Assembly (NCBI GenBank): GCA_040904025.1
Contig: JBBDUG010000004.1
Location: 1 to 52,713, forward strand
From: Minisyncoccota bacterium
Lineage (GTDB): Bacteria; Patescibacteriota; Minisyncoccia; Phycocordibacterales; SW-6-46-9
Reading direction: 5' to 3'
DNA: 52,713 bases
The notes under the pieces were generated by a model. The model searched no databases. It was not told the origin of the DNA and worked only from the letters and a program-made list of their open reading frames with translations. Position numbers and translations under genes: made by a program. Below, one piece after another: positions 1 through 52,713 of this stretch (positions within the stretch are counted from its first letter, which is position 1; the number at the start of each line of letters is the position of its first letter).

Positions 1-561
1 ATGGATATCATCCTTGCCCTTATCGGAGGAGTGGTTTCTCTTGTCTTCTACCCCTTTATCATTGCGGCAATCAAGTTAGATGATGGTGGACTAATTTTCT
101 ATACCGCGTTGCGTACGGGGCAGAACAATGAACCGTTTGTTCTTTATAAATTCCGTACCATGTCGAGTATGGATGGGGGAAAAGAGGTGGTAAAGAGCAA
201 TGGTGAGATAACTCGTGTTGGACAATTCTTGCGAAAAAGTCGGCTCGATGAGTTGCCACAGTTTTGGAATGTATTCCGTGGAGACATCTCATTTGTCGGC
301 CCACGTCCGGAATTTCCCGAGCTTGTACGCCACTACAAAGAAGAGGTTCCATATTATAATGTCCGGCATTTGATAAAGCCGGGACTCTCAGGATGGGCAC
401 AAATGTATCATGAGAACCATCCACATCATGGGGCGGACGCATCAGCAACGAAAGAAAAACTTTCGTTTGACCTCTTCTATATTAAAAATCGATCTATTAT
501 TTTGGATATAAAGATCGCACTAAAGACATTAAAAGTTTTCTTTATCCGTTCAGGACGGTAG
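1..561 (+). CDS. Bacterial sugar transferase (WbaP/WcaJ-type polyprenyl-phosphate glycosyl-1-phosphate transferase domain); may be 5' truncated by the window edge
   Basis: ORF track. One N-terminal TM helix followed by YKFRTM, DELPQFWNV and GD.S.VGPRP motifs typical of the family. Confidence 0.8.
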   Translation: MDIILALIGGVVSLVFYPFIIAAIKLDDGGLIFYTALRTGQNNEPFVLYKFRTMSSMDGGKEVVKSNGEITRVGQFLRKSRLDELPQFWNVFRGDISFVGPRPEFPELVRHYKEEVPYYNVRHLIKPGLSGWAQMYHENHPHHGADASATKEKLSFDLFYIKNRSIILDIKIALKTLKVFFIRSGR

Positions 562-572
562 TATACACACTC

Positions 573-1388
573 ATGTTAGTTGATGGAAAACAAATACAAC
601 AGGATATAAAAGAGAAATTGACTGCGCTTGTGCATAAGTGTGGGGAACGACCTCATCTTACCCTTGTCTATGTCGGTGAGGACCCTGTAATTGATACCTA
701 TATTGACCTCAAACGGCGTTTTGGGGAGGATATCGGGGTTCATATCAATATAGAGCGATATCCGGCGGATATCGAGAGAGAGCGTTTCCTTGGAATTATG
801 CGCAACTATGGGCAATCTGATGCAGATGGTATTGTGCTTCAATTGCCGCTTCCGGATCATATCGATACTGGTGAAGTACTCAATCTTGTTCCTGCAGAGA
901 AGGATGTTGATGTGCTCTCCGAGACTGCGTTCAAAGCAGCACTGCATGGTGATCATCCACTACCTCCTGTTGTGGGAGCAATACAGCATATTTTTGATCA
1001 GTATGATGTGGATCTCTCCGGGAAAAAAGTGGTGGTTGTGGGCAAGGGGCGCCTTGTTGGCAAACCAGTTTCTCTCTGGCTTTTCTCCCAGAAGGTTCCT
1101 CCGGTCATTCTCCAAAAAGGAGATGATGTATCAGCTCATACGCGTGAGGCTGACATTATCATATCCGGTGCAGGTGACCCGCATTTCATTACCCCTGATA
1201 TGGTCAAGGATGGCGTAATTCTTATCGATGCCGGTACTTCTGATGTTGCCGGGGAGACACGTGGTGATATGCATCCGGATGTTGCACAAAAGGCAGAGTT
1301 ATTCTCTCCTGTACCCGGAGGTGTTGGGCCGGTTACAGTGGCGAAACTCTTTGAGAACCTCTTGATATTATCGGGATATCATTCTTGA
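573..1388 (+). CDS. folD: Bifunctional methylene-THF dehydrogenase / methenyl-THF cyclohydrolase
   Basis: 271 aa. VVVVGKGRLVGKP Rossmann motif and C-terminal PVPGGVGPVT motif. Confidence 0.9.
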   Translation: MLVDGKQIQQDIKEKLTALVHKCGERPHLTLVYVGEDPVIDTYIDLKRRFGEDIGVHINIERYPADIERERFLGIMRNYGQSDADGIVLQLPLPDHIDTGEVLNLVPAEKDVDVLSETAFKAALHGDHPLPPVVGAIQHIFDQYDVDLSGKKVVVVGKGRLVGKPVSLWLFSQKVPPVILQKGDDVSAHTREADIIISGAGDPHFITPDMVKDGVILIDAGTSDVAGETRGDMHPDVAQKAELFSPVPGGVGPVTVAKLFENLLILSGYHS

Positions 1389-1446
1389 TTTTAGAGGGCT
1401 GGTTGTCTAGACTTACGTTGAATTAGAATGTTCCTTACTTAAATGC

Positions 1447-1848
1447 ATGGTGGTTCAGATGGAGAGATATGAATTGGTATACATTGCTCGAGATGTGTAT
1501 GACGGGATTGTTGCGGAGGAGACGCACATACCACTTCGTGGCGTATCAGATGAACATGATAGAGTTTACTATCTCGAGGGGTCAGACTGTCTCACAGAGG
1601 CTGAAGCCCGGCTTCTGCCAGATGATATCTGCGTTGTGAATGTTAGGGGCGGATATCCAGATACAAAAGTCATCGAAGCTCTTGTGGAAGCCTTGGAATC
1701 AGCGCTGGAGCCTTCGAATATGCGCTTCGTCACGTTGTATAGGGGTATGTTGAGGCAGTGGGATGTAGTCTCCAAGCCGTTTGCACCATATGCAGAGACC
1801 CTCTTCTGGACTATTGGTCAGAATGGTCAGGCGACAGCACGAGGATAA
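1447..1848 (+). CDS. Hypothetical protein (start may be the internal Met at 1459)
   Basis: ORF track only; no motif recognised. Followed by a terminator hairpin. Confidence 0.45.
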   Translation: MVVQMERYELVYIARDVYDGIVAEETHIPLRGVSDEHDRVYYLEGSDCLTEAEARLLPDDICVVNVRGGYPDTKVIEALVEALESALEPSNMRFVTLYRGMLRQWDVVSKPFAPYAETLFWTIGQNGQATARG

Positions 1849-1865
1849 TTCCCGTGCTTTTTTAT
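1836..1865 (+). terminator. Intrinsic terminator
   Basis: Stem AGCACG (1836-1841) / CGTGCT (1853-1858) followed by a T-run. Confidence 0.55.
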
Positions 1866-1892
1866 TGCAAAGAGTAAAAAAAGCGCTATACT
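1865..1892 (+). promoter_or_regulatory. Sigma70-like promoter for secDF
   Basis: TTGCAA, 16-nt spacer, TATACT; lies 11 nt upstream of the secD ATG region. Confidence 0.5.
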
Positions 1893-1902
1893 ACATACGT
1901 TT

Positions 1903-3270
1903 ATGACATCTATTGCGAAAATACGAATTGGGGCGATTATCATCTTTATGCTCGGCCTCCTTGTCGGATGGTTTGTTGTCTCAACCGAACAAAATCCAGA
2001 AAGTAGATTTGGTCTTCATTATGGCCTTGATCTTTCCGGTGGTGCTCATCTGGTGTATCGGGCGGATGTATCCGACCTTAATCCACGTGATATTGATGAG
2101 GCGATGTCAGCACTACGCGGAGTTATCGAGCGTCGTGTGAACGCCTTTGGTGTTTCTGAGCCAAATGTACAGATCGAACAGGGTGGACTCGGTAGTGGTG
2201 GTGAACACCGACTTATTGTTGAGCTTCCTGGTGTGACAGATGTGGAAAAAGCTATTGAAGATATCGGGAAAACACCACTCCTTGAATTTAAGTTGCTCGG
2301 GGGTCAGGCGCTTGGAAATATTGACGAGACGTCTACAACCAGTACAGCAGATCTTCTTGTAGATAGTGGATTGACTGGTCGACTGTTGCAGGGGGCACAG
2401 CTGCAGTTTGGACAGGGGGGTGTAGGTGGTTTTTCAAACGAACCTGTTATTGCCGTGCAGTTTAACAGTGAAGGGGCAGATCTCTTTGAGAAGATTACAC
2501 GTGAGAATACGGGACAGATTTTATATATATTACTCGATGGTGAGATCATTTCAGATCCGCGGATAAATGAGCCGATTGCCGGTGGAGAGGCGGTTATTAC
2601 CGGTAGTTTTACACCAGAAGAAGCTCGCACCCTTGTCCGTGATCTCAACCTCGGTGCGTTGCCGGTGCCAATTGAACTTGTTTCAACTCAGACTATTGGT
2701 CCAACACTCGGAGCTCAGGCTCGTGATGCTGGAGTTATGGCGGGTATTATAGGGCTGGCGTTTGTTGGACTGTATCTTATCTTCTGGTATCGGCTCCCCG
2801 GTGTTATTGCTTCTGTTGCTCTGGGATTCTATCTTCTTATGCTCTTAGCGCTCTTCAAGTTGATTCCTGTGGTATTGACCGCAGCGGGTATTGCCGGGTT
2901 CATTCTCTCGATCGGTATGGCCGTTGATGCCAATGTGCTCATATTCGAGCGCATGAAAGAAGAATTACGGGCAATTAATGAGCGTCATGGTGGGGATATG
3001 GAGAAGGCGATTCGAGAGGGATTCTCTCGTGCATGGCCTTCTATTCGGGATGGAAACACCTCAAGTATCCTTACCGCTATTGTGCTCTACTGGGCAGGAA
3101 CGACTCTCACCAAAGGCTTTGCAATTACCTGGGGACTTGGAATCCTTATCTCCATGTTCTCTGCTATTATCATCACCCGTTCTTTCCTTCTGGCTCTCGG
3201 GTCGGATAGGTTGAAGGGGGTACACAAGTTCTTGTATGCCACAGGACTTTCTAACATTGATACAGATTAG
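1903..3270 (+). CDS. secD: Protein translocase subunit SecD
   Basis: 455 aa. N-terminal TM, large extracytoplasmic loop, C-terminal multi-TM block with GMAVDANVLIFERMKEE motif. Confidence 0.9.
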   Translation: MTSIAKIRIGAIIIFMLGLLVGWFVVSTEQNPESRFGLHYGLDLSGGAHLVYRADVSDLNPRDIDEAMSALRGVIERRVNAFGVSEPNVQIEQGGLGSGGEHRLIVELPGVTDVEKAIEDIGKTPLLEFKLLGGQALGNIDETSTTSTADLLVDSGLTGRLLQGAQLQFGQGGVGGFSNEPVIAVQFNSEGADLFEKITRENTGQILYILLDGEIISDPRINEPIAGGEAVITGSFTPEEARTLVRDLNLGALPVPIELVSTQTIGPTLGAQARDAGVMAGIIGLAFVGLYLIFWYRLPGVIASVALGFYLLMLLALFKLIPVVLTAAGIAGFILSIGMAVDANVLIFERMKEELRAINERHGGDMEKAIREGFSRAWPSIRDGNTSSILTAIVLYWAGTTLTKGFAITWGLGILISMFSAIIITRSFLLALGSDRLKGVHKFLYATGLSNIDTD

Positions 3271-3272
3271 AT

Positions 3273-4175
3273 ATGTGGATTGTACGACATAAAAAAATAT
3301 TCTTTATCATCAGCGGGATTTTGCTTGCGGCCTCTATCGCACTCATTGCTGCATTTGGATTGCGTTTTGGTATTGAATTCTCCGGCGGTACGCTTGTTGA
3401 AGCGACATTTACCGAGCGGCCGGAGAAGGCGGAGATTACTCCTTCTCTTGAGAATATTCGAGAGGGTATTTCGGTACAGCTTCAGACAACAGGGGATGGG
3501 GGATATTTAGTCCGTACACCATTTCTCTCAGAGGATGAGCAAGGTGCCCTCACCTCTACAATTGAAGCGGCTGGAGGGACTGTAGAGAGAATCTCATCTA
3601 TTGGACCCTCTATTGGAAATGAGCTGCGTTCAAAGGCAGCTGTTGCTATTGCTGTTGTGCTTCTGGTGATAATCTTGTTTGTGGCATATGCCTTTCGAAA
3701 GGTCTCTGAGCCGGTTTCCTCCTGGAAATATGGTTTTGTAGCTATCGGTGCCCTTATCCACGATGTTTTGATTCCAACTGGTGCATTTGCATTACTTGGG
3801 CATCTTGTGGGGTACGAGGTTGATGTACTCTTTGTGATGGCACTTCTAGCTATTCTTGGTTATTCAGTCAACGATACAATCGTTGTTTTTGACAGGATCC
3901 GGGAGAATTTACAGATAAATTCGGAGAAGAATACCGATGAGCCATTTGAAGAGACTGTTGGACGCTCTCTTTCTCAGACATATACTCGGTCTATAAATAC
4001 ATCTTTGACGACGGTATTGGTTCTCGTTGCTCTCTATATCTTCGGGGCGACTTCGACTGAGCACTTTGCCCTTACCCTCATCATTGGTGCCATTGCCGGT
4101 ACCTATTCATCTATATTCTTTGCTTCACCGCTTCTGGTGCAGATAGAGAAGTGGCAGAGGAAGAAAGAGTCTTGA
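3273..4175 (+). CDS. secF: Protein translocase subunit SecF
   Basis: 300 aa. GYSVNDTIVVFDRIREN motif. Starts 2 nt after the secD stop. Confidence 0.9.
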   Translation: MWIVRHKKIFFIISGILLAASIALIAAFGLRFGIEFSGGTLVEATFTERPEKAEITPSLENIREGISVQLQTTGDGGYLVRTPFLSEDEQGALTSTIEAAGGTVERISSIGPSIGNELRSKAAVAIAVVLLVIILFVAYAFRKVSEPVSSWKYGFVAIGALIHDVLIPTGAFALLGHLVGYEVDVLFVMALLAILGYSVNDTIVVFDRIRENLQINSEKNTDEPFEETVGRSLSQTYTRSINTSLTTVLVLVALYIFGATSTEHFALTLIIGAIAGTYSSIFFASPLLVQIEKWQRKKES

Positions 4176-4230
4176 CATTTTATACGAGAGAGGTAGTTTA
4201 GAGATAGACATATTTTGTTATCTCGATCAC

Positions 4231-4398
4231 GAAGGGTTGCAGCTTTTAGAGCAGGGGTGGAGCGCTCCGCGTTGCATCTTAGTCTCGGGGAGAAAGGAGC
4301 TGTAACCCTTCAACCCTTGCTTGCCGTGTTTCGCCCATGGCACGGTGAGCTACAGGGGCCCGGCCGATCTTTTTCGGTCAGGGCCCCTTATTTGTTTG
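4231..4398 (+). ncRNA. Candidate structured RNA or riboswitch-like leader ending in a strong intrinsic terminator; family not identified
   Basis: 13-bp long-range helix GAAGGGTTGCAGC (4231-4243) / GCTGTAACCCTTC (4299-4311). Second helix 4320-4328 / 4341-4349. 13-bp GC-rich hairpin 4355-4387 followed by TTATTTGTTTG. The 68-aa ORF on the track here is probably spurious. Confidence 0.4.
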
Positions 4399-4430
4399 TG
4401 ATGGGGTTTTATATGGCATAATAGGAATTG

Positions 4431-5354
4431 ATGGAGAAGAATTTTCATACAATTTATCTACCAACTCGACCACAGACGGATACTATAATTGCCATTTTTA
4501 TTCTAAAGAAATTAGGCAAGGAAGAATTTCCGGGAGTTGAAGATGCAGAAGTAGCGATTCTCTCTCAGGTTGAAGAGGGGAAGAGTGAAAAAGATTACCT
4601 TAATGACGGCTGTGTCTTAATTGATATTGGAGGCGGACGGTTCGACCACCACACTCAAGGAGAAACTGCAACCCATGCAATTGCTGATTATTTGGGGTTA
4701 TTAGATTATCCTCCATTGCAAAAACTTATCCAAATCGCAGAGCGAGATGACAAGTACGGGAAGGGAATTATCTCCAAGGATAGATTAGATAGAGCATTTG
4801 GTCTTCCTGGTCTTATAATGGCATTGAATAAGAGTACGGATGATAATGCTGATTTAGTTGTTCGATCCTTCCTACCTATCATCTGGGGACACTATCATGA
4901 AGAATGTAGACGGACTATCGAACTTCCTGAAGAATTTAAACAACTAGAGGGAGAAGGGAAGGTGAAAGAAATACATGTAGACCACAAAGGAAAAAATCTC
5001 TTTGTAATGGGGGTCGAGTCTAATAGTAAAAGTATCGCGGGGTGGTTACGGGCGTATAAACGAGCAGATGTTGTAGTACAGAAAAATACATCAGGTCATG
5101 CTATCGTCCTTACAAATCCTCGGTCGTCCGTAGATTTATCGGGTGTAGCAGCAGAGATTCGTGCCGCTGAGTCGGGGGAGAAAAAAGATGGGTTTGATAA
5201 ACCAGGTAGAATAGATGAAGTTCCATACTGGTATTATGATACTGCTACAAACTCTTTATTAAACGGTGGGTCTCACGCTTCTGATGTAGAGCCTTCCTCC
5301 CTGACCTTAGCCGTGCTTCTAGAGAAGGTTAAAAAAGGCTTAGGAGAGCTCTAA
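4431..5354 (+). CDS. Putative metal-dependent hydrolase, weakly MYG1/UPF0160-like
   Basis: IDIGGGRFDHH motif resembles the MYG1-family GG..(R)FDHH motif; the N-terminus is divergent. ATG at 4431 preceded by AGGAA. Confidence 0.35.
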   Translation: MEKNFHTIYLPTRPQTDTIIAIFILKKLGKEEFPGVEDAEVAILSQVEEGKSEKDYLNDGCVLIDIGGGRFDHHTQGETATHAIADYLGLLDYPPLQKLIQIAERDDKYGKGIISKDRLDRAFGLPGLIMALNKSTDDNADLVVRSFLPIIWGHYHEECRRTIELPEEFKQLEGEGKVKEIHVDHKGKNLFVMGVESNSKSIAGWLRAYKRADVVVQKNTSGHAIVLTNPRSSVDLSGVAAEIRAAESGEKKDGFDKPGRIDEVPYWYYDTATNSLLNGGSHASDVEPSSLTLAVLLEKVKKGLGEL

Positions 5355-5362
5355 AAAAGTCA

Positions 5363-5391
5363 TTGACTATAATACTATAAAATTGTATAAT
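5363..5391 (+). promoter_or_regulatory. Near-consensus sigma70 promoter
   Basis: TTGACT (5363-5368), 17-nt spacer, TATAAT (5386-5391). GGAGG Shine-Dalgarno sequence before the ATG at 5452. Confidence 0.7.
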
Positions 5392-5451
5392 TTAGGCTGG
5401 TAAATACGAACCTTAACTTCACACTCATAAACAAGTTTCGGAGGTATACCC

Positions 5452-6264
5452 ATGCTGAACCTTCCCGACGGTGTTACCGTTGAGATCGAAAACGAGGCGG
5501 GAGAGGTGGCCGAAATCCATGAAGATGGATATATCGGTGTAGCTTCCTGTGCTCAGCAGGTGACCATGAGACTTATCGTCTCAAACCTTGCTCTACTCCC
5601 TGTTCATGTCGACGGTGCGAACAATGTTGTAAAGGCGCGCGTGAAGAAAATTGACGAGGGTGCCGTTTATACCCGGGTCGTCGATATCAAGCTTTCTGAT
5701 AGAAAGCCGCACGTGTTCCACACGGAGTATCCGCAGAACTCAATTCGGCTCGTAGGCCGCGTGAGTGAGACAGAAATCCGTGCGTGGCAGATTGCACTTG
5801 TCTCGCAGAACGGATTTTTCCATCTCACCTCCTTCGTCTCGCACGAAGGTCAGGTGTACCGAAAAGAAGATGGTAGCGTTACTGCTCCTGTTCTACACAA
5901 GTGGACGGGGCACGAGAAGGTCTTGACCCCCTTGTTCCGATGCCTCTCGGTACCTCCTCTGGAGGAGTACGAGCCATACAACGAATTTCTGGATGATGTC
6001 GAGCTTCCGCCCGAGCATCAGAAGGAGAATCGAGCGGTTGTGCTCTTCTTTAACCCGGCACGAGGATTCGGTGCTCTGAAAACTCGGAGGGGAGAGATTG
6101 TCCGTTTTCATTGGACGGCGATTGACCGGAATGGGGGTCGACTTAAGCACGTTGATCGGGGAGAGATTGTTCACTTTTCGCAGGTGGACGAGCCCGAACA
6201 GACGACTCATAGGACCACCTCCTTTAAACAGGAGGCCGGTCGGGTCATCTTCATTTCGACATAA
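5452..6264 (+). CDS. Hypothetical protein with a C-terminal cold-shock (CSD/OB) domain
   Basis: C-terminal VVLFFNPARGFGALKTRRGEIVRFHWTAI..DRGEIVHF aligns with the CspA pattern (WFN..KGFGF, VFVHFSAI, EGQ.V.F). The N-terminal ~195 aa are unrecognised. Confidence 0.6.
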   Translation: MLNLPDGVTVEIENEAGEVAEIHEDGYIGVASCAQQVTMRLIVSNLALLPVHVDGANNVVKARVKKIDEGAVYTRVVDIKLSDRKPHVFHTEYPQNSIRLVGRVSETEIRAWQIALVSQNGFFHLTSFVSHEGQVYRKEDGSVTAPVLHKWTGHEKVLTPLFRCLSVPPLEEYEPYNEFLDDVELPPEHQKENRAVVLFFNPARGFGALKTRRGEIVRFHWTAIDRNGGRLKHVDRGEIVHFSQVDEPEQTTHRTTSFKQEAGRVIFIST

Positions 6265-6285
6265 ATAGACATACACATGAGTGTG

Positions 6286-6320
6286 AAAAGCCTGTTGGTT
6301 AATTCCGGCGGGCTTTTCTC
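6286..6320 (+). terminator. Intrinsic terminator
   Basis: AAAAGCCTG..CGGGCTTTT hairpin followed by a T-run. Confidence 0.6.
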
Positions 6321-6342
6321 TTTCTTGTGTAAAGTTTTTTCA

Positions 6343-6371
6343 TTGACTTTTTGTAGTTATAGGAGTATAGT
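6343..6371 (+). promoter_or_regulatory. Sigma70-like promoter upstream of secE-nusG-rplK
   Basis: TTGACT (6343-6348), 17-nt spacer, TATAGT (6366-6371). Followed by a short hairpin CGCCC-AAGG-GGGCG plus T5 (6386-6405). Confidence 0.55.
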
Positions 6372-6471
6372 AGGTGCACTGAAGTCGCCCAAGGGGGCGG
6401 TTTTTAATTACCAACATTGCAGCAAATTGAGTTTGAACACAAGGGCTAATTTGCGATACTATACAACTACT

Positions 6472-6648
6472 ATGGCAGTTATCGATTTCCTCAAACATAC
6501 ACAAGCAGAATTACATCGTATTGCGTGGCCGACACGTCGGACTACTCTTATATTGACTACAATAGTAATTGCATTCTCTCTTTTTGTTGCGGCATATTTG
6601 GGTGCACTTGACTATATCTTCACCGGTCTCTTGCAGGGTCTTGTTTAA
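6472..6648 (+). CDS. secE: Preprotein translocase subunit SecE
   Basis: 58 aa from the internal ATG of ORF 6277..6648. ELHRIAWPTRRTT motif plus a single TM helix. Position immediately upstream of nusG. Confidence 0.8.
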   Translation: MAVIDFLKHTQAELHRIAWPTRRTTLILTTIVIAFSLFVAAYLGALDYIFTGLLQGLV

Positions 6649-6659
6649 TTTAAATATAT

Positions 6660-7262
6660 ATGGCGGATAATCAGGAAAAAAGTAAAGATAAGCTCGGCAA
6701 AGAAGGGCAAAAAAATGTTAAGCAACTTCTTGCTGACGGAAAGCCGCATTGGTATGCAATTCATACCTATGCTGGATATGAGGATGCGGTATGCCGCAAC
6801 CTCAAACAGCGAACCGAGTCTCTCGGTATGGAAGATCGTATCTTCGATGTGGTTGTTCCAACGAAGCAGGTTGTGAAGGTGAGGCGGGGGAAGCGAGTAG
6901 AGGAAGAAGAGCGTATCTATCCCGGGTATGTGCTGGTGAAGATGATCGTGACAGATGACTCATGGTATGTGGTTCGTAATACGCCACGTGTTACCGGATT
7001 CGTTGGGTCAGGAGTACATCCTGTACCTCTTAAAGAAGAAGAGGTACAGGAGCTCTTCCGCAAGATGAAGGGCGGAGAGACCGAACACGACATCGATTTG
7101 GAAGAAGGAGATGTTGTTACCATCATCGATGGTCCGTTTAAGGAAATGGAAGGAAAGATACAAGAAGTTGATCGTGAACGAGGAAGGGTGAAGGTTTTTG
7201 TCTCTATGTTCGGGCGTGAGACGCCAGTGGAGCTCGATTTCCTTCAGGTTAATAAGATATAG
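6660..7262 (+). CDS. nusG: Transcription termination/antitermination factor NusG (with a ~28-aa basic N-terminal extension)
   Basis: NGN domain (HWYAIHTYAGYE) and KOW motif (GDVVTIIDGPFKEMEGKIQEVD). Confidence 0.9.
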   Translation: MADNQEKSKDKLGKEGQKNVKQLLADGKPHWYAIHTYAGYEDAVCRNLKQRTESLGMEDRIFDVVVPTKQVVKVRRGKRVEEEERIYPGYVLVKMIVTDDSWYVVRNTPRVTGFVGSGVHPVPLKEEEVQELFRKMKGGETEHDIDLEEGDVVTIIDGPFKEMEGKIQEVDRERGRVKVFVSMFGRETPVELDFLQVNKI

Positions 7263-7300
7263 CTTGATTTTTAGGTTATATAAAGTATTCTAATTCTGCT

Positions 7301-7723
7301 ATGGCTAAAAAGATACAGAAACAAATTAAAGCTCAGATACCGGCGGGGAAAGCAACGCCGGCTCCTCCTCTTGGTCCCGTACTCGGGCAGGCGGGAGTGA
7401 ATATAGGGGAGTTTGTAAATCAGTTTAATGAGCGTACAAAGGATATGGGCGGTGATCTCACCCCTGTTGTTATTACCGTGTATGAAGATCGGAGTTTTGA
7501 CTTTGTTACAAAAACTCCCCCCGCATCATTCCTCATCCTCAAGGCAATTGGGGAGAAGAAGGGATCTGGAGAGAACAAGAAGGAAAAGGTTGGTACTATC
7601 ACCCGCAAGCAGCTCGAAGAGATAGCGGAGATAAAGCGGGAAGATATGTCAGCAAATGATATAGATGCTGCAGTGAAGACACTTGAAGGAACATGCAGAT
7701 CGATGGGAGTTGAGGTAAAATAG
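7301..7723 (+). CDS. rplK: 50S ribosomal protein L11
   Basis: 140 aa. [22 protein letters not shown] motif. Confidence 0.95.
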
Positions 7724-7822
7724 AGAAACTATGATTCTTTCTCATAGACTTACAACTTGGTCATCATTTGTAGCCGACAACCCTGCGGGCATGTAGGGTA
7801 AGTATATAATTTGTATATATAA

Positions 7823-7850
7823 ACACCCTGCATGTCTGCGGGGTGTTTTT
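7823..7850 (+). terminator. Strong intrinsic terminator after rplK
   Basis: 10-bp stem ACACCCTGCA / TGCGGGGTGT with loop TGTC, followed by TTTTTGTATTTT. Confidence 0.7.
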
Positions 7851-7876
7851 GTATTTTCAACTAATTCCTAATTATC

Positions 7877-8599
7877 ATGCAGCTTATACCAGTCAAAACA
7901 AAACGGTTTGAACCACCACAGGATGATCTTATCTCAGAAATCGATACTGTTCTCGAAGAGAGGATACAAGATGGAGATGTGCTTGTTGTAACCTCAAAGG
8001 TGGTCTCAATCCATGAGGGGAGATGTACCCCCGTTGAAGGAGTAGAAAAAGAAGAGTTAGTACGTGATGAAGCTGATCTCTATATAAATGAAGTTGATAG
8101 TAGATGGCCAATCGTACTAAAAGACAATGCATTTCTTGTTGGTGCGGGTATAGATGAAAGTAATGCAGATGAACATTACATCCTTCTTCCAAAGAATCCC
8201 TTTGAAAGTGCAGAGCGGATTTATTCGTATATACAGAGTAGATTCAAACTCAAGGATATAGGCGTCTTGGTTGTAGACTCTCATTCAATCCCACTGAGAT
8301 ACGGAACTGTGGGTGTTGCGCTCGGATGGTGGGGTTTTGAACCGGTCACGCATTTTACCGGAAAGCCAGATTTGTTTGGGCGCTCTGCGCGATTTTCGCG
8401 TATCAATGTGGCTGATGCACTCGCCGTATCTGCTGTCTTTCTTATGGGGGAGATGGATGAACAAACTCCATTGTGTATTGCGCGCGATATACCACATATC
8501 GAATTTACCGCTCGAGACACATCAGGAAATCTCTTTATCCCTCACAGAGAGGATATCTATTGGCCACTTATAAAACGATTCTATGAAAGCGACAATTAA
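7877..8599 (+). CDS. CofE-family (F420-0:gamma-glutamyl ligase-like) protein
   Basis: GDVLVVTSKVVSIHEGR, GAGIDESN, GVLVVDSHS..RYGTVGVALG and GKPDLFGR...VADALAVSAVFLMGE all match the conserved blocks of archaeal CofE as I recall them. Confidence 0.75.
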   Translation: MQLIPVKTKRFEPPQDDLISEIDTVLEERIQDGDVLVVTSKVVSIHEGRCTPVEGVEKEELVRDEADLYINEVDSRWPIVLKDNAFLVGAGIDESNADEHYILLPKNPFESAERIYSYIQSRFKLKDIGVLVVDSHSIPLRYGTVGVALGWWGFEPVTHFTGKPDLFGRSARFSRINVADALAVSAVFLMGEMDEQTPLCIARDIPHIEFTARDTSGNLFIPHREDIYWPLIKRFYESDN

Positions 8600-8945
8600 A
8601 GTAAAAGACTTGTCTTTAGAGGTGTGTATTGGAGCATATCCAGAGGAGAGGGGAAAGAAACAGAAAATTCTCTGTGACATCGATATATCGACTGATATAT
8701 CAGATGTGGTGGTCTCTGATAATCTCGAGGACGCGTTGGATTATATGGAGCGTGTTAATGAAATACAGGAATATTTCTCACAACACTCACCACACCTTAT
8801 CGAGACTGCAGCGAGTGCAATTGCCGATATGTGTCTCAAGCATCCTCGTGCAGAACATGTACGGGTTCTACTCAAGAAACCCTCTATTCTTGAAGATGCA
8901 GAATATGCAGGGATTTGCATAGAAAAAGGAAAGGGGGTAGAGTAA
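8583..8945 (+). CDS. folB: Dihydroneopterin aldolase family protein
   Basis: 120 aa. CIGAYPEERGKKQKI..DIDIS...DNLEDALDY pattern typical of FolB/FolX. Overlaps the previous gene by 17 nt. Confidence 0.75.
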   Translation: MKATIKVKDLSLEVCIGAYPEERGKKQKILCDIDISTDISDVVVSDNLEDALDYMERVNEIQEYFSQHSPHLIETAASAIADMCLKHPRAEHVRVLLKKPSILEDAEYAGICIEKGKGVE

Positions 8946-9057
8946 GAATACATGCACATACATTGCATACCCACAACGTGGTTTAACTTCTTTTATTTTC
9001 TCAAACCTCGAGGAGGGTATGTTTCTGTTATCTAAGTGAGATAAATACAAAAGATGT

Positions 9058-9092
9058 TAGAAACCTGCCCTTCTCGGCAGGTTTTTCTGATT
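9058..9092 (+). terminator. Intrinsic terminator after folB
   Basis: AAACCTGCC / GGCAGGTTT hairpin followed by TTTCTGATTTTG. Confidence 0.65.
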
Positions 9093-9119
9093 TTGTTCTT
9101 TCAAAACGAGGACTATGCT

Positions 9120-9503
9120 ATGAATTCTCCCGTACAAACGAGTGTTGCGGAAATTGTTCCTGTGGAGGTTGTAATCTCTGTTTCTCGAGGATACTTTAAG
9201 GAAGAGCATACAATCCCCGAGATGGGAATGTATACCGTTCATGTAGACGACTGTGAGGTTGTAGTTGAGTATCCTGAGACGCACGATGAACTTGCTACTG
9301 TGGCCCGCACTCTCATTGACTATCTGCGGTGTGGAGGGTTCACAGTTATGTCTCGCAAGATCTCCAGTGAATCTCAAGAGCTTGGTGTATATATACACTC
9401 GTGGCTCTATACGCAGCTCTATGAAGAGAGATTAAGGGAGCTTACAGATGCACTCCGTGCATATGTCAAAGATTCTCCTCGTATCACTCTTCTGGGGGTG
9501 TAG
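9120..9503 (+). CDS. Hypothetical protein
   Basis: Internal ATG of ORF 9054..9503, downstream of the terminator and preceded by GAGGA. No motif recognised. Confidence 0.45.
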   Translation: MNSPVQTSVAEIVPVEVVISVSRGYFKEEHTIPEMGMYTVHVDDCEVVVEYPETHDELATVARTLIDYLRCGGFTVMSRKISSESQELGVYIHSWLYTQLYEERLRELTDALRAYVKDSPRITLLGV

Positions 9504-9532
9504 CCAACCATATTATGTGGTTGGCTTTTTTA
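9502..9532 (+). terminator. Intrinsic terminator
   Basis: AGCCAACCA (9502-9510) / TGGTTGGCT (9518-9526) followed by T6. Confidence 0.65.
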
Positions 9533-10030
9533 TTCCCGCTCCAGATTTACCCAGGTGTACTTGATTCCTTCATGCTCACCCTCCTTTCTAAATGTCTCCT
9601 TTGTGAATTCAGAATAGTCGGGGAAGAATGTATCTCCTTCTTTATCTGAATCTACAAGCATGAGATAGAGTCGTTGTGTTTGGGGGAGTGCTTGTGTATA
9701 TATCTTTTCTCCTCCGAAGATAAAGATCTCTTCATTATCTTCTTCCCGCGCCCTATCAAGCGCGTCCTTAAGAGAGTGTGCAAGGATTGCTCCTGGAGCA
9801 CTATATTTCTCATTACGAGTCAGGACGATATTTGTACGACCGGGGAGTGGGCGATATTTCTCCGGGATAGATTCCCAGGTTTTTCGGCCCATGATGAGTG
9901 GGTGACCCATGGTGATCTTTTTGAGTCGTTTGTGGTCATCGGGGATACGCCACAGCAGGTCGTTGTCTTTTCCGAGTGCCCGTGTGTTTTCTCCGATGGC
10001 TGCAATCGCAGATATAATTGGTGTATTCAT
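9530..10030 (-). CDS. folA: Dihydrofolate reductase
   Basis: 166 aa. IAAIGENTRALGKDNDLLWRIPDDHKRLKKITMGHPLIMGRKTWESIP matches the DHFR signature. Confidence 0.9.
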   Translation of the reverse strand: MNTPIISAIAAIGENTRALGKDNDLLWRIPDDHKRLKKITMGHPLIMGRKTWESIPEKYRPLPGRTNIVLTRNEKYSAPGAILAHSLKDALDRAREEDNEEIFIFGGEKIYTQALPQTQRLYLMLVDSDKEGDTFFPDYSEFTKETFRKEGEHEGIKYTWVNLERE

Positions 10031-10079
10031 ATCACTACTATATACTACACATACTATTGGTTGTAACTAGATTTGTTGT

Positions 10080-10754
10080 ATGAGTCATACGTATGAAATA
10101 GAGATAAAAAGCTTGTTGGGGTCTGAGGAGAATGCAAAAGCATTAAAGGAACAACTGAATGAGAAAGAGGTAGAGGCTGTTGGTACTCATTCTCAGTTGA
10201 ACCACTATTTTAATTCTCCTGGAGATCTCTCTGAATTAGAGAAAGAAATCCTTTCTCATATTCCCGAAGAGCGCAGAGATGCACTACGAAAGATTATTGA
10301 AGAAGGAGAAGACCATTCAGTGCGTACTCGTGAAGCTGATGGAACAGTTCTCTTTATCATCAAAGCCTCTATTGATGAGGGGAGTAGCGCAAATACAGTC
10401 TCTCGCATTGAATTTGAAGAGGAGGTAGACATGTCACTTGATGAGCTGGATCAACTTCTTCTCGATTCTGGCTTGACGTATCAGGCAAAATGGTCTCGAG
10501 AGCGAGAAGAGTTTCGCTTAGATGATACAAATATTACAATAGATAAGAATGCGGGGTATGGATACCTTGCGGAATTTGAAAAAGTAGTAGAGGATGAAGA
10601 AAAGGTTCCAGAAGTGAGATCTGACCTTGCCCGTCTCATGGATGAGTTGGGTGTTGAGGAGCTTTCTCAAGATCGATTAGAGCGCATGTTTGCGCACTAT
10701 AACGAGAATTGGGAGGAGTATTATGGTACGGACAAAATATTTGTAATTGAGTAG
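10080..10754 (+). CDS. CYTH-domain (triphosphate tunnel metalloenzyme / CyaB-like) protein
   Basis: N-terminal EIEIK (ExExK) signature; size and acidic composition are consistent. Confidence 0.55.
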   Translation: MSHTYEIEIKSLLGSEENAKALKEQLNEKEVEAVGTHSQLNHYFNSPGDLSELEKEILSHIPEERRDALRKIIEEGEDHSVRTREADGTVLFIIKASIDEGSSANTVSRIEFEEEVDMSLDELDQLLLDSGLTYQAKWSREREEFRLDDTNITIDKNAGYGYLAEFEKVVEDEEKVPEVRSDLARLMDELGVEELSQDRLERMFAHYNENWEEYYGTDKIFVIE

Positions 10755-10756
10755 AT

Positions 10757-11335
10757 ATGTTTCTATCCGATGTAGATATAAAAAAAGCGCTTGAAAATGA
10801 AGAGATCATTATCGATCCCTTCAAAGAGGATCAGTTGGGGGTTGCAAGCTATGATGTGACACTCGGTAGTGAATTTGAGGTTGTTGATCGGCATCAAGTG
10901 CAGGCATCTGATCCGGCAAAAGGCGAGTATCCGGATACACGAACATTTCTCGTTAAAGACGAGGACCATTTTGTTTTGCATCCGGGAGAGAATATTCTCG
11001 GAAAGCAGCGTGAATTTATCGGTACGGATAACAAGCATTTGATACTTCTCTCGGGCAAGTCTTCTTTAGCCCGTGTTGGATTGGTTGTGCACAACACAGC
11101 AATGCTCTTCAATCCCGGTCATAAGTTCTACCCCACATTTGAGCTTGTTAACACATCAAATGTTCCTATCATTCTGCGTCCCGGTATGGAGATCGCACAA
11201 CTTCTCTTTGCACGTCTGACTTCTGAGACATCACAGCAGTATGAAAAGGTGGGGCGGTATGGAAGAGAGAATTCAAACCATTTTGTACCCAAAAAGGAGA
11301 TTACAAAAGATAAGAAAGGTATATATGGCAAATAA
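10757..11335 (+). CDS. dcd: dCTP deaminase family protein
   Basis: 192 aa. N-terminal MFLSD.DI......II.DPF......ASYD.TLG pattern and the position before thyA. Confidence 0.8.
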   Translation: MFLSDVDIKKALENEEIIIDPFKEDQLGVASYDVTLGSEFEVVDRHQVQASDPAKGEYPDTRTFLVKDEDHFVLHPGENILGKQREFIGTDNKHLILLSGKSSLARVGLVVHNTAMLFNPGHKFYPTFELVNTSNVPIILRPGMEIAQLLFARLTSETSQQYEKVGRYGRENSNHFVPKKEITKDKKGIYGK

Positions 11336-12305
11336 GACACATCCAGAGTATCAATATCTCGATCTCCTGCGGAATATACAAGAGAATGGAGTGAAGAATA
11401 TTGATGAGGGGACAGGGGCTGTCTCCTGGTCTCTCTTTGGTCCCCAAATGCGTTTTGATCTCCAGAACGGCTTTCCACTACTCACCACTAAAAAGGTGTA
11501 TTGGAGGGGGGTTCTACACGAACTCTATTGGTTTTTTGCGGGGATGACGAACATTAAATATCTGGTGGATAATAATGTACATATATGGGACGACTATCCA
11601 TATAAGATTTACATGGAAAAGGTGAAGAAGGGGGATGAAGAAGAGCTGAGTAAGGAAGAATTTATCGAAAAAATATCCTCAGACGATACATTTGCAGAGA
11701 AGCACGGTGAACTCCCTCGTATATACGGAGAGATGTGGCGGAATTGGCCGACTAAAGACGGAAGGGGAGTTGATCAACTTGAATGGGTAATTAATGAATT
11801 GCGGGAAGACCCGCATGCGCGCAATGCAATTGTAACGTCTTGGAATCCTGAATATCTCTATGCTATGGCAAAGCCTGAAGAGGCAAGTCGGTTTCCTATC
11901 TGTCACAATATGTATCAGATGAGTGTGAAAGGGGGTAAGCTACATTTAAAGTTGTATCAACGTTCAGCTGATATGTTTTTAGGCGTGCCGTTTAATATAG
12001 CTAGTTATGCACTCCTTGCGCATATTGTGGCTCAGATTCTTGATTTAGAGGTTGGAGATTTTGTACATACATTTGGAGATGCACATATATATGATAATCA
12101 CATGGATCAGGTGACAGAACAGCTCTCACGAGAACCGAAACCATTCTCCACTCTCTCTATTGATGATTCGGTTAAGGAGATAGGGGACTTCACACCTGAT
12201 ATGGTAAATCTTGAAGGATATGAACACCACGATGTTCTTCGTGGGGAATTGACTGTTGCTGGTGGTGTGAAGGAGCGTGATCTTGAGAAAGATAATGAAG
12301 AATAA
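11325..12305 (+). CDS. thyA: Thymidylate synthase (ThyA type, long form with insert)
   Basis: Start at the internal ATG 11325 (MANKTHPEYQYLDLL). Catalytic FPICHNMYQ and RSADMFLGVPFNIASYALL motifs. 11-nt overlap with dcd. Confidence 0.9.
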   Translation: MANKTHPEYQYLDLLRNIQENGVKNIDEGTGAVSWSLFGPQMRFDLQNGFPLLTTKKVYWRGVLHELYWFFAGMTNIKYLVDNNVHIWDDYPYKIYMEKVKKGDEEELSKEEFIEKISSDDTFAEKHGELPRIYGEMWRNWPTKDGRGVDQLEWVINELREDPHARNAIVTSWNPEYLYAMAKPEEASRFPICHNMYQMSVKGGKLHLKLYQRSADMFLGVPFNIASYALLAHIVAQILDLEVGDFVHTFGDAHIYDNHMDQVTEQLSREPKPFSTLSIDDSVKEIGDFTPDMVNLEGYEHHDVLRGELTVAGGVKERDLEKDNEE

Positions 12306-12921
12306 TAAAAAAATTGAAGCCCTTGAGTCTCTCTTAGTCAAACTCTATGAGGAACATAAAGAGAAACTCCTTTTTCATGGATGGTCTCATATAGAGTTTG
12401 TTCGCGCAAAAGCCCTTGAGTTTGCCCCAGAACTCAATGCAGATTTGTTTTTAGTTGAATCTGCTGCTTTAGTTCATGATCTGGACTATATTGATAAAGA
12501 GGGGAAGCGAAAAGGAGAGAATTTGCGGAAGAAGATTCTTTCAAATGCCGGGTATGGTGATGAAGAAAAAGAGCGTATTGAGGAAATAGTCCATAATGCA
12601 CATATTGGGAACCAGAAGGAAGGCATGAGTAATGAATCAAAGGCACTAGCTGATGGTGATAATCTCTTTAAAGTGCTTCCCTTCACACCCATTTTCTTTG
12701 CACACAAATATATTGAGGAGCAAGATACGGATATAAAAGAGCTTATGGAAAAGATCCTCGATGATCAGCAGGAAAAGATCGAGAATGGAACCTTCTTTTA
12801 TTCCAACACAGCACGTCAGAAATATTTACATTGGGCTGAGACAAACATTGGGATTTGGATTAATATGAAGGAGTGCTTTGATGACCCGGACATAGTAAAA
12901 CTTATTTCTTCTATTTCATGA
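12295..12921 (+). CDS. HD-domain phosphohydrolase
   Basis: HGWSHI ... ALVHDLDY (H..HD motif). The ATG overlaps the thyA stop region. Confidence 0.6.
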   Translation: MKNNKKIEALESLLVKLYEEHKEKLLFHGWSHIEFVRAKALEFAPELNADLFLVESAALVHDLDYIDKEGKRKGENLRKKILSNAGYGDEEKERIEEIVHNAHIGNQKEGMSNESKALADGDNLFKVLPFTPIFFAHKYIEEQDTDIKELMEKILDDQQEKIENGTFFYSNTARQKYLHWAETNIGIWINMKECFDDPDIVKLISSIS

Positions 12922-12968
12922 TCTGATACAGCTACAATCCTCTTATTCATCTAACTGTAGCTTTATCT

Positions 12969-14234
12969 ATGGACTACTCACATATACAAAAACAAGACAA
13001 GAAGTCATACGAGGCAATTATGGGGGAAGAGAAGCGTCAGGCCGAAGGCCTGGAACTTATCCCCTCAGAGAATTACGTATCTCTTGCAGTGCGTGAAGCA
13101 CTCGCCACCCCTTTCACCAACAAGTATTCAGAGGGGTATCCCGGTCGGAGATACTATGGCGGGCAGGAGTATACGGATGCAATTGAAACATTAGCGATAG
13201 AGCGGGCGAAGAAGCTCTTTGGAGCGGGGTTTGTGAATGTACAGCCACTCTCCGGTGCGCCGGCTAATATTGCGGCATATTTTGCACTCTGTGAGCCGGG
13301 AGATACGATTCTCGGTATGGATCTCTCCCATGGCGGACATCTCACTCATGGTCATCCAGTTACAGCGATGACTGATGTGTTTCGATTTGTGCGGTACAAG
13401 ATGAAAGACGTGGAGACAGGAGAGATCGACTATGATGCACTTCGGGAAGTAGCACGCAAAGAGAAGCCTAAACTCATTCTTGCAGGTTTTTCTGCATATT
13501 CTCGCGAACTTGACTACAACGCGTTTGTTGAAATTGCTCGTGAGGTTGGCGCATACACAATGATGGATGCAGCGCATATTGCCGGATTGATTGCTGCTGG
13601 TGTACTTGCTAACCCATTTGATGCCGGATTCGATATTGTTACCACCACAACACACAAAACACTACGTGGACCGCGGGGTGGTATGATCATGACTCGCGAT
13701 GATGAAGATATTGCACGGCGGATAGATAAGGCAATCTTTCCGGGGTTGCAGGGCGGTCCGCATATGAACGTGGTTGCAGCAAAGGCGGTGGCATTTGGTG
13801 AGGCACTTGATCCATCATTCAAAGAATATGCATCTCAAGTGCTTTTGAATGCAAAAGCAATGGAGAGAGTGTTTTTGAAGCGGGGTGTGCGTCTCATCGG
13901 TGGTGGAACAGATAATCATCTAATTCTTGCTGATGTCTTCGGCTCACTCGATATCACCGGAGCTCGTGCTGAAGAGGTGCTTGATGAGGTTGGGATAACA
14001 TTAAACAAGAATGTTATCGCTGATGACCCTCGCAAACCTCTTGATCCCTCCGGGATTCGTTTCGGAACTCCTGCTATAACTACTCGGGGATTTGGAGAGG
14101 AAGAGTGTGAAAAAGTAGCAGAATGTATGGTGGATGTACTTGAGAGCCCGGATGATGGGGATGTAAGAAGACGTATATCAGAAGAAATACAAGGCCTCGC
14201 AGAGGCGTTTCCCATTCCCGAGACATTTGTCTAG
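12969..14234 (+). CDS. glyA: Serine hydroxymethyltransferase
   Basis: 421 aa. SHGGHLTHG and TTTTHKTLRGPRGG (PLP lysine) motifs. Confidence 0.95.
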   Translation: MDYSHIQKQDKKSYEAIMGEEKRQAEGLELIPSENYVSLAVREALATPFTNKYSEGYPGRRYYGGQEYTDAIETLAIERAKKLFGAGFVNVQPLSGAPANIAAYFALCEPGDTILGMDLSHGGHLTHGHPVTAMTDVFRFVRYKMKDVETGEIDYDALREVARKEKPKLILAGFSAYSRELDYNAFVEIAREVGAYTMMDAAHIAGLIAAGVLANPFDAGFDIVTTTTHKTLRGPRGGMIMTRDDEDIARRIDKAIFPGLQGGPHMNVVAAKAVAFGEALDPSFKEYASQVLLNAKAMERVFLKRGVRLIGGGTDNHLILADVFGSLDITGARAEEVLDEVGITLNKNVIADDPRKPLDPSGIRFGTPAITTRGFGEEECEKVAECMVDVLESPDDGDVRRRISEEIQGLAEAFPIPETFV

Positions 14235-14261
14235 CTAGTTATCACCACCTCGTGGCTTTAA

Positions 14262-14585
14262 ATGCGATTTTTTGCGTGTACAATGTGGGGCATGATGTCA
14301 CTTGAGAGTGTTCCACTCCCGCATTCCCCCGAAGAGGGGGACAACAAAGAGGAAAAAACTCCCCGTCTACCCGGGGGAGACTTAACCCCTGAAGAAAGAG
14401 CAGAACTACAAGAAGTTCTTGCGGGTGTTTTCTCGGGTATGTACCGCAGTGAATCAAGAGGAAGAGAAGAAAAAAAGCCCCTCACCACTCTGCGAGAGGA
14501 GTTTGCCGAAGAGGATTTTAGAGATGCTGGACGTACGCCTATTGAGGAGGATGAAGGTGAGGCCGGATTGGATAGAGCAGCTTAA
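14262..14585 (+). CDS. Hypothetical Glu-rich small protein
   Basis: ORF track; codon periodicity looks coding. No family recognised and the start is uncertain. Confidence 0.35.
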   Translation: MRFFACTMWGMMSLESVPLPHSPEEGDNKEEKTPRLPGGDLTPEERAELQEVLAGVFSGMYRSESRGREEKKPLTTLREEFAEEDFRDAGRTPIEEDEGEAGLDRAA

Positions 14586-14660
14586 TGTGCATTTTTTATA
14601 CAAAAAGTGTAGTGTGAGACTAGTTCGTGGTTATTTAGAACGCACCGAGGGGGCAGTGCC

Positions 14661-14915
14661 ATGGAGCTAGACCGACTAAAAGAATTGAAGGGGTGGGAAG
14701 ATTTAACCCCTCTCCAACGCCAGGTCATTGGCTGTTCCTGTCTTTGCAAGGATGGGAGCGTCAAGTTGGGTCTTGATGTTGCGCTTGCAATCAAGGATGC
14801 TTTTGAGGGAGCGGGGATACCCACTCCTCTTGAGTTCCTCGTAGAGATAGCTCAGGAGGAGGGAGAAGGGCGTCCATCTATCTCTCTTGAACCACTGCGG
14901 GCCCGTGCTTTTTAA
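14661..14915 (+). CDS. Hypothetical small protein
   Basis: ORF track; followed by a terminator. Confidence 0.4.
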   Translation: MELDRLKELKGWEDLTPLQRQVIGCSCLCKDGSVKLGLDVALAIKDAFEGAGIPTPLEFLVEIAQEEGEGRPSISLEPLRARAF

Positions 14916-14931
14916 GCACAGGGCTTTTTTT
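14901..14931 (+). terminator. Intrinsic terminator
   Basis: GCCCGTGCTT / AAGCACAGGGC hairpin (one bulge) followed by T7. Confidence 0.6.
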
Positions 14932-14963
14932 ATTCCCCAGAATAGATACAATGCCATATACAT

Positions 14964-16652
14964 ATGATTCGTGATCAAATACAAGATTCACTAAAGAATA
15001 CAGATGTTGGCGAGATGGAGCTCGAACATCCTGAAGATATAGCACATGGAGACTTTGCTTCCAGTGTGGCTCTGAAGCGTGCCTCACAAGAGGGGGGTAA
15101 TCCGCGTGAGATAGCTCAAGATATAGTTGCCTCTCTTGAAGAGGAACTCCCATCCTCTATCGAGAAGGTAGAGATTGCAGGTCCCGGCTTTATCAACCTC
15201 TTTCTTTCTGCTGATATTCTGCGTGATGAGGTTGATGCTATCCGCTCAAAAGGTTCCGAATATGGATATATTGGAGGAGAAGAGAGTGAGAAAATTATTA
15301 TCGAATACACCGATCCCAATCCATTTAAGGTCTTTCATATTGGACATTTAATGTCCAATACAATTGGTGAGTCACTTAGTCGTCTGTTGGAGTTCTCTGG
15401 TGCAGAGGTATTGCGTGCTAACTACCAGGGTGATGTTGGTATGCACATTGCAATGGCGGTGTGGGGGGTGAGGCAATTAGAAGACGAAATGCCGGCAGGG
15501 AGTGATTCTCTTGAGAAGAGAGTGGACTTTTTGGGGCGTGCATATGCACACGGTGCGAAATTATATGAAGAGAACGATGAGATTCGGACAGAGATAGAGG
15601 CGGTGAACAAAAAAATATATGAAGGTGGTGATGAAGAGATCACCAATCTATATACATGGGGGCGGGAGATAAGTTTGGAGAAATTTGAATATCTCTATCA
15701 AATACTCGGGACGAAATTTGATAAATACTTTTTTGAGTCTGAGGTAGCTGATGCGGGGAAAGAAGTTGTCCTTGAAGGACTTGAGCGTGATATTTTCGAG
15801 CGTTCTGAAGGGGCGGTTGTATACAGGGGAGAGAAAGATGGGCTACACACACGTGTGTTTGTTAACTCACAAGGTATTCCAACATATGAAGCAAAAGAAC
15901 TTGCCCTGGCGCGGGAGAAGTATGAATGGGTGGAATATGATCGCTCTATTGTTGTCACCGCAAATGAGATAAATGAATACTTTAAAGTAGTTCTTTCTGC
16001 GATGAGCAAGCTGTTTCCAGATCTTGCAATGCGGACTGAACATGTCTCGCACGGCTTTCTCCGTCTTCCGACAGGGAAGATGTCATCGCGTACCGGTAAT
16101 ATTATCTCCGGCGAAGAACTTCTCGAGGAAGTTATCGCACGTACTGAGGCGAAAATGTCAGATCGTGATATTCCTAATGATGAGCGCGAGTTGATTGCGC
16201 GCAAGGTGGCGGTAGCGGCGATAAAGTACTCAATTTTAAAGCAGTCTGCCGGGAGTGACATTGTCTTTGATATTGAAAAATCTCTTTCATTTGAAGGTGA
16301 TTCAGGACCGTATTTGCAATATACATATGTGCGTACACAATCAGTGCTTGAGAAGGCACGAAATGAAGGGTATGAAATCGGTGGAGAAGCAGTAGGGGAA
16401 GTTACAGAAGTTGAACGGATGCTATATCGGTTTCCGGAGATTGTAGAGCGCTCATTGCATGAACGTAGTCCTCATTATGTTATCCGCTATCTTACCGATC
16501 TTGCTTCGTGCTTTAACTCATACTACGGATCGACACAAATCGTCTCTGATGAAGAGGGGGTTGGCTATCGTCTTGCACTGACTGATGCGGTGGGAGTGGT
16601 GTTAAAAAATGGTCTCTATCTTCTGGGGATAGAGACTGTTGATCGGATGTAG
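14964..16652 (+). CDS. argS: Arginyl-tRNA synthetase
   Basis: 562 aa. FKVFHIGHLMSN (HIGH) and GKMSSRTGN (KMSK-like) motifs, plus a DALR-type C-terminus. Confidence 0.93.
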   Translation: MIRDQIQDSLKNTDVGEMELEHPEDIAHGDFASSVALKRASQEGGNPREIAQDIVASLEEELPSSIEKVEIAGPGFINLFLSADILRDEVDAIRSKGSEYGYIGGEESEKIIIEYTDPNPFKVFHIGHLMSNTIGESLSRLLEFSGAEVLRANYQGDVGMHIAMAVWGVRQLEDEMPAGSDSLEKRVDFLGRAYAHGAKLYEENDEIRTEIEAVNKKIYEGGDEEITNLYTWGREISLEKFEYLYQILGTKFDKYFFESEVADAGKEVVLEGLERDIFERSEGAVVYRGEKDGLHTRVFVNSQGIPTYEAKELALAREKYEWVEYDRSIVVTANEINEYFKVVLSAMSKLFPDLAMRTEHVSHGFLRLPTGKMSSRTGNIISGEELLEEVIARTEAKMSDRDIPNDERELIARKVAVAAIKYSILKQSAGSDIVFDIEKSLSFEGDSGPYLQYTYVRTQSVLEKARNEGYEIGGEAVGEVTEVERMLYRFPEIVERSLHERSPHYVIRYLTDLASCFNSYYGSTQIVSDEEGVGYRLALTDAVGVVLKNGLYLLGIETVDRM

Positions 16653-16777
16653 TTAGACAGATTGGAGTATTGCAGTTTCTTCACTGAACAATTTTACCAC
16701 CCTATACTTTTTAAATATGCTTTTGTACGGGGCTTAATTCCTAGAAAGCAACGCGTTGCTATGCTAGAGTGGAATAC

Positions 16778-19700
16778 ATGTCTGGCGAGGAGAAAAAATC
16801 TGATATTTCCAAACGGGAAGAAGAGATACTTTCATTTTGGGAAGAGAATAATATTTTTGAAAAAACACTCGAGAAAACCGAGGGTGAGGAAGAATTTGTA
16901 TTCTATGACGGCCCGCCATTTGCAACTGGTCTGCCCCACTATGGTCATGTTCTACCGGGGACGATAAAGGATGTGATTCCACGATACAAAACAATGCGTG
17001 GATATTATGTTAAACGTCGTTGGGGGTGGGATTGCCATGGACTCCCTCTTGAGAATCAGGTGGAGAAAGAGCTTGGTATTGAAAACAAGCAGGGTATTGA
17101 AGAATATGGGATCGAGAAGTTTAATACAAAAGCGCGGAATTTTGTGCTCCGCTATGCTGATGATTGGCTGAAGATTATGCCGCGTACCGGACGGTGGGTG
17201 GATATGGACAATGACTATCGCACAATGGATGCTCCGTATACTGAATCTATCTGGTGGGCATTTAACAAACTATTTGAAGACAAGAATTTGTATGAAGGCT
17301 TTAAGCCGATGCATATTTGTCCGCGATGTGAGACACCGCTTTCAAACTTCGAGGTGAATCAGGGGTATACAGATATCAAAGATCTTTCTGTAACGGCAAA
17401 ATTCAAACTTGAAGATGAAGATGTATATGTACTTGCGTGGACAACAACGCCGTGGACATTCCCCGGCAATATGGCGCTTGCAGTTAATCCAGAGCTTGAG
17501 TATGTAAAAGTGAAGGCGACCGGAGATGATGAAGAAGAGGCTGTGTTTATCCTCGCTAAAGAAACACTCGATGATGTTATGGAGGAGTATGAATATGAGA
17601 TCCTCGGGGATATTGCAGTAAAGGATCTTGTGGGGAGATCATACGAACCTCTTTTTGACTATTTCACAGATGCAGATATCGACGGCAAGGAAAATGCGTG
17701 GAAGATATATCCAGCAGATTTTGTAACAACAGAAGAGGGGACAGGGGTTGTACACATTGCACCGGCGTTTGGTTCAGACGATCTCTCTCTTGCACAGGAG
17801 CATGATATTCCAGTTGTGCACCATGTGGCGATGGACGGCGTCTTTACTCCGGCGGTAGAGGACTTTAAGGGGATGCATGTAAAGCCAAAAGATGAAGGGG
17901 ATGATGAGGCGCACATGCAGACTGATATAGAGATTATAAAGTGGCTCTATCATCATAAAAAGCTTTTCTCTAAAAAGAAAATTACCCACTCATATCCGCT
18001 TTGCTGGCGTTGTGATACCCCCCTTATAAACTACGCGACGAATTCATGGTTCGTGAAAGCGGGTGAAATGAAAGATAAACTCCTTTCCGAGAATGAAGAT
18101 GTTCATTGGGTTCCTGAGGCGATAGGATCTGCTCGTTTTGGAGACTGGCTTGAAGGTGCGCGAGATTGGGCAATTTCTCGATTGCGATACTGGGGAGCAC
18201 CGCTTCCGGTATGGAAGAGTAAGTCTGGTGATACTGTTGAAGTTATCAGCTCCATTGAAGAGCTGAAGAGCAAAACAAAGAGTACTAATTCATATGTGAT
18301 TCTGCGGCATGGTGAGGCAGAGCATAATGTGAAGGGGGTTATCACTAATGATCCAAATGAAGAATACCCCCTTACCGACAAAGGAGAAGAGCATTCTCGA
18401 AAGGCAGCTAAAGATCTGGGGGATATTGATCTCATTATTACCTCACCGGTACTACGTACAAAACAGACCGCCGATATTATCGCTCAAGAACTCGGATTAT
18501 CCGATGATAAGGTTGTTGTTGAGCCACGTATTGGTGAGATAGATCCGGGAGAGTATGAGGGTATTGATATTGGAGAATATGTCAAAAAGATGGGGTATAG
18601 AACGGGTAATTTTGACCATCGACCGGATGGTGGAGAATCATTTAATGATCTGCGCAGACGTGCAGGGGCATGTTTGTATGATATAGATCAGAAATACGAG
18701 GGGAAGCGCATACTGTTTGTAACACACTCCGGAACTGCATGGATGCTCTTTTCCGCTGCACATGGTCTTGATGATGAGATGACACTCAAGGTACATGAAG
18801 ATCCACAGTCTTTTATAAATCCCGGAGAATTCAAAGAGGTTGATTTTGCACCACTACCACATGATGAGTTATTTCGTCTTGATCTTCATCGCCCATACAT
18901 TGATGAGGTCACGTGGAAAAATGAAGACGGCGAGGAGATGCATCGTATCCCTGACGTCTTTGATTGCTGGTTTGAGTCTGGGTCTATGCCATATGCATCT
19001 CAGCACTATCCATTTAATAAAGAGGGGTTTGATCCGGAGAAGGGGCTGTATTACCCCGCTGACTTTATCGCCGAGGGGTTAGACCAGACACGGGGATGGT
19101 TTTATTCACTTCTTGTGCTTGGTGTTGGGCTCTTTGGAAAGGCTCCGTACAAGAATGTGATTGCAAATGGACTGATTCTTGCCGAAGACGGCAAGAAGAT
19201 GTCGAAGCGTTTGGGTAATTATCCTCCACTTGAGGAGGTACTGGATGAATATGGTGCAGACGCACTCCGCTTTTTCCTCATCAATTCTCCTGCAGTTCGC
19301 GCAGGTGCAGTTAACTTTTCAAAGAAGGGGATAGATGAAGTTGTGAAGAAGGTAATGCTGCGTCTTCTGAATACATATACATTTCTTGATATGTACACCG
19401 ACGGAGAGGCAGATGTTGAGTCCGGAGAGAGTGAGCATATATTAGATAGATGGATAGTAGCGCGACTCTATGGACTGAGAGAAGAGGTAACTACAAATCT
19501 AGATCGATATGAGCTCGACCGTGCAGCGCGGCCATTTGTTGACTTTGTTGACGATCTCTCCACATGGTATCTCAGACGTTCTCGTGACCGCCTGAAGGAT
19601 GATGGGGTTGATAAGGAGCATGCAAAAGCGACACTTCGCTTTGTGCTCAAGGAAATCGCAAAACTTATCGCACCATTCATGCCGTTTCTTGCAGAGGATC

Positions 19701-20275
19701 TATATGAGAAGCTCGGAGGAGAGAAAGAGAGCGTACATCTTGAAGAATGGCCGGAATATGGAGAAGAAGTTGATACTGAACTTATTGAACTTATGCGTCG
19801 GACGCGACATATTGTCTCCGAAGCTCTTGATGCACGTTCTCAAGAGGGGATGAAAGTGAGACAGCCACTTTCTCGACTCTCTGTATCTCAAGAGAAATAT
19901 GATCTCCCTGATAGTTTTAAAGAAGATCTCATTGATCTGATTAAAGGAGAGGTGAATGTTAAAGAGGTTGTGTTCTCTGCGGATGTAGAGGATGTAGAAC
20001 TGGACTTTGAACTAACCGATGAGCTTATTCAAGAAGGAATTGCACGTGAACTTATTCGTGCAATTCAGAGTCTACGGAAAAAAGAAGGACTTGATCCCGG
20101 GGATGAAGTGGTGCTTGTAATACAAACCGATGAAGCGGGGCGAGGTGTAATAGAGGCATTTCGTGATGAAATCACTTCAACTGCTTCGTTGAAGGATGTT
20201 GAATATAAAGAGGTTGATGATGGAAAGGTACTTGAGCTGGATGATGTGACGTTTGAGTTTCGGATTGATTTTTAA
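16778..20275 (+). CDS. ileS: Isoleucyl-tRNA synthetase (type 2) carrying an inserted histidine-phosphatase domain
   Basis: PPFATGLPHYGHVL (HIGH), WAISRLRYWGAPLPVW, HRPYIDEV and KMSKRLGN motifs. The ATG at 16778 lies within ORF 16769..20275. Confidence 0.93.
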   Translation: MSGEEKKSDISKREEEILSFWEENNIFEKTLEKTEGEEEFVFYDGPPFATGLPHYGHVLPGTIKDVIPRYKTMRGYYVKRRWGWDCHGLPLENQVEKELGIENKQGIEEYGIEKFNTKARNFVLRYADDWLKIMPRTGRWVDMDNDYRTMDAPYTESIWWAFNKLFEDKNLYEGFKPMHICPRCETPLSNFEVNQGYTDIKDLSVTAKFKLEDEDVYVLAWTTTPWTFPGNMALAVNPELEYVKVKATGDDEEEAVFILAKETLDDVMEEYEYEILGDIAVKDLVGRSYEPLFDYFTDADIDGKENAWKIYPADFVTTEEGTGVVHIAPAFGSDDLSLAQEHDIPVVHHVAMDGVFTPAVEDFKGMHVKPKDEGDDEAHMQTDIEIIKWLYHHKKLFSKKKITHSYPLCWRCDTPLINYATNSWFVKAGEMKDKLLSENEDVHWVPEAIGSARFGDWLEGARDWAISRLRYWGAPLPVWKSKSGDTVEVISSIEELKSKTKSTNSYVILRHGEAEHNVKGVITNDPNEEYPLTDKGEEHSRKAAKDLGDIDLIITSPVLRTKQTADIIAQELGLSDDKVVVEPRIGEIDPGEYEGIDIGEYVKKMGYRTGNFDHRPDGGESFNDLRRRAGACLYDIDQKYEGKRILFVTHSGTAWMLFSAAHGLDDEMTLKVHEDPQSFINPGEFKEVDFAPLPHDELFRLDLHRPYIDEVTWKNEDGEEMHRIPDVFDCWFESGSMPYASQHYPFNKEGFDPEKGLYYPADFIAEGLDQTRGWFYSLLVLGVGLFGKAPYKNVIANGLILAEDGKKMSKRLGNYPPLEEVLDEYGADALRFFLINSPAVRAGAVNFSKKGIDEVVKKVMLRLLNTYTFLDMYTDGEADVESGESEHILDRWIVARLYGLREEVTTNLDRYELDRAARPFVDFVDDLSTWYLRRSRDRLKDDGVDKEHAKATLRFVLKEIAKLIAPFMPFLAEDLYEKLGGEKESVHLEEWPEYGEEVDTELIELMRRTRHIVSEALDARSQEGMKVRQPLSRLSVSQEKYDLPDSFKEDLIDLIKGEVNVKEVVFSADVEDVELDFELTDELIQEGIARELIRAIQSLRKKEGLDPGDEVVLVIQTDEAGRGVIEAFRDEITSTASLKDVEYKEVDDGKVLELDDVTFEFRIDF
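18281..18877 (+). other. In-frame histidine phosphatase (PGAM/SixA superfamily) domain inside ileS, about 199 aa
   Basis: VILRHGEAEHN (RHG catalytic motif), ITSPVLRTKQTA, DPGEYEG and VTHSG (second His). Lies between the conserved WISR.RYWG and LHRPYID blocks of IleRS. Confidence 0.8.
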
Positions 20276-20338
20276 TACAGAAAACGGTAGTTTTAGGTTG
20301 AACAACGTTATTTTAGATCATAGAACGAGGATATAGTG

Positions 20339-20800
20339 ATGAATGAACCTCTCGCCGCCTTCTTTTTTGTCGTTTTAATAGCGATACTCCTCCTTCTCGT
20401 TATTCGAAAGAGTAATGTCAGGTCAACGAAGAAAACGAAGCCGGTTGCTAATGTGCTGCTCTCTTACACGTGTCACAAGAAGGATTTTAGTTCGGAAGGG
20501 GATCTCCTTAGAATAGCGCATTGGATTAAGGTCTACGGCCTCGCGATTGCTGTTGCCGAGAAGATCTCTGGGAAATGGGTATACTACGAGGATGGCACAA
20601 TGCGGCGAGGTCACGAAGACGGTCTCTTGAATTGGGATGCCTCTATTAGTATTGATGAACAGTGGGGTGACCTTTATTATCTTGCTGATATTTTAGTGCG
20701 AGACAAGAGAGAGTTTGTCCGGAACATCCATATTCACATTAAAGATAGGGGAATAAGGTATCTCTCTCATATCTCTTCTAAAGAGCTTACGACCTTTTAG
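20339..20800 (+). CDS. Hypothetical N-terminally membrane-anchored protein
   Basis: ORF track; hydrophobic N-terminus. GAGGA 8 nt upstream of the start. Confidence 0.5.
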   Translation: MNEPLAAFFFVVLIAILLLLVIRKSNVRSTKKTKPVANVLLSYTCHKKDFSSEGDLLRIAHWIKVYGLAIAVAEKISGKWVYYEDGTMRRGHEDGLLNWDASISIDEQWGDLYYLADILVRDKREFVRNIHIHIKDRGIRYLSHISSKELTTF

Positions 20801-20871
20801 GCTTCTCGTTTGTAGTCAAGTCTCTCAGAAATGGGAGGCTTTTTCTTTTTTAAGTACGCTATAATACCTCT

Positions 20872-21459
20872 GTGAGCTATCGTATATACACCACAGACGC
20901 CCTTATACTCCGCAGTGCTACGCAAGGGGAGGCTAATCGCTTTTTCTGGCTCTATACCCGTGATTTTGGCCTTGTATACGCTACCGCACAGAGTGTGCGG
21001 AAGCATAAATCAAAGCTGAGATATGCTCTTCAAGACTATATGTATTCCTCAGTCTCTCTTGTGCGTGGAAAGCGCGGTTGGCGCATTGTTGGTGCACAGC
21101 CACAGTGGAGTATATGGGGGGAATTGAGGGATGATTCTCGTAAATTGGCGGTGGGACTTAACATACTCTCTCTTTTGCGTCGTTTAGTACGTGGGCAGGC
21201 GCGGGATGTTGCACTTTTCTCATCTGTACGCGCTTCTTTTGATGAATTGCGAACGCGAGAGTTTGCAGAAGGAGAGCTTGGCGGTTTTGAACTTGTCGCC
21301 ATTCTTCGCGTGCTTGATCTGTTGGGATATCTTGGGTCAGGAGAGCTTGAGGAGCATGCCCGCAATCTCTGGGAGAGTCGAGAATGGGAAGAAGCAGAAG
21401 CAAAGCGAAAGGTGTTTATAAAAACAATAAATGCATCTCTGCGTTCTTCACAACTTTAG
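20872..21459 (+). CDS. recO: DNA repair protein RecO (short form, GTG start)
   Basis: N-terminal OB-fold pattern DALILRS...GEANRFFWLYTRDFGLVYATAQSVRK.KSKL. Confidence 0.7.
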   Translation: MSYRIYTTDALILRSATQGEANRFFWLYTRDFGLVYATAQSVRKHKSKLRYALQDYMYSSVSLVRGKRGWRIVGAQPQWSIWGELRDDSRKLAVGLNILSLLRRLVRGQARDVALFSSVRASFDELRTREFAEGELGGFELVAILRVLDLLGYLGSGELEEHARNLWESREWEEAEAKRKVFIKTINASLRSSQL

Positions 21460-21499
21460 TGCTTAAGCGTTCTCGTTCTTGCTGGTATACTGGTATGTA

Positions 21500-22927
21500 A
21501 TGGATGGCAAAAAGAAAAAGGATGCGTATAATAGACCTGATAGTATAGATGTCCTTAAAGACAAGCTCTATTCACGTTCCGGGGATGCTCGCGGACCCAA
21601 AAAAGGGGAGTTGAGCGGGAACCCGGAGAGTGATGTGCCTTCGGATTGGGATCACACTACAGAATCCATGCCAAAGAAAAAGAAAAGTCTTTTGAATATA
21701 GTTTTTTGGGGAGCGGTTATCTTCTTTCTCGTGGCTCTTGGGTTTGCGCTCTTCTCACTTCAGACGGGGCGAAATACTGTCTCTCCAGACAATATCGAGA
21801 TTCAGGTTGCTGGGGTAACTGAAGTTGACGCAGGGAAAGTTGTTGAGCTTGAGATTGCGGTGAGTAATAGGAATGATGTGCGTATGGAGAGCACAACCCT
21901 TATCGCTGAGTATCCACTCGGAACACGTAATCCCGATGACACGACAGAAGAATTGCGTCGTACTCATCGAGACATTGGGGTAATTAAATCAGGAGAACGG
22001 GCCGAGACTGTCATCGAGGCAATCTTTTTTGGCACAGAAGGTGAAACAAAGACCATTACCCTCGATGTTGAGTACCGTATTCCTGATTCAGGCGCAACAT
22101 TCAACAAAAATCGTACATATGAACTAGAAATTGTCTCAGCGCCACTTGAGTTAGATATCGATATGCCTGAAAACGTACGTGCAGGCGAGGAATTCGAATT
22201 TGATATTGATGTCACTTCCAACGCAGACTCAACACTTGAAGATGTTCTTTTTGTTATCGACTATCCGTCCGGATTTGAATTCATCAGTGCCTCTCCTAGC
22301 GCCACCTTTGATACTCGTGTCTGGCTCTTGGGTGATGTGGAAGCTGGGGCAGAGAGGACCATCTCTGTTAGGGGGCGTCTTGAAGGGCAGCCGGATAATA
22401 CGCGTGCCTTTAGATTCGAGCTGGGAACACAGAGCTTGGGGAATGAAAAAGTGGTAGGAACTCCATTTGTATCTCATACAGAAGAGGTTATGCTGCGACG
22501 ACCACTTGTGGACTTCTCTGTGTCAGTTGATGGGTCTGAAACGCGCAGTTACACCGCCAATACCTCTTCGGATGTTGGTTTTGAGATATTGTGGCGGAAC
22601 AATACAACAAAGTCGATAGAAAACGTGGTAATTGACGCGCGACTTAATGGAAATGCATTTGATCCTGACTCACTCTCGATTGATAATGGGCAGTACTTAC
22701 CTGGAGAACAGCGGATTGTCTGGAATACTGATACGTTGCCATCATTGCGCAATGTTGATTCTGGTGAAGAAGGTTCAGTTTCCTTTGAGTTTGTGACAAT
22801 ATCCGAGGAGGATCTTGAACGAAGTGTCTTTGATTCCAGTATGGATATTACCGTCAGGTTCGACGGAAATGCGGATGAAGATGTAGGGATCGTTGAGAGT
22901 ATTGAATTCTTCGTATCTTCTCAATAG
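21500..22927 (+). CDS. Hypothetical membrane-anchored protein with a repetitive beta-rich ectodomain
   Basis: ATG at 21500. Basic N-terminus, one TM helix, then a long Ig-like-looking region. No specific family recognised. Confidence 0.5.
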   Translation: MDGKKKKDAYNRPDSIDVLKDKLYSRSGDARGPKKGELSGNPESDVPSDWDHTTESMPKKKKSLLNIVFWGAVIFFLVALGFALFSLQTGRNTVSPDNIEIQVAGVTEVDAGKVVELEIAVSNRNDVRMESTTLIAEYPLGTRNPDDTTEELRRTHRDIGVIKSGERAETVIEAIFFGTEGETKTITLDVEYRIPDSGATFNKNRTYELEIVSAPLELDIDMPENVRAGEEFEFDIDVTSNADSTLEDVLFVIDYPSGFEFISASPSATFDTRVWLLGDVEAGAERTISVRGRLEGQPDNTRAFRFELGTQSLGNEKVVGTPFVSHTEEVMLRRPLVDFSVSVDGSETRSYTANTSSDVGFEILWRNNTTKSIENVVIDARLNGNAFDPDSLSIDNGQYLPGEQRIVWNTDTLPSLRNVDSGEEGSVSFEFVTISEEDLERSVFDSSMDITVRFDGNADEDVGIVESIEFFVSSQ

Positions 22928-22942
22928 GTATATACTATATAT

Positions 22943-23998
22943 ATGAATCATAAAGATGCACAACCTGTCTATATCACAACGGGGACGATGGTGCGTGTGG
23001 TACTCGTTCTTCTTTTTGTGCTCCTTCTCTACCTTATTCGCGATATTGCGCTTGTTATCTTAACTGCCGTTGTTATCGCCTCAGCTATTGAGCCGGCAAC
23101 ACGTTGGTTCGAGGTTCGTAATGTTCCACGTGTCCTCGCTGTTATTTTGATATACCTCCTTACCTTCCTCTTTGTTGCTATTGGATTCTATCTCTTTATC
23201 CCACCGCTTTTGGATAATGTGCTCTATATCATTGAGCGTGCACCAGATTATGCGGAATCACTACGTGTTTGGGGTGGCTTGCCCGCACCATTTGATAGTA
23301 TTTCTGGTAACTTTACGCTCGGAAATGTTGTTACCGGAGTTGAAAAATCACTCGCCGGACTCTCTACAGGTATTCTTGGTGTTGCAACATCGATATTTGG
23401 AGGAGTTTTAAGCTTCGTTTTGGTTGTTGTTTTTTCTTTCTATCTTGCGGTGCAGCGGGATGGGATTGCAAACTTCTTGCGTATTGTGACACCGATTCAA
23501 TATGAGTCATACATTATCGATCTCTGGGGTCGTACACAGCGCAAGATAGGGCGGTGGTTGCAAGGGCAGCTTCTTCTTTCTCTATTAGTTGGTATATTAG
23601 TCTATCTTGGTTTGATGGTGCTAGGAGTACCAAATGCATTTGTTCTTGCAATGCTTGCAGCGGTCTTTGAACTTATCCCACTCTTCGGACCGGTTCTTGC
23701 GGCTGTCCCCGCAATTGCCGTTGCACTCATTGATGGTGGAACCTCGCTGGGTATTATGGCGTTCCTCCTGTATGTCATTATTCAGCAGTTTGAGAATCAC
23801 CTTTTGTATCCGCTTGTTACCAACAAGGTTGTTGGACTGCCGGCGCTTGTTGTTATAACTGCCCTCCTTATCGGTGGAAAATTAGCTGGATTTATTGGTG
23901 TTATCCTCGCTGTCCCTATTGCTGCAGGTCTCATGGAGTTTGCAAGCGATATTGAAAAGCGAAAGAAGCGAGTGCAGGAAAATGGAGCAGAGGCTTAA
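22943..23998 (+). CDS. AI-2E family transporter (PerM/UPF0118)
   Basis: 351 aa, multi-TM. FELIPLFGPVLAAVPAIAVAL motif typical of the family. Confidence 0.8.
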   Translation: MNHKDAQPVYITTGTMVRVVLVLLFVLLLYLIRDIALVILTAVVIASAIEPATRWFEVRNVPRVLAVILIYLLTFLFVAIGFYLFIPPLLDNVLYIIERAPDYAESLRVWGGLPAPFDSISGNFTLGNVVTGVEKSLAGLSTGILGVATSIFGGVLSFVLVVVFSFYLAVQRDGIANFLRIVTPIQYESYIIDLWGRTQRKIGRWLQGQLLLSLLVGILVYLGLMVLGVPNAFVLAMLAAVFELIPLFGPVLAAVPAIAVALIDGGTSLGIMAFLLYVIIQQFENHLLYPLVTNKVVGLPALVVITALLIGGKLAGFIGVILAVPIAAGLMEFASDIEKRKKRVQENGAEA

Positions 23999-24042
23999 TT
24001 ATCCCTTTACAACAGACCTTCTGTGGGTTTGTATGTGTATAC

Positions 24043-25491
24043 ATGGATCGATCAACCTATATCACAACTACCATACCGTATGTGAATGCAGACCCTCATT
24101 TAGGGCATGCACTCGAGCTTGTGCAGGCAGATTGCTTTGCGCGATTTAGACGTCGCGAGGGCGCTGATGTGTTTTTCAGTACCGGTACTGATGAACACGG
24201 ACAAAAGATATGGCAGAAAGCTCAAGAAGAGGGGAGAGATATACAGGAGTATGTTGATTACTACGCTGATAGGTTCAAGAATCTTGTAGATATTCTTGAT
24301 ATCTCAGTTGATAATTTTATACGTACCACCGATGAATATCATATAGAGGCTGCAGCTGAGATGTGGAGATTGATTGATGAGAATGGGGATGTGTATAAGA
24401 AGGAATATACCGGACTCTATTGTGTTGGATGTGAAGCATTTGTCACTGAGAAAGATCTTGAGGATGGAAAATGCCCTTTGCATCCTGGCAAAGAGCCGGA
24501 GAAAGTTGAGGAAGAAAACTATTTCTTCCGCTTCTCTCGATATGAGGATGCGCTTCGAGCATATCTTGAGGATCCCAATACCATTATTCCCGACTTCCGG
24601 CGCAAAGAAGCGCTTGCGTTTGTAGAGGCGGGACTCGATGATATCTCGATTTCGCGGCAAAAGGATAGGTTGCCGTGGGGAATCCCGGTTCCAGATGACG
24701 AAGAACAGGTTATGTATGTTTGGATCGAAGCCCTTACAAACTATATCTCCACACTCGGATGGCCGAAGAACGGAAAGTTTGAAGATTTTTGGGTGACTGG
24801 AGAGACGTATCAGTTTGCAGGAAAGGATCAAATCAGATTTCAGTCGTTAATCTGGCAGGCACTCCTGCTTTCAGCAGGGCTCCCGGCAACACAGACGGTT
24901 TTTTATCATGGCTTCATCACCTCTGACGGACACAAGATGTCTAAATCGATTGGGAATGTGATAGATCCAGTGGAATTTGTAGATGAATATGGTGCTGATG
25001 CTGTTCGGTATTACCTTTTGCGTCATATTCATCCGACTGATGACTCGGATATGACTGCAGAGAAGTTTCGAGAAGTATACAATGCGCACTTGGCAAATGG
25101 GATTGGGAATCTACTTTCGCGTGTGCTGAAGATGGCGGAAACATACGGTGTCGAGGCGGCGTTTGGAGACCCTGATGATATTTGGGAGAGCGAAGAATTT
25201 AGTGAATATCGAGAACATCTTGATTTATTTGAGTTCAACAAGGCGCTTGATTGGGTGTGGGAGGGTGTTGGAGGACTCGATGAACTCATAGCTTCAGAAG
25301 AGCCGTTTAAACTTATAAAATCAGAGAAGGAAGAAGATCAGGAGCGTGCGCGGGAGATTGTGGGATATTGCCTTCTCCGCTTATGGGATATTACAGTTGC
25401 ACTTGAGCCGATACTCCCTGAGACAAGTGTGAAGATACGGGCATATCTTGAGGCAGGAGAGGTTGAAGAACCATTGTTCGTGAGGAAGTAG
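24043..25491 (+). CDS. metG: Methionyl-tRNA synthetase (short form)
   Basis: YVNADPHLGHALE (HIGH) and KMSKSIGN motifs. Confidence 0.93.
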   Translation: MDRSTYITTTIPYVNADPHLGHALELVQADCFARFRRREGADVFFSTGTDEHGQKIWQKAQEEGRDIQEYVDYYADRFKNLVDILDISVDNFIRTTDEYHIEAAAEMWRLIDENGDVYKKEYTGLYCVGCEAFVTEKDLEDGKCPLHPGKEPEKVEEENYFFRFSRYEDALRAYLEDPNTIIPDFRRKEALAFVEAGLDDISISRQKDRLPWGIPVPDDEEQVMYVWIEALTNYISTLGWPKNGKFEDFWVTGETYQFAGKDQIRFQSLIWQALLLSAGLPATQTVFYHGFITSDGHKMSKSIGNVIDPVEFVDEYGADAVRYYLLRHIHPTDDSDMTAEKFREVYNAHLANGIGNLLSRVLKMAETYGVEAAFGDPDDIWESEEFSEYREHLDLFEFNKALDWVWEGVGGLDELIASEEPFKLIKSEKEEDQERAREIVGYCLLRLWDITVALEPILPETSVKIRAYLEAGEVEEPLFVRK

Positions 25492-25528
25492 GGGAGATAC
25501 TGCACAACAAGTCATTACATATGAGGCT

Positions 25529-25780
25529 ATGAAAAAATTAAGTACAACTGAATTACGTAATAATCTTTCTGATGTGATTGATCAGGTAACCAAGAAAGGT
25601 GTGCCTGTTGTAGTGGGTCGTCGAGGTAAATCAGAAGCAGTTGTTATTCGATACCCTGAACATACAAATATGCAGTTTAATGAAATAACGAATCTAAATA
25701 CCTATTCAGAGGGTTTCAATTTTCTAAAAAATGAGCCAGATTTGTATTCAATAGATGACTTAAAGAAGCGATATGTATAA
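25529..25780 (+). CDS. Phd/YefM-family type II antitoxin-like protein
   Basis: 83 aa. N-terminal STTELRNNLSDVIDQV..G.PVVVGRRGK.EAVVI pattern. Confidence 0.7.
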   Translation: MKKLSTTELRNNLSDVIDQVTKKGVPVVVGRRGKSEAVVIRYPEHTNMQFNEITNLNTYSEGFNFLKNEPDLYSIDDLKKRYV

Positions 25781-26564
25781 AAGGGAGACAACCATTCTAT
25801 TCAAGCATTTTGATATACACTCTCATCTCAACTTTTCGCAATTTGATGATGAGAGAGAGGATATAATTGAGCAAATGCGTGGAGAGGGCATTGGTACTAT
25901 TTGCGTTGGTACAGGATTACAAACAAGCAAAGAGAGTATTGCACTTGCACAGGAGCATGAGCACATCTTTGCAACTGTGGGAGTGCATCCAACTGATTGG
26001 GAAGAGGGGTTTGATGAAAATATATTTACACCGCTACTCGGGGAGAGGGTTGTGGGTGTTGGAGAGTGTGGACTCGATTATTACCGGGATGATTCCCACA
26101 AAAAAGAGCAGAAAGAGCTTTTTGAGGCACAGATTGCCTTTGCTCAACAGCATTCTCTTCCACTTATGCTCCACGGGCGCCCTAAAGCAGGATCAATGGA
26201 TGCATATGAGGATATGCTGGAGATCTTAGAGGGGAATGAAGTTAGGGGGCACGTCCACTTTTTTGCAGGGAATATTGATATCGCAAAACAGTTTGTCGAC
26301 CGTGGATTTACCATAGGGTTTGATGGTCCCATCACCTTCACTCAAGAATATGATGAGGTGATTCGATATATACCTCTTGATATGCTCTGTGTTGAGACAG
26401 ACGCTCCATTTGCCGCACCTGAGCCGTATAGAGGGCGTCGTAATAGTCCGCTGTATGTGAAGCATGTGTTAGAGAGAGTCGCTGAGGTTCGTAGTGAAAG
26501 CTATGAGGAGATACGAGAGGCGACAGTTGAGAATGCTCTTCGTGTGTTTGATATTGAAAAGTAG
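25773..26564 (+). CDS. tatD: TatD-family metal-dependent hydrolase/DNase
   Basis: FDIHSHL, GECGLDYY, LMLHGR and ETDAPF motifs. The ATG overlaps the stop of the preceding gene by 8 nt. Confidence 0.88.
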   Translation: MYKRETTILFKHFDIHSHLNFSQFDDEREDIIEQMRGEGIGTICVGTGLQTSKESIALAQEHEHIFATVGVHPTDWEEGFDENIFTPLLGERVVGVGECGLDYYRDDSHKKEQKELFEAQIAFAQQHSLPLMLHGRPKAGSMDAYEDMLEILEGNEVRGHVHFFAGNIDIAKQFVDRGFTIGFDGPITFTQEYDEVIRYIPLDMLCVETDAPFAAPEPYRGRRNSPLYVKHVLERVAEVRSESYEEIREATVENALRVFDIEK

Positions 26565-26609
26565 TAATACTATTGTATAGTAGTGCGCGAGTGTTCTTTT
26601 GCACAATAG

Positions 26610-26915
26610 ATGAGGGTATACGTGAGTATTCAGATATTTTCCGACATGCTAAAGAGGAATTTTCCGATTTTAGACTGGACCCTCTTGGCCCTTGGACTTA
26701 TCGGGCAGCTTACATTCTTCCTTATTCAGCCAGAGCTGCCTATATCCAACATAGCTTGGATGTTGCTTTTCATCTCCTATCTTTCCGCAGCAGCGGCGAT
26801 AGGGGTTGCTATCGCTGAGTTTGAAGCTAGGCATCTCACGTTTGTATTTGGGGGTTTGGCGACATCACTCCTTGCCGTTGTGATTCTCAATACCATCTCT
26901 ATTTTCTTCTATTAG
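26610..26915 (+). CDS. Small integral membrane protein (hypothetical)
   Basis: ORF track; three predicted hydrophobic segments. Start uncertain. Confidence 0.45.
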   Translation: MRVYVSIQIFSDMLKRNFPILDWTLLALGLIGQLTFFLIQPELPISNIAWMLLFISYLSAAAAIGVAIAEFEARHLTFVFGGLATSLLAVVILNTISIFFY

Positions 26916-26939
26916 ACCTCCTTTGAGGGGTCTTTTTTC
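26915..26939 (+). terminator. Intrinsic terminator
   Basis: GACCTC..GAGGGGTC hairpin followed by T6. Confidence 0.6.
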
Positions 26940-27025
26940 TTGCAAAAGTACTGGGGTGTGATAGGCTAATCGTGCCTTCGGAAGTATCTACTAATACATT
27001 ATTAACCCTCTAAGTTAGGACTTAA

Positions 27026-27475
27026 ATGGCAGAAAATGATTTAAAGCTCTATGAGTTGGGATATCACATTGTTCCCACGATAGCGCAGGGAAAAATTGAA
27101 GACACAGTACGAGAAATCTCTTCTCTTGTTGAGAAGCACGGCGGTTCCGTGCGGGGAGGAGAGTTTCCAGAGATGCGTGATCTTGCATATTCCGTGACTC
27201 AACGAACTGATTCTGGGAAGAAAGAATACAAGACTGCATACTTTGGGTGGATGAATATTGACCTCTCTGCTGAGGAAATAGATTCACTTAAAGAGGAGCT
27301 TCGGTCACTTGATTCTGTTCTCCGCTTTATTCTCCTCACTAAAAAAGAAGATGACACTCCGGAAGGAGACATGTTTGATCGAGGAAGCAAATCGGCAAAA
27401 AAGGAGGAGAAAAAGATGGATGAAGAAGAAATTGATGAAAAGATAGATGAACTCGTTGAAGAGGCGGATGAGTAG
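27026..27475 (+). CDS. rpsF: 30S ribosomal protein S6 (acidic C-terminal tail)
   Basis: YELGYHIVP start pattern. Position in the conserved rpsF-ssb-rpsR arrangement. Confidence 0.85.
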   Translation: MAENDLKLYELGYHIVPTIAQGKIEDTVREISSLVEKHGGSVRGGEFPEMRDLAYSVTQRTDSGKKEYKTAYFGWMNIDLSAEEIDSLKEELRSLDSVLRFILLTKKEDDTPEGDMFDRGSKSAKKEEKKMDEEEIDEKIDELVEEADE

Positions 27476-27526
27476 AGTGGAATAAAGTGGTATGATGAAT
27501 CTATTAGCATTAGCCTCTCATTAAGT

Positions 27527-27946
27527 ATGTATCTCAACAAAGCATTCGTTATCGGAAACCTTACAAGAGATCCCGAACTCAAATCTCTTCCATCTGGCAC
27601 TTCGGTGTGTAATTTTGGTCTCGCGACTAATCGAACATACAAGGACAAGGATGGAAATCAAAAAGAATCAGCAGAATTCCACAATATCGTTGTATTCGGT
27701 CGTCAGGCTGAGACAACAGCCCAGTATCTCTCAAAAGGCTCAATGGCACTTATCGAGGGACGCATTCAGACGCGAAGCTGGGAGCAGGACGGAGAGAAAA
27801 AATACCGTACTGAGATCGTTGCCGACAGAGTTCAATTTGGACCACGTTCTGGATCTTCAGGAGGGAACACTCAACAGAAGAAATCGGATGATGAGTCAAT
27901 AGAGTATCCGAATGATGAGATTTCTCCCGATGACATCCCATTCTAA
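27527..27946 (+). CDS. ssb: Single-stranded DNA-binding protein
   Basis: NKAFVIGNLTRDPEL OB-fold start. C-terminal acidic tip DDIPF. Confidence 0.93.
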   Translation: MYLNKAFVIGNLTRDPELKSLPSGTSVCNFGLATNRTYKDKDGNQKESAEFHNIVVFGRQAETTAQYLSKGSMALIEGRIQTRSWEQDGEKKYRTEIVADRVQFGPRSGSSGGNTQQKKSDDESIEYPNDEISPDDIPF

Positions 27947-27959
27947 TTAATTCAGTATT

Positions 27960-28157
27960 ATGACGTGCTATTTTCACGAAAACGCAGATAAAACAATAGA
28001 CTATAAAAATACGGAAACACTTGAGAAGTTTCTGAATCAGAACGGACGCATTAAAGGGCGTCGGTGGACGGGGGTATGCTCCAAACATCAGCGAGCACTC
28101 TCACGTGCAATCAAGCAGGCACGAGAGATGGCACTCCTTCCGTTTGTGATTCGATAG
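27960..28157 (+). CDS. rpsR: 30S ribosomal protein S18
   Basis: 65 aa. IDYKN...L.KF......I..RR.TG.C.KHQR.L..AIK.AR..ALLPF pattern. Confidence 0.9.
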   Translation: MTCYFHENADKTIDYKNTETLEKFLNQNGRIKGRRWTGVCSKHQRALSRAIKQAREMALLPFVIR

Positions 28158-28163
28158 TTATAT

Positions 28164-28195
28164 CAAAAAAAGAGCCCGGTTTGGGCTCTTTTGTT
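28164..28195. terminator. Bidirectional terminator between rpsR (+) and recA (-)
   Basis: A-run, then AGAGCCC / GGGCTCT hairpin, then T-run. Confidence 0.65.
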
Positions 28196-29228
28196 ATATC
28201 TCTTTTTTCATTTCCTCCTTTATCTCTTTGAGTATTTTGGCTGCTTCTTTTTTGTTCTCGAGAAGGTATTGTCGGGTATTGTCGTACCCCTGTCCCAGAG
28301 TCTCGTCTTCGTACTTATAGTATGCACCGGCTCTTTCTATGACATCATACTTCTCTCCCAGTGCGATTATCTCTCCTTCACGTGAGATGCCTTCTCCATA
28401 CATAATATCGAATTCTGTCTCACGAAATGGTGATGCGACCTTGTTCTTTACTACCTTTACCTTTGCACGACTACCGACAGCTTCATCGCCTTTCTTTATC
28501 TGTGCTCTACGTCGGATGTCGAGACGCACAGAGCAATAGAATTTGAGAGCTCTTCCGCCTGGTGTTACCTCAGGTGACCCGAACATCACACCAATCTTCA
28601 TTCGGATCTGATTTATGAATACAACAATCGTCTTTGATTTATTAGTGATAGAGGTGAGCTTCCTAAGGGCCTGTGACATCAGACGCGCCTGTTTTCCAAC
28701 ATGATGGTCTCCCATCTCTCCCTCGATCTCGTCACGAGGGGTGAGGGCGGCTACTGAGTCGATAACGATAATATCAACATTTCCTGAACGTACGAGGGAC
28801 TCAACGATATCAAGTGCTTGTTCTCCTGAGTTTGGCTGCGACAGGAGAAGATTATCAGTATCAACACCGATATTCTTTGCATATATAGGGTCGAGTGCAT
28901 GCTCTGCATCGATGAATGCAGCTACGCCGCCTGCTTTTTGTGCTTCAGCCACACAGTGAAGAGCCAGCGTAGTCTTACCAGATGCTTCTGGTCCATATAT
29001 CTCAACAACACGTCCGCGGGGGAGTCCCCCTACTCCCAACGCTTCATCAAGGCCGATAGAGCCGGTAGAGATGGTCTTAACATCCATATCGGGAGTCTCA
29101 CCGAGCTTCATGATCGCACCTTCTCCGAACTTCTTTTCAAGTTCTTTGAGTGTTGAGTCTATTTTCTTTGAGTTGTCATCACTCTTGCTCTTTTTAGGTT
29201 CTTTCTTCTTAGCTTTCTTTTTTGCCAT
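28194..29228 (-). CDS. recA: Recombinase RecA
   Basis: 344 aa. [12 protein letters not shown] Walker A and the full RecA core. Confidence 0.97.
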
Positions 29229-29229
29229 A

Positions 29230-29652
29230 TTACTGAGAGTTAATTGTATGTATAGTGCCGGCGAGGGGAGAGGAGGTTGTGTGCGTGATAGTTGTCTCTT
29301 GTTCTGTATATACTATCTGTCGTCGTGTTGTGATCTCTCGTCCGAATCGATCGGTTCCGGTTAGCTCAACAGTATTGTATCCGGGAACAAGAAGAAGTTC
29401 TTCTGCAAATGTCCCTTCTTGCGTCATAGTGATAGATCGGCCGTTTAAATAGAGATGAGAGAGATTTTGTACTGATCCTCGTACTTCGATCAGCGGCTTT
29501 TCTAGATGTGCATTATCCTCTGGAGTGATGAGGGTGAGAGAGGGGCCAGCGAGGAATGGATTGACTGCATGATATCCATATCCGAGGAGTGCTCCGACAA
29601 AGAGGGTGATCATTGTGTATTTAATAACTGTGCCGAGTGTGAGTGTTCTCAT
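29230..29652 (-). CDS. Hypothetical membrane-anchored protein with an Ig-like domain
   Basis: N-terminal TM helix and a beta-rich ~100-aa domain. Wedged between ftsK (4-nt overlap) and recA (1-nt gap), implying an operon. Confidence 0.55.
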
Positions 29653-31838
29653 GATTCGTCTTCTTCAAGCTCTTCTCTTGCCTCCTCGTACTCTTCTTGT
29701 TCGACGAGGACTTCTCGTGCCCTTGAACCTTCTTGTTCGCCGACAACACCGGATTCTTCAAGTTGATCCATGATGCTGGCTGCACGTGCATACCCGATGC
29801 GGAGCTTACGCTGCAGATATGATGTCGATCCCTTTCCGGCGCGGATGACAATATCACGTGCTTCCTCGTAGAGGTCATCTCTCTCTTCTTCCTCTGCAAT
29901 CGATTCAAATATCGCCTCTACATCCTTCTCTTCATTGTCGGTGATATTGATCTCATCCGCAAGGTCTTCATATTGGTCCTTGAGGTATTGCACAACAGAC
30001 TTAACCTCTTTCTCGGAGATAAAGGCAGATTGGAGACGGACCGGCTTTGACATATCTCCTGATTGGTAGAGCATATCTCCTGCTCCGAGAAGTTTTTCCG
30101 CGCCGACACCATCGAGAATAGTGCGGGAGTCTACCTGTGATGAGACCTGAAGGGCAATACGGGTTGGGATGTTTGCCTTGATGAGGCCGGTGATGACGTT
30201 AACCGATGGGCGTTGTGTAGAGAGTACCAAATGGATCCCTACAGCACGGCTCATCTGTGCAAGGCGTACAATTGCTGATTCAAGTTCACGTGGGTATGCG
30301 GTCATGAGGTCGGCGAGCTCATCGATGACAACGACGATGTATGGCATGAGATATGGCTCTTCGTTCTTTTCTTTGTTTTTCTCATACTTCTTCTGGAGTT
30401 TGGGGAGTACATTATTGTGATATGAGTTTATATCACGGACAGTGTGGTCCTGGAGTATGTCATATCGGCGTTCCATCTCTTTTGCTGTCCATTTGAGGGC
30501 GAGAATGGATTTCTTTGCGTCTGTGATGACAGGGGTGAGTAGGTGGGGAATACCGTCGTAGAGGGTGAGTTCTACGCGTTTAGGGTCCACCATGATGAAC
30601 TTCAACATATCTGGTGAGTTGCGGTATATGAGGGAATTGAGAAGTGTATGAATAGTGACAGATTTTCCGGATCCGGTTGCACCAGCAATGAGGATATGAG
30701 GTGCTTTTCCGAGATCTGCAACTCGTGTATTACCGGAGATACCTTTTCCGAGGGAGATGAGGAGTGGTTTGTCAGACTTCTTGTACTCTGAGGAGGACAG
30801 GAGTTCTGCTAGACGCACTATTGCCTTTGAGGTGTTTGGTACCTCAATACCGACAAGGGCTTTGCCGGGGATAGGGGCTTCGATGCGGACCGGGTATGCG
30901 GCAAGTGCAAGTTCAAGATTATTCTGCAGCCCTACGATCTTTGAGAGACGTACACCTTCTGCTGGTTTGAGAGCATAGCGGGTGACTGTTGGGCCGATAG
31001 ATATCTCATCCATCTCCACGTTGATCCCAAAGTTTGCAAGTGTGCGTTTAATGAGATTTGCGTTTGCTTTCACATCACCGACACTTGGTTTTCCTGTTGA
31101 GGTGTCCAGAAGAGATACAGGAGGTGCTTTATATTCTTTCCCGCTTGCTGAGACTGAGAGGGCAGGGGTATCAGCATCATCATCACTTGTCTCTTCTTTT
31201 TTGCGTGCAAAGTTGGAGATGGAGAAACCTTTCTTCTCTTGTTGTTCTTCCTCATCATCTCTAGGTTCTGGTTCAGGAGAAGGGGTGATGAATGCTTCTT
31301 GTTCTCCTGTTGTTTCTTCCTCTCCCTTTTCACCCCACCATGATCTCCAGATTGCGAGTGTCTCGAGGCGGATACGGTGCTCAGCAATGAGTACAATTGC
31401 GATGAGGATAAGGGTGATGAGGATTGCGAGTGACGCATAGAAATCGAAGAGGGAGATGAGAGGAGATGTAATGATTCCACCGAGGAGACCGCCGCGATCT
31501 GCAAATAGGATCTCAACGAGTCCAAGTCCTGAGAGGAGGAAGAGGAGGGCGCCGGCAATGCGGGGGAGTGCAAGATCAGTATCCTCTCGCTTTATGAGGG
31601 CAATGACGACAATGAAGAAAAAGGCAGGGAAGAGAAAGTACCCTGTTCCTAATAGATAGGTGAGAAATGTATGGAGCTTTGTTCCGACCAGACCTGCCTT
31701 TCCGATCCCTGCAAGGATGAAAAAGATACCGGCAGCAAATGAAAGAATTGCCCAAACACTTGTGCGTACTTCTGGTTTCAAAACTGGATCCTTCTTGCCT
31801 TTTGATTTTTTCTTTCGTCCTTTCTTTTTCTTCGCCAT
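29649..31838 (-). CDS. ftsK: DNA translocase FtsK/SpoIIIE
   Basis: 729 aa. N-terminal TM helices, GATGSGKS Walker A, C-terminal gamma wHTH (STSYLQRKLRIGYARAASIMDQLEESGVV). Confidence 0.95.
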   Translation of the reverse strand: MAKKKKGRKKKSKGKKDPVLKPEVRTSVWAILSFAAGIFFILAGIGKAGLVGTKLHTFLTYLLGTGYFLFPAFFFIVVIALIKREDTDLALPRIAGALLFLLSGLGLVEILFADRGGLLGGIITSPLISLFDFYASLAILITLILIAIVLIAEHRIRLETLAIWRSWWGEKGEEETTGEQEAFITPSPEPEPRDDEEEQQEKKGFSISNFARKKEETSDDDADTPALSVSASGKEYKAPPVSLLDTSTGKPSVGDVKANANLIKRTLANFGINVEMDEISIGPTVTRYALKPAEGVRLSKIVGLQNNLELALAAYPVRIEAPIPGKALVGIEVPNTSKAIVRLAELLSSSEYKKSDKPLLISLGKGISGNTRVADLGKAPHILIAGATGSGKSVTIHTLLNSLIYRNSPDMLKFIMVDPKRVELTLYDGIPHLLTPVITDAKKSILALKWTAKEMERRYDILQDHTVRDINSYHNNVLPKLQKKYEKNKEKNEEPYLMPYIVVVIDELADLMTAYPRELESAIVRLAQMSRAVGIHLVLSTQRPSVNVITGLIKANIPTRIALQVSSQVDSRTILDGVGAEKLLGAGDMLYQSGDMSKPVRLQSAFISEKEVKSVVQYLKDQYEDLADEINITDNEEKDVEAIFESIAEEEERDDLYEEARDIVIRAGKGSTSYLQRKLRIGYARAASIMDQLEESGVVGEQEGSRAREVLVEQEEYEEAREELEEDES

Positions 31839-32014
31839 GTATGGGATTATTATAGCATTCTACCCGACACCTGTTTACTGTTGATAAAAAGGGGTGCTCG
31901 TTTTTAGAAAAATATTCTAAAAGGGGAGAGTTGCCGAGATTTAAAACCCGTGTTGTGTACACCCAAATGTCCTTTACATTTAGGACTGTCCGTTATATAA
32001 TAAACGACAATCAA

Positions 32015-32071
32015 AGACAGTCTTTAAGTTATAAAAGACATGTCTTAGACAGATAAAAGACATAAAGGACA
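32015..32071 (+). repeat. Five phased (A)AAGACA / GGACA direct repeats immediately upstream of the 32073 regulator gene
   Basis: AGACA at 32015, 32036, 32047 and 32058, and GGACA at 32067. The last four are spaced 10-11 bp apart. Confidence 0.6.
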
Positions 32072-32072
32072 T

Positions 32073-32798
32073 ATGGCCGAAAATCAGGATAAAACAGGGG
32101 CAATAACCGGCGAGGCACAGGACTTCCTCTCCCAAAAACTTGAGAAAATAGCTCATGCTATTTATCTTATTACCTCCTCGTTTCCCCATGATGAACCACT
32201 GCGATCTGCACTCCGCGATCTCAGCTTGTCTCTTCTTCGTGTCCGAGAGTCCCTTATCGGAGGAATGTCCCATAACACTGAATCTGTCTATAATCTATCA
32301 GACATGCTTTCGGAGCTTGGTTCTCTTATCGGACTTGCACGTGCTTCACGTCTTATCTCTGAGGCAAATGCGGTAATACTGGAGAGAGAACTAAATGCAT
32401 TGCGTGATGTCGGGAAAGATCTCTATGGAGACCCCCTTCTTTCAGCGGGGGATCTCTCGGTGAGCACAGACAAGAAAGCGCTCAAGTCAGCCAATGTTCA
32501 AGGAGGCGCTGAGAAGAAGGGGGATAAGAGCTCAGCAAAGGCGCAGAAGAATTCTTCGGGTACCCCGGGTGTCTCCAAAGCAAAGAAGAATCGACGGGAT
32601 GCAATTCTTGAGGTGCTTTCTGATACCGGCGAGGTTGGTATCAAAGAGATCTCTAAAGAAGTGCGGGGATGTTCCCGAAAAACAATTCAGCGAGAACTCT
32701 CCACATTGACTGATAAGGGGCTTGTGGTTAAAGAAGGAGAACGTCGCTGGAGTACGTACCGACTTTCACCAGAAGGGCGCGCTGTTGCGGGCTTGTAA
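32073..32798 (+). CDS. Putative transcriptional regulator with a C-terminal DeoR-like winged helix
   Basis: C-terminal NRRDAILEVLSDTGEVGIKEISKEV.GCSRKTIQRELSTLTDKGLVVKEG pattern. N-terminal helical domain and a Lys/Ser-rich linker. Confidence 0.6.
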   Translation: MAENQDKTGAITGEAQDFLSQKLEKIAHAIYLITSSFPHDEPLRSALRDLSLSLLRVRESLIGGMSHNTESVYNLSDMLSELGSLIGLARASRLISEANAVILERELNALRDVGKDLYGDPLLSAGDLSVSTDKKALKSANVQGGAEKKGDKSSAKAQKNSSGTPGVSKAKKNRRDAILEVLSDTGEVGIKEISKEVRGCSRKTIQRELSTLTDKGLVVKEGERRWSTYRLSPEGRAVAGL

Positions 32799-32935
32799 GA
32801 TGGAGGAGATATGTACGTCTTCGCAGGTTACATAGGCCGTTGACAGCTGTATTCACTTATGCAAGTCTATGAGTGGTAAAAGGGGATGATTAGAGTGAGG
32901 GAGAGCGACGTTCTCCCTCTTCAAAAGGAGTCCAG

Positions 32936-32944
32936 TTATCCACA
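32936..32944 (+). promoter_or_regulatory. Perfect DnaA-box-like 9-mer TTATCCACA
   Basis: Exact string; TATACT follows 31 nt downstream (32976-32981). Confidence 0.5.
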
Positions 32945-33267
32945 CTTATCCTTTGGTCTCGCCCTCGAGAGATACTATACTTTAAAGAGTACCGCGGGAC
33001 TGTTCCTCTCAGAGTTTAGTTTACCGATAGGGCAACGGAATATTTATTCGGTTGTCCTTTGGAAAACTATTCCAGTATAGGTTGATGCGCGTAAGCGCAA
33101 CCCGTACACTTGAACTTTGACAACTGTAATACGTAAACTGCTTCTTAGCACTAACGTGTGCATCGCACACTTGTTGTGCGAGTCAAAGATTTGGTTGTTG
33201 CGGGTACACCTATATATGTACCTGTCACAGCAACCTCGTTGCTAACCACAGGTACAACCTGACAGGT

Positions 33268-33290
33268 TAGTAATTACTAGTAATTATTAG
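33268..33290 (+). repeat. Tandem 10-bp repeat TAGTAATTA(C/T), 2.3 copies
   Basis: Read directly from the sequence. Confidence 0.7.
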
Positions 33291-33296
33291 CAATGT

Positions 33297-33340
33297 GATT
33301 GCCGTCTCCTCAATTATTATCAATAATTGTGACGGCAGTC
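33297..33340 (+). promoter_or_regulatory. Long composite hairpin in the leader of the surface protein gene
   Basis: Outer arms GATTGCCGTC (33297-33306) / GACGGCAGTC (33331-33340). Inner arms CAATTATT (33311-33318) / AATAATTG (33322-33329). Confidence 0.5.
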
Positions 33341-33384
33341 ACTCGTCCCGCTAATGGGACACAATTAATTAATTATCAGACGAT

Positions 33385-35445
33385 ATGAAACTTAAGAAAG
33401 ATTCAGTTTTGGCGAGAGCTCTGACTGGAGTAGTTGCTATCGCCGCTGGTACGTTCATGCTCGGTTTTGCCGCAGTTCCTGCACAAGCAGATCACACTGT
33501 AGAGCACCAGATTGAACAGCTACTTGCACAGATCGCAACTCTTCAAGCACAGCTTAACGCCGGCAGTGGGTCCACATCAGGACTTTACTGCGACTTTACA
33601 TTCATCCGTGACCTCAATGTAGGTTCTACAGGACAGGATGTAATGGCACTTCAGAAGTTCCTTAACTCCGTTGATGGAGTTCAGGTTGCAGCTTCTGGAG
33701 TAGGTTCAGCAGGAAGTGAAACTTCCTACTACGGACCGCTTACTGCACAAGCAGTATCAGCGTTCCATATGAAGTACTCATCTGAGATTCTTGCACCACT
33801 TGGACTTACAAGTGGAACAGGATACTTTGGTCAGTCTAGCCGCGCAAAGGCAACTCAACTTTGTGCAGCAGCTCCAGCTCCTGACACAGGAGATGATGAT
33901 GAGCCAGCAGACGACGGTGATGATGACCTCTCAGGAGGAGAGGGAAGCATCACAGATTACGATGCACTCTCAAAGTTTGACAGTGAAGACGTATCAGAAG
34001 GTGAGACAGAGACAGTATTCGGATTTGACTTCGAAGCCGATGGATCTGACATCTCAGTACGTCGTGTAGATGTTGCCTTTGAGGCAAAGGGTTCACCCGA
34101 TGCAGCAGCAGAACCGTGGGACTTCTTTGAAGAAGTAAATCTTTACCATGGTGATGATCAAGTAGCATCTATGACTGCAGATGATGAGGATGATTGGGAG
34201 GATATCACTTCTACCAACATCGATGGTGAATCTGATGAAGACATGTACCGTATGCGCTTCTCAGGACTAAGCGAAGTTGTTCGTGAAGACGACAACAGCG
34301 AATGGTCTCTAGAGGTTGTGGTACGAGATGTTGTTGACTCAAATGATGACGACCAAAGCTTCGTTGTCGCTGTTGTAGATGATGGTATTCGTGCAGTTGA
34401 TGCTGCGGGAATCAACATCTACGGTGGCTCTGACACTGAAACAAGCACATTCACCGTTGACGCACCTACAGCTGGTAAGATCACAGTCTCTGGTTCAGAT
34501 GACTTTGACGACCCAATTGTGGTTCAGCTAGATGATGAAAACGATACCGACGATGTGACTGTTGGTATGTTTGAAATCGAGGCTGAGGAAGGAGACGTTA
34601 CTATCGAGGATCTTCCTGTAGATCTTGCAATGACCGTAGATGAGGACATTGAAGATCTTGTAACAAGTCTCTCACTCTATGCAGACGGCGATCTTATCGA
34701 GAGCAAGTCTGTTACAGGTAACACCTCTGGTTCCACAACTATCACCTTTGACGATATCGACTACGAAATCGAAGAAGATGATATTGTAACCTTTACTGTT
34801 ATGGCTGATCTCCAAGAATTGGATGATTCAGAAGCTCAAGGTGAAGGTGATTCTTTCTACGTTGCAGTCTTCGGAGCAGAAATTACTGCTGAAGATGCAA
34901 ATGGAGAGGATGCTACCCTTAACGGAAACTGGAACATTAACGGAGACGATGATGTAACTGTTTACACCAAACTTCCACAACTCACAGTTGGTGAGAAGTC
35001 TGCTACACGAAGTGATGACGGAAGTGGAAACTATTACGACGCTTCATACGAGATCGTATTTAGTGTTGAAGCAGAAGGTGGAGACATCTACATTCCAATT
35101 TCTGGTCACGCTACAACAAGTGACACCGATCCAGGAACATCAAGTAACAGTGGTGTAGAAGTTTATGTAGAAGGTCTATCAAATGACACTGCTTCAAGCA
35201 GCGGAATCACTGTAACCCTTCAATCAGATGCAGACGATGATGGCACATACTACATTGTTGATGAGAATGAATCAGAAGAATTTACTATTCTCGTTCAGTA
35301 TGACAATGAGAATGCCACAAACTCTGACTTCTACAGAGCTGTAATGACCGCCCTTAACTGGGATATCACAGATCAAGATCCTGACTTCGCCTTTACAACA
35401 GGCCTTGACAACTACAAGACTGGTCAAGTATTCCTTGACAACTAA
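33385..35445 (+). CDS. Secreted, extremely acidic cell-surface protein with a peptidoglycan-binding (PG_binding_1-like) domain
   Basis: N-terminal signal/anchor, then a coiled segment. LNVGSTGQDVMALQKFLN...YYGPLTAQAVSAFHMKY matches the PG-binding repeat. The remainder is D/E/T-rich and beta-rich. Confidence 0.75.
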   Translation: MKLKKDSVLARALTGVVAIAAGTFMLGFAAVPAQADHTVEHQIEQLLAQIATLQAQLNAGSGSTSGLYCDFTFIRDLNVGSTGQDVMALQKFLNSVDGVQVAASGVGSAGSETSYYGPLTAQAVSAFHMKYSSEILAPLGLTSGTGYFGQSSRAKATQLCAAAPAPDTGDDDEPADDGDDDLSGGEGSITDYDALSKFDSEDVSEGETETVFGFDFEADGSDISVRRVDVAFEAKGSPDAAAEPWDFFEEVNLYHGDDQVASMTADDEDDWEDITSTNIDGESDEDMYRMRFSGLSEVVREDDNSEWSLEVVVRDVVDSNDDDQSFVVAVVDDGIRAVDAAGINIYGGSDTETSTFTVDAPTAGKITVSGSDDFDDPIVVQLDDENDTDDVTVGMFEIEAEEGDVTIEDLPVDLAMTVDEDIEDLVTSLSLYADGDLIESKSVTGNTSGSTTITFDDIDYEIEEDDIVTFTVMADLQELDDSEAQGEGDSFYVAVFGAEITAEDANGEDATLNGNWNINGDDDVTVYTKLPQLTVGEKSATRSDDGSGNYYDASYEIVFSVEAEGGDIYIPISGHATTSDTDPGTSSNSGVEVYVEGLSNDTASSSGITVTLQSDADDDGTYYIVDENESEEFTILVQYDNENATNSDFYRAVMTALNWDITDQDPDFAFTTGLDNYKTGQVFLDN

Positions 35446-35497
35446 GGTAAGTTAAAGATCTAGATTTTCTCTCACGAATTCTCGTGTGAGCAAACAA

Positions 35498-35525
35498 ACA
35501 CCCCGCCTTTTGGCGGGGTGTTTTG
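35498..35525 (+). terminator. Strong intrinsic terminator
   Basis: ACACCCCGCC-TTTT-GGCGGGGTGT followed by a T-run. Confidence 0.8.
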
Positions 35526-35539
35526 TTATTGAAGAGGGG

Positions 35540-35698
35540 ATGCTACACTATCTGTATATGCAGAGCCTGTCCTCATTTACCAAATTTCTCCTCGGCTTCA
35601 TTCTCATCATTGCGATAAGTCTTGTTATCACTTCACTCATACCACCTGATAATCAGGAGGCAGCAGTAGAGGAGTGTGGTGTTGATGAGATCTGTTAG
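35540..35698 (+). CDS. Possible small membrane peptide (52 aa)
   Basis: ORF downstream of the terminator with one TM segment; ribosome-binding-site geometry is poor. Confidence 0.25.
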   Translation: MLHYLYMQSLSSFTKFLLGFILIIAISLVITSLIPPDNQEAAVEECGVDEIC

Positions 35699-35710
35699 AG
35701 GTATAAAACA

Positions 35711-35744
35711 ATCCCCATAGAATCTAATTAGATTCTATGGGGAT
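35711..35744 (-). terminator. Terminator of the yqeY-like gene (perfect 15-bp stem)
   Basis: ATCCCCATAGAATCT-AATT-AGATTCTATGGGGAT. On the minus strand it is followed by TGTTTTAT. Confidence 0.7.
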
Positions 35745-35760
35745 TGAACGTATTTCTGGC

Positions 35761-36213
35761 TTAGTTAAGTACGTCTTGTACGATATCTTTTACTCTATTT
35801 CCATCAGCTCTTCCTTTGACTTCACTCATGACTACCCCCATGAGTTTACCCATATCTGCCATACTTTCTACTCCTGTTTCTTCTTTTTTCTCCTCTACGA
35901 TACTGCGGAGCTCTTCATCTGAGAGTTGTTCTGGGAGATACTCTTCGAGTATCTTAAGTTCCTTCTCTTCTTTTTCTGCAAGGTTGGGTCTATTTCCTTT
36001 CCTAAATTGCTCGATAGAGTCTTTGCGTTGTTTTGCGAGCCGTGTGATTACTTGTATAAGATCATCTTCTTCAAGTTGTTCTGTTGGTTTTCTTTTTTGT
36101 GATACTAGTTCATTTGTTGCTTCGCTCTTAATATTTCTCAATACCGACTTACGCAACTCATCTTTTTCTGTCATGGCTTTCTTTAGGTCTGCCTCTATTT
36201 TTTCTTGTAGCAT
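35761..36213 (-). CDS. GatB/YqeY-domain protein
   Basis: 150 aa. N-terminal L.E.I..DLK.AM..KD..R..VLR.I pattern of the YqeY family. Confidence 0.8.
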   Translation of the reverse strand: MLQEKIEADLKKAMTEKDELRKSVLRNIKSEATNELVSQKRKPTEQLEEDDLIQVITRLAKQRKDSIEQFRKGNRPNLAEKEEKELKILEEYLPEQLSDEELRSIVEEKKEETGVESMADMGKLMGVVMSEVKGRADGNRVKDIVQDVLN

Positions 36214-36263
36214 ATATTATCTTTGATTACCGAGTATGTGTTCCGTATTATACCTCAAAAGCC

Positions 36264-37007
36264 ATGCATGTAAGGGATTCTTTGATATACTGGGAGTATA
36301 TGAAAGATAATAATGCAGTATTCAATAGTGGTTTTTTTGAACAGCGACGGACAATTGAAAGCTTAATTGAAGAGAGTCGAGCAGATACAGATTTCTATCT
36401 TTTTGTATCCTTTGGAGTCTTTATCACTACACTTGGACTCCATATAGATAACGCGATTATTGTTATCGGGGCTATGCTCATCACCCCCATTCTTTTTCCC
36501 ATACTTGCTTTGGGTATGGGAGTCGTGACCTCTTCGCAGGAGTCTATTGGACGATCACTCTCGATTATTCTCAAGACTCTTGTGGTTGGTGTACTTGTTT
36601 CGTTTGTGACCTCCTTTCTTCTCAATCAGCATGAGATGACTGAGCAGATACTCCTTGCATCTACTCCGAACCTCCTCTACTTCTTTATCGCATTTGCTTC
36701 AGGAATCATTGCCTCATACTCATGGGTCAAGCAGTCTATATCTCGTAATTTACCGGGTGTGGCGATCAGTGTTGCATTGGTGCCTCCTCTCTCTGCAATT
36801 GGAGTTGCAATATCACTCTTCTCACAGGATGTATTCTCCGGCTCTATTATGCTCTTTGCTATCAACCTCATCGGTATTGTTCTTGCCGGTATTCTCGTTT
36901 TCTCACTCTTCGGATTTGCCGACTTGCGGCATGTAGAGGAGCGTGAGATACGAGAAGAGAAGCGTGAAGAAGAAGCAGATCGTGTATTAGAGAATCAGCA
37001 TGAATGA
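36264..37007 (+). CDS. DUF389-like hydrophobic-domain membrane protein
   Basis: Multi-TM; GAMLITPILFPILALGMG pattern as recalled for DUF389/TIGR00271. Start may be the internal Met at 36300. Confidence 0.5.
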   Translation: MHVRDSLIYWEYMKDNNAVFNSGFFEQRRTIESLIEESRADTDFYLFVSFGVFITTLGLHIDNAIIVIGAMLITPILFPILALGMGVVTSSQESIGRSLSIILKTLVVGVLVSFVTSFLLNQHEMTEQILLASTPNLLYFFIAFASGIIASYSWVKQSISRNLPGVAISVALVPPLSAIGVAISLFSQDVFSGSIMLFAINLIGIVLAGILVFSLFGFADLRHVEEREIREEKREEEADRVLENQHE

Positions 37008-39670
37008 TGACAGTATCACTCGGACAATATGGACCTCCTGCGCATGCACGTTCTGTAGAGAATGTTGCCTCCGAGTTTAAGACTAATATAGAGACAGGAC
37101 TCTCTTCATCTGAGGTTGAAGAGAGAAGAGAGGTGTATGGAGAGAATATTTTCGAGAAGCGGTCAGGGTGGAGCATACTTCATTCTCTTTCTACACAATT
37201 CTCTTCTCCGCTTGTACTCCTCCTTGTATTTGCGGCTGTTGCAACATATCTATTAGGACATACTGTCGATACGATTGTTATCGCTCTTGCTCTTGCGATA
37301 AATGTCATTATCGGTGTATTGCAGGAGGGGAGAGCATCACAAGCCTTTGAGAAGCTTTCGTCTTCTCAGAGGCATTTTGCAACTGTGCTGCGGGATGGTA
37401 ACAAGGTGCAGGTGGATACACGAGATCTTGTACCAGGTGATATTGTTATCCTTGAACCTGGTGGATGGGTGCCGGCAGATCTTCGACTTGTCTCAACAAA
37501 TGATTTGCAAGTGGATGAAGCCGCGTTGACGGGAGAGTCTCTTTCGGTTGCAAAATCTCCCGAGGTAGTTGAGAAGGATATTCCTGTGACCGAGCGGGGC
37601 AATATGGCATGGATGGGTACTGTTATCACCGGCGGGGTAGGAAAGGGGGTTGTGGTCTCTATTGGAGGCCATACAGAGATGGGGAAGATAGCTGAGGAGC
37701 TCGGGGGAAAGGATACAGTTGTTACCCCCATTCAGCGCAATGTGGCGCGTCTAGCTCATTTCATCTCTGCAATTGCTGTTGGGGCGATTGTTCTAATCAC
37801 TGCATTAGGGCTCATTCGTGGAGAGGATCTCGTTGAGATGCTTACCGTCGCTATTGCCATTGCGGTATCAGCCGTGCCCGAAGGGCTTCCAGCAGCGGTT
37901 GCTGTTGTACTTGCGGTGGGGATGGAGCGTCTGCTTGCACGTGGGGGGCTTGTAAAGAATCTGCAGGCAGCAGAGACACTCGGCTCCACCACTGTCATCC
38001 TCACAGACAAGACCGGTACCCTCACTCAGGCAAAAATGCATGTGGGGGATTTGGTTTCCGTCTCTCGTATCGTTGGAGTCGGAGAATCGGGAGGGCATGA
38101 TCTACTGCGCTTTGCCATACTTGCATCGGATGCATATTTAGAGACCGTTGAGGGTGAGGAGCGTATACAGGGGCGTCCGGTAGAGCGGGCAATTCTCGGT
38201 GCTGCATTAGAGCGCGGACTACATGATGATGCTGCCTCTATTGGAGAGCGACGTATAGATTACTCTATCTTCTCTTCTGATAGGAAATACGCTGCGTCTC
38301 TCTCTCATATTGGAGAGGAGAGATATCTTGTTTTGACCGGAGCACCGGAGGTGCTCCTTGATCTCTCATCCTCTGTGTATGTGGATGGTGAAGATGTGGA
38401 GTTGAGTGATGAGTATCGGGAGAAAATTATACGGGAGCAGAAAGAGAGGAGTGGTAATGGGGAGCGGTTAATTGCTGTAGCGCGTGCGAAGACTGATGCA
38501 GAGCATGTTTCTCTGGATTCCGAAGGAAGAGTGTCATCAGATGCACTTTCTGGACTTGCATTTTTGGGGATAATATCACTTGAAGATCCAGTGCGCGAAG
38601 GGGTTGCAGAGGAGGTGAAGCGTGCACGGGGGGCAAGTGTGCGAGTTGTGATGGTTACCGGTGATAATCCGGAGACAGCTGGGCATGTTGCGGAGGTGGT
38701 TGGTATTTCCGGCACAAGAGTTGTGCACGGCCGAGAATTTGAAAAATTTAGTGACGCGGAGGTGAAAGAGGCGGTATATGATGGTGCAATCTTTGCGCGG
38801 GTGACACCTGCGCATAAATTGCGTATTTCCAAAGTATTACGCAAGGCAGGAGAGGTTGTTGCAATGACCGGAGATGGGGTGAATGATGCACCGGCTCTGA
38901 AGAGTGCTGATATCGGAATTGCTGTTGGTTCGGGAACAGAGGTTGCAAAAGAGGCATCTGATCTCATCCTCTTGGATGACAGCTTTGCTGTTATCGTTGC
39001 AGCAATAGAGGAGGGGCGTCGGATCGGTGATAATTTGAAGCGGATTGTGACACACCTCATTGCAACAAGTTTTGGCGGTATTATTTTAATTGCCGGTGCA
39101 CTCTTGTTTGCCATGCCGCTGCCAATCCTGCCAGTACAGATTCTCTGGCTTAACATAATTGAAGAGGGGTTCTTGAACTTCCCGTTTGCCTTCGAGCCAG
39201 CGGCATCTGGGGTTATGAAGCGTAATCCGCAGGAGGCGGGTTCTCGAGAATTCTTAACGAAGAAGATAAAGAAGCTCATGATCACCAGTGGTGTCTTGAC
39301 TGGGGTATTTACCACCACACTCTTTGTTACGCTCTATTCTATGGGTACTGATTTGGATGTACTGCGTACATTAATGTTCGTCGCACTCTCATTTGATGCA
39401 CTCTTTTTCACACTCTCTCTGAAGGACTTTGAGGCACCTATTTGGAGAATTGATTTTAGTACCAATATTTGGCTTGTTCTTGCATTCTGTGCCAGTGTTG
39501 CACTCCTTATTGGAGCCCTTGTATTACCACCGCTCTCTGGACTTCTCTCACTTGTGGCACTAGAGGGATGGCACTACGCACTTCTGGGTGGTGTTGCTCT
39601 CTTTAATCTTGGTGTTATTGAGGCAACAAAGTATAGACTCTTTATCGCTCCGTTGCGGGCGGGTAATTGA
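37004..39670 (+). CDS. P-type cation-transporting ATPase (type II, Ca2+/Mg2+-like)
   Basis: 888 aa. TGES, DKTGTLT and TGDGVNDAPAL motifs. ATGA overlap with the upstream gene. Confidence 0.92.
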   Translation: MMTVSLGQYGPPAHARSVENVASEFKTNIETGLSSSEVEERREVYGENIFEKRSGWSILHSLSTQFSSPLVLLLVFAAVATYLLGHTVDTIVIALALAINVIIGVLQEGRASQAFEKLSSSQRHFATVLRDGNKVQVDTRDLVPGDIVILEPGGWVPADLRLVSTNDLQVDEAALTGESLSVAKSPEVVEKDIPVTERGNMAWMGTVITGGVGKGVVVSIGGHTEMGKIAEELGGKDTVVTPIQRNVARLAHFISAIAVGAIVLITALGLIRGEDLVEMLTVAIAIAVSAVPEGLPAAVAVVLAVGMERLLARGGLVKNLQAAETLGSTTVILTDKTGTLTQAKMHVGDLVSVSRIVGVGESGGHDLLRFAILASDAYLETVEGEERIQGRPVERAILGAALERGLHDDAASIGERRIDYSIFSSDRKYAASLSHIGEERYLVLTGAPEVLLDLSSSVYVDGEDVELSDEYREKIIREQKERSGNGERLIAVARAKTDAEHVSLDSEGRVSSDALSGLAFLGIISLEDPVREGVAEEVKRARGASVRVVMVTGDNPETAGHVAEVVGISGTRVVHGREFEKFSDAEVKEAVYDGAIFARVTPAHKLRISKVLRKAGEVVAMTGDGVNDAPALKSADIGIAVGSGTEVAKEASDLILLDDSFAVIVAAIEEGRRIGDNLKRIVTHLIATSFGGIILIAGALLFAMPLPILPVQILWLNIIEEGFLNFPFAFEPAASGVMKRNPQEAGSREFLTKKIKKLMITSGVLTGVFTTTLFVTLYSMGTDLDVLRTLMFVALSFDALFFTLSLKDFEAPIWRIDFSTNIWLVLAFCASVALLIGALVLPPLSGLLSLVALEGWHYALLGGVALFNLGVIEATKYRLFIAPLRAGN

Positions 39671-39702
39671 GTAAAGGGGATTAATACCTGTATACTAGAT
39701 AT

Positions 39703-40722
39703 ATGACAGCTGTTGTTATAGTCGGAATAATCATTATTATCCTTCTCGGGGCAGTTCTTTGGCGCCTCTCGTCTGTTGGTGGTGGATCATTTGTACAAAA
39801 AGAAATACAGGATCTACGTCGTACAGTCGATGAGAAGTTGGGGCAGTCTCATGATATTGTTGCCTCTTCAGTTGAGAAGCAATTTAAAGAGTCTCAAAAG
39901 CTCATACAGAATATCACCAAAGAGCTTGAGGGGGTGAAGAAAACAAATGAACAGGTGTTTTCTATAACAGAGTCATTAGGGAATCTTGAAAAGGTTCTGA
40001 AGCATCAGAAGCAGCGGGGGAATTTAGGGGAGCGGGGATTAAAGTTGATTCTTGAGAATATATTGCCACCAAATGCATTTTCCACACAATTCTCATTTGA
40101 TGATGGTACAGCTGTTGATGCGGTGATTCATACAAAGAATGGGATTATTCCCATTGATGCAAAGTTTAGTTTGGATAATTATAATCGGGCGATAGCCGAA
40201 GAAGATGAAGAGAAGAAAGAGCAGTATGAACATGAGTTCAGAAAAGATCTTAAAAAGAGAATAGATGAGACAGCGAAGTATATTCGAGAGAAAGACGGGA
40301 CACTTCCGTTTGCCCTTATGTACATTCCGGCGGAGGGTATCTACTACGATCTTCTTGTTGGCTCTGTTGGTGCTAATGCGCGGGCACGGGACTTGATTGA
40401 GTATGCGTATAGGGATAAGAAGGTGATTATTGTCTCACCGACAACGTTTGTAGCGTATTTGCATACTATTCTGCAGGGATTCCGTGCATTCCAGATAGAG
40501 GAGCGAGCTAAAGAGATAGAGGAGAATGTCCGTAAATTGGGTCGTCATATTGCAACATATGAGGATGCACATGGGCGGTTGGGTAAATCACTCTCTACGA
40601 CTGTGAATCATTACAATCGATCGCGTAAGGAGCTGGGGAAAATGGATAAGGATGTTATGAAAATATCTGGTGATTCTGCGGAGATAGAAGAGATTTTATT
40701 AGATAGGCCAGAGGGGGAATAA
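39703..40722 (+). CDS. rmuC: DNA recombination protein RmuC
   Basis: N-terminal TM, coiled coil, QRGNLGERGL..ILE motif, C-terminal nuclease-like region. Confidence 0.85.
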   Translation: MTAVVIVGIIIIILLGAVLWRLSSVGGGSFVQKEIQDLRRTVDEKLGQSHDIVASSVEKQFKESQKLIQNITKELEGVKKTNEQVFSITESLGNLEKVLKHQKQRGNLGERGLKLILENILPPNAFSTQFSFDDGTAVDAVIHTKNGIIPIDAKFSLDNYNRAIAEEDEEKKEQYEHEFRKDLKKRIDETAKYIREKDGTLPFALMYIPAEGIYYDLLVGSVGANARARDLIEYAYRDKKVIIVSPTTFVAYLHTILQGFRAFQIEERAKEIEENVRKLGRHIATYEDAHGRLGKSLSTTVNHYNRSRKELGKMDKDVMKISGDSAEIEEILLDRPEGE

Positions 40723-40758
40723 AAAGAGCTCTCCGGGTGGGGGAGAGCGGGTCGAGAC

Positions 40759-41112
40759 CTACATATCAGGGGCAACTTTTTTATCCATCATTTTCAGGAC
40801 TTCGAGACGCGTCCTGATGTAGTCGATGGAGATGTTTCCACTGATAGAGTATTTTGATTCGCCGTTTAAAAAGAAGACGAGAGTAGGAGTTTTTCGAATA
40901 CTGAGTTTTTGAGAGAGCTGAATTACCTCTTCGATATCGATTTTGCATGCTGTTGCATGAGGATATGATCGCCCATCGATATCCTTGAGCAGTCTTTCTA
41001 CCCTCCTTGCACTCTTTTCTTCTTCTTCTTCCGAGAAGAAGAGTGCAACGAGAACAGAGGTATTTTTCAGTGCCTTCCCTAGTTCCTTGGCCGATACTTC
41101 TTTGCAGGTCAT
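40759..41112 (-). CDS. Thioredoxin-fold protein lacking the CXXC motif
   Basis: TPTLVFFLNGE pattern of thioredoxins. The CXXC position reads FFSEEEEEKS. Confidence 0.5.
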   Translation of the reverse strand: MTCKEVSAKELGKALKNTSVLVALFFSEEEEEKSARRVERLLKDIDGRSYPHATACKIDIEEVIQLSQKLSIRKTPTLVFFLNGESKYSISGNISIDYIRTRLEVLKMMDKKVAPDM

Positions 41113-41259
41113 GGTCGTGGTTCTTTTATGTTGTGTACAGGATGTCGAGCTAGGGAGAATAATACAGTCAATTACTCATCTAGTCAAGAAGTGTTGATAT
41201 CTCTTCCTCATTGTTGTCTAGAGTACGGTACAATTAAAGGTATAGCATTATCAGTTAAT

Positions 41260-41466
41260 ATGATACACATGCTACATAAGATTTCGTTCCTTCTATTGGT
41301 CATCGGTGGTCTTAACTGGCTTGTCCTTGCAGTGAGTGGATGGGAGATCGGACAGCTATTTGGCGGACAGGATGCACTTATCTCACAGATCATCTATGTA
41401 CTAGTTGGACTTGCAGCAATCGTCGAAGTATTCAAACACAAAGATGCTTGCAAGAAGTGCAACTAA
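41260..41466 (+). CDS. DUF378-family small membrane protein
   Basis: Internal ATG. FLLLVIGGLNWLVLAV....GQLFGG......IYVLVGLAAI pattern. Confidence 0.7.
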   Translation: MIHMLHKISFLLLVIGGLNWLVLAVSGWEIGQLFGGQDALISQIIYVLVGLAAIVEVFKHKDACKKCN

Positions 41467-41478
41467 AGATATATATAC

Positions 41479-41505
41479 AAACCGTCCCGCAAGGGCGGTT
41501 TTGTT
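41479..41505 (+). terminator. Intrinsic terminator
   Basis: ACCGTCCC-GCAA-GGGCGGT followed by TTTTG. Confidence 0.65.
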
Positions 41506-41512
41506 ATTGGAG

Positions 41513-41521
41513 ATATCCACA
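41513..41521 (+). promoter_or_regulatory. DnaA-box-like 9-mer with one mismatch (ATATCCACA)
   Basis: Read from the sequence; TATAAT at 41542-41547. Confidence 0.35.
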
Positions 41522-41597
41522 GTCGGGAAGTGAGGGGATGGTATAATAAATATCTAGAATAGGCTCCTTATCTTCCCAACTATATTGCAGACACATC

Positions 41598-41816
41598 ATG
41601 CCCTTAGAACATCGAAGGGGAACAATCATCCGTGTTCCTGAGACAATAGATGCATTCTTCGATCGACACGAGAGTGATCATGATATCTATACCTCAACAG
41701 CAGATCGAAAGGAGGAAGCAGGTGATACCTCCGGTGCTGAACACTACCGTAAGATAGCCGTGGCTGTCTCTAAGAACCTAGATACATTTAAACAGGTATT
41801 GGAGTTGCCGGCATAG
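41598..41816 (+). CDS. Hypothetical small acidic protein
   Basis: ORF track; followed by a terminator. Confidence 0.45.
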   Translation: MPLEHRRGTIIRVPETIDAFFDRHESDHDIYTSTADRKEEAGDTSGAEHYRKIAVAVSKNLDTFKQVLELPA

Positions 41817-41835
41817 AGCATATGGGTTTGCTCGT

Positions 41836-41866
41836 ACACGCTGATTTAATACATCGGCGTGTTTTT
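41836..41866 (+). terminator. Intrinsic terminator
   Basis: 10-bp stem ACACGCTGAT / ATCGGCGTGT followed by T5. Confidence 0.65.
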
Positions 41867-41886
41867 CTTTCCATTGAGGAGATAGG

Positions 41887-42339
41887 ATGTGGCCAGAACC
41901 GATTGCTGTTGAATTTGAATCAGGTAGGTCTGGTACAATAATCTTAATGAAGGACAAAAAGTCTTTTAACAAATGGAATCGTAAAAAGAAAAAGATTCAT
42001 TATGACAAAGAAAGACCATTTTTTGATGTGCGGGAAGTTTGGTTTGCACATCTGGGGGCTAATGTTGGATATGAACAAGATGGCTCAGGTGGAGAATTCC
42101 TCCGTCCTGTAGTAGTTGTAAAGAAGTTTAACAATGAAATTGGATGGATATTACCTCTAACGAAGACCAGGAAGGATAATAAATATTATTTCAGAGTAGA
42201 TTTTAAAGCAGGGGAGAGCAGGGTGATTTTGTCGCAGATTAAGCTACTTGATGTAAAGCGGTTAAAATATAAAGCAGGGTATCTAAGTGAAGAAGAGTTT
42301 ACTGAATTGAAAAAACGTCTCAGGGATTTCTTATCCTAA
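41887..42339 (+). CDS. PemK/MazF-family toxin-like protein with an N-terminal extension
   Basis: VREVWFAHLGANVGYEQDG....RPVVVV......I..LPLT.......Y.........S.VILSQIKLLDVKRL matches the MazF/PemK fold pattern. GAGGAG Shine-Dalgarno sequence before 41887. Confidence 0.7.
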   Translation: MWPEPIAVEFESGRSGTIILMKDKKSFNKWNRKKKKIHYDKERPFFDVREVWFAHLGANVGYEQDGSGGEFLRPVVVVKKFNNEIGWILPLTKTRKDNKYYFRVDFKAGESRVILSQIKLLDVKRLKYKAGYLSEEEFTELKKRLRDFLS

Positions 42340-42430
42340 GACGTTTTTCTTTATACTCCGCCGAAGCGGAGAGGGCCGAAGCCATTTGTACATATAGACT
42401 AGCATAACCAATAAAAGTTTCAATACCAAA

Positions 42431-42452
42431 AGAACCACCTCTCGGTGGTTCT
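42431..42452. repeat. Hairpin AGAACCACC-TCTC-GGTGGTTCT, near-copy of the hairpin at 43803-43826
   Basis: Read directly. On the minus strand it is followed by TTTTGG. Confidence 0.6.
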
Positions 42453-42556
42453 GATGATTCCAAAACGGAAAAATTTGTTGAGGAGATAGGACGTGGTTGG
42501 AACCAAATACTAGAAGAAGTCGTAAAAACATGGCAAATTCGAGCCGTTTAAATGAC

Positions 42557-42584
42557 TTGACAGCAGTACAAAGGAATGTATAAT
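42557..42584 (+). promoter_or_regulatory. Near-consensus sigma70 promoter
   Basis: TTGACA (42557-42562), 16-nt spacer, TATAAT (42579-42584). A ~100-nt leader follows, containing hairpin AAGTCC-TGAAC-GGACTT plus a T-run. Confidence 0.7.
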
Positions 42585-42688
42585 AACTTATGAAGTAAGT
42601 CCTGAACGGACTTTTTGTACTTTGAGAATGTCCACAGATCGTGGATATACATACTCAGGTTTAACTAACTAAAAGCGAGGGTTTCGCT

Positions 42689-43273
42689 ATGAGAAGCAAC
42701 CACAAGGGTTTTGTGGCCTACTCCAAAGAGCAAGGCGGTGAACATGTCTGGTACGTCAAGGTTGATGAACCTCGTTCTCCCCACCACCTGAAGCCTTGTG
42801 TTGTTGTCAATAGGAATGACAACTTCACTCTTCAGCCCGGTTTGGAGGTCGAGTTCATACTTGATAATCCAGAGGGCACCGATAAGCTCTTTGCACACGC
42901 TGTTGCTCCTCTGATCTCTCGTGTTGAGGGAGAAGCGGAAAGGCGTGTGGATGAGAACAGTGACCCGAAATACGAACTTGTGATCGTAGTGACCAGGTTT
43001 CGTGATGGACGGATACGCGCTGAACTCATCAACTGCATTTCTCGTGAGCAGATCGAGGAAGAATGGCATCGTGAAATGCCTGGTGAAGCAGAAGTAATCG
43101 GCTATCTGCCGTTTACGGAAGCTTTCCAAGGTGTTAATTACGATCACATTCATGTTGATCCGAATGCCAAAGATGCACTGCTTTCACTTGCAGGTGTCGA
43201 TGGGATCCAAGAAGCATTCGAGAGTCTGCTAACGAGGGTGTACAACCTTAACCGAAATGAAAACAAAGACTGA
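42689..43273 (+). CDS. Hypothetical protein, possibly with a degenerate N-terminal cold-shock-like OB module
   Basis: KGFVAY....GGEHVWYVKV ... LQPGLEVEF loosely resembles CSD motifs. C/G-rich third codon positions by eye. Confidence 0.5.
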   Translation: MRSNHKGFVAYSKEQGGEHVWYVKVDEPRSPHHLKPCVVVNRNDNFTLQPGLEVEFILDNPEGTDKLFAHAVAPLISRVEGEAERRVDENSDPKYELVIVVTRFRDGRIRAELINCISREQIEEEWHREMPGEAEVIGYLPFTEAFQGVNYDHIHVDPNAKDALLSLAGVDGIQEAFESLLTRVYNLNRNENKD

Positions 43274-43280
43274 TAAAACC

Positions 43281-43694
43281 ATGTCTTTCCCTAATGGTAA
43301 CTGTGCAGTAATGCGTCATGCTGATGATCGAAGAGGAGGTATTACTGATACTTCGATCCAAGTTCTTCAACGAGTCGCTAAAGATCTGCGTGAGCAGATT
43401 GGCGAAAAGGAGGTGAGAATTTTTCATTCACCGCTTCGTCGCGCGATGTGGACCGCTCAGAATCTTGCCAAGTTTCTCAGGCAAGAGAGCAACACCGCGA
43501 TCATAGCCGGACCTCTGGAATGGCTTTATTGTGGTGAAGAAGCTATCGCACGGCACATTGATGAGTTTGAGGAACCGGAGGACTTCGTAGTCCTCATCTC
43601 TCATCAGCCCGATCTGGAACACTTTCTATGTGTTAGAAGTGGGGTTACGAATTGCTCCCTCTTTGCGAGGGACTTTCGGATAAAGGGTCACTAG
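43281..43694 (+). CDS. SixA-like histidine phosphatase superfamily protein (alternative start at 43257)
   Basis: AVMRHADD (RH. motif), HSPLRRAMWTAQ, ISHQPDLEHF. Confidence 0.7.
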   Translation: MSFPNGNCAVMRHADDRRGGITDTSIQVLQRVAKDLREQIGEKEVRIFHSPLRRAMWTAQNLAKFLRQESNTAIIAGPLEWLYCGEEAIARHIDEFEEPEDFVVLISHQPDLEHFLCVRSGVTNCSLFARDFRIKGH

Positions 43695-43730
43695 ACCCTT
43701 TCCAGCTGCCTGAGTATGCACAAACTACTC

Positions 43731-43768
43731 ACCACCATGTTTCCTTCGGGAGATATGGTGGTTTTTTC
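43731..43768 (+). terminator. Intrinsic terminator
   Basis: 14-bp stem ACCACCATGTTTCC / GGAGATATGGTGGT with TTCG loop, followed by T6. Confidence 0.7.
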
Positions 43769-43802
43769 TTTGGAACTGTATTATTTTCACTAATATAATA
43801 AC

Positions 43803-43826
43803 AGAAACCACCTCTTGGTGGTTTCT
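43803..43826 (-). terminator. Hairpin downstream of tRNA-Met (probable tRNA terminator); near-copy of the hairpin at 42431-42452
   Basis: AGAAACCACC-TCTT-GGTGGTTTCT. Confidence 0.5.
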
Positions 43827-43861
43827 GGCACGAAGTACACAAAGTGCACAATGTTAACTTT

Positions 43862-43932
43862 TGCGGGGGCCGGATTTGAACCGACGTCTGGAGGTTATGA
43901 GCCTCCCGAGGTACCGCTCCTCCACCCCGCGA
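43862..43932 (-). tRNA. tRNA-Met (CAT), probable initiator tRNA-fMet; CCA not encoded
   Basis: The reverse complement folds as a cloverleaf: acceptor CGCGGGG/CCCCGCA with a C1:A72 mismatch, D stem GAGG/CCTC, anticodon stem GGAGG/CCTCC with loop CTCATAA, T arm GTCGG-TTCAAAT-CCGGC. Acceptor and T arms are identical to E. coli tRNA-fMet as I recall it. Only 2 of the 3 usual G:C pairs are present next to the anticodon loop. Confidence 0.85.
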
Positions 43933-44077
43933 TGTTTATTCAATTGTACGACTATTATAGGCGTATGGGGTGTAAAGTCAAAGGGAGAAATGGGTTAGAG
44001 TCTACATCTTTTATGTTATCCCCTTTTACAAAAGGGGATAGTACAGTATCATTTATATATGTAACTGTTCTGTATAT

Positions 44078-44524
44078 ATGAACACTAAGAATAAATACAC
44101 AACTCTCGCTGCTCCGATTGTTGTCATTATCCTCGCAGTCATTTTGCTGTTGCTCGGTCAGGAGACCGAAAGAGCACCACAGGTGACCGAAGAAGTGGGG
44201 GCTGTATCAACACAGCAGAGTGATACATTTGATATTCCGTCCGATCTCCCTATAGATGGTGATATTGAAGAGTCGTATACTACTGGGGGTAATGGATCTA
44301 TAGTACAGGTGATGGTCTATCATTCCGCCTCAACTGTCTCTGCTGTTGCAGAGATGTATACAACCTATTATCAGGAGAACGGATATACACTCCTTGACTC
44401 AAGCCAAGAGAATGGGGTATTGGCGTTTTTAGGTGTTAGCAATGGGACACAGATGACTGTTGTGGGGTATGAGAATGGAGAGAATACACTCGTTGAGGTG
44501 TCGCTGAGGCGATTGGGGGAGTAA
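44078..44524 (+). CDS. Small N-terminally anchored secreted protein, paralog family member 1
   Basis: TM helix, linker, then a ~90-aa domain whose block (VMVYHSASTVSAVAEMYTTYYQENGYTL) resembles the proteins at 46736 and 47390. Confidence 0.6.
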   Translation: MNTKNKYTTLAAPIVVIILAVILLLLGQETERAPQVTEEVGAVSTQQSDTFDIPSDLPIDGDIEESYTTGGNGSIVQVMVYHSASTVSAVAEMYTTYYQENGYTLLDSSQENGVLAFLGVSNGTQMTVVGYENGENTLVEVSLRRLGE

Positions 44525-44556
44525 CACTTTTTCTCGTCTAATTTAATTTTAGTTTT

Positions 44557-44585
44557 TTGCGTGTAAAAAACCTTTAAGCTATACT
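44557..44585 (+). promoter_or_regulatory. Sigma70-like promoter for the precursor-peptide ORF
   Basis: TTGCGT (44557-44562), 17-nt spacer, TATACT (44580-44585). Confidence 0.5.
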
Positions 44586-44660
44586 AACTATAGCTGGTGG
44601 CTTTAGTTACCGCCCCGCTCTCTTTTTCGTAGTTCTTTTCACTAGACTGGTAATCGACTC

Positions 44661-44849
44661 ATGACCAGCATTCTTTCTGAACATCCCCGAGGTGTACCAC
44701 TTGAGAGCTCTGAATCTCAGGGGGGAGATCACTCGACCACCCAGCCGTTCCTGACTCGCTTTATAGAGCCTCAGGGAATGGCCGGAGGAACCCAAACCTA
44801 CTATGTCTCTGACGGCGGCACTCAGGACATTAAGTGGGATCCCGACTGA
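44661..44849 (+). CDS. Candidate graspetide (microviridin-like) precursor peptide, 62 aa
   Basis: Leader PFLTRFI (44745-44765) resembles the microviridin leader motif PFFARFL. The C-terminus GGTQTYYVSD-GGTQDIKWDPD is rich in Thr/Ser/Lys donors and Asp acceptors. It has its own promoter and terminator and lies beside an MdnC-like ligase. Confidence 0.6.
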   Translation: MTSILSEHPRGVPLESSESQGGDHSTTQPFLTRFIEPQGMAGGTQTYYVSDGGTQDIKWDPD

Positions 44850-44878
44850 GCTTAATCTGGCGGGAAGTTTAAGAAAAG

Positions 44879-44912
44879 CCCCCTGCGTGCAAACACAGGG
44901 GGTTATTTTTTT
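44879..44912. terminator. Bidirectional terminator between the precursor (+) and the ATP-grasp gene (-)
   Basis: CCCCCTG / CAGGGGG hairpin. TTATTTTTTT on the + strand and CTTTTCTT on the - strand. Confidence 0.65.
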
Positions 44913-45865
44913 GTTAGCTTTTCCGCTAGGCTTTTAGCAATGTTGAAATTACAACTATCTTGAATCCACCCCCACCTTCCATTGGGATTTATCTCCAGGA
45001 ACACGTAATCGCCATCTGGTGTAACTATCATATCTATCGCTCCATATATGAGACCAAGATTCTTCACCAGAGATTTGATTTTAGCAGATACTTCCTCTGG
45101 TAAAGAATAAGGGATATAGGAAAGTTCGTTTCCCGCTTTTCTCCAGTCATGTTGAGAAGTAGCGAGTGACTGAGAGTCTATTTTTGCTGAGAAGACTCTT
45201 TCGCCCACTACTGTGATCCGTAATTCATAGGCTTTCTCTACATACTCCTGAAGAAAGAGAGGGCAAGCAGCGATTTGTCTCTCGGAACCCTGTACATCTT
45301 GTTGTGTTATGACGTTTGTATACAGCAGAAGGGGGTCACCCTCGTCCAAAAACACCTGTGTATACAACTGTTTCGCCGCTACTTTCTGATGCTTTGAGAC
45401 AAAATATTTTACTTCCCTCGGGTCATTAGAAATTAGAGTAGCGGGGATTGTTAAGCCAATGCTTTCAGCTGCCCTCAGCTGATACATTTTATTGTCTTCA
45501 ATCAATTTGTTGGCTCGAAGAAGGTCATTGATCCACACCCTGTCTTCAAGAGAGGTATAGAGTGACCACAGTGCAGCGCGTGATTCGTTTTGTATAAATT
45601 TCTTATAACCGACATTTTCCGATTTTTGTGCGGCGGGAAGTGGCTTCCAGTACCAGACGCTTTCTATTTCACATAATGGACGACTAATGCCACATATTGT
45701 GAGTTTCCCTCCCAACGATCCATCGAAAGAAAAAGAAAGGAAATCACGTATTGGGAATAAATGAGGGTAGAAGATAAAGTAAGGTTGTCGCAAGGTCTCC
45801 AACTCATTTAGAACCAATTGAACGACAGGTTCATCTGGATTGGTGATTATCAAGGTATATCCCAT
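44903..45865 (-). CDS. ATP-grasp ribosomal peptide maturase, MdnC/MvdD (microviridin ligase) family
   Basis: YELRITVVGERVFSAKIDSQS.....HDWRK and YGAIDMIVTPDGDYVFLEINPNGRWGWI closely match the hallmark blocks of MdnC as I recall them (ELRITIVGE.IF.A.I.SQ...DWRK; YGAIDMIVTPD..Y.FLEINP.GE). Confidence 0.85.
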   Translation of the reverse strand: MGYTLIITNPDEPVVQLVLNELETLRQPYFIFYPHLFPIRDFLSFSFDGSLGGKLTICGISRPLCEIESVWYWKPLPAAQKSENVGYKKFIQNESRAALWSLYTSLEDRVWINDLLRANKLIEDNKMYQLRAAESIGLTIPATLISNDPREVKYFVSKHQKVAAKQLYTQVFLDEGDPLLLYTNVITQQDVQGSERQIAACPLFLQEYVEKAYELRITVVGERVFSAKIDSQSLATSQHDWRKAGNELSYIPYSLPEEVSAKIKSLVKNLGLIYGAIDMIVTPDGDYVFLEINPNGRWGWIQDSCNFNIAKSLAEKLTKK

Positions 45866-45929
45866 TATTGATCCCTCCTAGCTTGGGGTTGGTTTGTATA
45901 TTACGTTCCTCGCCGATAATACCACACAA

Positions 45930-46448
45930 TTACCTGTTATTAAAACTGTCAAACGCTCTTTTCTTTTGCTCTTCGAAGGTGTCTAATCCTAATTCTTTTC
46001 TACGCTTATTTATATTCTTAGAATCTTCTATTGGATCTACTGAAAGTGTATTATCTTCAAGATTTATATTAAATGATGTCCCGTATAATTGTTTCTTTCC
46101 TTCTCTGATTAAAATACGATCGGTAGTTTTTGCGATCAACTTTGGGTCAATTTCATCTGGAAGCAATTTTCTCATCTCTTTCAGGGCCCTTTTTTGTATT
46201 TCAATATCTTGTAAGTGTTGGACTAACACCCACAGCTCTTCTGGTGTATTTTTTCCATATTGGGATTGTTTTGGCCATCCTATTTTTTCCAGAACCTTCT
46301 CAACAAGAGACTCGCTTTGTTTATCAATTTGAGCATCATAATGGTCTAGAGAGAAATCATGCTCTGACCACACCCTCCTCATGTTTTGGTCAATCGTATA
46401 CTGTTTTTTGATTTCTTGAACCAACCCTTTTTTGTTTGTTGTGTTCAT
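45930..46448 (-). CDS. Hypothetical helical protein, upstream of and co-oriented with the ATP-grasp gene
   Basis: ORF track. 64-nt gap to the ligase gene. ELWVLVQHLQD...Q...L and QLYGTSF patterns. No confident family assignment. Confidence 0.55.
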   Translation of the reverse strand: MNTTNKKGLVQEIKKQYTIDQNMRRVWSEHDFSLDHYDAQIDKQSESLVEKVLEKIGWPKQSQYGKNTPEELWVLVQHLQDIEIQKRALKEMRKLLPDEIDPKLIAKTTDRILIREGKKQLYGTSFNINLEDNTLSVDPIEDSKNINKRRKELGLDTFEEQKKRAFDSFNNR

Positions 46449-46650
46449 ATGAAGAATAATACCCGCATAAGTATGTGTCTACAAATTTAAAAGCAACTTA
46501 ATCAAAAAAAATTGAGGCAGGATCAACAGGTAAGTGAAATAAGGCCTCAGAAGGTGATAGTCGCGAGCACATAATCCTAAATCTGTCTCATAACAATAGA
46601 GGTGATTATACAACCTAGTATAAGCAATCGTGTCTTATTTCTGATGGTGT

Positions 46651-46659
46651 TTATCCACA
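46651..46659 (+). promoter_or_regulatory. Perfect DnaA-box-like 9-mer TTATCCACA
   Basis: Exact string; TATACT follows 31 nt downstream (46691-46696). The ATG at 46736 is 77 nt past the end of the box. Confidence 0.5.
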
Positions 46660-46735
46660 ACACCTCTCTTTAGGGGGGTGTAGTATGTTATATACTTTAA
46701 GTATATATAATAATTAATCATTCGTTATATTTCGT

Positions 46736-47236
46736 ATGGAACAAGAAAACAATAAAGGACTTATCATAGGAGTTGTTGTTATCATCATTCTTGCGGTACT
46801 CTTTCTCCTATTCGGAGGGAGTGCACCAGAGAATACTGGAACAGATGATGATGTAATAGAGGAGACAGAGTCAGCTTCAGAGGGAATCACAGAAGTTGAT
46901 CTAGATACTGCAGAAGGGCTTGATCGGTTTCCTGAAGGATTTCCAACAGATGTACCGGTTGAACCTGCAACGATTGTAAATAGTGTGAACCTCGAGCGTA
47001 ATGATGGTGGCTCTGATGCCATTATCATCTATCGCCCAGACGCAAGTGTGAATGAAGTATATGATGCATTTGTATCCTATATGACAGACGCAGGGTATAC
47101 CATTGAGACAGATAGCCTTGATGGAATGAGAATAGACCTCCAGGGAACAAGTGCAGATGGAGAACTTACGGTATCTTCTATGGAGCTTGAAGGGGAAGGG
47201 ATACTTGAAGTGTTTGTGAACTTTGTTGGGGTATAG
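46736..47236 (+). CDS. Small N-terminally anchored secreted protein, paralog family member 2
   Basis: TM helix, acidic linker, and DLDTAEGLDRFPEGFPTDVPVEPATIVNS block shared with the 47390 protein. Confidence 0.65.
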   Translation: MEQENNKGLIIGVVVIIILAVLFLLFGGSAPENTGTDDDVIEETESASEGITEVDLDTAEGLDRFPEGFPTDVPVEPATIVNSVNLERNDGGSDAIIIYRPDASVNEVYDAFVSYMTDAGYTIETDSLDGMRIDLQGTSADGELTVSSMELEGEGILEVFVNFVGV

Positions 47237-47258
47237 AGGGTGGTAGGTATAAAAAATA

Positions 47259-47290
47259 CCGAGGCCTCCTATCAGGAGCCTCGGTTTTGG
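47259..47290 (+). terminator. Intrinsic terminator
   Basis: CCGAGGCCTCCT / AGGAGCCTCGG hairpin followed by TTTTGG. Confidence 0.65.
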
Positions 47291-47310
47291 TGTTTTTGGA
47301 CACATTTTTA

Positions 47311-47319
47311 TTATCCACA
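47311..47319 (+). promoter_or_regulatory. Perfect DnaA-box-like 9-mer TTATCCACA
   Basis: Exact string; TATAAT follows 32 nt downstream (47352-47357). Confidence 0.5.
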
Positions 47320-47389
47320 CCTAATGCTCTTCGTGGAGGGTCTTAATGTACTATAATTATAGATGTAATAATTATTTAACTACATATAC

Positions 47390-47947
47390 ATGGAACAGAC
47401 ACAACCAACAAATGGGAATTCACATGATAATCACAAGGCTCTTACCATTGGTGTTGCCGTTATCGTACTTCTTGTAGCAGTATTTCTGATCTTTGGAAAC
47501 AGAGATACAGGACCAACGGAACAGGATGAAGTAACTCCGGAAAATCAGGAGGAAGAAGTTGTCTTGGGAGACCAGGCTGAAGATGCTCCACGTACTATAG
47601 AAGAAGTTGATCTCACTTCCACAGAAGGACTTGAACGTCTTCCAGAAGGATTCCCTTCTGACACTCCAGTGGATGTTGAGACACTTGTTGACAGTACACA
47701 TATCGTCAATGAAGACGGATCAGAAGAATCACTTGTAGTGTATCTTTCAGATGCAACGATAGGGGAGTTATATGAGAGCTATATCTCATACATAGATGAA
47801 CAGGGCTTCGAGATTGATAGGGATGATTCGACTGATGAGTTTGTGATAATGAATGCATTGCGTGAAAATACTACCATGTCGGTGTCTGCTACACCGTCAG
47901 AAGAAGGGGGTCAGCAAGAGGTGTTTGTAAGGTTTCTTGTGGAATAA
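47390..47947 (+). CDS. Small N-terminally anchored secreted protein, paralog family member 3
   Basis: DLTSTEGLERLPEGFPSDTPVDVETLVDS block and a C-terminal domain parallel to the 46736 protein. Confidence 0.65.
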   Translation: MEQTQPTNGNSHDNHKALTIGVAVIVLLVAVFLIFGNRDTGPTEQDEVTPENQEEEVVLGDQAEDAPRTIEEVDLTSTEGLERLPEGFPSDTPVDVETLVDSTHIVNEDGSEESLVVYLSDATIGELYESYISYIDEQGFEIDRDDSTDEFVIMNALRENTTMSVSATPSEEGGQQEVFVRFLVE

Positions 47948-47969
47948 AATACATATATAAAATAAAAAG

Positions 47970-47999
47970 CCTCACTCGAAACATCTGTTCCGAGTGAGG
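47970..47999. terminator. Bidirectional terminator
   Basis: CCTCACTCG / CGAGTGAGG hairpin flanked by an A-run and a T-rich run. Confidence 0.6.
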
Positions 48000-48020
48000 T
48001 TGTGTGCATTTCTGCACCCC

Positions 48021-49307
48021 TCAAAGCAGTAGCCGTGGGTGGATATTTCTCAAACCCTCCACAGTTACCGGATCCCTCCGATTTCCATTTGGTTCGAAAA
48101 ATATGAGCTGGTTGAAGTCACCCTCGTAGAGGATCGAAATACCTGATCCGTCTGTTCCGAAGGCAAATTCTCCAATCCCTGCTTCAGTCCCCAGCTCCTC
48201 TCTCGCCTCGAGATCGACGAAGATCGTTGAGATTTCATCTTCCTCGAGTCGCATGAGGCTCGCTGTTGTGACACGCACATCGGTTAATACCGTTATCCGT
48301 GATCCGACCCTCTCGGTTTGATAGAGGCCACTCATAGAGGTGGGAGTTATGTTGAACACTGAATCTGAATCCTCCCTACCATCGTATCTGCGTATGGGGG
48401 CGGAGATATAGAGTGTCCCCGTGTCTGTATCACTGGCAAACCCTGTGGGTACCCCAAAGCAAAACGGTGCATCTTCCGGACGATCACTACAGCTCTCCTT
48501 TGGATACTCTGTAATGTTCCCAGTGTGAGGGTCAAGGGTAAACACTTCAGGAGAGCCCGAATCATGGGCATTCATGTATGCAATCCTTCCGTCAGGAAGC
48601 CATTGCGCCATAATGACACGCCCTTGGATCGTACAGTTTTCTCCCAGATCCTCTGTTAACTCTCCGCGATAGTCGAGGGTCAGCAAGTGATTACAATTGC
48701 TACCTTCCTGGAGGTCAAAAATAAATACCTCCGATCCATCAGGTGAGACAGCAAATCCCTGGAAGGGAGAATGTTGTCCGTACGTTGCCGAGTATCCAAA
48801 CAATTGCTGATATTCACCACTTTCATTGTTAATGTGATAAATGCCATACTCGTTTGGTCCCGTTGTCGCATCGGCAATGGTCAGGGTTTCTTCTACGTTC
48901 TCAAGCGTAAAGATTTCCTGGGATTCCCCCGTCGCTCCCGTGGCCGTAATGGTGAGAGTGGCACCTGCCATGCTCTCTACCGGTATCTCACGAGAGAAGG
49001 AGAGGGAGTTTTCACCTTCCGCAGCGGTCGTGTCAAACGTCTCGCTTCCGTACTCTACCGTGATTGCGTGAAGAGTGTCTTCTACCGAGACATCTACCTC
49101 AAAAGAGGTTGTCTTTCCCGGTCCTGGGACAATCATCCAGGTATCGGTTGAAGTGACGGTGATGGTTGGTGTGTACTCCTCTTCTTCAGGTGTAGGTTGG
49201 TTGTTGGGAGGAGGGTCATTTACCACCCCCGAGTCGCCGCAGCCGATAAGGAGTGTTGTTACGAGAAGGAGGAGTACAAGTACGAGAATTCTGATCAGGC
49301 TCTTCAT
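48021..49307 (-). CDS. Lipoprotein with an N-terminal Ig-like domain and a PD40/TolB-like beta-propeller region, paralog A
   Basis: Signal peptide plus lipobox LLIGC. SPDGSEVFIFD and LPDGRIAYMN repeats. CNHLLTLDYRGELTEDLGENC block shared with paralog B. Confidence 0.7.
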   Translation of the reverse strand: MKSLIRILVLVLLLLVTTLLIGCGDSGVVNDPPPNNQPTPEEEEYTPTITVTSTDTWMIVPGPGKTTSFEVDVSVEDTLHAITVEYGSETFDTTAAEGENSLSFSREIPVESMAGATLTITATGATGESQEIFTLENVEETLTIADATTGPNEYGIYHINNESGEYQQLFGYSATYGQHSPFQGFAVSPDGSEVFIFDLQEGSNCNHLLTLDYRGELTEDLGENCTIQGRVIMAQWLPDGRIAYMNAHDSGSPEVFTLDPHTGNITEYPKESCSDRPEDAPFCFGVPTGFASDTDTGTLYISAPIRRYDGREDSDSVFNITPTSMSGLYQTERVGSRITVLTDVRVTTASLMRLEEDEISTIFVDLEAREELGTEAGIGEFAFGTDGSGISILYEGDFNQLIFFEPNGNRRDPVTVEGLRNIHPRLLL

Positions 49308-49401
49308 AGCTACCTTACTTGTTGGTGCTTTATCAGTGTACGAGAGTGTTTTCTAGCAAAACGATACCATTGTTATACTAAGATATCAAGCTTATCATGT
49401 A

Positions 49402-49455
49402 TAAAAAAACCCTACCGAAGTGCAGTGTATAACACATCTGCACAACAGTAGGGTT
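49402..49455 (-). terminator. Terminator of lipoprotein paralog B
   Basis: AACCCTAC / GTAGGGTT outer stem plus GTGCAG / CTGCAC inner stem. Followed on the minus strand by T7. Confidence 0.65.
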
Positions 49456-49463
49456 CTACCTTT

Positions 49464-50912
49464 TTACTCAGTGGAAAGAACAGCGTTCTCCTCGGCCGAG
49501 ATGAGCCGGGGAGTGGTCAGCCGATAAAGACCGGTTATCTCATAAGGCCCCTCGACCATCTGGCCACCTTGTCCGTAGAAGGCGATCTCGTTGCCTGCCT
49601 GGCTAAACGGAATACCCAGTGATACACCCTCTGGAGTGAGGGAGAACTCTTGAGCACCTATCTTATCGATCTTGTATCCTTCCGGATTATTAAGGTCGAT
49701 AAGGATGCGCCCGTATCGCTCTAGTGTATCAATGCGCTCCACTTCACCAACGGCAACACCATCACGGATGTCGTCCAACTTAACCAACCACTTATTAAGC
49801 GGGAAGGTGACGAGACTCTCGTAGGTATTACTACCTTGGGAGAAACGGCCAAATTCTGTCAAAGACTTAACTTCACCGTCCTCCCTCTGCCATGCATGTC
49901 GGGACACATATAAATCTCCCGACTCGGCATAGGCGAGGCCATAGATGCCCGTAAAGCACTTCTCACCCCCTTCAACTTCGGAGCGTGATCTGCACTCGCT
50001 TCGAGTGAGTTGAGTAAGCTCATTTGTTTCGAGGTTTAATTTAAAGGCCTCGACAGTGTTGTGTGCATTAACAACACCACCACCAAATGCAATCTCACTC
50101 CCGTCTGGTGACCACGTGGCATACGTGGCTCTCTCTTTGATTCGACAGTCTTCACCCAGATCCTCTGCTACTTCTCCTCGCCAATCGAGGATCAGCAAGT
50201 GATTACAACCGCTCGTCTCCTTTTTCCAGTCAAATACGAAGTATTTTGACCGGTCAGGGGAGATGCCGAATCCAACGGGCCATGTTTCCTCGGCCGTGTA
50301 AGTGAAGAGTCTTTGAAAGCCCTCTCCATACCTGTCGAGGAGGAATATCCCGTATGTGCCTGCCTGCCACCCGATTGAGGTAATCATCTTGCTGCGGACG
50401 TGGCGCAGGGTGAGTATCCTTTCCCTCTCTCCCGTCACCCCAATCGCTTTGAATGTGAGTCTGGCATCTGCCATGCTCTCCACCTCAATCTTTATCTTGA
50501 AGGCGGTGGAAGAAACAGGGGAGGCAAAGGTGGTGTCCCACTTTAACTCCCCGTCCTCGTTGTGGATCGACATAGAGAGCAAAGTATCACTTACTGCCAC
50601 ATCTATGTCTACGACGATAAACCTATTTGGTCCGGGGACCAAAGGAATACTCTCATCTGTCCACACCCTCTGGAAGCGAGGGTTATACGACTTCGGTTCT
50701 GGATCAGGGTCCGGATTGGGATCGGGTTCTGGATCAGGGTCTGGGTTACAGCCTTCATCCACTGCACCATTCTTATCGTTATCGATATCATCCCCACAGA
50801 TCTCTTCTGTAGGGGGATCAATGATGCTTCCTCCCTCCTTTTCAGGGCTAAGGAGGTCGCATCCGGAAACAACTGCAAAAAGCAGAAGTACCGCAAATAG
50901 TATGCGTTTCAT
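49464..50912 (-). CDS. Lipoprotein with a Cys/Asp-rich metal-binding-like motif, a PDPEP linker, an Ig-like domain and a beta-propeller, paralog B
   Basis: Start at 50912 (MKRILF..VVSGC lipobox) preceded by GGAGG with a 5-nt spacer. CGDDIDNDKNGAVDEGC motif. SPDGSEIAF repeat. Shares blocks with paralog A. Confidence 0.7.
   Translation of the reverse strand: MKRILFAVLLLFAVVSGCDLLSPEKEGGSIIDPPTEEICGDDIDNDKNGAVDEGCNPDPDPEPDPNPDPDPEPKSYNPRFQRVWTDESIPLVPGPNRFIVVDIDVAVSDTLLSMSIHNEDGELKWDTTFASPVSSTAFKIKIEVESMADARLTFKAIGVTGERERILTLRHVRSKMITSIGWQAGTYGIFLLDRYGEGFQRLFTYTAEETWPVGFGISPDRSKYFVFDWKKETSGCNHLLILDWRGEVAEDLGEDCRIKERATYATWSPDGSEIAFGGGVVNAHNTVEAFKLNLETNELTQLTRSECRSRSEVEGGEKCFTGIYGLAYAESGDLYVSRHAWQREDGEVKSLTEFGRFSQGSNTYESLVTFPLNKWLVKLDDIRDGVAVGEVERIDTLERYGRILIDLNNPEGYKIDKIGAQEFSLTPEGVSLGIPFSQAGNEIAFYGQGGQMVEGPYEITGLYRLTTPRLISAEENAVLSTE
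50695..50754 (-). repeat. 30-bp tandem repeat (GGTTCTGGATCAGGGTC core, 2 copies) encoding the PDPEPDPNPD linker
   Basis: The core string occurs at 50695 and again at 50725. Confidence 0.7.
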
Positions 50913-51069
50913 AGCGACCTCCACGGTCTTATTCGAGTTTCTACGTGTCAATGAGTGTCTAATGTGTATTATACAACACTCTAGAATAAATGTCTACCTT
51001 GTTTTTATCAAAACAAAGGGGGTTAAAATAGTGTTTAAAGATGGGGTTTATTAACTAAGATGTTTCCTG

Positions 51070-51078
51070 TTATCCACA
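51070..51078 (+). promoter_or_regulatory. Perfect DnaA-box-like 9-mer TTATCCACA
   Basis: Exact string; TATACT follows 31 nt downstream (51110-51115). Confidence 0.5.
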
Positions 51079-51175
51079 GTACGTTTTTGGTTTGATTTAA
51101 TATATTACATATACTTAAGACATCGTAGAATTTTCCCATATTACAAAAGTAACAGCTCTCTTAACAGTAAAATTT

Positions 51176-52713
51176 ATGAAAAGATCGTTATCTCATAATG
51201 ACATCAGAAGTTACCTGCATATAGGTGCCTTTTTGTTCAGCATACTCTTCTTTTCTTTTGCACTTTTTTCTCTTCCGTATTTTCTTGGAACGGCTCCAAA
51301 AGTAGAGGCGGGTTCATGTGATGCTCGAGTTAGTGCCGGAGGGGTAACTGCATACAATGGTCAGTCAAAAACGGTAACGGCTTCAAGTCGCTGGGTCTCT
51401 GTTTATTTCTATGGCGACGCAAGTGGAAACAATAGCCAAGCTCGTTGGAGTAGTGATGGTAATTGGTCGAGTTGGAAGAGTAATCTTCCTATGTCTTTTT
51501 CAAATACTCAGTACGTAAATGGGGGCTCTGAGACGTATAGTGTACAGTCCGAGGGAGGATTTTGGTGGCACAGAGTGAATTGTTCGGCAAGTGTTACAGT
51601 GAGATATCAAAATCCTCCAAGCGCCGTTATCAGTGCAAATCCTTCGAGTATAACTGAGCCCGAGACTACTGACATTGATTACGTTTGCTATAACTCTCGT
51701 CGGGCGTATATCAATGGGCATTATATAGACTACCGTTCAACTGACGGTACGCTTAGAGGTACAAAAACATATCAGCCGTCGAGCGATCAAACCTATACAC
51801 TCAGATGTACAAATACAGACGGAGATGCAGATACTGACTCGGTAACAGTGGATGTTACTACTCCTCCCCGTTGTTCTATTTCGATGCGTGCAGGCTCAAG
51901 CACTGTGTCTCCTGGAGAATCAACAAGGATAACTTGGGAATCAACTTATGATGCAGATGGAACGTTAATAGCTTCAGGTCAGTGGGGTCAGCAGCAAGCG
52001 AAAAAGAATGATTGGGGATCAGAAGTTGTTACCCCCCCTTCATCTCCTGGTACATACACCTATGGTTTGAGTGGTTCTGATATTTTAAGCAGAGGTTGTT
52101 CTGATTCAGTATCAGTAACTGTATCCTCGCCACCACCTATAGCAACACTGAGCGCAATAGATAGTTCTGTGTATAAAGGAGAAGGTGCACGCTTAAGTTA
52201 TAGTTGTGAGAATTCAGATGAATACTCTGTTAATACCCAACCAAAAACTAGTGCAAGCGGTACGCATACTCAGTCATGGAATACAAGTGGAACAAAAAGC
52301 AATAGTCTCGTTTGTAGCGACAGGGCTTCTGGTTTGTCTGACAGCGATGGCGCATCTGTTGAAGTTGTGAATCGCTCACCAAATGCTCGATACGAGTGGT
52401 CTAGTGCAGATGGTGGAGATACTATATACATCAACGTCATCTCAAATGACTCTGATCCCGATGGGGATAGCGTTAGACTTAGTTCAGTAGGGGGTGCAAA
52501 TTACGGAAATGCCTCAGAGAGTGGTGGGCGTATACGCTATACCGCACCATCTAACCTCGATGGCATTGATGTGATTAGATATACCATCGTAGATGATGAT
52601 GGTAATAATCCGAAAACGGATTCAACCTATTCATATGTACGAGTCTCAGAAGAAGTGAACCCTCCCTCAGTCTCTCTCTCCGTCTCACCATCTTCGGTAG
52701 ACTACGGAGACCC
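51176..52713 (+). CDS. Large secreted repetitive (Ig/cadherin-like, adhesin-like) protein, 3' truncated by the window edge
   Basis: Not on the ORF track. I translated from the ATG at 51176 and found no stop up to 52713. N-terminal TM/signal (IGAFLFSILFFSFALFSL). Repeated ~90-aa beta modules with conserved Cys pairs. INVISNDSDPDGDSV cadherin/VCBS-like motif. Confidence 0.7.
   Translation, partial: MKRSLSHNDIRSYLHIGAFLFSILFFSFALFSLPYFLGTAPKVEAGSCDARVSAGGVTAYNGQSKTVTASSRWVSVYFYGDASGNNSQARWSSDGNWSSWKSNLPMSFSNTQYVNGGSETYSVQSEGGFWWHRVNCSASVTVRYQNPPSAVISANPSSITEPETTDIDYVCYNSRRAYINGHYIDYRSTDGTLRGTKTYQPSSDQTYTLRCTNTDGDADTDSVTVDVTTPPRCSISMRAGSSTVSPGESTRITWESTYDADGTLIASGQWGQQQAKKNDWGSEVVTPPSSPGTYTYGLSGSDILSRGCSDSVSVTVSSPPPIATLSAIDSSVYKGEGARLSYSCENSDEYSVNTQPKTSASGTHTQSWNTSGTKSNSLVCSDRASGLSDSDGASVEVVNRSPNARYEWSSADGGDTIYINVISNDSDPDGDSVRLSSVGGANYGNASESGGRIRYTAPSNLDGIDVIRYTIVDDDGNNPKTDSTYSYVRVSEEVNPPSVSLSVSPSSVDYGD

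What the first reader, a model, noticed from the sequence alone, without database searches (positions are those of the whole stretch)
18281..18877. Complete histidine-phosphatase (PGAM/SixA superfamily) domain inserted in frame into isoleucyl-tRNA synthetase
Seen in sequence: the ileS ORF is uninterrupted at 1168 aa on the track. Between the conserved IleRS blocks DWAISRLRYWGAPLPVW and LDLHRPYIDEV sits a segment of about 199 aa. That segment has the full catalytic signature of the histidine phosphatase superfamily: VILRHGEAEHN, SPVLRTKQTA, DPGEYEG and VTHSG. Established knowledge: in type-2 IleRS (for example Thermus) these two blocks are separated by only a few tens of residues. Inference: this is a domain insertion that creates a bifunctional or regulated synthetase. 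The phosphatase might act on a nucleotide-like by-product or inhibitor (Ap4A-type dinucleotides or phosphorylated antibiotic mimics), or on tRNA or protein. I cannot tell which. A second, free-standing SixA-like phosphatase lies at 43281..43694.
Basis: partly seen in the sequence, partly recalled or inferred. Interest (0 to 1): 0.75.

Follow-up and report, generated by a model that had tools for sequence, protein, structure and literature searches.

The report
Phosphatase domain nested inside isoleucyl-tRNA synthetase
The isoleucine tRNA-charging enzyme of this ultra-small (Patescibacteria/CPR) bacterium carries a complete phosphatase with intact catalytic residues built into one of its surface loops; hundreds of related species share this design, relatives keep the same phosphatase as a separate gene right next to the synthetase gene, and I found no published study of it.

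Summary
ORF 16769..20275 (+, 1168 aa) is a type-2 IleRS with all its motifs. Residues 505-692 are a branch-1 histidine phosphatase (His_Phos_1, E = 7e-34), where other IleRS have a loop of about 5-10 residues in the CP3 subdomain.

It is not a one-off or an assembly artefact. All 120 nearest IleRS relatives carry it, as do at least 124 of the 149 best 50%-identity clusters and the 80 best GTDB species representatives. R513, H514, R563, E623 and H653 are invariant in 157/157 homologues and E590 in 154/157. AlphaFold models are confident.

The main new result is that the closest free-standing relatives lie immediately upstream of an insert-less ileS (argS-phosphatase-ileS). Of 80 metagenome loci, 36 were nested, 36 were adjacent, 2 were one gene away, 2 were elsewhere and 4 were too short. 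The adjacent state is ancestral in a rooted tree, and the nested state has its own derived linker.

The protein is most likely bifunctional, combining a normal IleRS with an active small-substrate phosphomonoesterase. The substrate is unknown. Eight literature searches found no description.

I rate it a new variant of a known kind, interest 0.62.

The parts
16769..20275 (+). ileS: type-2 (eukaryote-like) isoleucyl-tRNA synthetase with a nested phosphatase, 1168 aa (alternative ATG start at 16778)
   Evidence: ORF; TIGR00392 883.8 bits against a cutoff of 621; the best PDB relatives are type-2/eukaryotic IleRS at E = 1e-195 to 1e-219, against 1e-68 to 1e-94 for type-1; full-length AlphaFold model pLDDT 90.4, pTM 0.84
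16937..16948 (+). HIGH-type signature (HYGH, aa 57-60) of the synthetic active site
   Evidence: conserved across 157 homologues
17438..17458 (+). CP1 editing-domain Thr-rich motif WTTTPWT (aa 224-230)
   Evidence: 155-157 of 157 conserved
18158..18196 (+). CP2-CP3 linker ARDWAISRLRYWG (aa 464-476). The homologous yeast segment lines the pocket for the tRNA 3' end and reveromycin
   Evidence: sequence; role of the yeast segment 453-465 from PMC7955072
18197..18280 (+). First half of the CP3 subdomain (aa 477-504), ending in helix 496-502
   Evidence: aligns to CP3 of Candida IleRS (473-534) and yeast IleRS (459-526); secondary structure
18281..18844 (+). Nested branch-1 histidine phosphatase domain (aa 505-692)
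   Evidence: PF00300 E = 6.6e-34; AlphaFold model of the insert alone pLDDT 93.7, pTM 0.91; Foldseek matches PspA, CobC, PhoE, GpgP and dPGM at TM 0.73-0.80
18305..18313 (+). RHG motif: R513, nucleophile H514, G515
   Evidence: R and H in 157/157, G in 151/157; only the Gly varies (Ala/Pro/Ser) among the species representatives examined
18455..18457 (+). R563, second phosphate-binding arginine
   Evidence: 157/157
18536..18538 (+). E590, predicted general acid in the PhoE-like motif E-I-x-x-G-x-[WFY]-E-G
   Evidence: 154/157; aligns with the EIHLGDWEG motif of PhoE
18635..18637 (+). E623 of the G-G-E motif
   Evidence: 157/157
18725..18727 (+). H653, second catalytic histidine
   Evidence: 157/157
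18845..18877 (+). Linker specific to the nested architecture, FAPLPHDELFR (aa 693-703), joining the phosphatase back to CP3
   Evidence: P697 92% and N699 80% in nested forms; these columns are gaps in insert-less IleRS, and free-standing phosphatases end before them
18878..20272 (+). Rest of IleRS: second half of CP3 (LDLHRPYIDE), second Rossmann half (DCWFESG), KMSKR (19196-19210), anticodon-binding domain, and the type-2 C-terminal domain DUF5915
14964..16652 (+). argS (ArgRS), conserved upstream neighbour in both the nested and the adjacent-gene architectures
   Evidence: Pfam; synteny

Best explanation
This is a real, old and widespread nested-domain enzyme. A type-2 IleRS carries a complete branch-1 histidine phosphatase of the PhoE/CobC/PspA type, with intact catalytic residues, inside its CP3 subdomain. 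SHOWN: the IleRS part keeps every synthetic and editing motif. The phosphatase keeps the full catalytic set (R513, H514, R563, E590, H653) across hundreds of species. The junctions are short and confidently modelled. In related Patescibacteria the same phosphatase subfamily is a separate gene of about 190 aa directly upstream of an insert-less ileS (argS-phosphatase-ileS, gaps from -19 to about 140 nt), and that state is ancestral in a rooted IleRS tree. INFERRED: the neighbouring gene was moved once into the CP3 loop, between the two halves of the CP3 zinc knuckle, which created a shared derived linker. The polypeptide then has two independent chemistries. One is ordinary Ile-tRNA(Ile) synthesis and editing. 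The other is hydrolysis of a phosphomonoester through a phospho-His514 intermediate. This subfamily is almost always found beside or inside ileS, and the pairing survives an inversion of ileS, so the phosphatase probably works together with IleRS at fixed 1:1 dosage and location. The retained helical cap and the structural neighbours suggest a small phosphorylated ligand rather than a macromolecule. The substrate has not been identified.
For: Domain identity and boundaries. Location in CP3. Catalytic residues R513, H514, R563, E623 and H653 invariant in 157/157 and E590 in 154/157, although the inserts are only 37% identical to the window on average; the species representatives checked in detail also keep them. 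Insert length is held at 180-212 aa. Confident fold alone (pLDDT 93.7, pTM 0.91) and in context (pLDDT 90.4, pTM 0.84; junction blocks 92-95; five residues between the CP3 helix and strand beta-1). Structural neighbours are small-molecule phosphatases and mutases. Spread: all of the 120 best IleRS relatives; 124 of the 149 best representative clusters have IleRS body homology; the 80 best GTDB species representatives. Co-inheritance of insert and body: r = 0.64, 0 of 300 permutations reach it. Adjacent-gene state. Quantified on 80 metagenome loci: 33+3 nested, 25+11 adjacent, 2 one gene away, 2 elsewhere, 4 too short. Ancestral state and clustering of architectures. Derived junction and the zinc knuckle flanking the site.
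Against: No activity has been measured for either domain. Functional coupling rests on gene neighbourhood and fusion only. The same syntenic block also holds genes with no evident link to IleRS (recO, a DUF11 protein), so adjacency may explain only where the DNA came from. Tandem arrays of 2 to 4 phosphatase copies in some IleRS argue against a precise geometric relation to the IleRS active site. Two of three insert-less IleRS sampled independently of the phosphatase (Kuenenbacteria, Minisyncoccia) have no phosphatase nearby, so IleRS does not need it in general. The NJ tree requires 5-7 architecture changes and its deep nodes are weak, so a single origin rests mainly on the shared linker.
Confidence: 0.65

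Rival explanations
1. Uncoupled passenger. The phosphatase is a housekeeping metabolic enzyme (for example a phosphoserine, sugar-phosphate or nucleotide phosphatase) that happened to lie next to ileS in a frozen syntenic block and was captured by a local rearrangement into a tolerant surface loop. It keeps its own unrelated job, and IleRS only supplies expression.
For: CP3 is the IleRS subdomain whose topology varies most between lineages and it is solvent-exposed. The block argS-x-ileS-x-recO-DUF11 is conserved as a whole although its genes are functionally unrelated. Tandem arrays of 2-4 copies are tolerated. The nearest structures act on small metabolites. A thymidylate/one-carbon cluster (DHFR, dCTP deaminase, ThyA, SHMT) lies just upstream, and the best Foldseek hit is a phosphoserine phosphatase.
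Against: Of 76 determinable loci of this subfamily, 74 are inside ileS, beside it or one gene away, and only 2 are elsewhere. The pairing survives an inversion of ileS. Gene overlaps and 1-7 nt gaps suggest translational coupling. No nested lineage examined has lost the catalytic residues. The PspA equivalog model is far below its cutoff (48.9 bits against 350).
Confidence: 0.25
2. Built-in repair or immunity module. The phosphatase removes an inhibitory phosphate from a macromolecule in the IleRS cycle, for example a 2'/3'-phosphate or pyrophosphate on the tRNA(Ile) CCA end, or a phosphorylated IleRS residue produced by a kinase toxin.
For: The insert follows, by about 30 residues, the CP2-CP3 linker that lines the pocket for the tRNA 3' end. 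Some relatives add a RimL/MccE-type GNAT inside the same IleRS, a domain type known to detoxify aminoacyl-nucleotide antibiotics (established knowledge), which hints that defensive modules accumulate on this enzyme. Some members of the superfamily (SixA, PGAM5, Sts-1) act on proteins (established knowledge).
Against: The insert is not basic: net charge is -1.6 per 100 aa, the same as the body. It keeps the helical cap of small-substrate members and is closest to PspA, CobC and PhoE, not to SixA (34.3 bits against 74.5). No member of the superfamily is known to me to heal RNA ends. It is unclear why only IleRS would need this.
Confidence: 0.08
3. Catalytically dead structural or docking domain. 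The phosphatase fold is kept only as a scaffold, for tRNA or partner binding or to stabilise CP3 after loss of the zinc knuckle.
For: The window's protein has lost the CP3 zinc knuckle. In vertebrates CP3 serves as a protein docking surface. L077 and L079 have deletions in the cap region.
Against: All catalytic residues are invariant, while the rest of the insert evolves faster than the IleRS core. 38 of 64 nested forms still have the knuckle.
Confidence: 0.02
4. Assembly chimera, frameshift artefact or selfish element (intein-like).
For: None beyond the unusual length. The one relative from a noisy assembly (L001) is frameshifted.
Against: The same in-frame architecture occurs at the same site in hundreds of independent assemblies, including a closed chromosome (CP060229.1). 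Composition is uniform. Pfam finds no Hint/intein domain.
Confidence: 0

Closest known systems
Type-2 (eukaryote-like) IleRS, e.g. Thermus thermophilus 1ILE, Priestia megaterium IleRS2 8C8U, yeast 7D5C/8WND, Candida 6LDK, human 9W01
   Same: Overall architecture and all motifs: HIGH, KMSKS, the CP1 editing domain, the anticodon-binding domain and the DUF5915 C-terminal domain. E = 1e-195 to 1e-219. Many relatives keep a Thermus-like zinc knuckle in CP3.
   Different: About 190 residues of phosphatase plus an 11-residue linker sit where those enzymes have 5-10 residues in the middle of CP3. The window's protein has lost the knuckle cysteines.
Short branch-1 histidine phosphatases: PhoE (1H2E), CobC alpha-ribazole phosphatase (6NRU/6E4B), PspA phosphoserine phosphatase (4IJ5), GpgP (4QIH)
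   Same: The fold (TM 0.73-0.80), the size of about 190-210 aa, the RHG...R...E...H catalytic set, and the E-I-x-x-G-x-W-E-G-K motif shared with PhoE.
   Different: Only 20-25% identity. It falls below every NCBIfam equivalog cutoff, so it forms its own subfamily, found nested in ileS or beside it. The substrate is unknown.
Free-standing Patescibacteria phosphatases encoded upstream of ileS (e.g. P0270, P0260, the Portnoybacteria gene in L172)
   Same: The same subfamily: 35-47% identity, as close to the inserts as the inserts are to each other, with shared motifs including SHGDPLW and the terminal GELRxL strand.
   Different: They are separate polypeptides of 183-195 aa that lack the PLPHN linker, and the partner IleRS has an intact short CP3.
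IleRS with an N-acetyltransferase domain (NCBIfam NF040702, ileS_w_GNAT)
   Same: Another extra catalytic domain nested in a Patescibacteria IleRS. P0014 carries both the GNAT and the phosphatase.
   Different: A different fold, inserted at a different site (aa 285-415, in the editing-domain region). The window's protein has no GNAT (342 bits against a cutoff of 1999).
Bifunctional RNase H / acid phosphatase (Rv2228c type, NCBIfam PRK07238)
   Same: A CobC-like histidine phosphatase fused to a nucleic-acid enzyme. It is the second-best NCBIfam hit for the insert (76 bits).
   Different: It is an end-to-end fusion, not a nested one. The score is far below the cutoff of 326, and the partner enzyme is unrelated.
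Functional domains nested in class Ia synthetases (the CP1 editing domain; the leucine-specific domain of LeuRS) and CP3 as a docking surface (human IARS1-LARS1)
   Same: They set a precedent that insertions into the Rossmann-fold body can carry a catalytic or regulatory function (established knowledge), and that CP3 is exposed and used for partner contacts.
   Different: Those domains act on the aminoacylation cycle itself. Here the nested domain is a phosphomonoesterase, a chemistry with no known role in that cycle.

Membership tests
Isoleucyl-tRNA synthetase (TIGR00392), type 2 | Whole-protein score above the curated equivalog cutoff | tested here: met
   883.8 bits against 621.4, in two stretches around the insert
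Isoleucyl-tRNA synthetase (TIGR00392), type 2 | Class I signature motifs HIGH and KMSKS | tested here: met
   HYGH at aa 57-60 and KMSKR at aa 810-814, conserved in the family
Isoleucyl-tRNA synthetase (TIGR00392), type 2 | CP1 editing domain with the Thr-rich motif | tested here: met
   WTTTPWT at aa 224-230, 155-157 of 157 conserved
Isoleucyl-tRNA synthetase (TIGR00392), type 2 | Type-2 affiliation: closer to eukaryotic, Thermus and IleRS2 enzymes than to type-1; DUF5915 C-terminal domain | tested here: met
   PDB E-values 1e-195 to 1e-219 against 1e-68 to 1e-94; PF19302 hit
Isoleucyl-tRNA synthetase (TIGR00392), type 2 | Ile-specific aminoacylation of tRNA(Ile); being the only IleRS of the cell | not testable with these tools
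   Needs an enzyme assay and the complete genome; only 52.7 kb is available
Histidine phosphatase superfamily, branch 1 (PF00300) | Profile score above Pfam's gathering cutoff | tested here: met
   117.7 bits against 21.7, E = 6.6e-34
Histidine phosphatase superfamily, branch 1 (PF00300) | Catalytic core: RHG nucleophile His, two Arg, the acid Glu, the second His | tested here: met
   R513, H514, R563 and H653 in 157/157, E590 in 154/157; also kept in the species representatives checked in detail
Histidine phosphatase superfamily, branch 1 (PF00300) | Alpha/beta fold of the superfamily | tested here: met
   AlphaFold pLDDT 93.7; Foldseek probability 1.00 and TM 0.73-0.80 to many members
Histidine phosphatase superfamily, branch 1 (PF00300) | Phosphomonoesterase activity through a phospho-histidine intermediate | not testable with these tools
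   Requires an assay with an H514A control
Cofactor-dependent phosphoglycerate mutase (dPGM) | Score above the curated cutoffs of the dPGM models | tested here: not met
   TIGR01258 24.1 bits against 81.7; NF038349 81.5 bits against 225. The motif after the acid Glu is PhoE-like (E-I-x-x-G-x-Y-E-G). It differs from the E-R-H-Y-G motif of dPGM, which I recall from memory and did not align here.
SixA phosphohistidine phosphatase (TIGR00249) | Score above the equivalog cutoff | tested here: not met
   34.3 bits against 74.5 for the insert; 31.7 bits against 74.5 for ORF 43257..43694
CobC alpha-ribazole phosphatase / PspA phosphoserine phosphatase | Score above the equivalog cutoffs | tested here: not met
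   TIGR03162 74.7 bits against 162.9; NF045917 48.9 bits against 350. The resemblance is at fold level only.
IleRS with GNAT (NF040702) | Presence of an N-acetyltransferase domain; score above the cutoff | tested here: not met
   342 bits against 1999; no GNAT hit in Pfam
Intein or other self-splicing insert | Hint/intein domain and splice-junction residues | tested here: not met
   Pfam shows only His_Phos_1 across the insert. The residue after the conserved H-N of the linker is not Cys, Ser or Thr.

The most novel reading that the evidence does not exclude
The nested phosphatase is a third, functionally integrated catalytic site of the synthetase. It would be a phosphate-removing repair, quality-control or immunity activity acting on something in the IleRS cycle: a blocked tRNA(Ile) 3' end, a phosphorylated IleRS, or a phosphorylated inhibitor or ligand. 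It would have been recruited first as an operon partner and then welded into CP3. That would be a new kind of accessory chemistry for aminoacyl-tRNA synthetases, comparable in principle to the CP1 editing domain.
Probability: 0.15. Interest if true: 0.9.

Novelty: new variant of a known kind. Interest (0 to 1): 0.62.

Why it matters
Aminoacyl-tRNA synthetases are among the most conserved enzymes known. New catalytic domains inside their catalytic body are rare, and in the known cases such as the editing domains they reflect real functional needs. Here a phosphatase with intact catalytic residues has been kept beside or inside ileS across a very large radiation of ultra-small bacteria with minimal genomes, where little is dispensable. 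Both the separate-gene and the nested forms survive, so the system offers a natural experiment on how a neighbouring gene becomes a nested domain. It also offers a direct route to the function, by comparing the two-protein and one-protein versions. In practice the insertion seems to degrade automatic annotation: NCBI names the nested forms only 'class I tRNA ligase family protein'. That could make ileS look absent, or a phosphatase or 'PGAM' look present, in metabolic reconstructions of CPR genomes.

Tried and rejected
2. An insert-only alignment had no stretch conserved enough to seed the genome scan. I replaced it with an alignment spanning the C-terminal junction. As a consequence the figure of 595 relatives may include insert-less IleRS. 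Only the 80 best loci were checked, and one of them (L076) is masked by N runs.
3. The first word-indexed search with the insert found a single hit and wrongly suggested rarity. The full-length search and the exhaustive search corrected this.
4. A distance tree of inserts plus free-standing phosphatases is star-like and does not resolve direction.
5. A first IleRS tree without bootstrap placed an insert-less IleRS inside the nested clade. With bootstrap and an outgroup the deep nodes remain weak. I therefore rest single origin on the shared linker, not on topology.
6. Cluster look-ups gave no organism names for the adjacent-gene lineages.
7. Rfam found no leader or riboswitch near ileS. The promoter scan found fewer sites than shuffled sequence does.
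8. The mutase (dPGM), SixA, CobC and PspA assignments were rejected on curated cutoffs.
9. The intein and assembly-chimera readings were rejected.
10. A basic RNA-binding character was tested and not found.
11. Distances between the active sites could not be measured because model coordinates are not returned.
12. Eight literature searches found no description. Subscription-only papers are not covered.
Full report
**1. The observation**

The window contains one uninterrupted ORF at 16769..20275 on the + strand (1168 aa from GTG). An ATG at 16778 would give the 1165-aa product that is present in the protein collection. Pfam splits the class I synthetase domain around a His_Phos_1 match at residues 510-678. 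The insert alone scores 117.7 bits (E = 6.6e-34) against a gathering cutoff of 21.7. The whole protein passes the ileS equivalog model, 883.8 bits against 621.4. In alignments to solved human and yeast IleRS, query residues 501 and 705 correspond to chain residues 490 and 498, and query 504 and 704 correspond to 493 and 498. So about 200 residues replace a loop of 5-7. GC content and skew are uniform through the gene.

**2. Where the insert sits**

Structural papers define the CP3 subdomain as residues 473-534 in Candida IleRS and 459-526 in yeast IleRS. The insertion point aligns to residue 497 in Candida and 493 in yeast, which is the middle of CP3.

- CP3 is peripheral, and its topology differs between Candida, Thermus and Staphylococcus IleRS. 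In Thermus it holds a zinc-binding motif.
- In vertebrates CP3 is a docking surface for LARS1.
- The segment just before CP3 (ARDWxxSRxRYWG, window aa 464-476) lines the pocket that binds the tRNA 3' end and reveromycin in yeast.
- In many relatives the insert lies between two Cys pairs (for example WECSQC...[insert]...KCPKC), which look like the two halves of that zinc knuckle. The pattern is present in 15 of 16 insert-less and 38 of 64 nested IleRS. The window's protein has lost the cysteines.

**3. Whether the phosphatase is intact**

In a MAFFT alignment of 157 full-length homologues, R513, H514, R563, E623 and H653 are invariant. E590 is present in 154, R631 in 155, G515 in 151 and N520 in 149.

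This holds although the insert is on average only 37% identical to the window, against 51-65% for the synthetase body. It evolves about as fast as the C-terminal domain. Its length stays between 180 and 212 residues.

Among the 80 best GTDB species representatives the full-length insert is present. The only departures are Gly-to-Ala, -Pro or -Ser in RHG, two partial deletions of the cap region (L077, L079), and one locus masked by N runs.

AlphaFold models are confident for the insert alone (pLDDT 93.7, pTM 0.91) and for the whole protein (pLDDT 90.4, pTM 0.84). Junction blocks score 92-95, and only five residues separate the CP3 helix (496-502) from strand beta-1 of the phosphatase (508-513). 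The insert therefore appears rigidly embedded rather than loosely tethered.

Foldseek places it among the short branch-1 phosphatases and the mutases (PspA, CobC, PhoE, GpgP, dPGM) at TM 0.73-0.80 and 20-25% identity. No NCBIfam equivalog cutoff is reached: dPGM, SixA, CobC and PspA all fail. The motif after the acid Glu matches PhoE rather than the mutases. I conclude that this is a catalytically competent phosphomonoesterase belonging to a subfamily of its own.

The IleRS motifs HYGH, WTTTPWT and KMSKR are also conserved, and the enzyme is of type 2.

**4. How common it is**

A first word-indexed search with the insert returned only one hit, which was misleading.

- With the full protein, all 120 best hits (51-72% identity, about 1140-1230 aa) carry PF00300. 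They come from Paceibacterota/Parcubacteria-type Patescibacteria such as Campbell- and Zambryskibacteria.
- An exhaustive HMMER search of 1.84 billion representatives found 49 clusters at E <= 1e-30 and 705 at E <= 1e-10. Of the 149 best, 124 have IleRS body homology.
- A scan of GTDB species representatives returned 80 loci that all include the insert. Their names span Nomura-, Zambryski-, Taylor-, Wolfe-, Lloyd-, Adler-, Colwell-, Yanofsky- and Falkowbacteria and Minisyncoccia. One is a closed chromosome.
- Pairwise distances of the insert track those of the IleRS body (r = 0.64; none of 300 permutations reaches it), as expected for vertical co-inheritance.

The feature is therefore not an assembly artefact and not unique. 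Eight full-text searches found no paper that describes it.

**5. The key new finding**

Nine genuine free-standing proteins of about 190-210 aa are as similar to the inserts (35%) as the inserts are to each other (38%), and they share the inserts' signature motifs.

- Two of them (P0270, P0260) are encoded 1 and 7 nt upstream of an IleRS of 931 or 955 aa that has no insert. The neighbourhood is the same as in the window: argS-[phosphatase]-ileS-x-recO.
- A third (P0252) lies next to an insert-less ileS on the opposite strand.
- A fourth (P0249) follows argS at a contig end.
- These IleRS bridge the insertion point with 0-11 residues and keep the zinc knuckle.

I then scanned metagenome contigs with the free-standing cluster and classified the 80 best loci:

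| Arrangement | Loci |
|---|---|
| Nested in IleRS | 33, plus 3 probable |
| Within about 140 nt of an insert-less IleRS | 25, plus 11 cut by a contig end (2 convergent, the rest upstream on the same strand) |
| One gene away | 2 |
| Ample flank but no IleRS | 2 |
| Contig too short to judge | 4 |

So this phosphatase subfamily is almost always physically tied to ileS.

Sampling from the IleRS side gives a different view. All 120 nearest relatives of the insert-less IleRS lack PF00300. Of three named examples, the Portnoybacteria gene has an upstream phosphatase that overlaps the ileS start by 19 nt. The Kuenenbacteria and Minisyncoccia genes have no phosphatase nearby. Three states therefore exist: none, beside and nested.

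**6. Order of events**

I built an NJ tree of IleRS bodies (80 taxa, 776 columns) rooted on the most distant member. The root state is 'beside' in 100 of 100 bootstraps. The architectures are strongly clustered, with 5-7 parsimony changes against 14.8 for shuffled labels. They do not form a single clean split, and the deep nodes are weak.

Independently of topology, the nested forms share a derived junction: N507-x-Y (97%) and the linker F-x-P-L-P-H-N (P697 92%, N699 80%). This junction is absent from insert-less IleRS, and the free-standing proteins end before it.

I infer that the upstream gene moved once into CP3. The apparent extra changes could be tree error or exchange of ileS between lineages; this remains unresolved.

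**7. How it most likely works**

Shown: two intact sets of catalytic residues in one rigid polypeptide, and a conserved pairing of this phosphatase subfamily with ileS in three gene arrangements.

Inferred: the protein is bifunctional. It performs normal Ile-tRNA synthesis and editing, and it hydrolyses a phosphomonoester through phospho-His514. The pairing suggests that the two activities are functionally linked.

- The retained helical cap and the structural neighbours favour a small substrate.
- The insert is no more basic than the IleRS body, at -1.6 net charge per 100 residues for both. That gives no support to tRNA binding.
- Tandem arrays of two to four phosphatase copies, all with RHG, occur in some IleRS. 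This argues against a strict geometric coupling to the synthetic site.

The main rival is an unrelated housekeeping phosphatase captured from a frozen syntenic block. I cannot exclude it, because that block also holds recO and other genes with no evident link to IleRS.

**8. Verdict**

The finding is real. It is a new variant of a known kind: a synthetase with an accessory domain, here an active phosphatase nested in CP3 with a surviving two-gene precursor state. Interest is moderate to high at 0.62. The architecture is already visible in public domain annotations and its function is unknown, but the system is unusually tractable for finding out.

Noticed in passing
P0192 (1379 aa), P0169 (1087 aa), P0141 (1161 aa); related proteins, not in the window: Some IleRS carry the nested phosphatase as tandem arrays of 2, 2-3 and 4 diverged copies, and every copy has an RH[G/A/S/P] motif. 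P0192 is a complete IleRS; the other two may be cut by contig ends.
   Followed up: partly
P0014 (1325 aa) and P0184 (1066 aa); related proteins: P0014 has a RimL/MccE-type GNAT (PF13302) at aa 285-415 inside the editing-domain region, in addition to the phosphatase. NCBIfam has a dedicated model for IleRS with GNAT (NF040702). P0184 has a C-terminal GNAT and also a Pfam hit to an IS200-like Y1 transposase at aa 340-461 inside the IleRS.
   Followed up: partly
window 43257..43694 (+) and 43860..43932 (-): A 145-aa ORF has SixA-like motifs (RHA, SPLRRA..TA, SHQP) but scores below the curated cutoffs. It lies next to the only tRNA gene in the window, which has a CAU anticodon. ARAGORN calls it tRNA-Met, but it could equally be initiator tRNA or the lysidine-dependent tRNA-Ile2.
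   Followed up: partly
(names given by sources): NCBI names the nested-type proteins 'class I tRNA ligase family protein' or 'hypothetical protein', and names the insert-less relatives 'isoleucine--tRNA ligase'. The insertion seems to degrade automatic naming, which could distort metabolic or completeness surveys of CPR genomes.
   Followed up: no
window 16769..20275 and neighbouring genes: The window's IleRS is strongly acidic (net charge about -8 per 100 residues in both the insert and the body; family mean -1.6). ArgRS also looks rich in Asp and Glu. This may indicate an acidic proteome, for example a saline habitat.
   Followed up: no
window 9530..14234; L001 2951..6880: A thymidylate/one-carbon cluster lies directly upstream of argS-ileS: DHFR (9530..10030, -), a CYTH-domain protein (10080..10754), dCTP deaminase-like (10757..11335), thymidylate synthase (11241..12305) and SHMT (12969..14234). 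It is largely syntenic in L001.
   Followed up: partly
L001 (ENA ERZ1286166 contig_675), 8538..11782: The syntenic IleRS with insert on this 120-kb contig needs four frame shifts to be read. Thymidylate synthase, TatD and MetRS on the same contig are also split. This looks like a noisy (probably long-read) assembly rather than a set of pseudogenes.
   Followed up: partly
L014 (QYPD01000003.1) and many loci named 'uncultured Candidatus Saccharibacteria': A MAG labelled Spirochaetia carries a Patescibacteria-type nested IleRS on an 8.5-kb contig, which probably reflects bin contamination. The many 'Saccharibacteria' labels on third-party assemblies are doubtful, because all other named carriers are Parcubacteria-type lineages.
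   Followed up: no
L077 and L079 (GTDB representatives): Two nested phosphatases have deletions in the cap region between E590 and E623 (about 39 residues in L077) but keep all catalytic residues. These may be variants with a more open active site.
   Followed up: no
window 20336..20800 (+) and 20818..20841: A 154-aa ORF with no Pfam match and a hydrophobic N-terminus follows ileS, and an ORF of similar size and position follows ileS in related loci (L085, L087). A strong terminator-like hairpin follows it. ileS and this ORF may form one transcription unit.
   Followed up: no
L089 and L090 (free-standing relatives P0235, P0213); L082 (P0226): The three free-standing relatives that are not next to ileS sit in a sugar context (ROK kinase, HAD hydrolase, GlmS), in an inositol-phosphate synthase / AdoMet synthase context, and between secY and adk. 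They form the more distant group in the phosphatase tree.
   Followed up: partly

What the first reader, a model, noticed from the sequence alone, without database searches (positions are those of the whole stretch)
44557..46448. Microviridin-like graspetide (RiPP) locus: MdnC/MvdD-type ATP-grasp ligase plus a convergent 62-aa precursor with a PFFARFL-like leader and a non-canonical core
Seen in sequence: the 320-aa minus-strand protein (44903..45865) carries the blocks ELRITVVGERVFSAKIDSQS..HDWRK and YGAIDMIVTPDGDYVFLEINPNG. These are nearly identical to the hallmark blocks of the microviridin ligases MdnC/MvdD. A + strand 62-aa ORF (44661..44849) ends 54 nt before the ligase stop, and the two share a bidirectional terminator. 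The ORF has its own TTGCGT-17-TATACT promoter. Its residues 29-35 are PFLTRFI. Established knowledge: microviridin-type ligases recognise a conserved leader helix PFFARFL, and graspetide cores are Thr/Ser/Lys plus Asp/Glu rich. The C-terminus here, GGTQTYYVSD-GGTQDIKWDPD, looks like two GGTQ-initiated half-cores. It does not fit the canonical T.K.PSD.(E/D)(E/D) microviridin core. Only one ligase is present, whereas microviridins use two, and no GNAT or ABC transporter is adjacent. Inference: this is a minimal, possibly new graspetide class in a reduced-genome (CPR-like) organism, with an unusual convergent precursor/ligase arrangement. The co-oriented 172-aa upstream gene (45930..46448) may be part of the system.
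Basis: partly seen in the sequence, partly recalled or inferred. Interest (0 to 1): 0.85.

Follow-up and report, generated by a model that had tools for sequence, protein, structure and literature searches.

The report
Three-gene graspetide peptide cassette, CPR bacterium
This is a real but so far only predicted type of small gene cassette, in an ultra-small Paceibacterota (CPR) bacterium, that most likely makes a ribosomal peptide cross-linked by an ATP-grasp enzyme; cassettes of this kind were already catalogued in 2022 and 2026, so this one is a new member rather than a new class.

Summary
All three ORFs lie at the stated coordinates. The 320-aa protein is a RiPP ATP-grasp macrocyclase: it scores E 1e-63 to 1e-68 against the NCBIfam graspetide maturase models and only 1e-11 against RimK, and 1.4e-46 against the MdnC structure.

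The convergent 62-aa ORF is a true gene. I found 15 representatives of its family. The invariant residues are leader P29 and core G43, T46, D56, D60 and C-terminal D62. The shared core is GGxQTYxATGxxQD(I/V)x(W/F)DPD-COOH. Conserved residues show synonymous codon changes, and the antisense ORF is broken in 5 of 7 homologues.

In all 10 independent loci the precursor faces the ligase across a bidirectional hairpin terminator. DUF6624 sits next to the ligase in all 5 loci with enough flank. No protease or exporter is conserved.

The "new class" reading fails. Makarova et al. 2022 described CPR graspetide loci with the Phhx(1,2)h leader, the TxxxTx(6-10)Dx(1-4)D core and an uncharacterised partner protein. 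Carter et al. 2026 define group 42 (candidate phyla, 82% with DUF6624). The "two GGTQ half-cores" are specific to this window, and the promoter match is weak.

Verdict: new member, with a new precursor subfamily, of a known but uncharacterised kind. The role of DUF6624 remains open.

The parts
44557..44585 (+). Promoter-like TTGCGT-17-TATACT upstream of the precursor gene (weak)
   Evidence: Read directly from the sequence. It matches 3/6 + 5/6 of the consensus and was not reported by the scan. It is not more than chance would give.
44661..44849 (+). Graspetide precursor gene, 62 aa. Leader is about residues 1-43, with R10 and P29-F-L-T-R-F-I. G42-G43 is the junction. The core is T44-D62: TQTYYVSDGGTQDIKWDPD-COOH.
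   Evidence: ORF. A 15-member family has invariant P29, G43, T46, D56, D60 and D62. Invariant residues show synonymous codon variation, and the antisense frame carries stops in 5 of 7 homologues. There is no Shine-Dalgarno sequence upstream, unlike in the homologues.
44879..44902 (.). Bidirectional intrinsic terminator: a G+C-rich hairpin flanked by an A-run and a T-run, between the convergent precursor and ligase genes
   Evidence: The scan reports 10 pairs, 7 of them G-C. RNAfold gives -23.7 kcal/mol for the intergenic stretch. An equivalent A-tract/hairpin/T-tract lies in the same position in L005/L088, L006, L009, L091, L093, L096 and L100.
44903..45865 (-). ATP-grasp graspetide synthetase (macrocyclase), 320 aa, with a Shine-Dalgarno AGGAGGG at 45873-45879
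   Evidence: NCBIfam: TIGR04187 1.3e-68, MvdC 1.3e-64, MvdD 3.6e-63, RimK 1.3e-11. PDB: MdnC 5ig9 1.4e-46, AMdnB, CdnC, MdnB, PsnB. It keeps all 41 columns that are invariant among 18 homologues, including the ELRIT and D..E.N motifs.
45930..46448 (-). DUF6624 protein, 172 aa, co-transcribed upstream of the ligase. It is a conserved partner of unknown function and has no signal peptide.
   Evidence: Pfam PF20329, E 4.7e-15. It lies next to related ligases in 16 of the fetched loci and in all 5 WDPD-type loci with enough flank. Invariant residues are D20, R24, D42, Q77, H78, D110, R111, K118, Q120, G123, T124, F126 and R150.
46453..46481 (-). Promoter-like TAGACA-17-TATTCT directly upstream of the DUF6624 start codon (consensus match only)
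   Evidence: It is one of 4 hits, against 7.0 expected in shuffles, so it is not evidence of function.

Best explanation
This is a self-contained three-gene graspetide (omega-ester RiPP) cassette in a Candidatus Paceibacterota genome. Its layout is precursor(+) -> terminator <- ATP-grasp ligase(-) <- DUF6624(-).

Proposed mechanism. The 62-aa precursor is translated. The ligase docks on the leader, at the Phhxxh element P29-FLTRF-I35 and possibly also at a second conserved element around R10. It then activates Asp side-chain carboxylates of the C-terminal core as acyl phosphates, using ATP. The hydroxyls of T46 and S50 (Thr in nearly all relatives) attack these intermediates. The result is at least two side-chain macrolactones onto two of the three invariant acceptors D56, D60 and the C-terminal D62. 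The donor/acceptor order T-x3-(T/S)-x9-D-x-D suggests a nested, hairpin-like bicycle.

A conserved Lys donor is absent, because position 54 is K, T or V across the family. A lactam is therefore not a family feature. The conserved GG just before the core is the likely leader/core junction.

DUF6624 is an obligatory companion. Its role could be partner protein, tailoring enzyme or leader peptidase, but it is unknown. Leader removal and export are not encoded in the cassette.

What is shown: gene content, homology, conservation, coding status and architecture. What is inferred: the chemistry, the ring pattern and the function of DUF6624.
For: Ligase identity. The graspetide maturase models score 214-231 bits (E 1e-63 to 1e-68), against 44 bits for RimK. 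The six PDB matches with E < 1e-3 are graspetide macrocyclases (MdnC, AMdnB, CdnC, MdnB, PsnB) and one MvdD-like pre-ATP-grasp domain protein (9bou). The window protein keeps every column that is invariant among 18 homologues.

Precursor reality. Profile searches of 5.8 and 1.84 billion proteins recover only small proteins of 57-71 aa with the same leader and core at high significance, giving 15 representatives. Codon-level synonymous variation at invariant residues supports coding, and the antisense frame is interrupted in 5 of 7 homologues.

Linkage. The precursor is convergent with the ligase in 10 of 10 independent loci, 53-70 nt apart in most of them, with a hairpin terminator between. 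DUF6624 is adjacent in all 5 loci with enough flank. The flanking genes differ in every locus, so the three genes travel together. In L098 the cassette lies beside a relaxase and a T4SS coupling protein.

Mechanism. Acyl-phosphate chemistry with Ser/Thr/Lys donors and Asp/Glu acceptors is established for graspetide synthetases (PMC13097080, Introduction).

Pattern match. The leader fits Phhx(1,2)h and the core fits TxxxTx(6-10)Dx(1-4)D, both given for CPR branch 1 (PMC8939145).
Against: - No product has been observed. No CPR graspetide has been characterised in the literature I could search.
- The ligase scores below the curated cut-offs of every specific NCBIfam family (231 against 350 bits), and its best homologue is only 43% identical.
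- The window's precursor has no Shine-Dalgarno sequence and only a weak promoter match, unlike its homologues. Expression in this genome is therefore uncertain.
- The ring pattern is a guess from conservation alone.
- The AF2 model of the free precursor is essentially disordered, with only a 3-residue helical turn at residues 30-32 and mean pLDDT 62.
- The function of DUF6624 could not be approached. The single-sequence model failed (pLDDT 38), and there is no PDB or distant Pfam relative.
Confidence: 0.8

Rival explanations
1. The cassette is a decaying or silent copy in this genome. The ligase and DUF6624 genes are intact, but the precursor is poorly expressed or not expressed, so no product is made here.
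For: The window's precursor lacks the GGAGG-type Shine-Dalgarno sequence present upstream of 8 of 9 homologous precursors. The promoter match is 3/6 + 5/6 only. The second donor is Ser rather than the near-invariant Thr. The window ligase is a long branch, at most 43% identical to any relative. In another member (L093/L094) the ligase is split into two ORFs.
Against: All three ORFs are full length. All family-invariant residues of the precursor, and all columns that are invariant among ligase homologues, are retained. The ligase has a strong Shine-Dalgarno sequence (AGGAGGG). The terminator is intact.
Confidence: 0.1
2. The small ORF is not the ligase substrate. The ATP-grasp enzyme ligates amino acids or modifies another protein in the RimK/GshB manner, and the small ORF is an unrelated conserved micro-protein.
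For: Pfam gives only weak RimK (E 5.2e-5) and MvdD pre-ATP-grasp (E 4.8e-5, below the gathering score) matches for the window protein. No modification has been demonstrated.
Against: NCBIfam graspetide models outscore RimK by about 55 orders of magnitude in E-value. The top PDB matches are graspetide macrocyclases. The small ORF carries the class-typical Phhxxh leader and a core rich in Thr and Asp that ends in D-x-D. It is linked to the ligase in 10 of 10 loci.
Confidence: 0.03
3. This is a genuine microviridin-type system whose second ligase, GNAT and transporter are encoded elsewhere in the genome.
For: The ligase is most similar to MdnC among solved structures. The leader PFLTRFI resembles PFFARFL.
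Against: The core lacks TxKxPSDx(E/D)(E/D). No Lys is conserved in the family. The MvdC and MvdD equivalog cut-offs are missed by about 200-260 bits. Only one ligase lies in 52.7 kb. All 10 related loci have the same minimal layout without a GNAT or ABC transporter.
Confidence: 0.02

Closest known systems
CPR graspetide loci, ATP-grasp 'branch 1', of Makarova et al. 2022 (Biol Direct 17:7, PMC8939145). The nearest precursor is cluster1472 (Giovannonibacteria/Parcubacteria): MLKQQEMPFALRFAEPLMSQEEISSGILDKGIFMATVQTTVYATGKYGADSKSDPD
   Same: The host is a CPR bacterium. There is a single ATP-grasp ligase of about 330 aa. The leader fits Phhx(1,2)h (PFLTRF). The core fits TxxxTx(6-10)Dx(1-4)D and ends in DPD-COOH. 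An uncharacterised conserved protein ('cluster 23', with marked conserved His, Asp and Arg/Asn positions) is encoded next to the ligase. Cluster1472 shares the QT..YATG...DPD-COOH skeleton.
   Different: The GGxQTYxATGxxQD(I/V)x(W/F)DPD subfamily is not in the supplementary files of that paper held here: WDPD, QTYY and QTYT give 0 hits. Here the precursor is convergent and downstream of the ligase. In most related loci it is co-oriented and upstream. That cluster 23 equals DUF6624 is my inference and was not shown. The CPR copies have no signal peptide, whereas many cluster 23 proteins are lipoproteins.
Graspetide group 42, and the other DUF6624-rich groups 18, 20 and 23, of Carter, Ramesh, Saad, Mubarik and Mitchell 2026 (ACS Chem Biol 21:698, PMC13097080)
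   Same: Group 42 comprises 22 BGCs, many from candidate phyla. The only recurrent genes are the graspetide synthetase and DUF6624 (82%). That is the gene content of this cassette. The authors flag DUF6624 as a possible undiscovered biosynthetic enzyme.
   Different: The group 42 representative precursor is from Ca. Komeilibacteria: MKKNSTPKPLILDRLRQPIEDIYKGGEKAMEGFTTHGTPNDPDSGGTD. It is not detectably similar by phmmer to this family. Only a loose T-x-x-G-x-P-x-D ... DPD resemblance to divergent members (P0144, P0149) can be seen by eye. Membership in the sequence-similarity network could not be tested.
Microviridin biosynthesis (MdnA-E / MvdA-E): MdnC and MdnB ligases, PFFARFL leader
   Same: The enzyme fold and catalytic motifs are shared: MdnC 5ig9 at E 1.4e-46, with near-identical ELRITVVG and YGAIDMIVTP..FLEINP blocks. 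Recognition is leader-helix-guided, with PFLTRFI against PFFARFL. Thr/Ser-to-Asp ester chemistry is expected.
   Different: There is one ligase instead of two. There is no TxKxPSDx(E/D)(E/D) core, no conserved Lys and so no lactam, and no GNAT or ABC transporter. The scores are below the MvdC/MvdD equivalog cut-offs. The precursor is convergent rather than co-directional.
Partner-protein-dependent graspetides: rosaritide MirB/MirC (Carter et al. 2026)
   Same: A graspetide synthetase is strictly co-encoded with one extra small protein that is not an obvious tailoring enzyme. This gives a precedent for such a protein being required for ligase stability and activity.
   Different: MirC is a PpiC-type PPIase or chaperone-domain protein from Actinomycetota. 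DUF6624 is unrelated, mainly helical, and carries invariant polar residues suggestive of catalysis. No experiment links it to ligase activity.

Membership tests
Graspetide (omega-ester/amide RiPP) biosynthetic gene cluster | ATP-grasp ligase of the MvdC/MvdD/graspetide-synthetase clade rather than the RimK/GshB clade | tested here: met
   TIGR04187 1.3e-68, MvdC 1.3e-64, MvdD 3.6e-63, against RimK 1.3e-11. PDB hits are MdnC, AMdnB, CdnC, MdnB and PsnB. The score is below the curated cut-offs of each individual model.
Graspetide (omega-ester/amide RiPP) biosynthetic gene cluster | Adjacent small precursor with a conserved leader and a core holding Ser/Thr/Lys donors and Asp/Glu acceptors | tested here: met
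   The 62-aa ORF belongs to a 15-member family with invariant P29, T46, D56, D60 and D62. It is linked to the ligase in 10 of 10 loci.
Graspetide (omega-ester/amide RiPP) biosynthetic gene cluster | Side-chain macrolactone or macrolactam cross-links in the product | not testable with these tools
   This needs co-expression and mass spectrometry.
Microviridin (graspetide group 1) | Core motif TxKxPSDx(E/D)(E/D) | tested here: not met
   The core is TQTYYVSDGGTQDIKWDPD. It has no KYPSD, and no Lys is conserved in the family.
Microviridin (graspetide group 1) | Two dedicated ligases (ester-forming MdnC/MvdD and amide-forming MdnB/MvdC) plus a GNAT and an ABC transporter | tested here: not met
   One ATP-grasp gene lies in 52.7 kb. 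The neighbours have no GNAT or ABC domains. The equivalog cut-offs are missed: 218 against 425 bits and 214 against 475 bits.
Microviridin (graspetide group 1) | PFFARFL leader recognition motif | tested here: inconclusive
   PFLTRFI shares P, F, R and F and fits the general graspetide Phhx(1,2)h motif. Only P29 is invariant in the family. Binding was not tested.
CPR graspetide loci, branch 1 (Makarova et al. 2022) | Host from the candidate phyla radiation | tested here: met
   Three window proteins fall in clusters at >=90% identity with proteins of a Ca. Paceibacterota MAG, and the DNA is 98.2% identical over 14.9 kb. Ligase and precursor homologues are named Pacebacteria, Parcubacteria and Kaiserbacteria.
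CPR graspetide loci, branch 1 (Makarova et al. 2022) | Leader Phhx(1,2)h and core TxxxTx(6-10)Dx(1-4)D | tested here: met
   The leader is P29-F-L-T-R-F. The core is T46-YYV-S50-x9-D60-P-D62, with Ser in place of the second Thr in the window and Thr in the other family members. The signature is as quoted.
CPR graspetide loci, branch 1 (Makarova et al. 2022) | Ligase falls inside the published branch 1 subtree | not tested
Indirect evidence: L082 carries the cluster4012 precursor and P0081 (UX26_C0006G0002) neighbours the cluster6190 precursor (UX26_C0006G0003). Both precursor clusters are in that paper's precursor set, and cluster4012 is listed under Branch_1. Both ligases are among the relatives found here. 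My own NJ bootstraps do not resolve the deep nodes.
Graspetide group 42 (Carter et al. 2026) | Co-occurrence with DUF6624 and no other recurrent gene | tested here: met
   PF20329 at E 4.7e-15, directly upstream of the ligase. The same holds in L005/L088, L096, L098 and L100. The group 42 table is quoted.
Graspetide group 42 (Carter et al. 2026) | Ligase clusters with group 42 in the SSN at alignment score 70, and the precursor matches the group logo | not testable with these tools
   The SSN members and the logo are not held as text. The single representative precursor shows no significant similarity.

The most novel reading that the evidence does not exclude
DUF6624 is the missing second activity of a minimal, mobile three-gene graspetide module. 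It would be either an obligate partner that docks on the second conserved leader element (the R10 region) and enables the ligase, or a new type of leader peptidase or tailoring enzyme built on the invariant D20, Q77-H78, D110-R111, K118-x-Q120 and T124 residues. If so, the streamlined CPR cassette would be the simplest system in which to discover the function of a protein family that recurs across graspetide groups 18, 20, 23 and 42. It would also yield the first characterised natural product of a CPR bacterium.
Probability: 0.3. Interest if true: 0.6.

Novelty: new member of a known kind. Interest (0 to 1): 0.3.

Why it matters
CPR/Patescibacteria have tiny genomes and almost no recognised secondary metabolism. 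No CPR graspetide has been made or assayed. This window supplies a clean, complete and very small example, about 1.9 kb with three genes. Its precursor family is well defined, with invariant donors and acceptors, so the ring pattern can be predicted and tested.

The cassette also isolates DUF6624 as the only accessory gene. That makes it a convenient test bed for a protein family that two large surveys flagged as a probable unknown biosynthetic enzyme.

The conserved convergent placement of the precursor is a practical point for genome mining. A search that looks only in the ligase's own directon would not find it. In Makarova et al. 2022, many CPR branch 2 loci were left without an identified precursor.

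None of this changes the current picture of graspetide biology. It fills in one more subfamily.

Tried and rejected
- The first word-indexed search with the precursor alone found only itself. The profile of four precursors was needed.
- DUF6624 structure. Single-sequence AF2 gave pLDDT 38 and is unusable. A profile search of the PDB gave nothing (best E 0.82). Scans of 10 members against Pfam gave only DUF6624 itself. No fold search was therefore run.
- The AF2 model of the precursor with 15 sequences is essentially coil, with a 3-residue helical turn at residues 30-32. That is weak support at best for a leader helix.
- Monophyly of the ligases that go with WDPD-type precursors is not resolved: NJ bootstrap support is 3-6%.
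- The three membrane-anchored paralogues flanking the cassette were tested as candidate cassette members. They have no homologues in about 100 related loci, so I rejected them.
- I tried to see whether the 98%-identical sister MAG carries the cassette. Its contig ends at window position 44109, about 550 nt before the precursor start.
- The group 42 representative precursor has no significant match among the fetched loci.
- Ligase relatives on IMG/VR contigs are only 29-35% identical, and I did not pursue them.
- "Two half-cores" is rejected on the family alignment.
Full report
**1. Observation**

The 62-aa ORF is at 44661..44849 (+), the 320-aa ORF at 44903..45865 (-), and the 172-aa ORF at 45930..46448 (-). 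The small protein is MTSILSEHPRGVPLESSESQGGDHSTTQPFLTRFIEPQGMAGGTQTYYVSDGGTQDIKWDPD, with PFLTRFI at residues 29-35.

The two convergent stop codons are 53 nt apart. Between them lies a 10-bp, G+C-rich hairpin (44879-44902) with an A-run on one side and a T-run on the other.

TTGCGT-17-TATACT is present at 44557-44585. It is only a 3/6 + 5/6 match to the consensus. The consensus scan found fewer promoter-like sites in this region than in shuffled sequence (4 against a mean of 7.0), so I give it no weight.

**2. The ligase**

NCBIfam places the 320-aa protein with the RiPP ATP-grasp maturases:

| Model | E-value |
|---|---|
| GRASP_SAV_5884 (TIGR04187) | 1.3e-68 |
| MvdC | 1.3e-64 |
| MvdD | 3.6e-63 |
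| grasp-with-spasm | 1.8e-35 |
| RimK | 1.3e-11 |
| Glutathione synthase | 5.5e-4 |

- It falls below the curated cut-off of each specific family (231 against 350 bits), so it is a divergent member of the superfamily and not an equivalog of any named enzyme.
- Against solved structures, the matches below E 1e-3 are MdnC (5ig9, 1.4e-46), AMdnB, CdnC, MdnB, an MvdD-like protein (9bou) and PsnB.
- Its nearest relatives among 5.8 billion proteins are only 43% identical. The named ones come from Pacebacteria and Parcubacteria.
- It keeps all 41 columns that are invariant among 18 homologues.

**3. The small ORF is a real, conserved precursor**

- Close ligase homologues carry a 60-62-aa ORF in the same convergent position, ending in the same motif. 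The first examples were L005, L006 and L009.
- A profile of these four recovered four more from 5.8 billion proteins. An exhaustive HMMER pass over 1.84 billion representatives added seven.
- In the 15-sequence alignment the invariant positions are M1, P29, G43, T46, D56, D60 and D62. Near-invariant positions are R10, E36, G42, Q45, T50 (Ser in the window) and P61.
- The family consensus is ...PR(V/I)V...PFxLxFLE...GG(H/C/T)QTYxATGxxQD(I/V)x(W/F)DPD-COOH.
- At the DNA level, invariant residues are encoded by varying synonymous codons: GGA/GGT, CAA/CAG, ACC/ACA/ACT, TAC/TAT, GAC/GAT and CCC/CCA/CCT.
- The antisense frame that is open in the window (44607..44795) carries 1-4 stops in five of seven homologues.
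The plus-strand ORF is the gene.

**4. Architecture**

I could examine ten independent loci of this precursor type: the window, L005/L088-90, L006, L009, L091/92, L093/94, the P0128 contig, L096/97, L098/99 and L100/101.

- In all ten the precursor faces the ligase.
- In eight the two genes are 53-70 nt apart and separated by an A-tract/hairpin/T-tract terminator.
- In L098 the spacer is 143 nt and AT-rich.
- In the P0128 contig a 268-aa gene intervenes.
- DUF6624 lies next to the ligase in all five loci with enough flank. It is co-oriented upstream in the window, L005/L088, L098 and L100, and divergent in L096.
- The genes beyond these three differ in every locus. L098 lies beside a relaxase and a T4SS coupling protein.
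- No protease, PCAT or other transporter is conserved, and none is near the cassette in the window.
- The unit is therefore a three-gene, probably mobile cassette.
- In more distant relatives of the ligase the precursor is usually upstream and co-oriented. The convergent layout is a feature of this subfamily.
- The ligases of the subfamily tend to group together in NJ trees, but the deep nodes have no bootstrap support.

**5. Host**

Three housekeeping proteins of the window sit in clusters at >=90% identity with proteins of a Candidatus Paceibacterota MAG. That MAG's contig is 98.2% identical to window 27002-41878. The CPR assignment is therefore supported. The sister contig ends at window 44109, so I cannot say whether it carries the cassette.

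**6. Mechanism (inferred)**

Graspetide synthetases bind a leader helix. They phosphorylate Asp/Glu side chains with ATP and direct a Ser/Thr/Lys side chain onto the acyl phosphate (PMC13097080, Introduction).

- Here the conserved donors are T46 and T/S50, and the conserved acceptors are D56, D60 and the terminal D62.
- Lys at position 54 is replaced by T or V in several members, and K58 is not conserved. A lactam is therefore not a family feature.
- I predict two macrolactones, possibly three, within the last 17 residues. The T-x3-T/S-x8-9-D-x-D order suggests a nested pattern.
- The conserved GG immediately before the core is the likely leader/core boundary.
- The second "GGTQ" in the window is not conserved (GAKQ, GSKQ, DGKQ and GTTQ in relatives). 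The "two half-cores" idea is therefore rejected.
- A second conserved leader element around R10 is unexplained. It might be a docking site for DUF6624.

Caveats for this particular genome:
- The precursor has no Shine-Dalgarno sequence, although eight of nine homologues have a clear one.
- Ser replaces the near-invariant second Thr.

**7. DUF6624**

- The window protein matches PF20329 (E 4.7e-15).
- It has no signal peptide.
- It shares invariant D20, R24, D42, Q77, H78, D110, R111, K118, Q120, G123, T124, F126 and R150 with homologues from ligase loci.
- Its fold could not be obtained.
- Its function remains open. Partner protein, tailoring enzyme and leader peptidase are all possible.

**8. 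Comparison with what is known**

Makarova et al. 2022 (PMC8939145) described two CPR branches of graspetide ATP-grasp enzymes. Their features are the Phhx(1,2)h leader, the TxxxTx(6-10)Dx(1-4)D core, occasional TPR and metallopeptidase neighbours (as seen here in L004), and an uncharacterised "cluster 23" protein with marked conserved His, Asp and Arg/Asn positions.

- The window's precursor fits both motifs.
- Their cluster1472 precursor (...VQTTVYATGKYGADSKSDPD, branch 1) is visibly related to the present core.
- The WDPD subfamily itself is absent from the supplementary text held.

Carter et al. 2026 (PMC13097080) extended the classification to 43 groups.

- They found DUF6624 at high frequency in groups 18, 20, 23 and 42.
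- They called it a possible undiscovered biosynthetic enzyme.
- They define group 42 as 22 BGCs, many from candidate phyla, whose only recurrent partner is DUF6624 (82%).
- The gene content and taxonomy of the present cassette match group 42.
- The representative group 42 precursor is not detectably similar, and SSN membership could not be tested.

The locus is not a microviridin system. It has one ligase, no KYPSD core, no conserved Lys, no GNAT or ABC transporter, and it scores below the MvdC/MvdD cut-offs.

**9. Verdict**

The claim of a new class is not supported. This is a new member, with a previously uncatalogued precursor subfamily and a conserved convergent layout, of a kind already described bioinformatically but never characterised.

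Interest is modest (0.3). The most interesting open question it offers is the function of DUF6624, in what is about the smallest graspetide cassette one could ask for.

Noticed in passing
window 16769-20275 (+): A 1168-aa class I aminoacyl-tRNA synthetase (Pfam tRNA-synt_1, 4.6e-137, in two stretches) carries an inserted histidine-phosphatase domain (His_Phos_1, E 2.2e-32) at residues 510-678. This is an unusual insertion for this enzyme family.
   Followed up: no
window 44078-44524, 46736-47236, 47390-47947 (all +): Three paralogous small proteins with an N-terminal membrane anchor flank the graspetide cassette on both sides (phmmer 1e-4 to 1e-29 among them). They have no homologues in about 100 related ligase loci. 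The cassette appears to sit inside this paralogue array.
   Followed up: partly
window 41879-44109, compared with L095 (GCA_040879565.1 JBBDKA010000004.1): A 98.2%-identical Ca. Paceibacterota contig is colinear with window 27002-41878. It carries a different PemK-toxin allele in place of window 41879-42373. It lacks window 42484-43860 (1.38 kb, two ORFs), which lies next to tRNA-Met (43860-43932, -). It ends at 44109, just before the cassette. This is a variable hotspot next to a tRNA.
   Followed up: partly
L005 149-2006 and L088 3348-5205: The same contig that carries a WDPD-type cassette has a second DUF6624 + ATP-grasp pair. With it comes a different small ORF (…MPITFNFGEPVNYGQEIVEMATSFAGEETITRPGGGYDTGA) that resembles Makarova cluster1029/2658 precursors. 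L088 also has a third DUF6624 upstream of the WDPD precursor.
   Followed up: partly
L098 4001-8189: Here the precursor/ligase/DUF6624 cassette lies directly beside a relaxase and a T4SS coupling protein (TraG/TrwB-like). This suggests carriage on a conjugative element.
   Followed up: no
L093 299-1107 and L094: In this family member the convergent ligase is split into a 54-aa C-terminal ORF and a separate upstream fragment. This is either a pseudogene or an assembly error.
   Followed up: no
window 44661-44700 (precursor residues about 8-13) and alignment A5: A second conserved leader element, (P)R(V/I)(V/I) with near-invariant R10, lies about 18 residues upstream of the PFxLxF motif. Its role is unknown. 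It might be a docking site for DUF6624.
   Followed up: no
window 44616-44663: The window's precursor gene has no recognisable Shine-Dalgarno sequence. Eight of nine homologous precursors have GGAGG-like sites 6-10 nt upstream of the ATG, and the adjacent ligase has AGGAGGG.
   Followed up: partly
window 48021-49307 (-) and 49464-50951 (-): These are two paralogous large proteins (phmmer 5e-52). The first has a lipoprotein-like N-terminus (…LLIGCGDSG). Neither has a Pfam family.
   Followed up: no
L102-L109 (IMG/VR contigs): Eight contigs classed as viral encode ATP-grasp relatives of this ligase at 29-35% identity. Their contexts were not examined.
   Followed up: no
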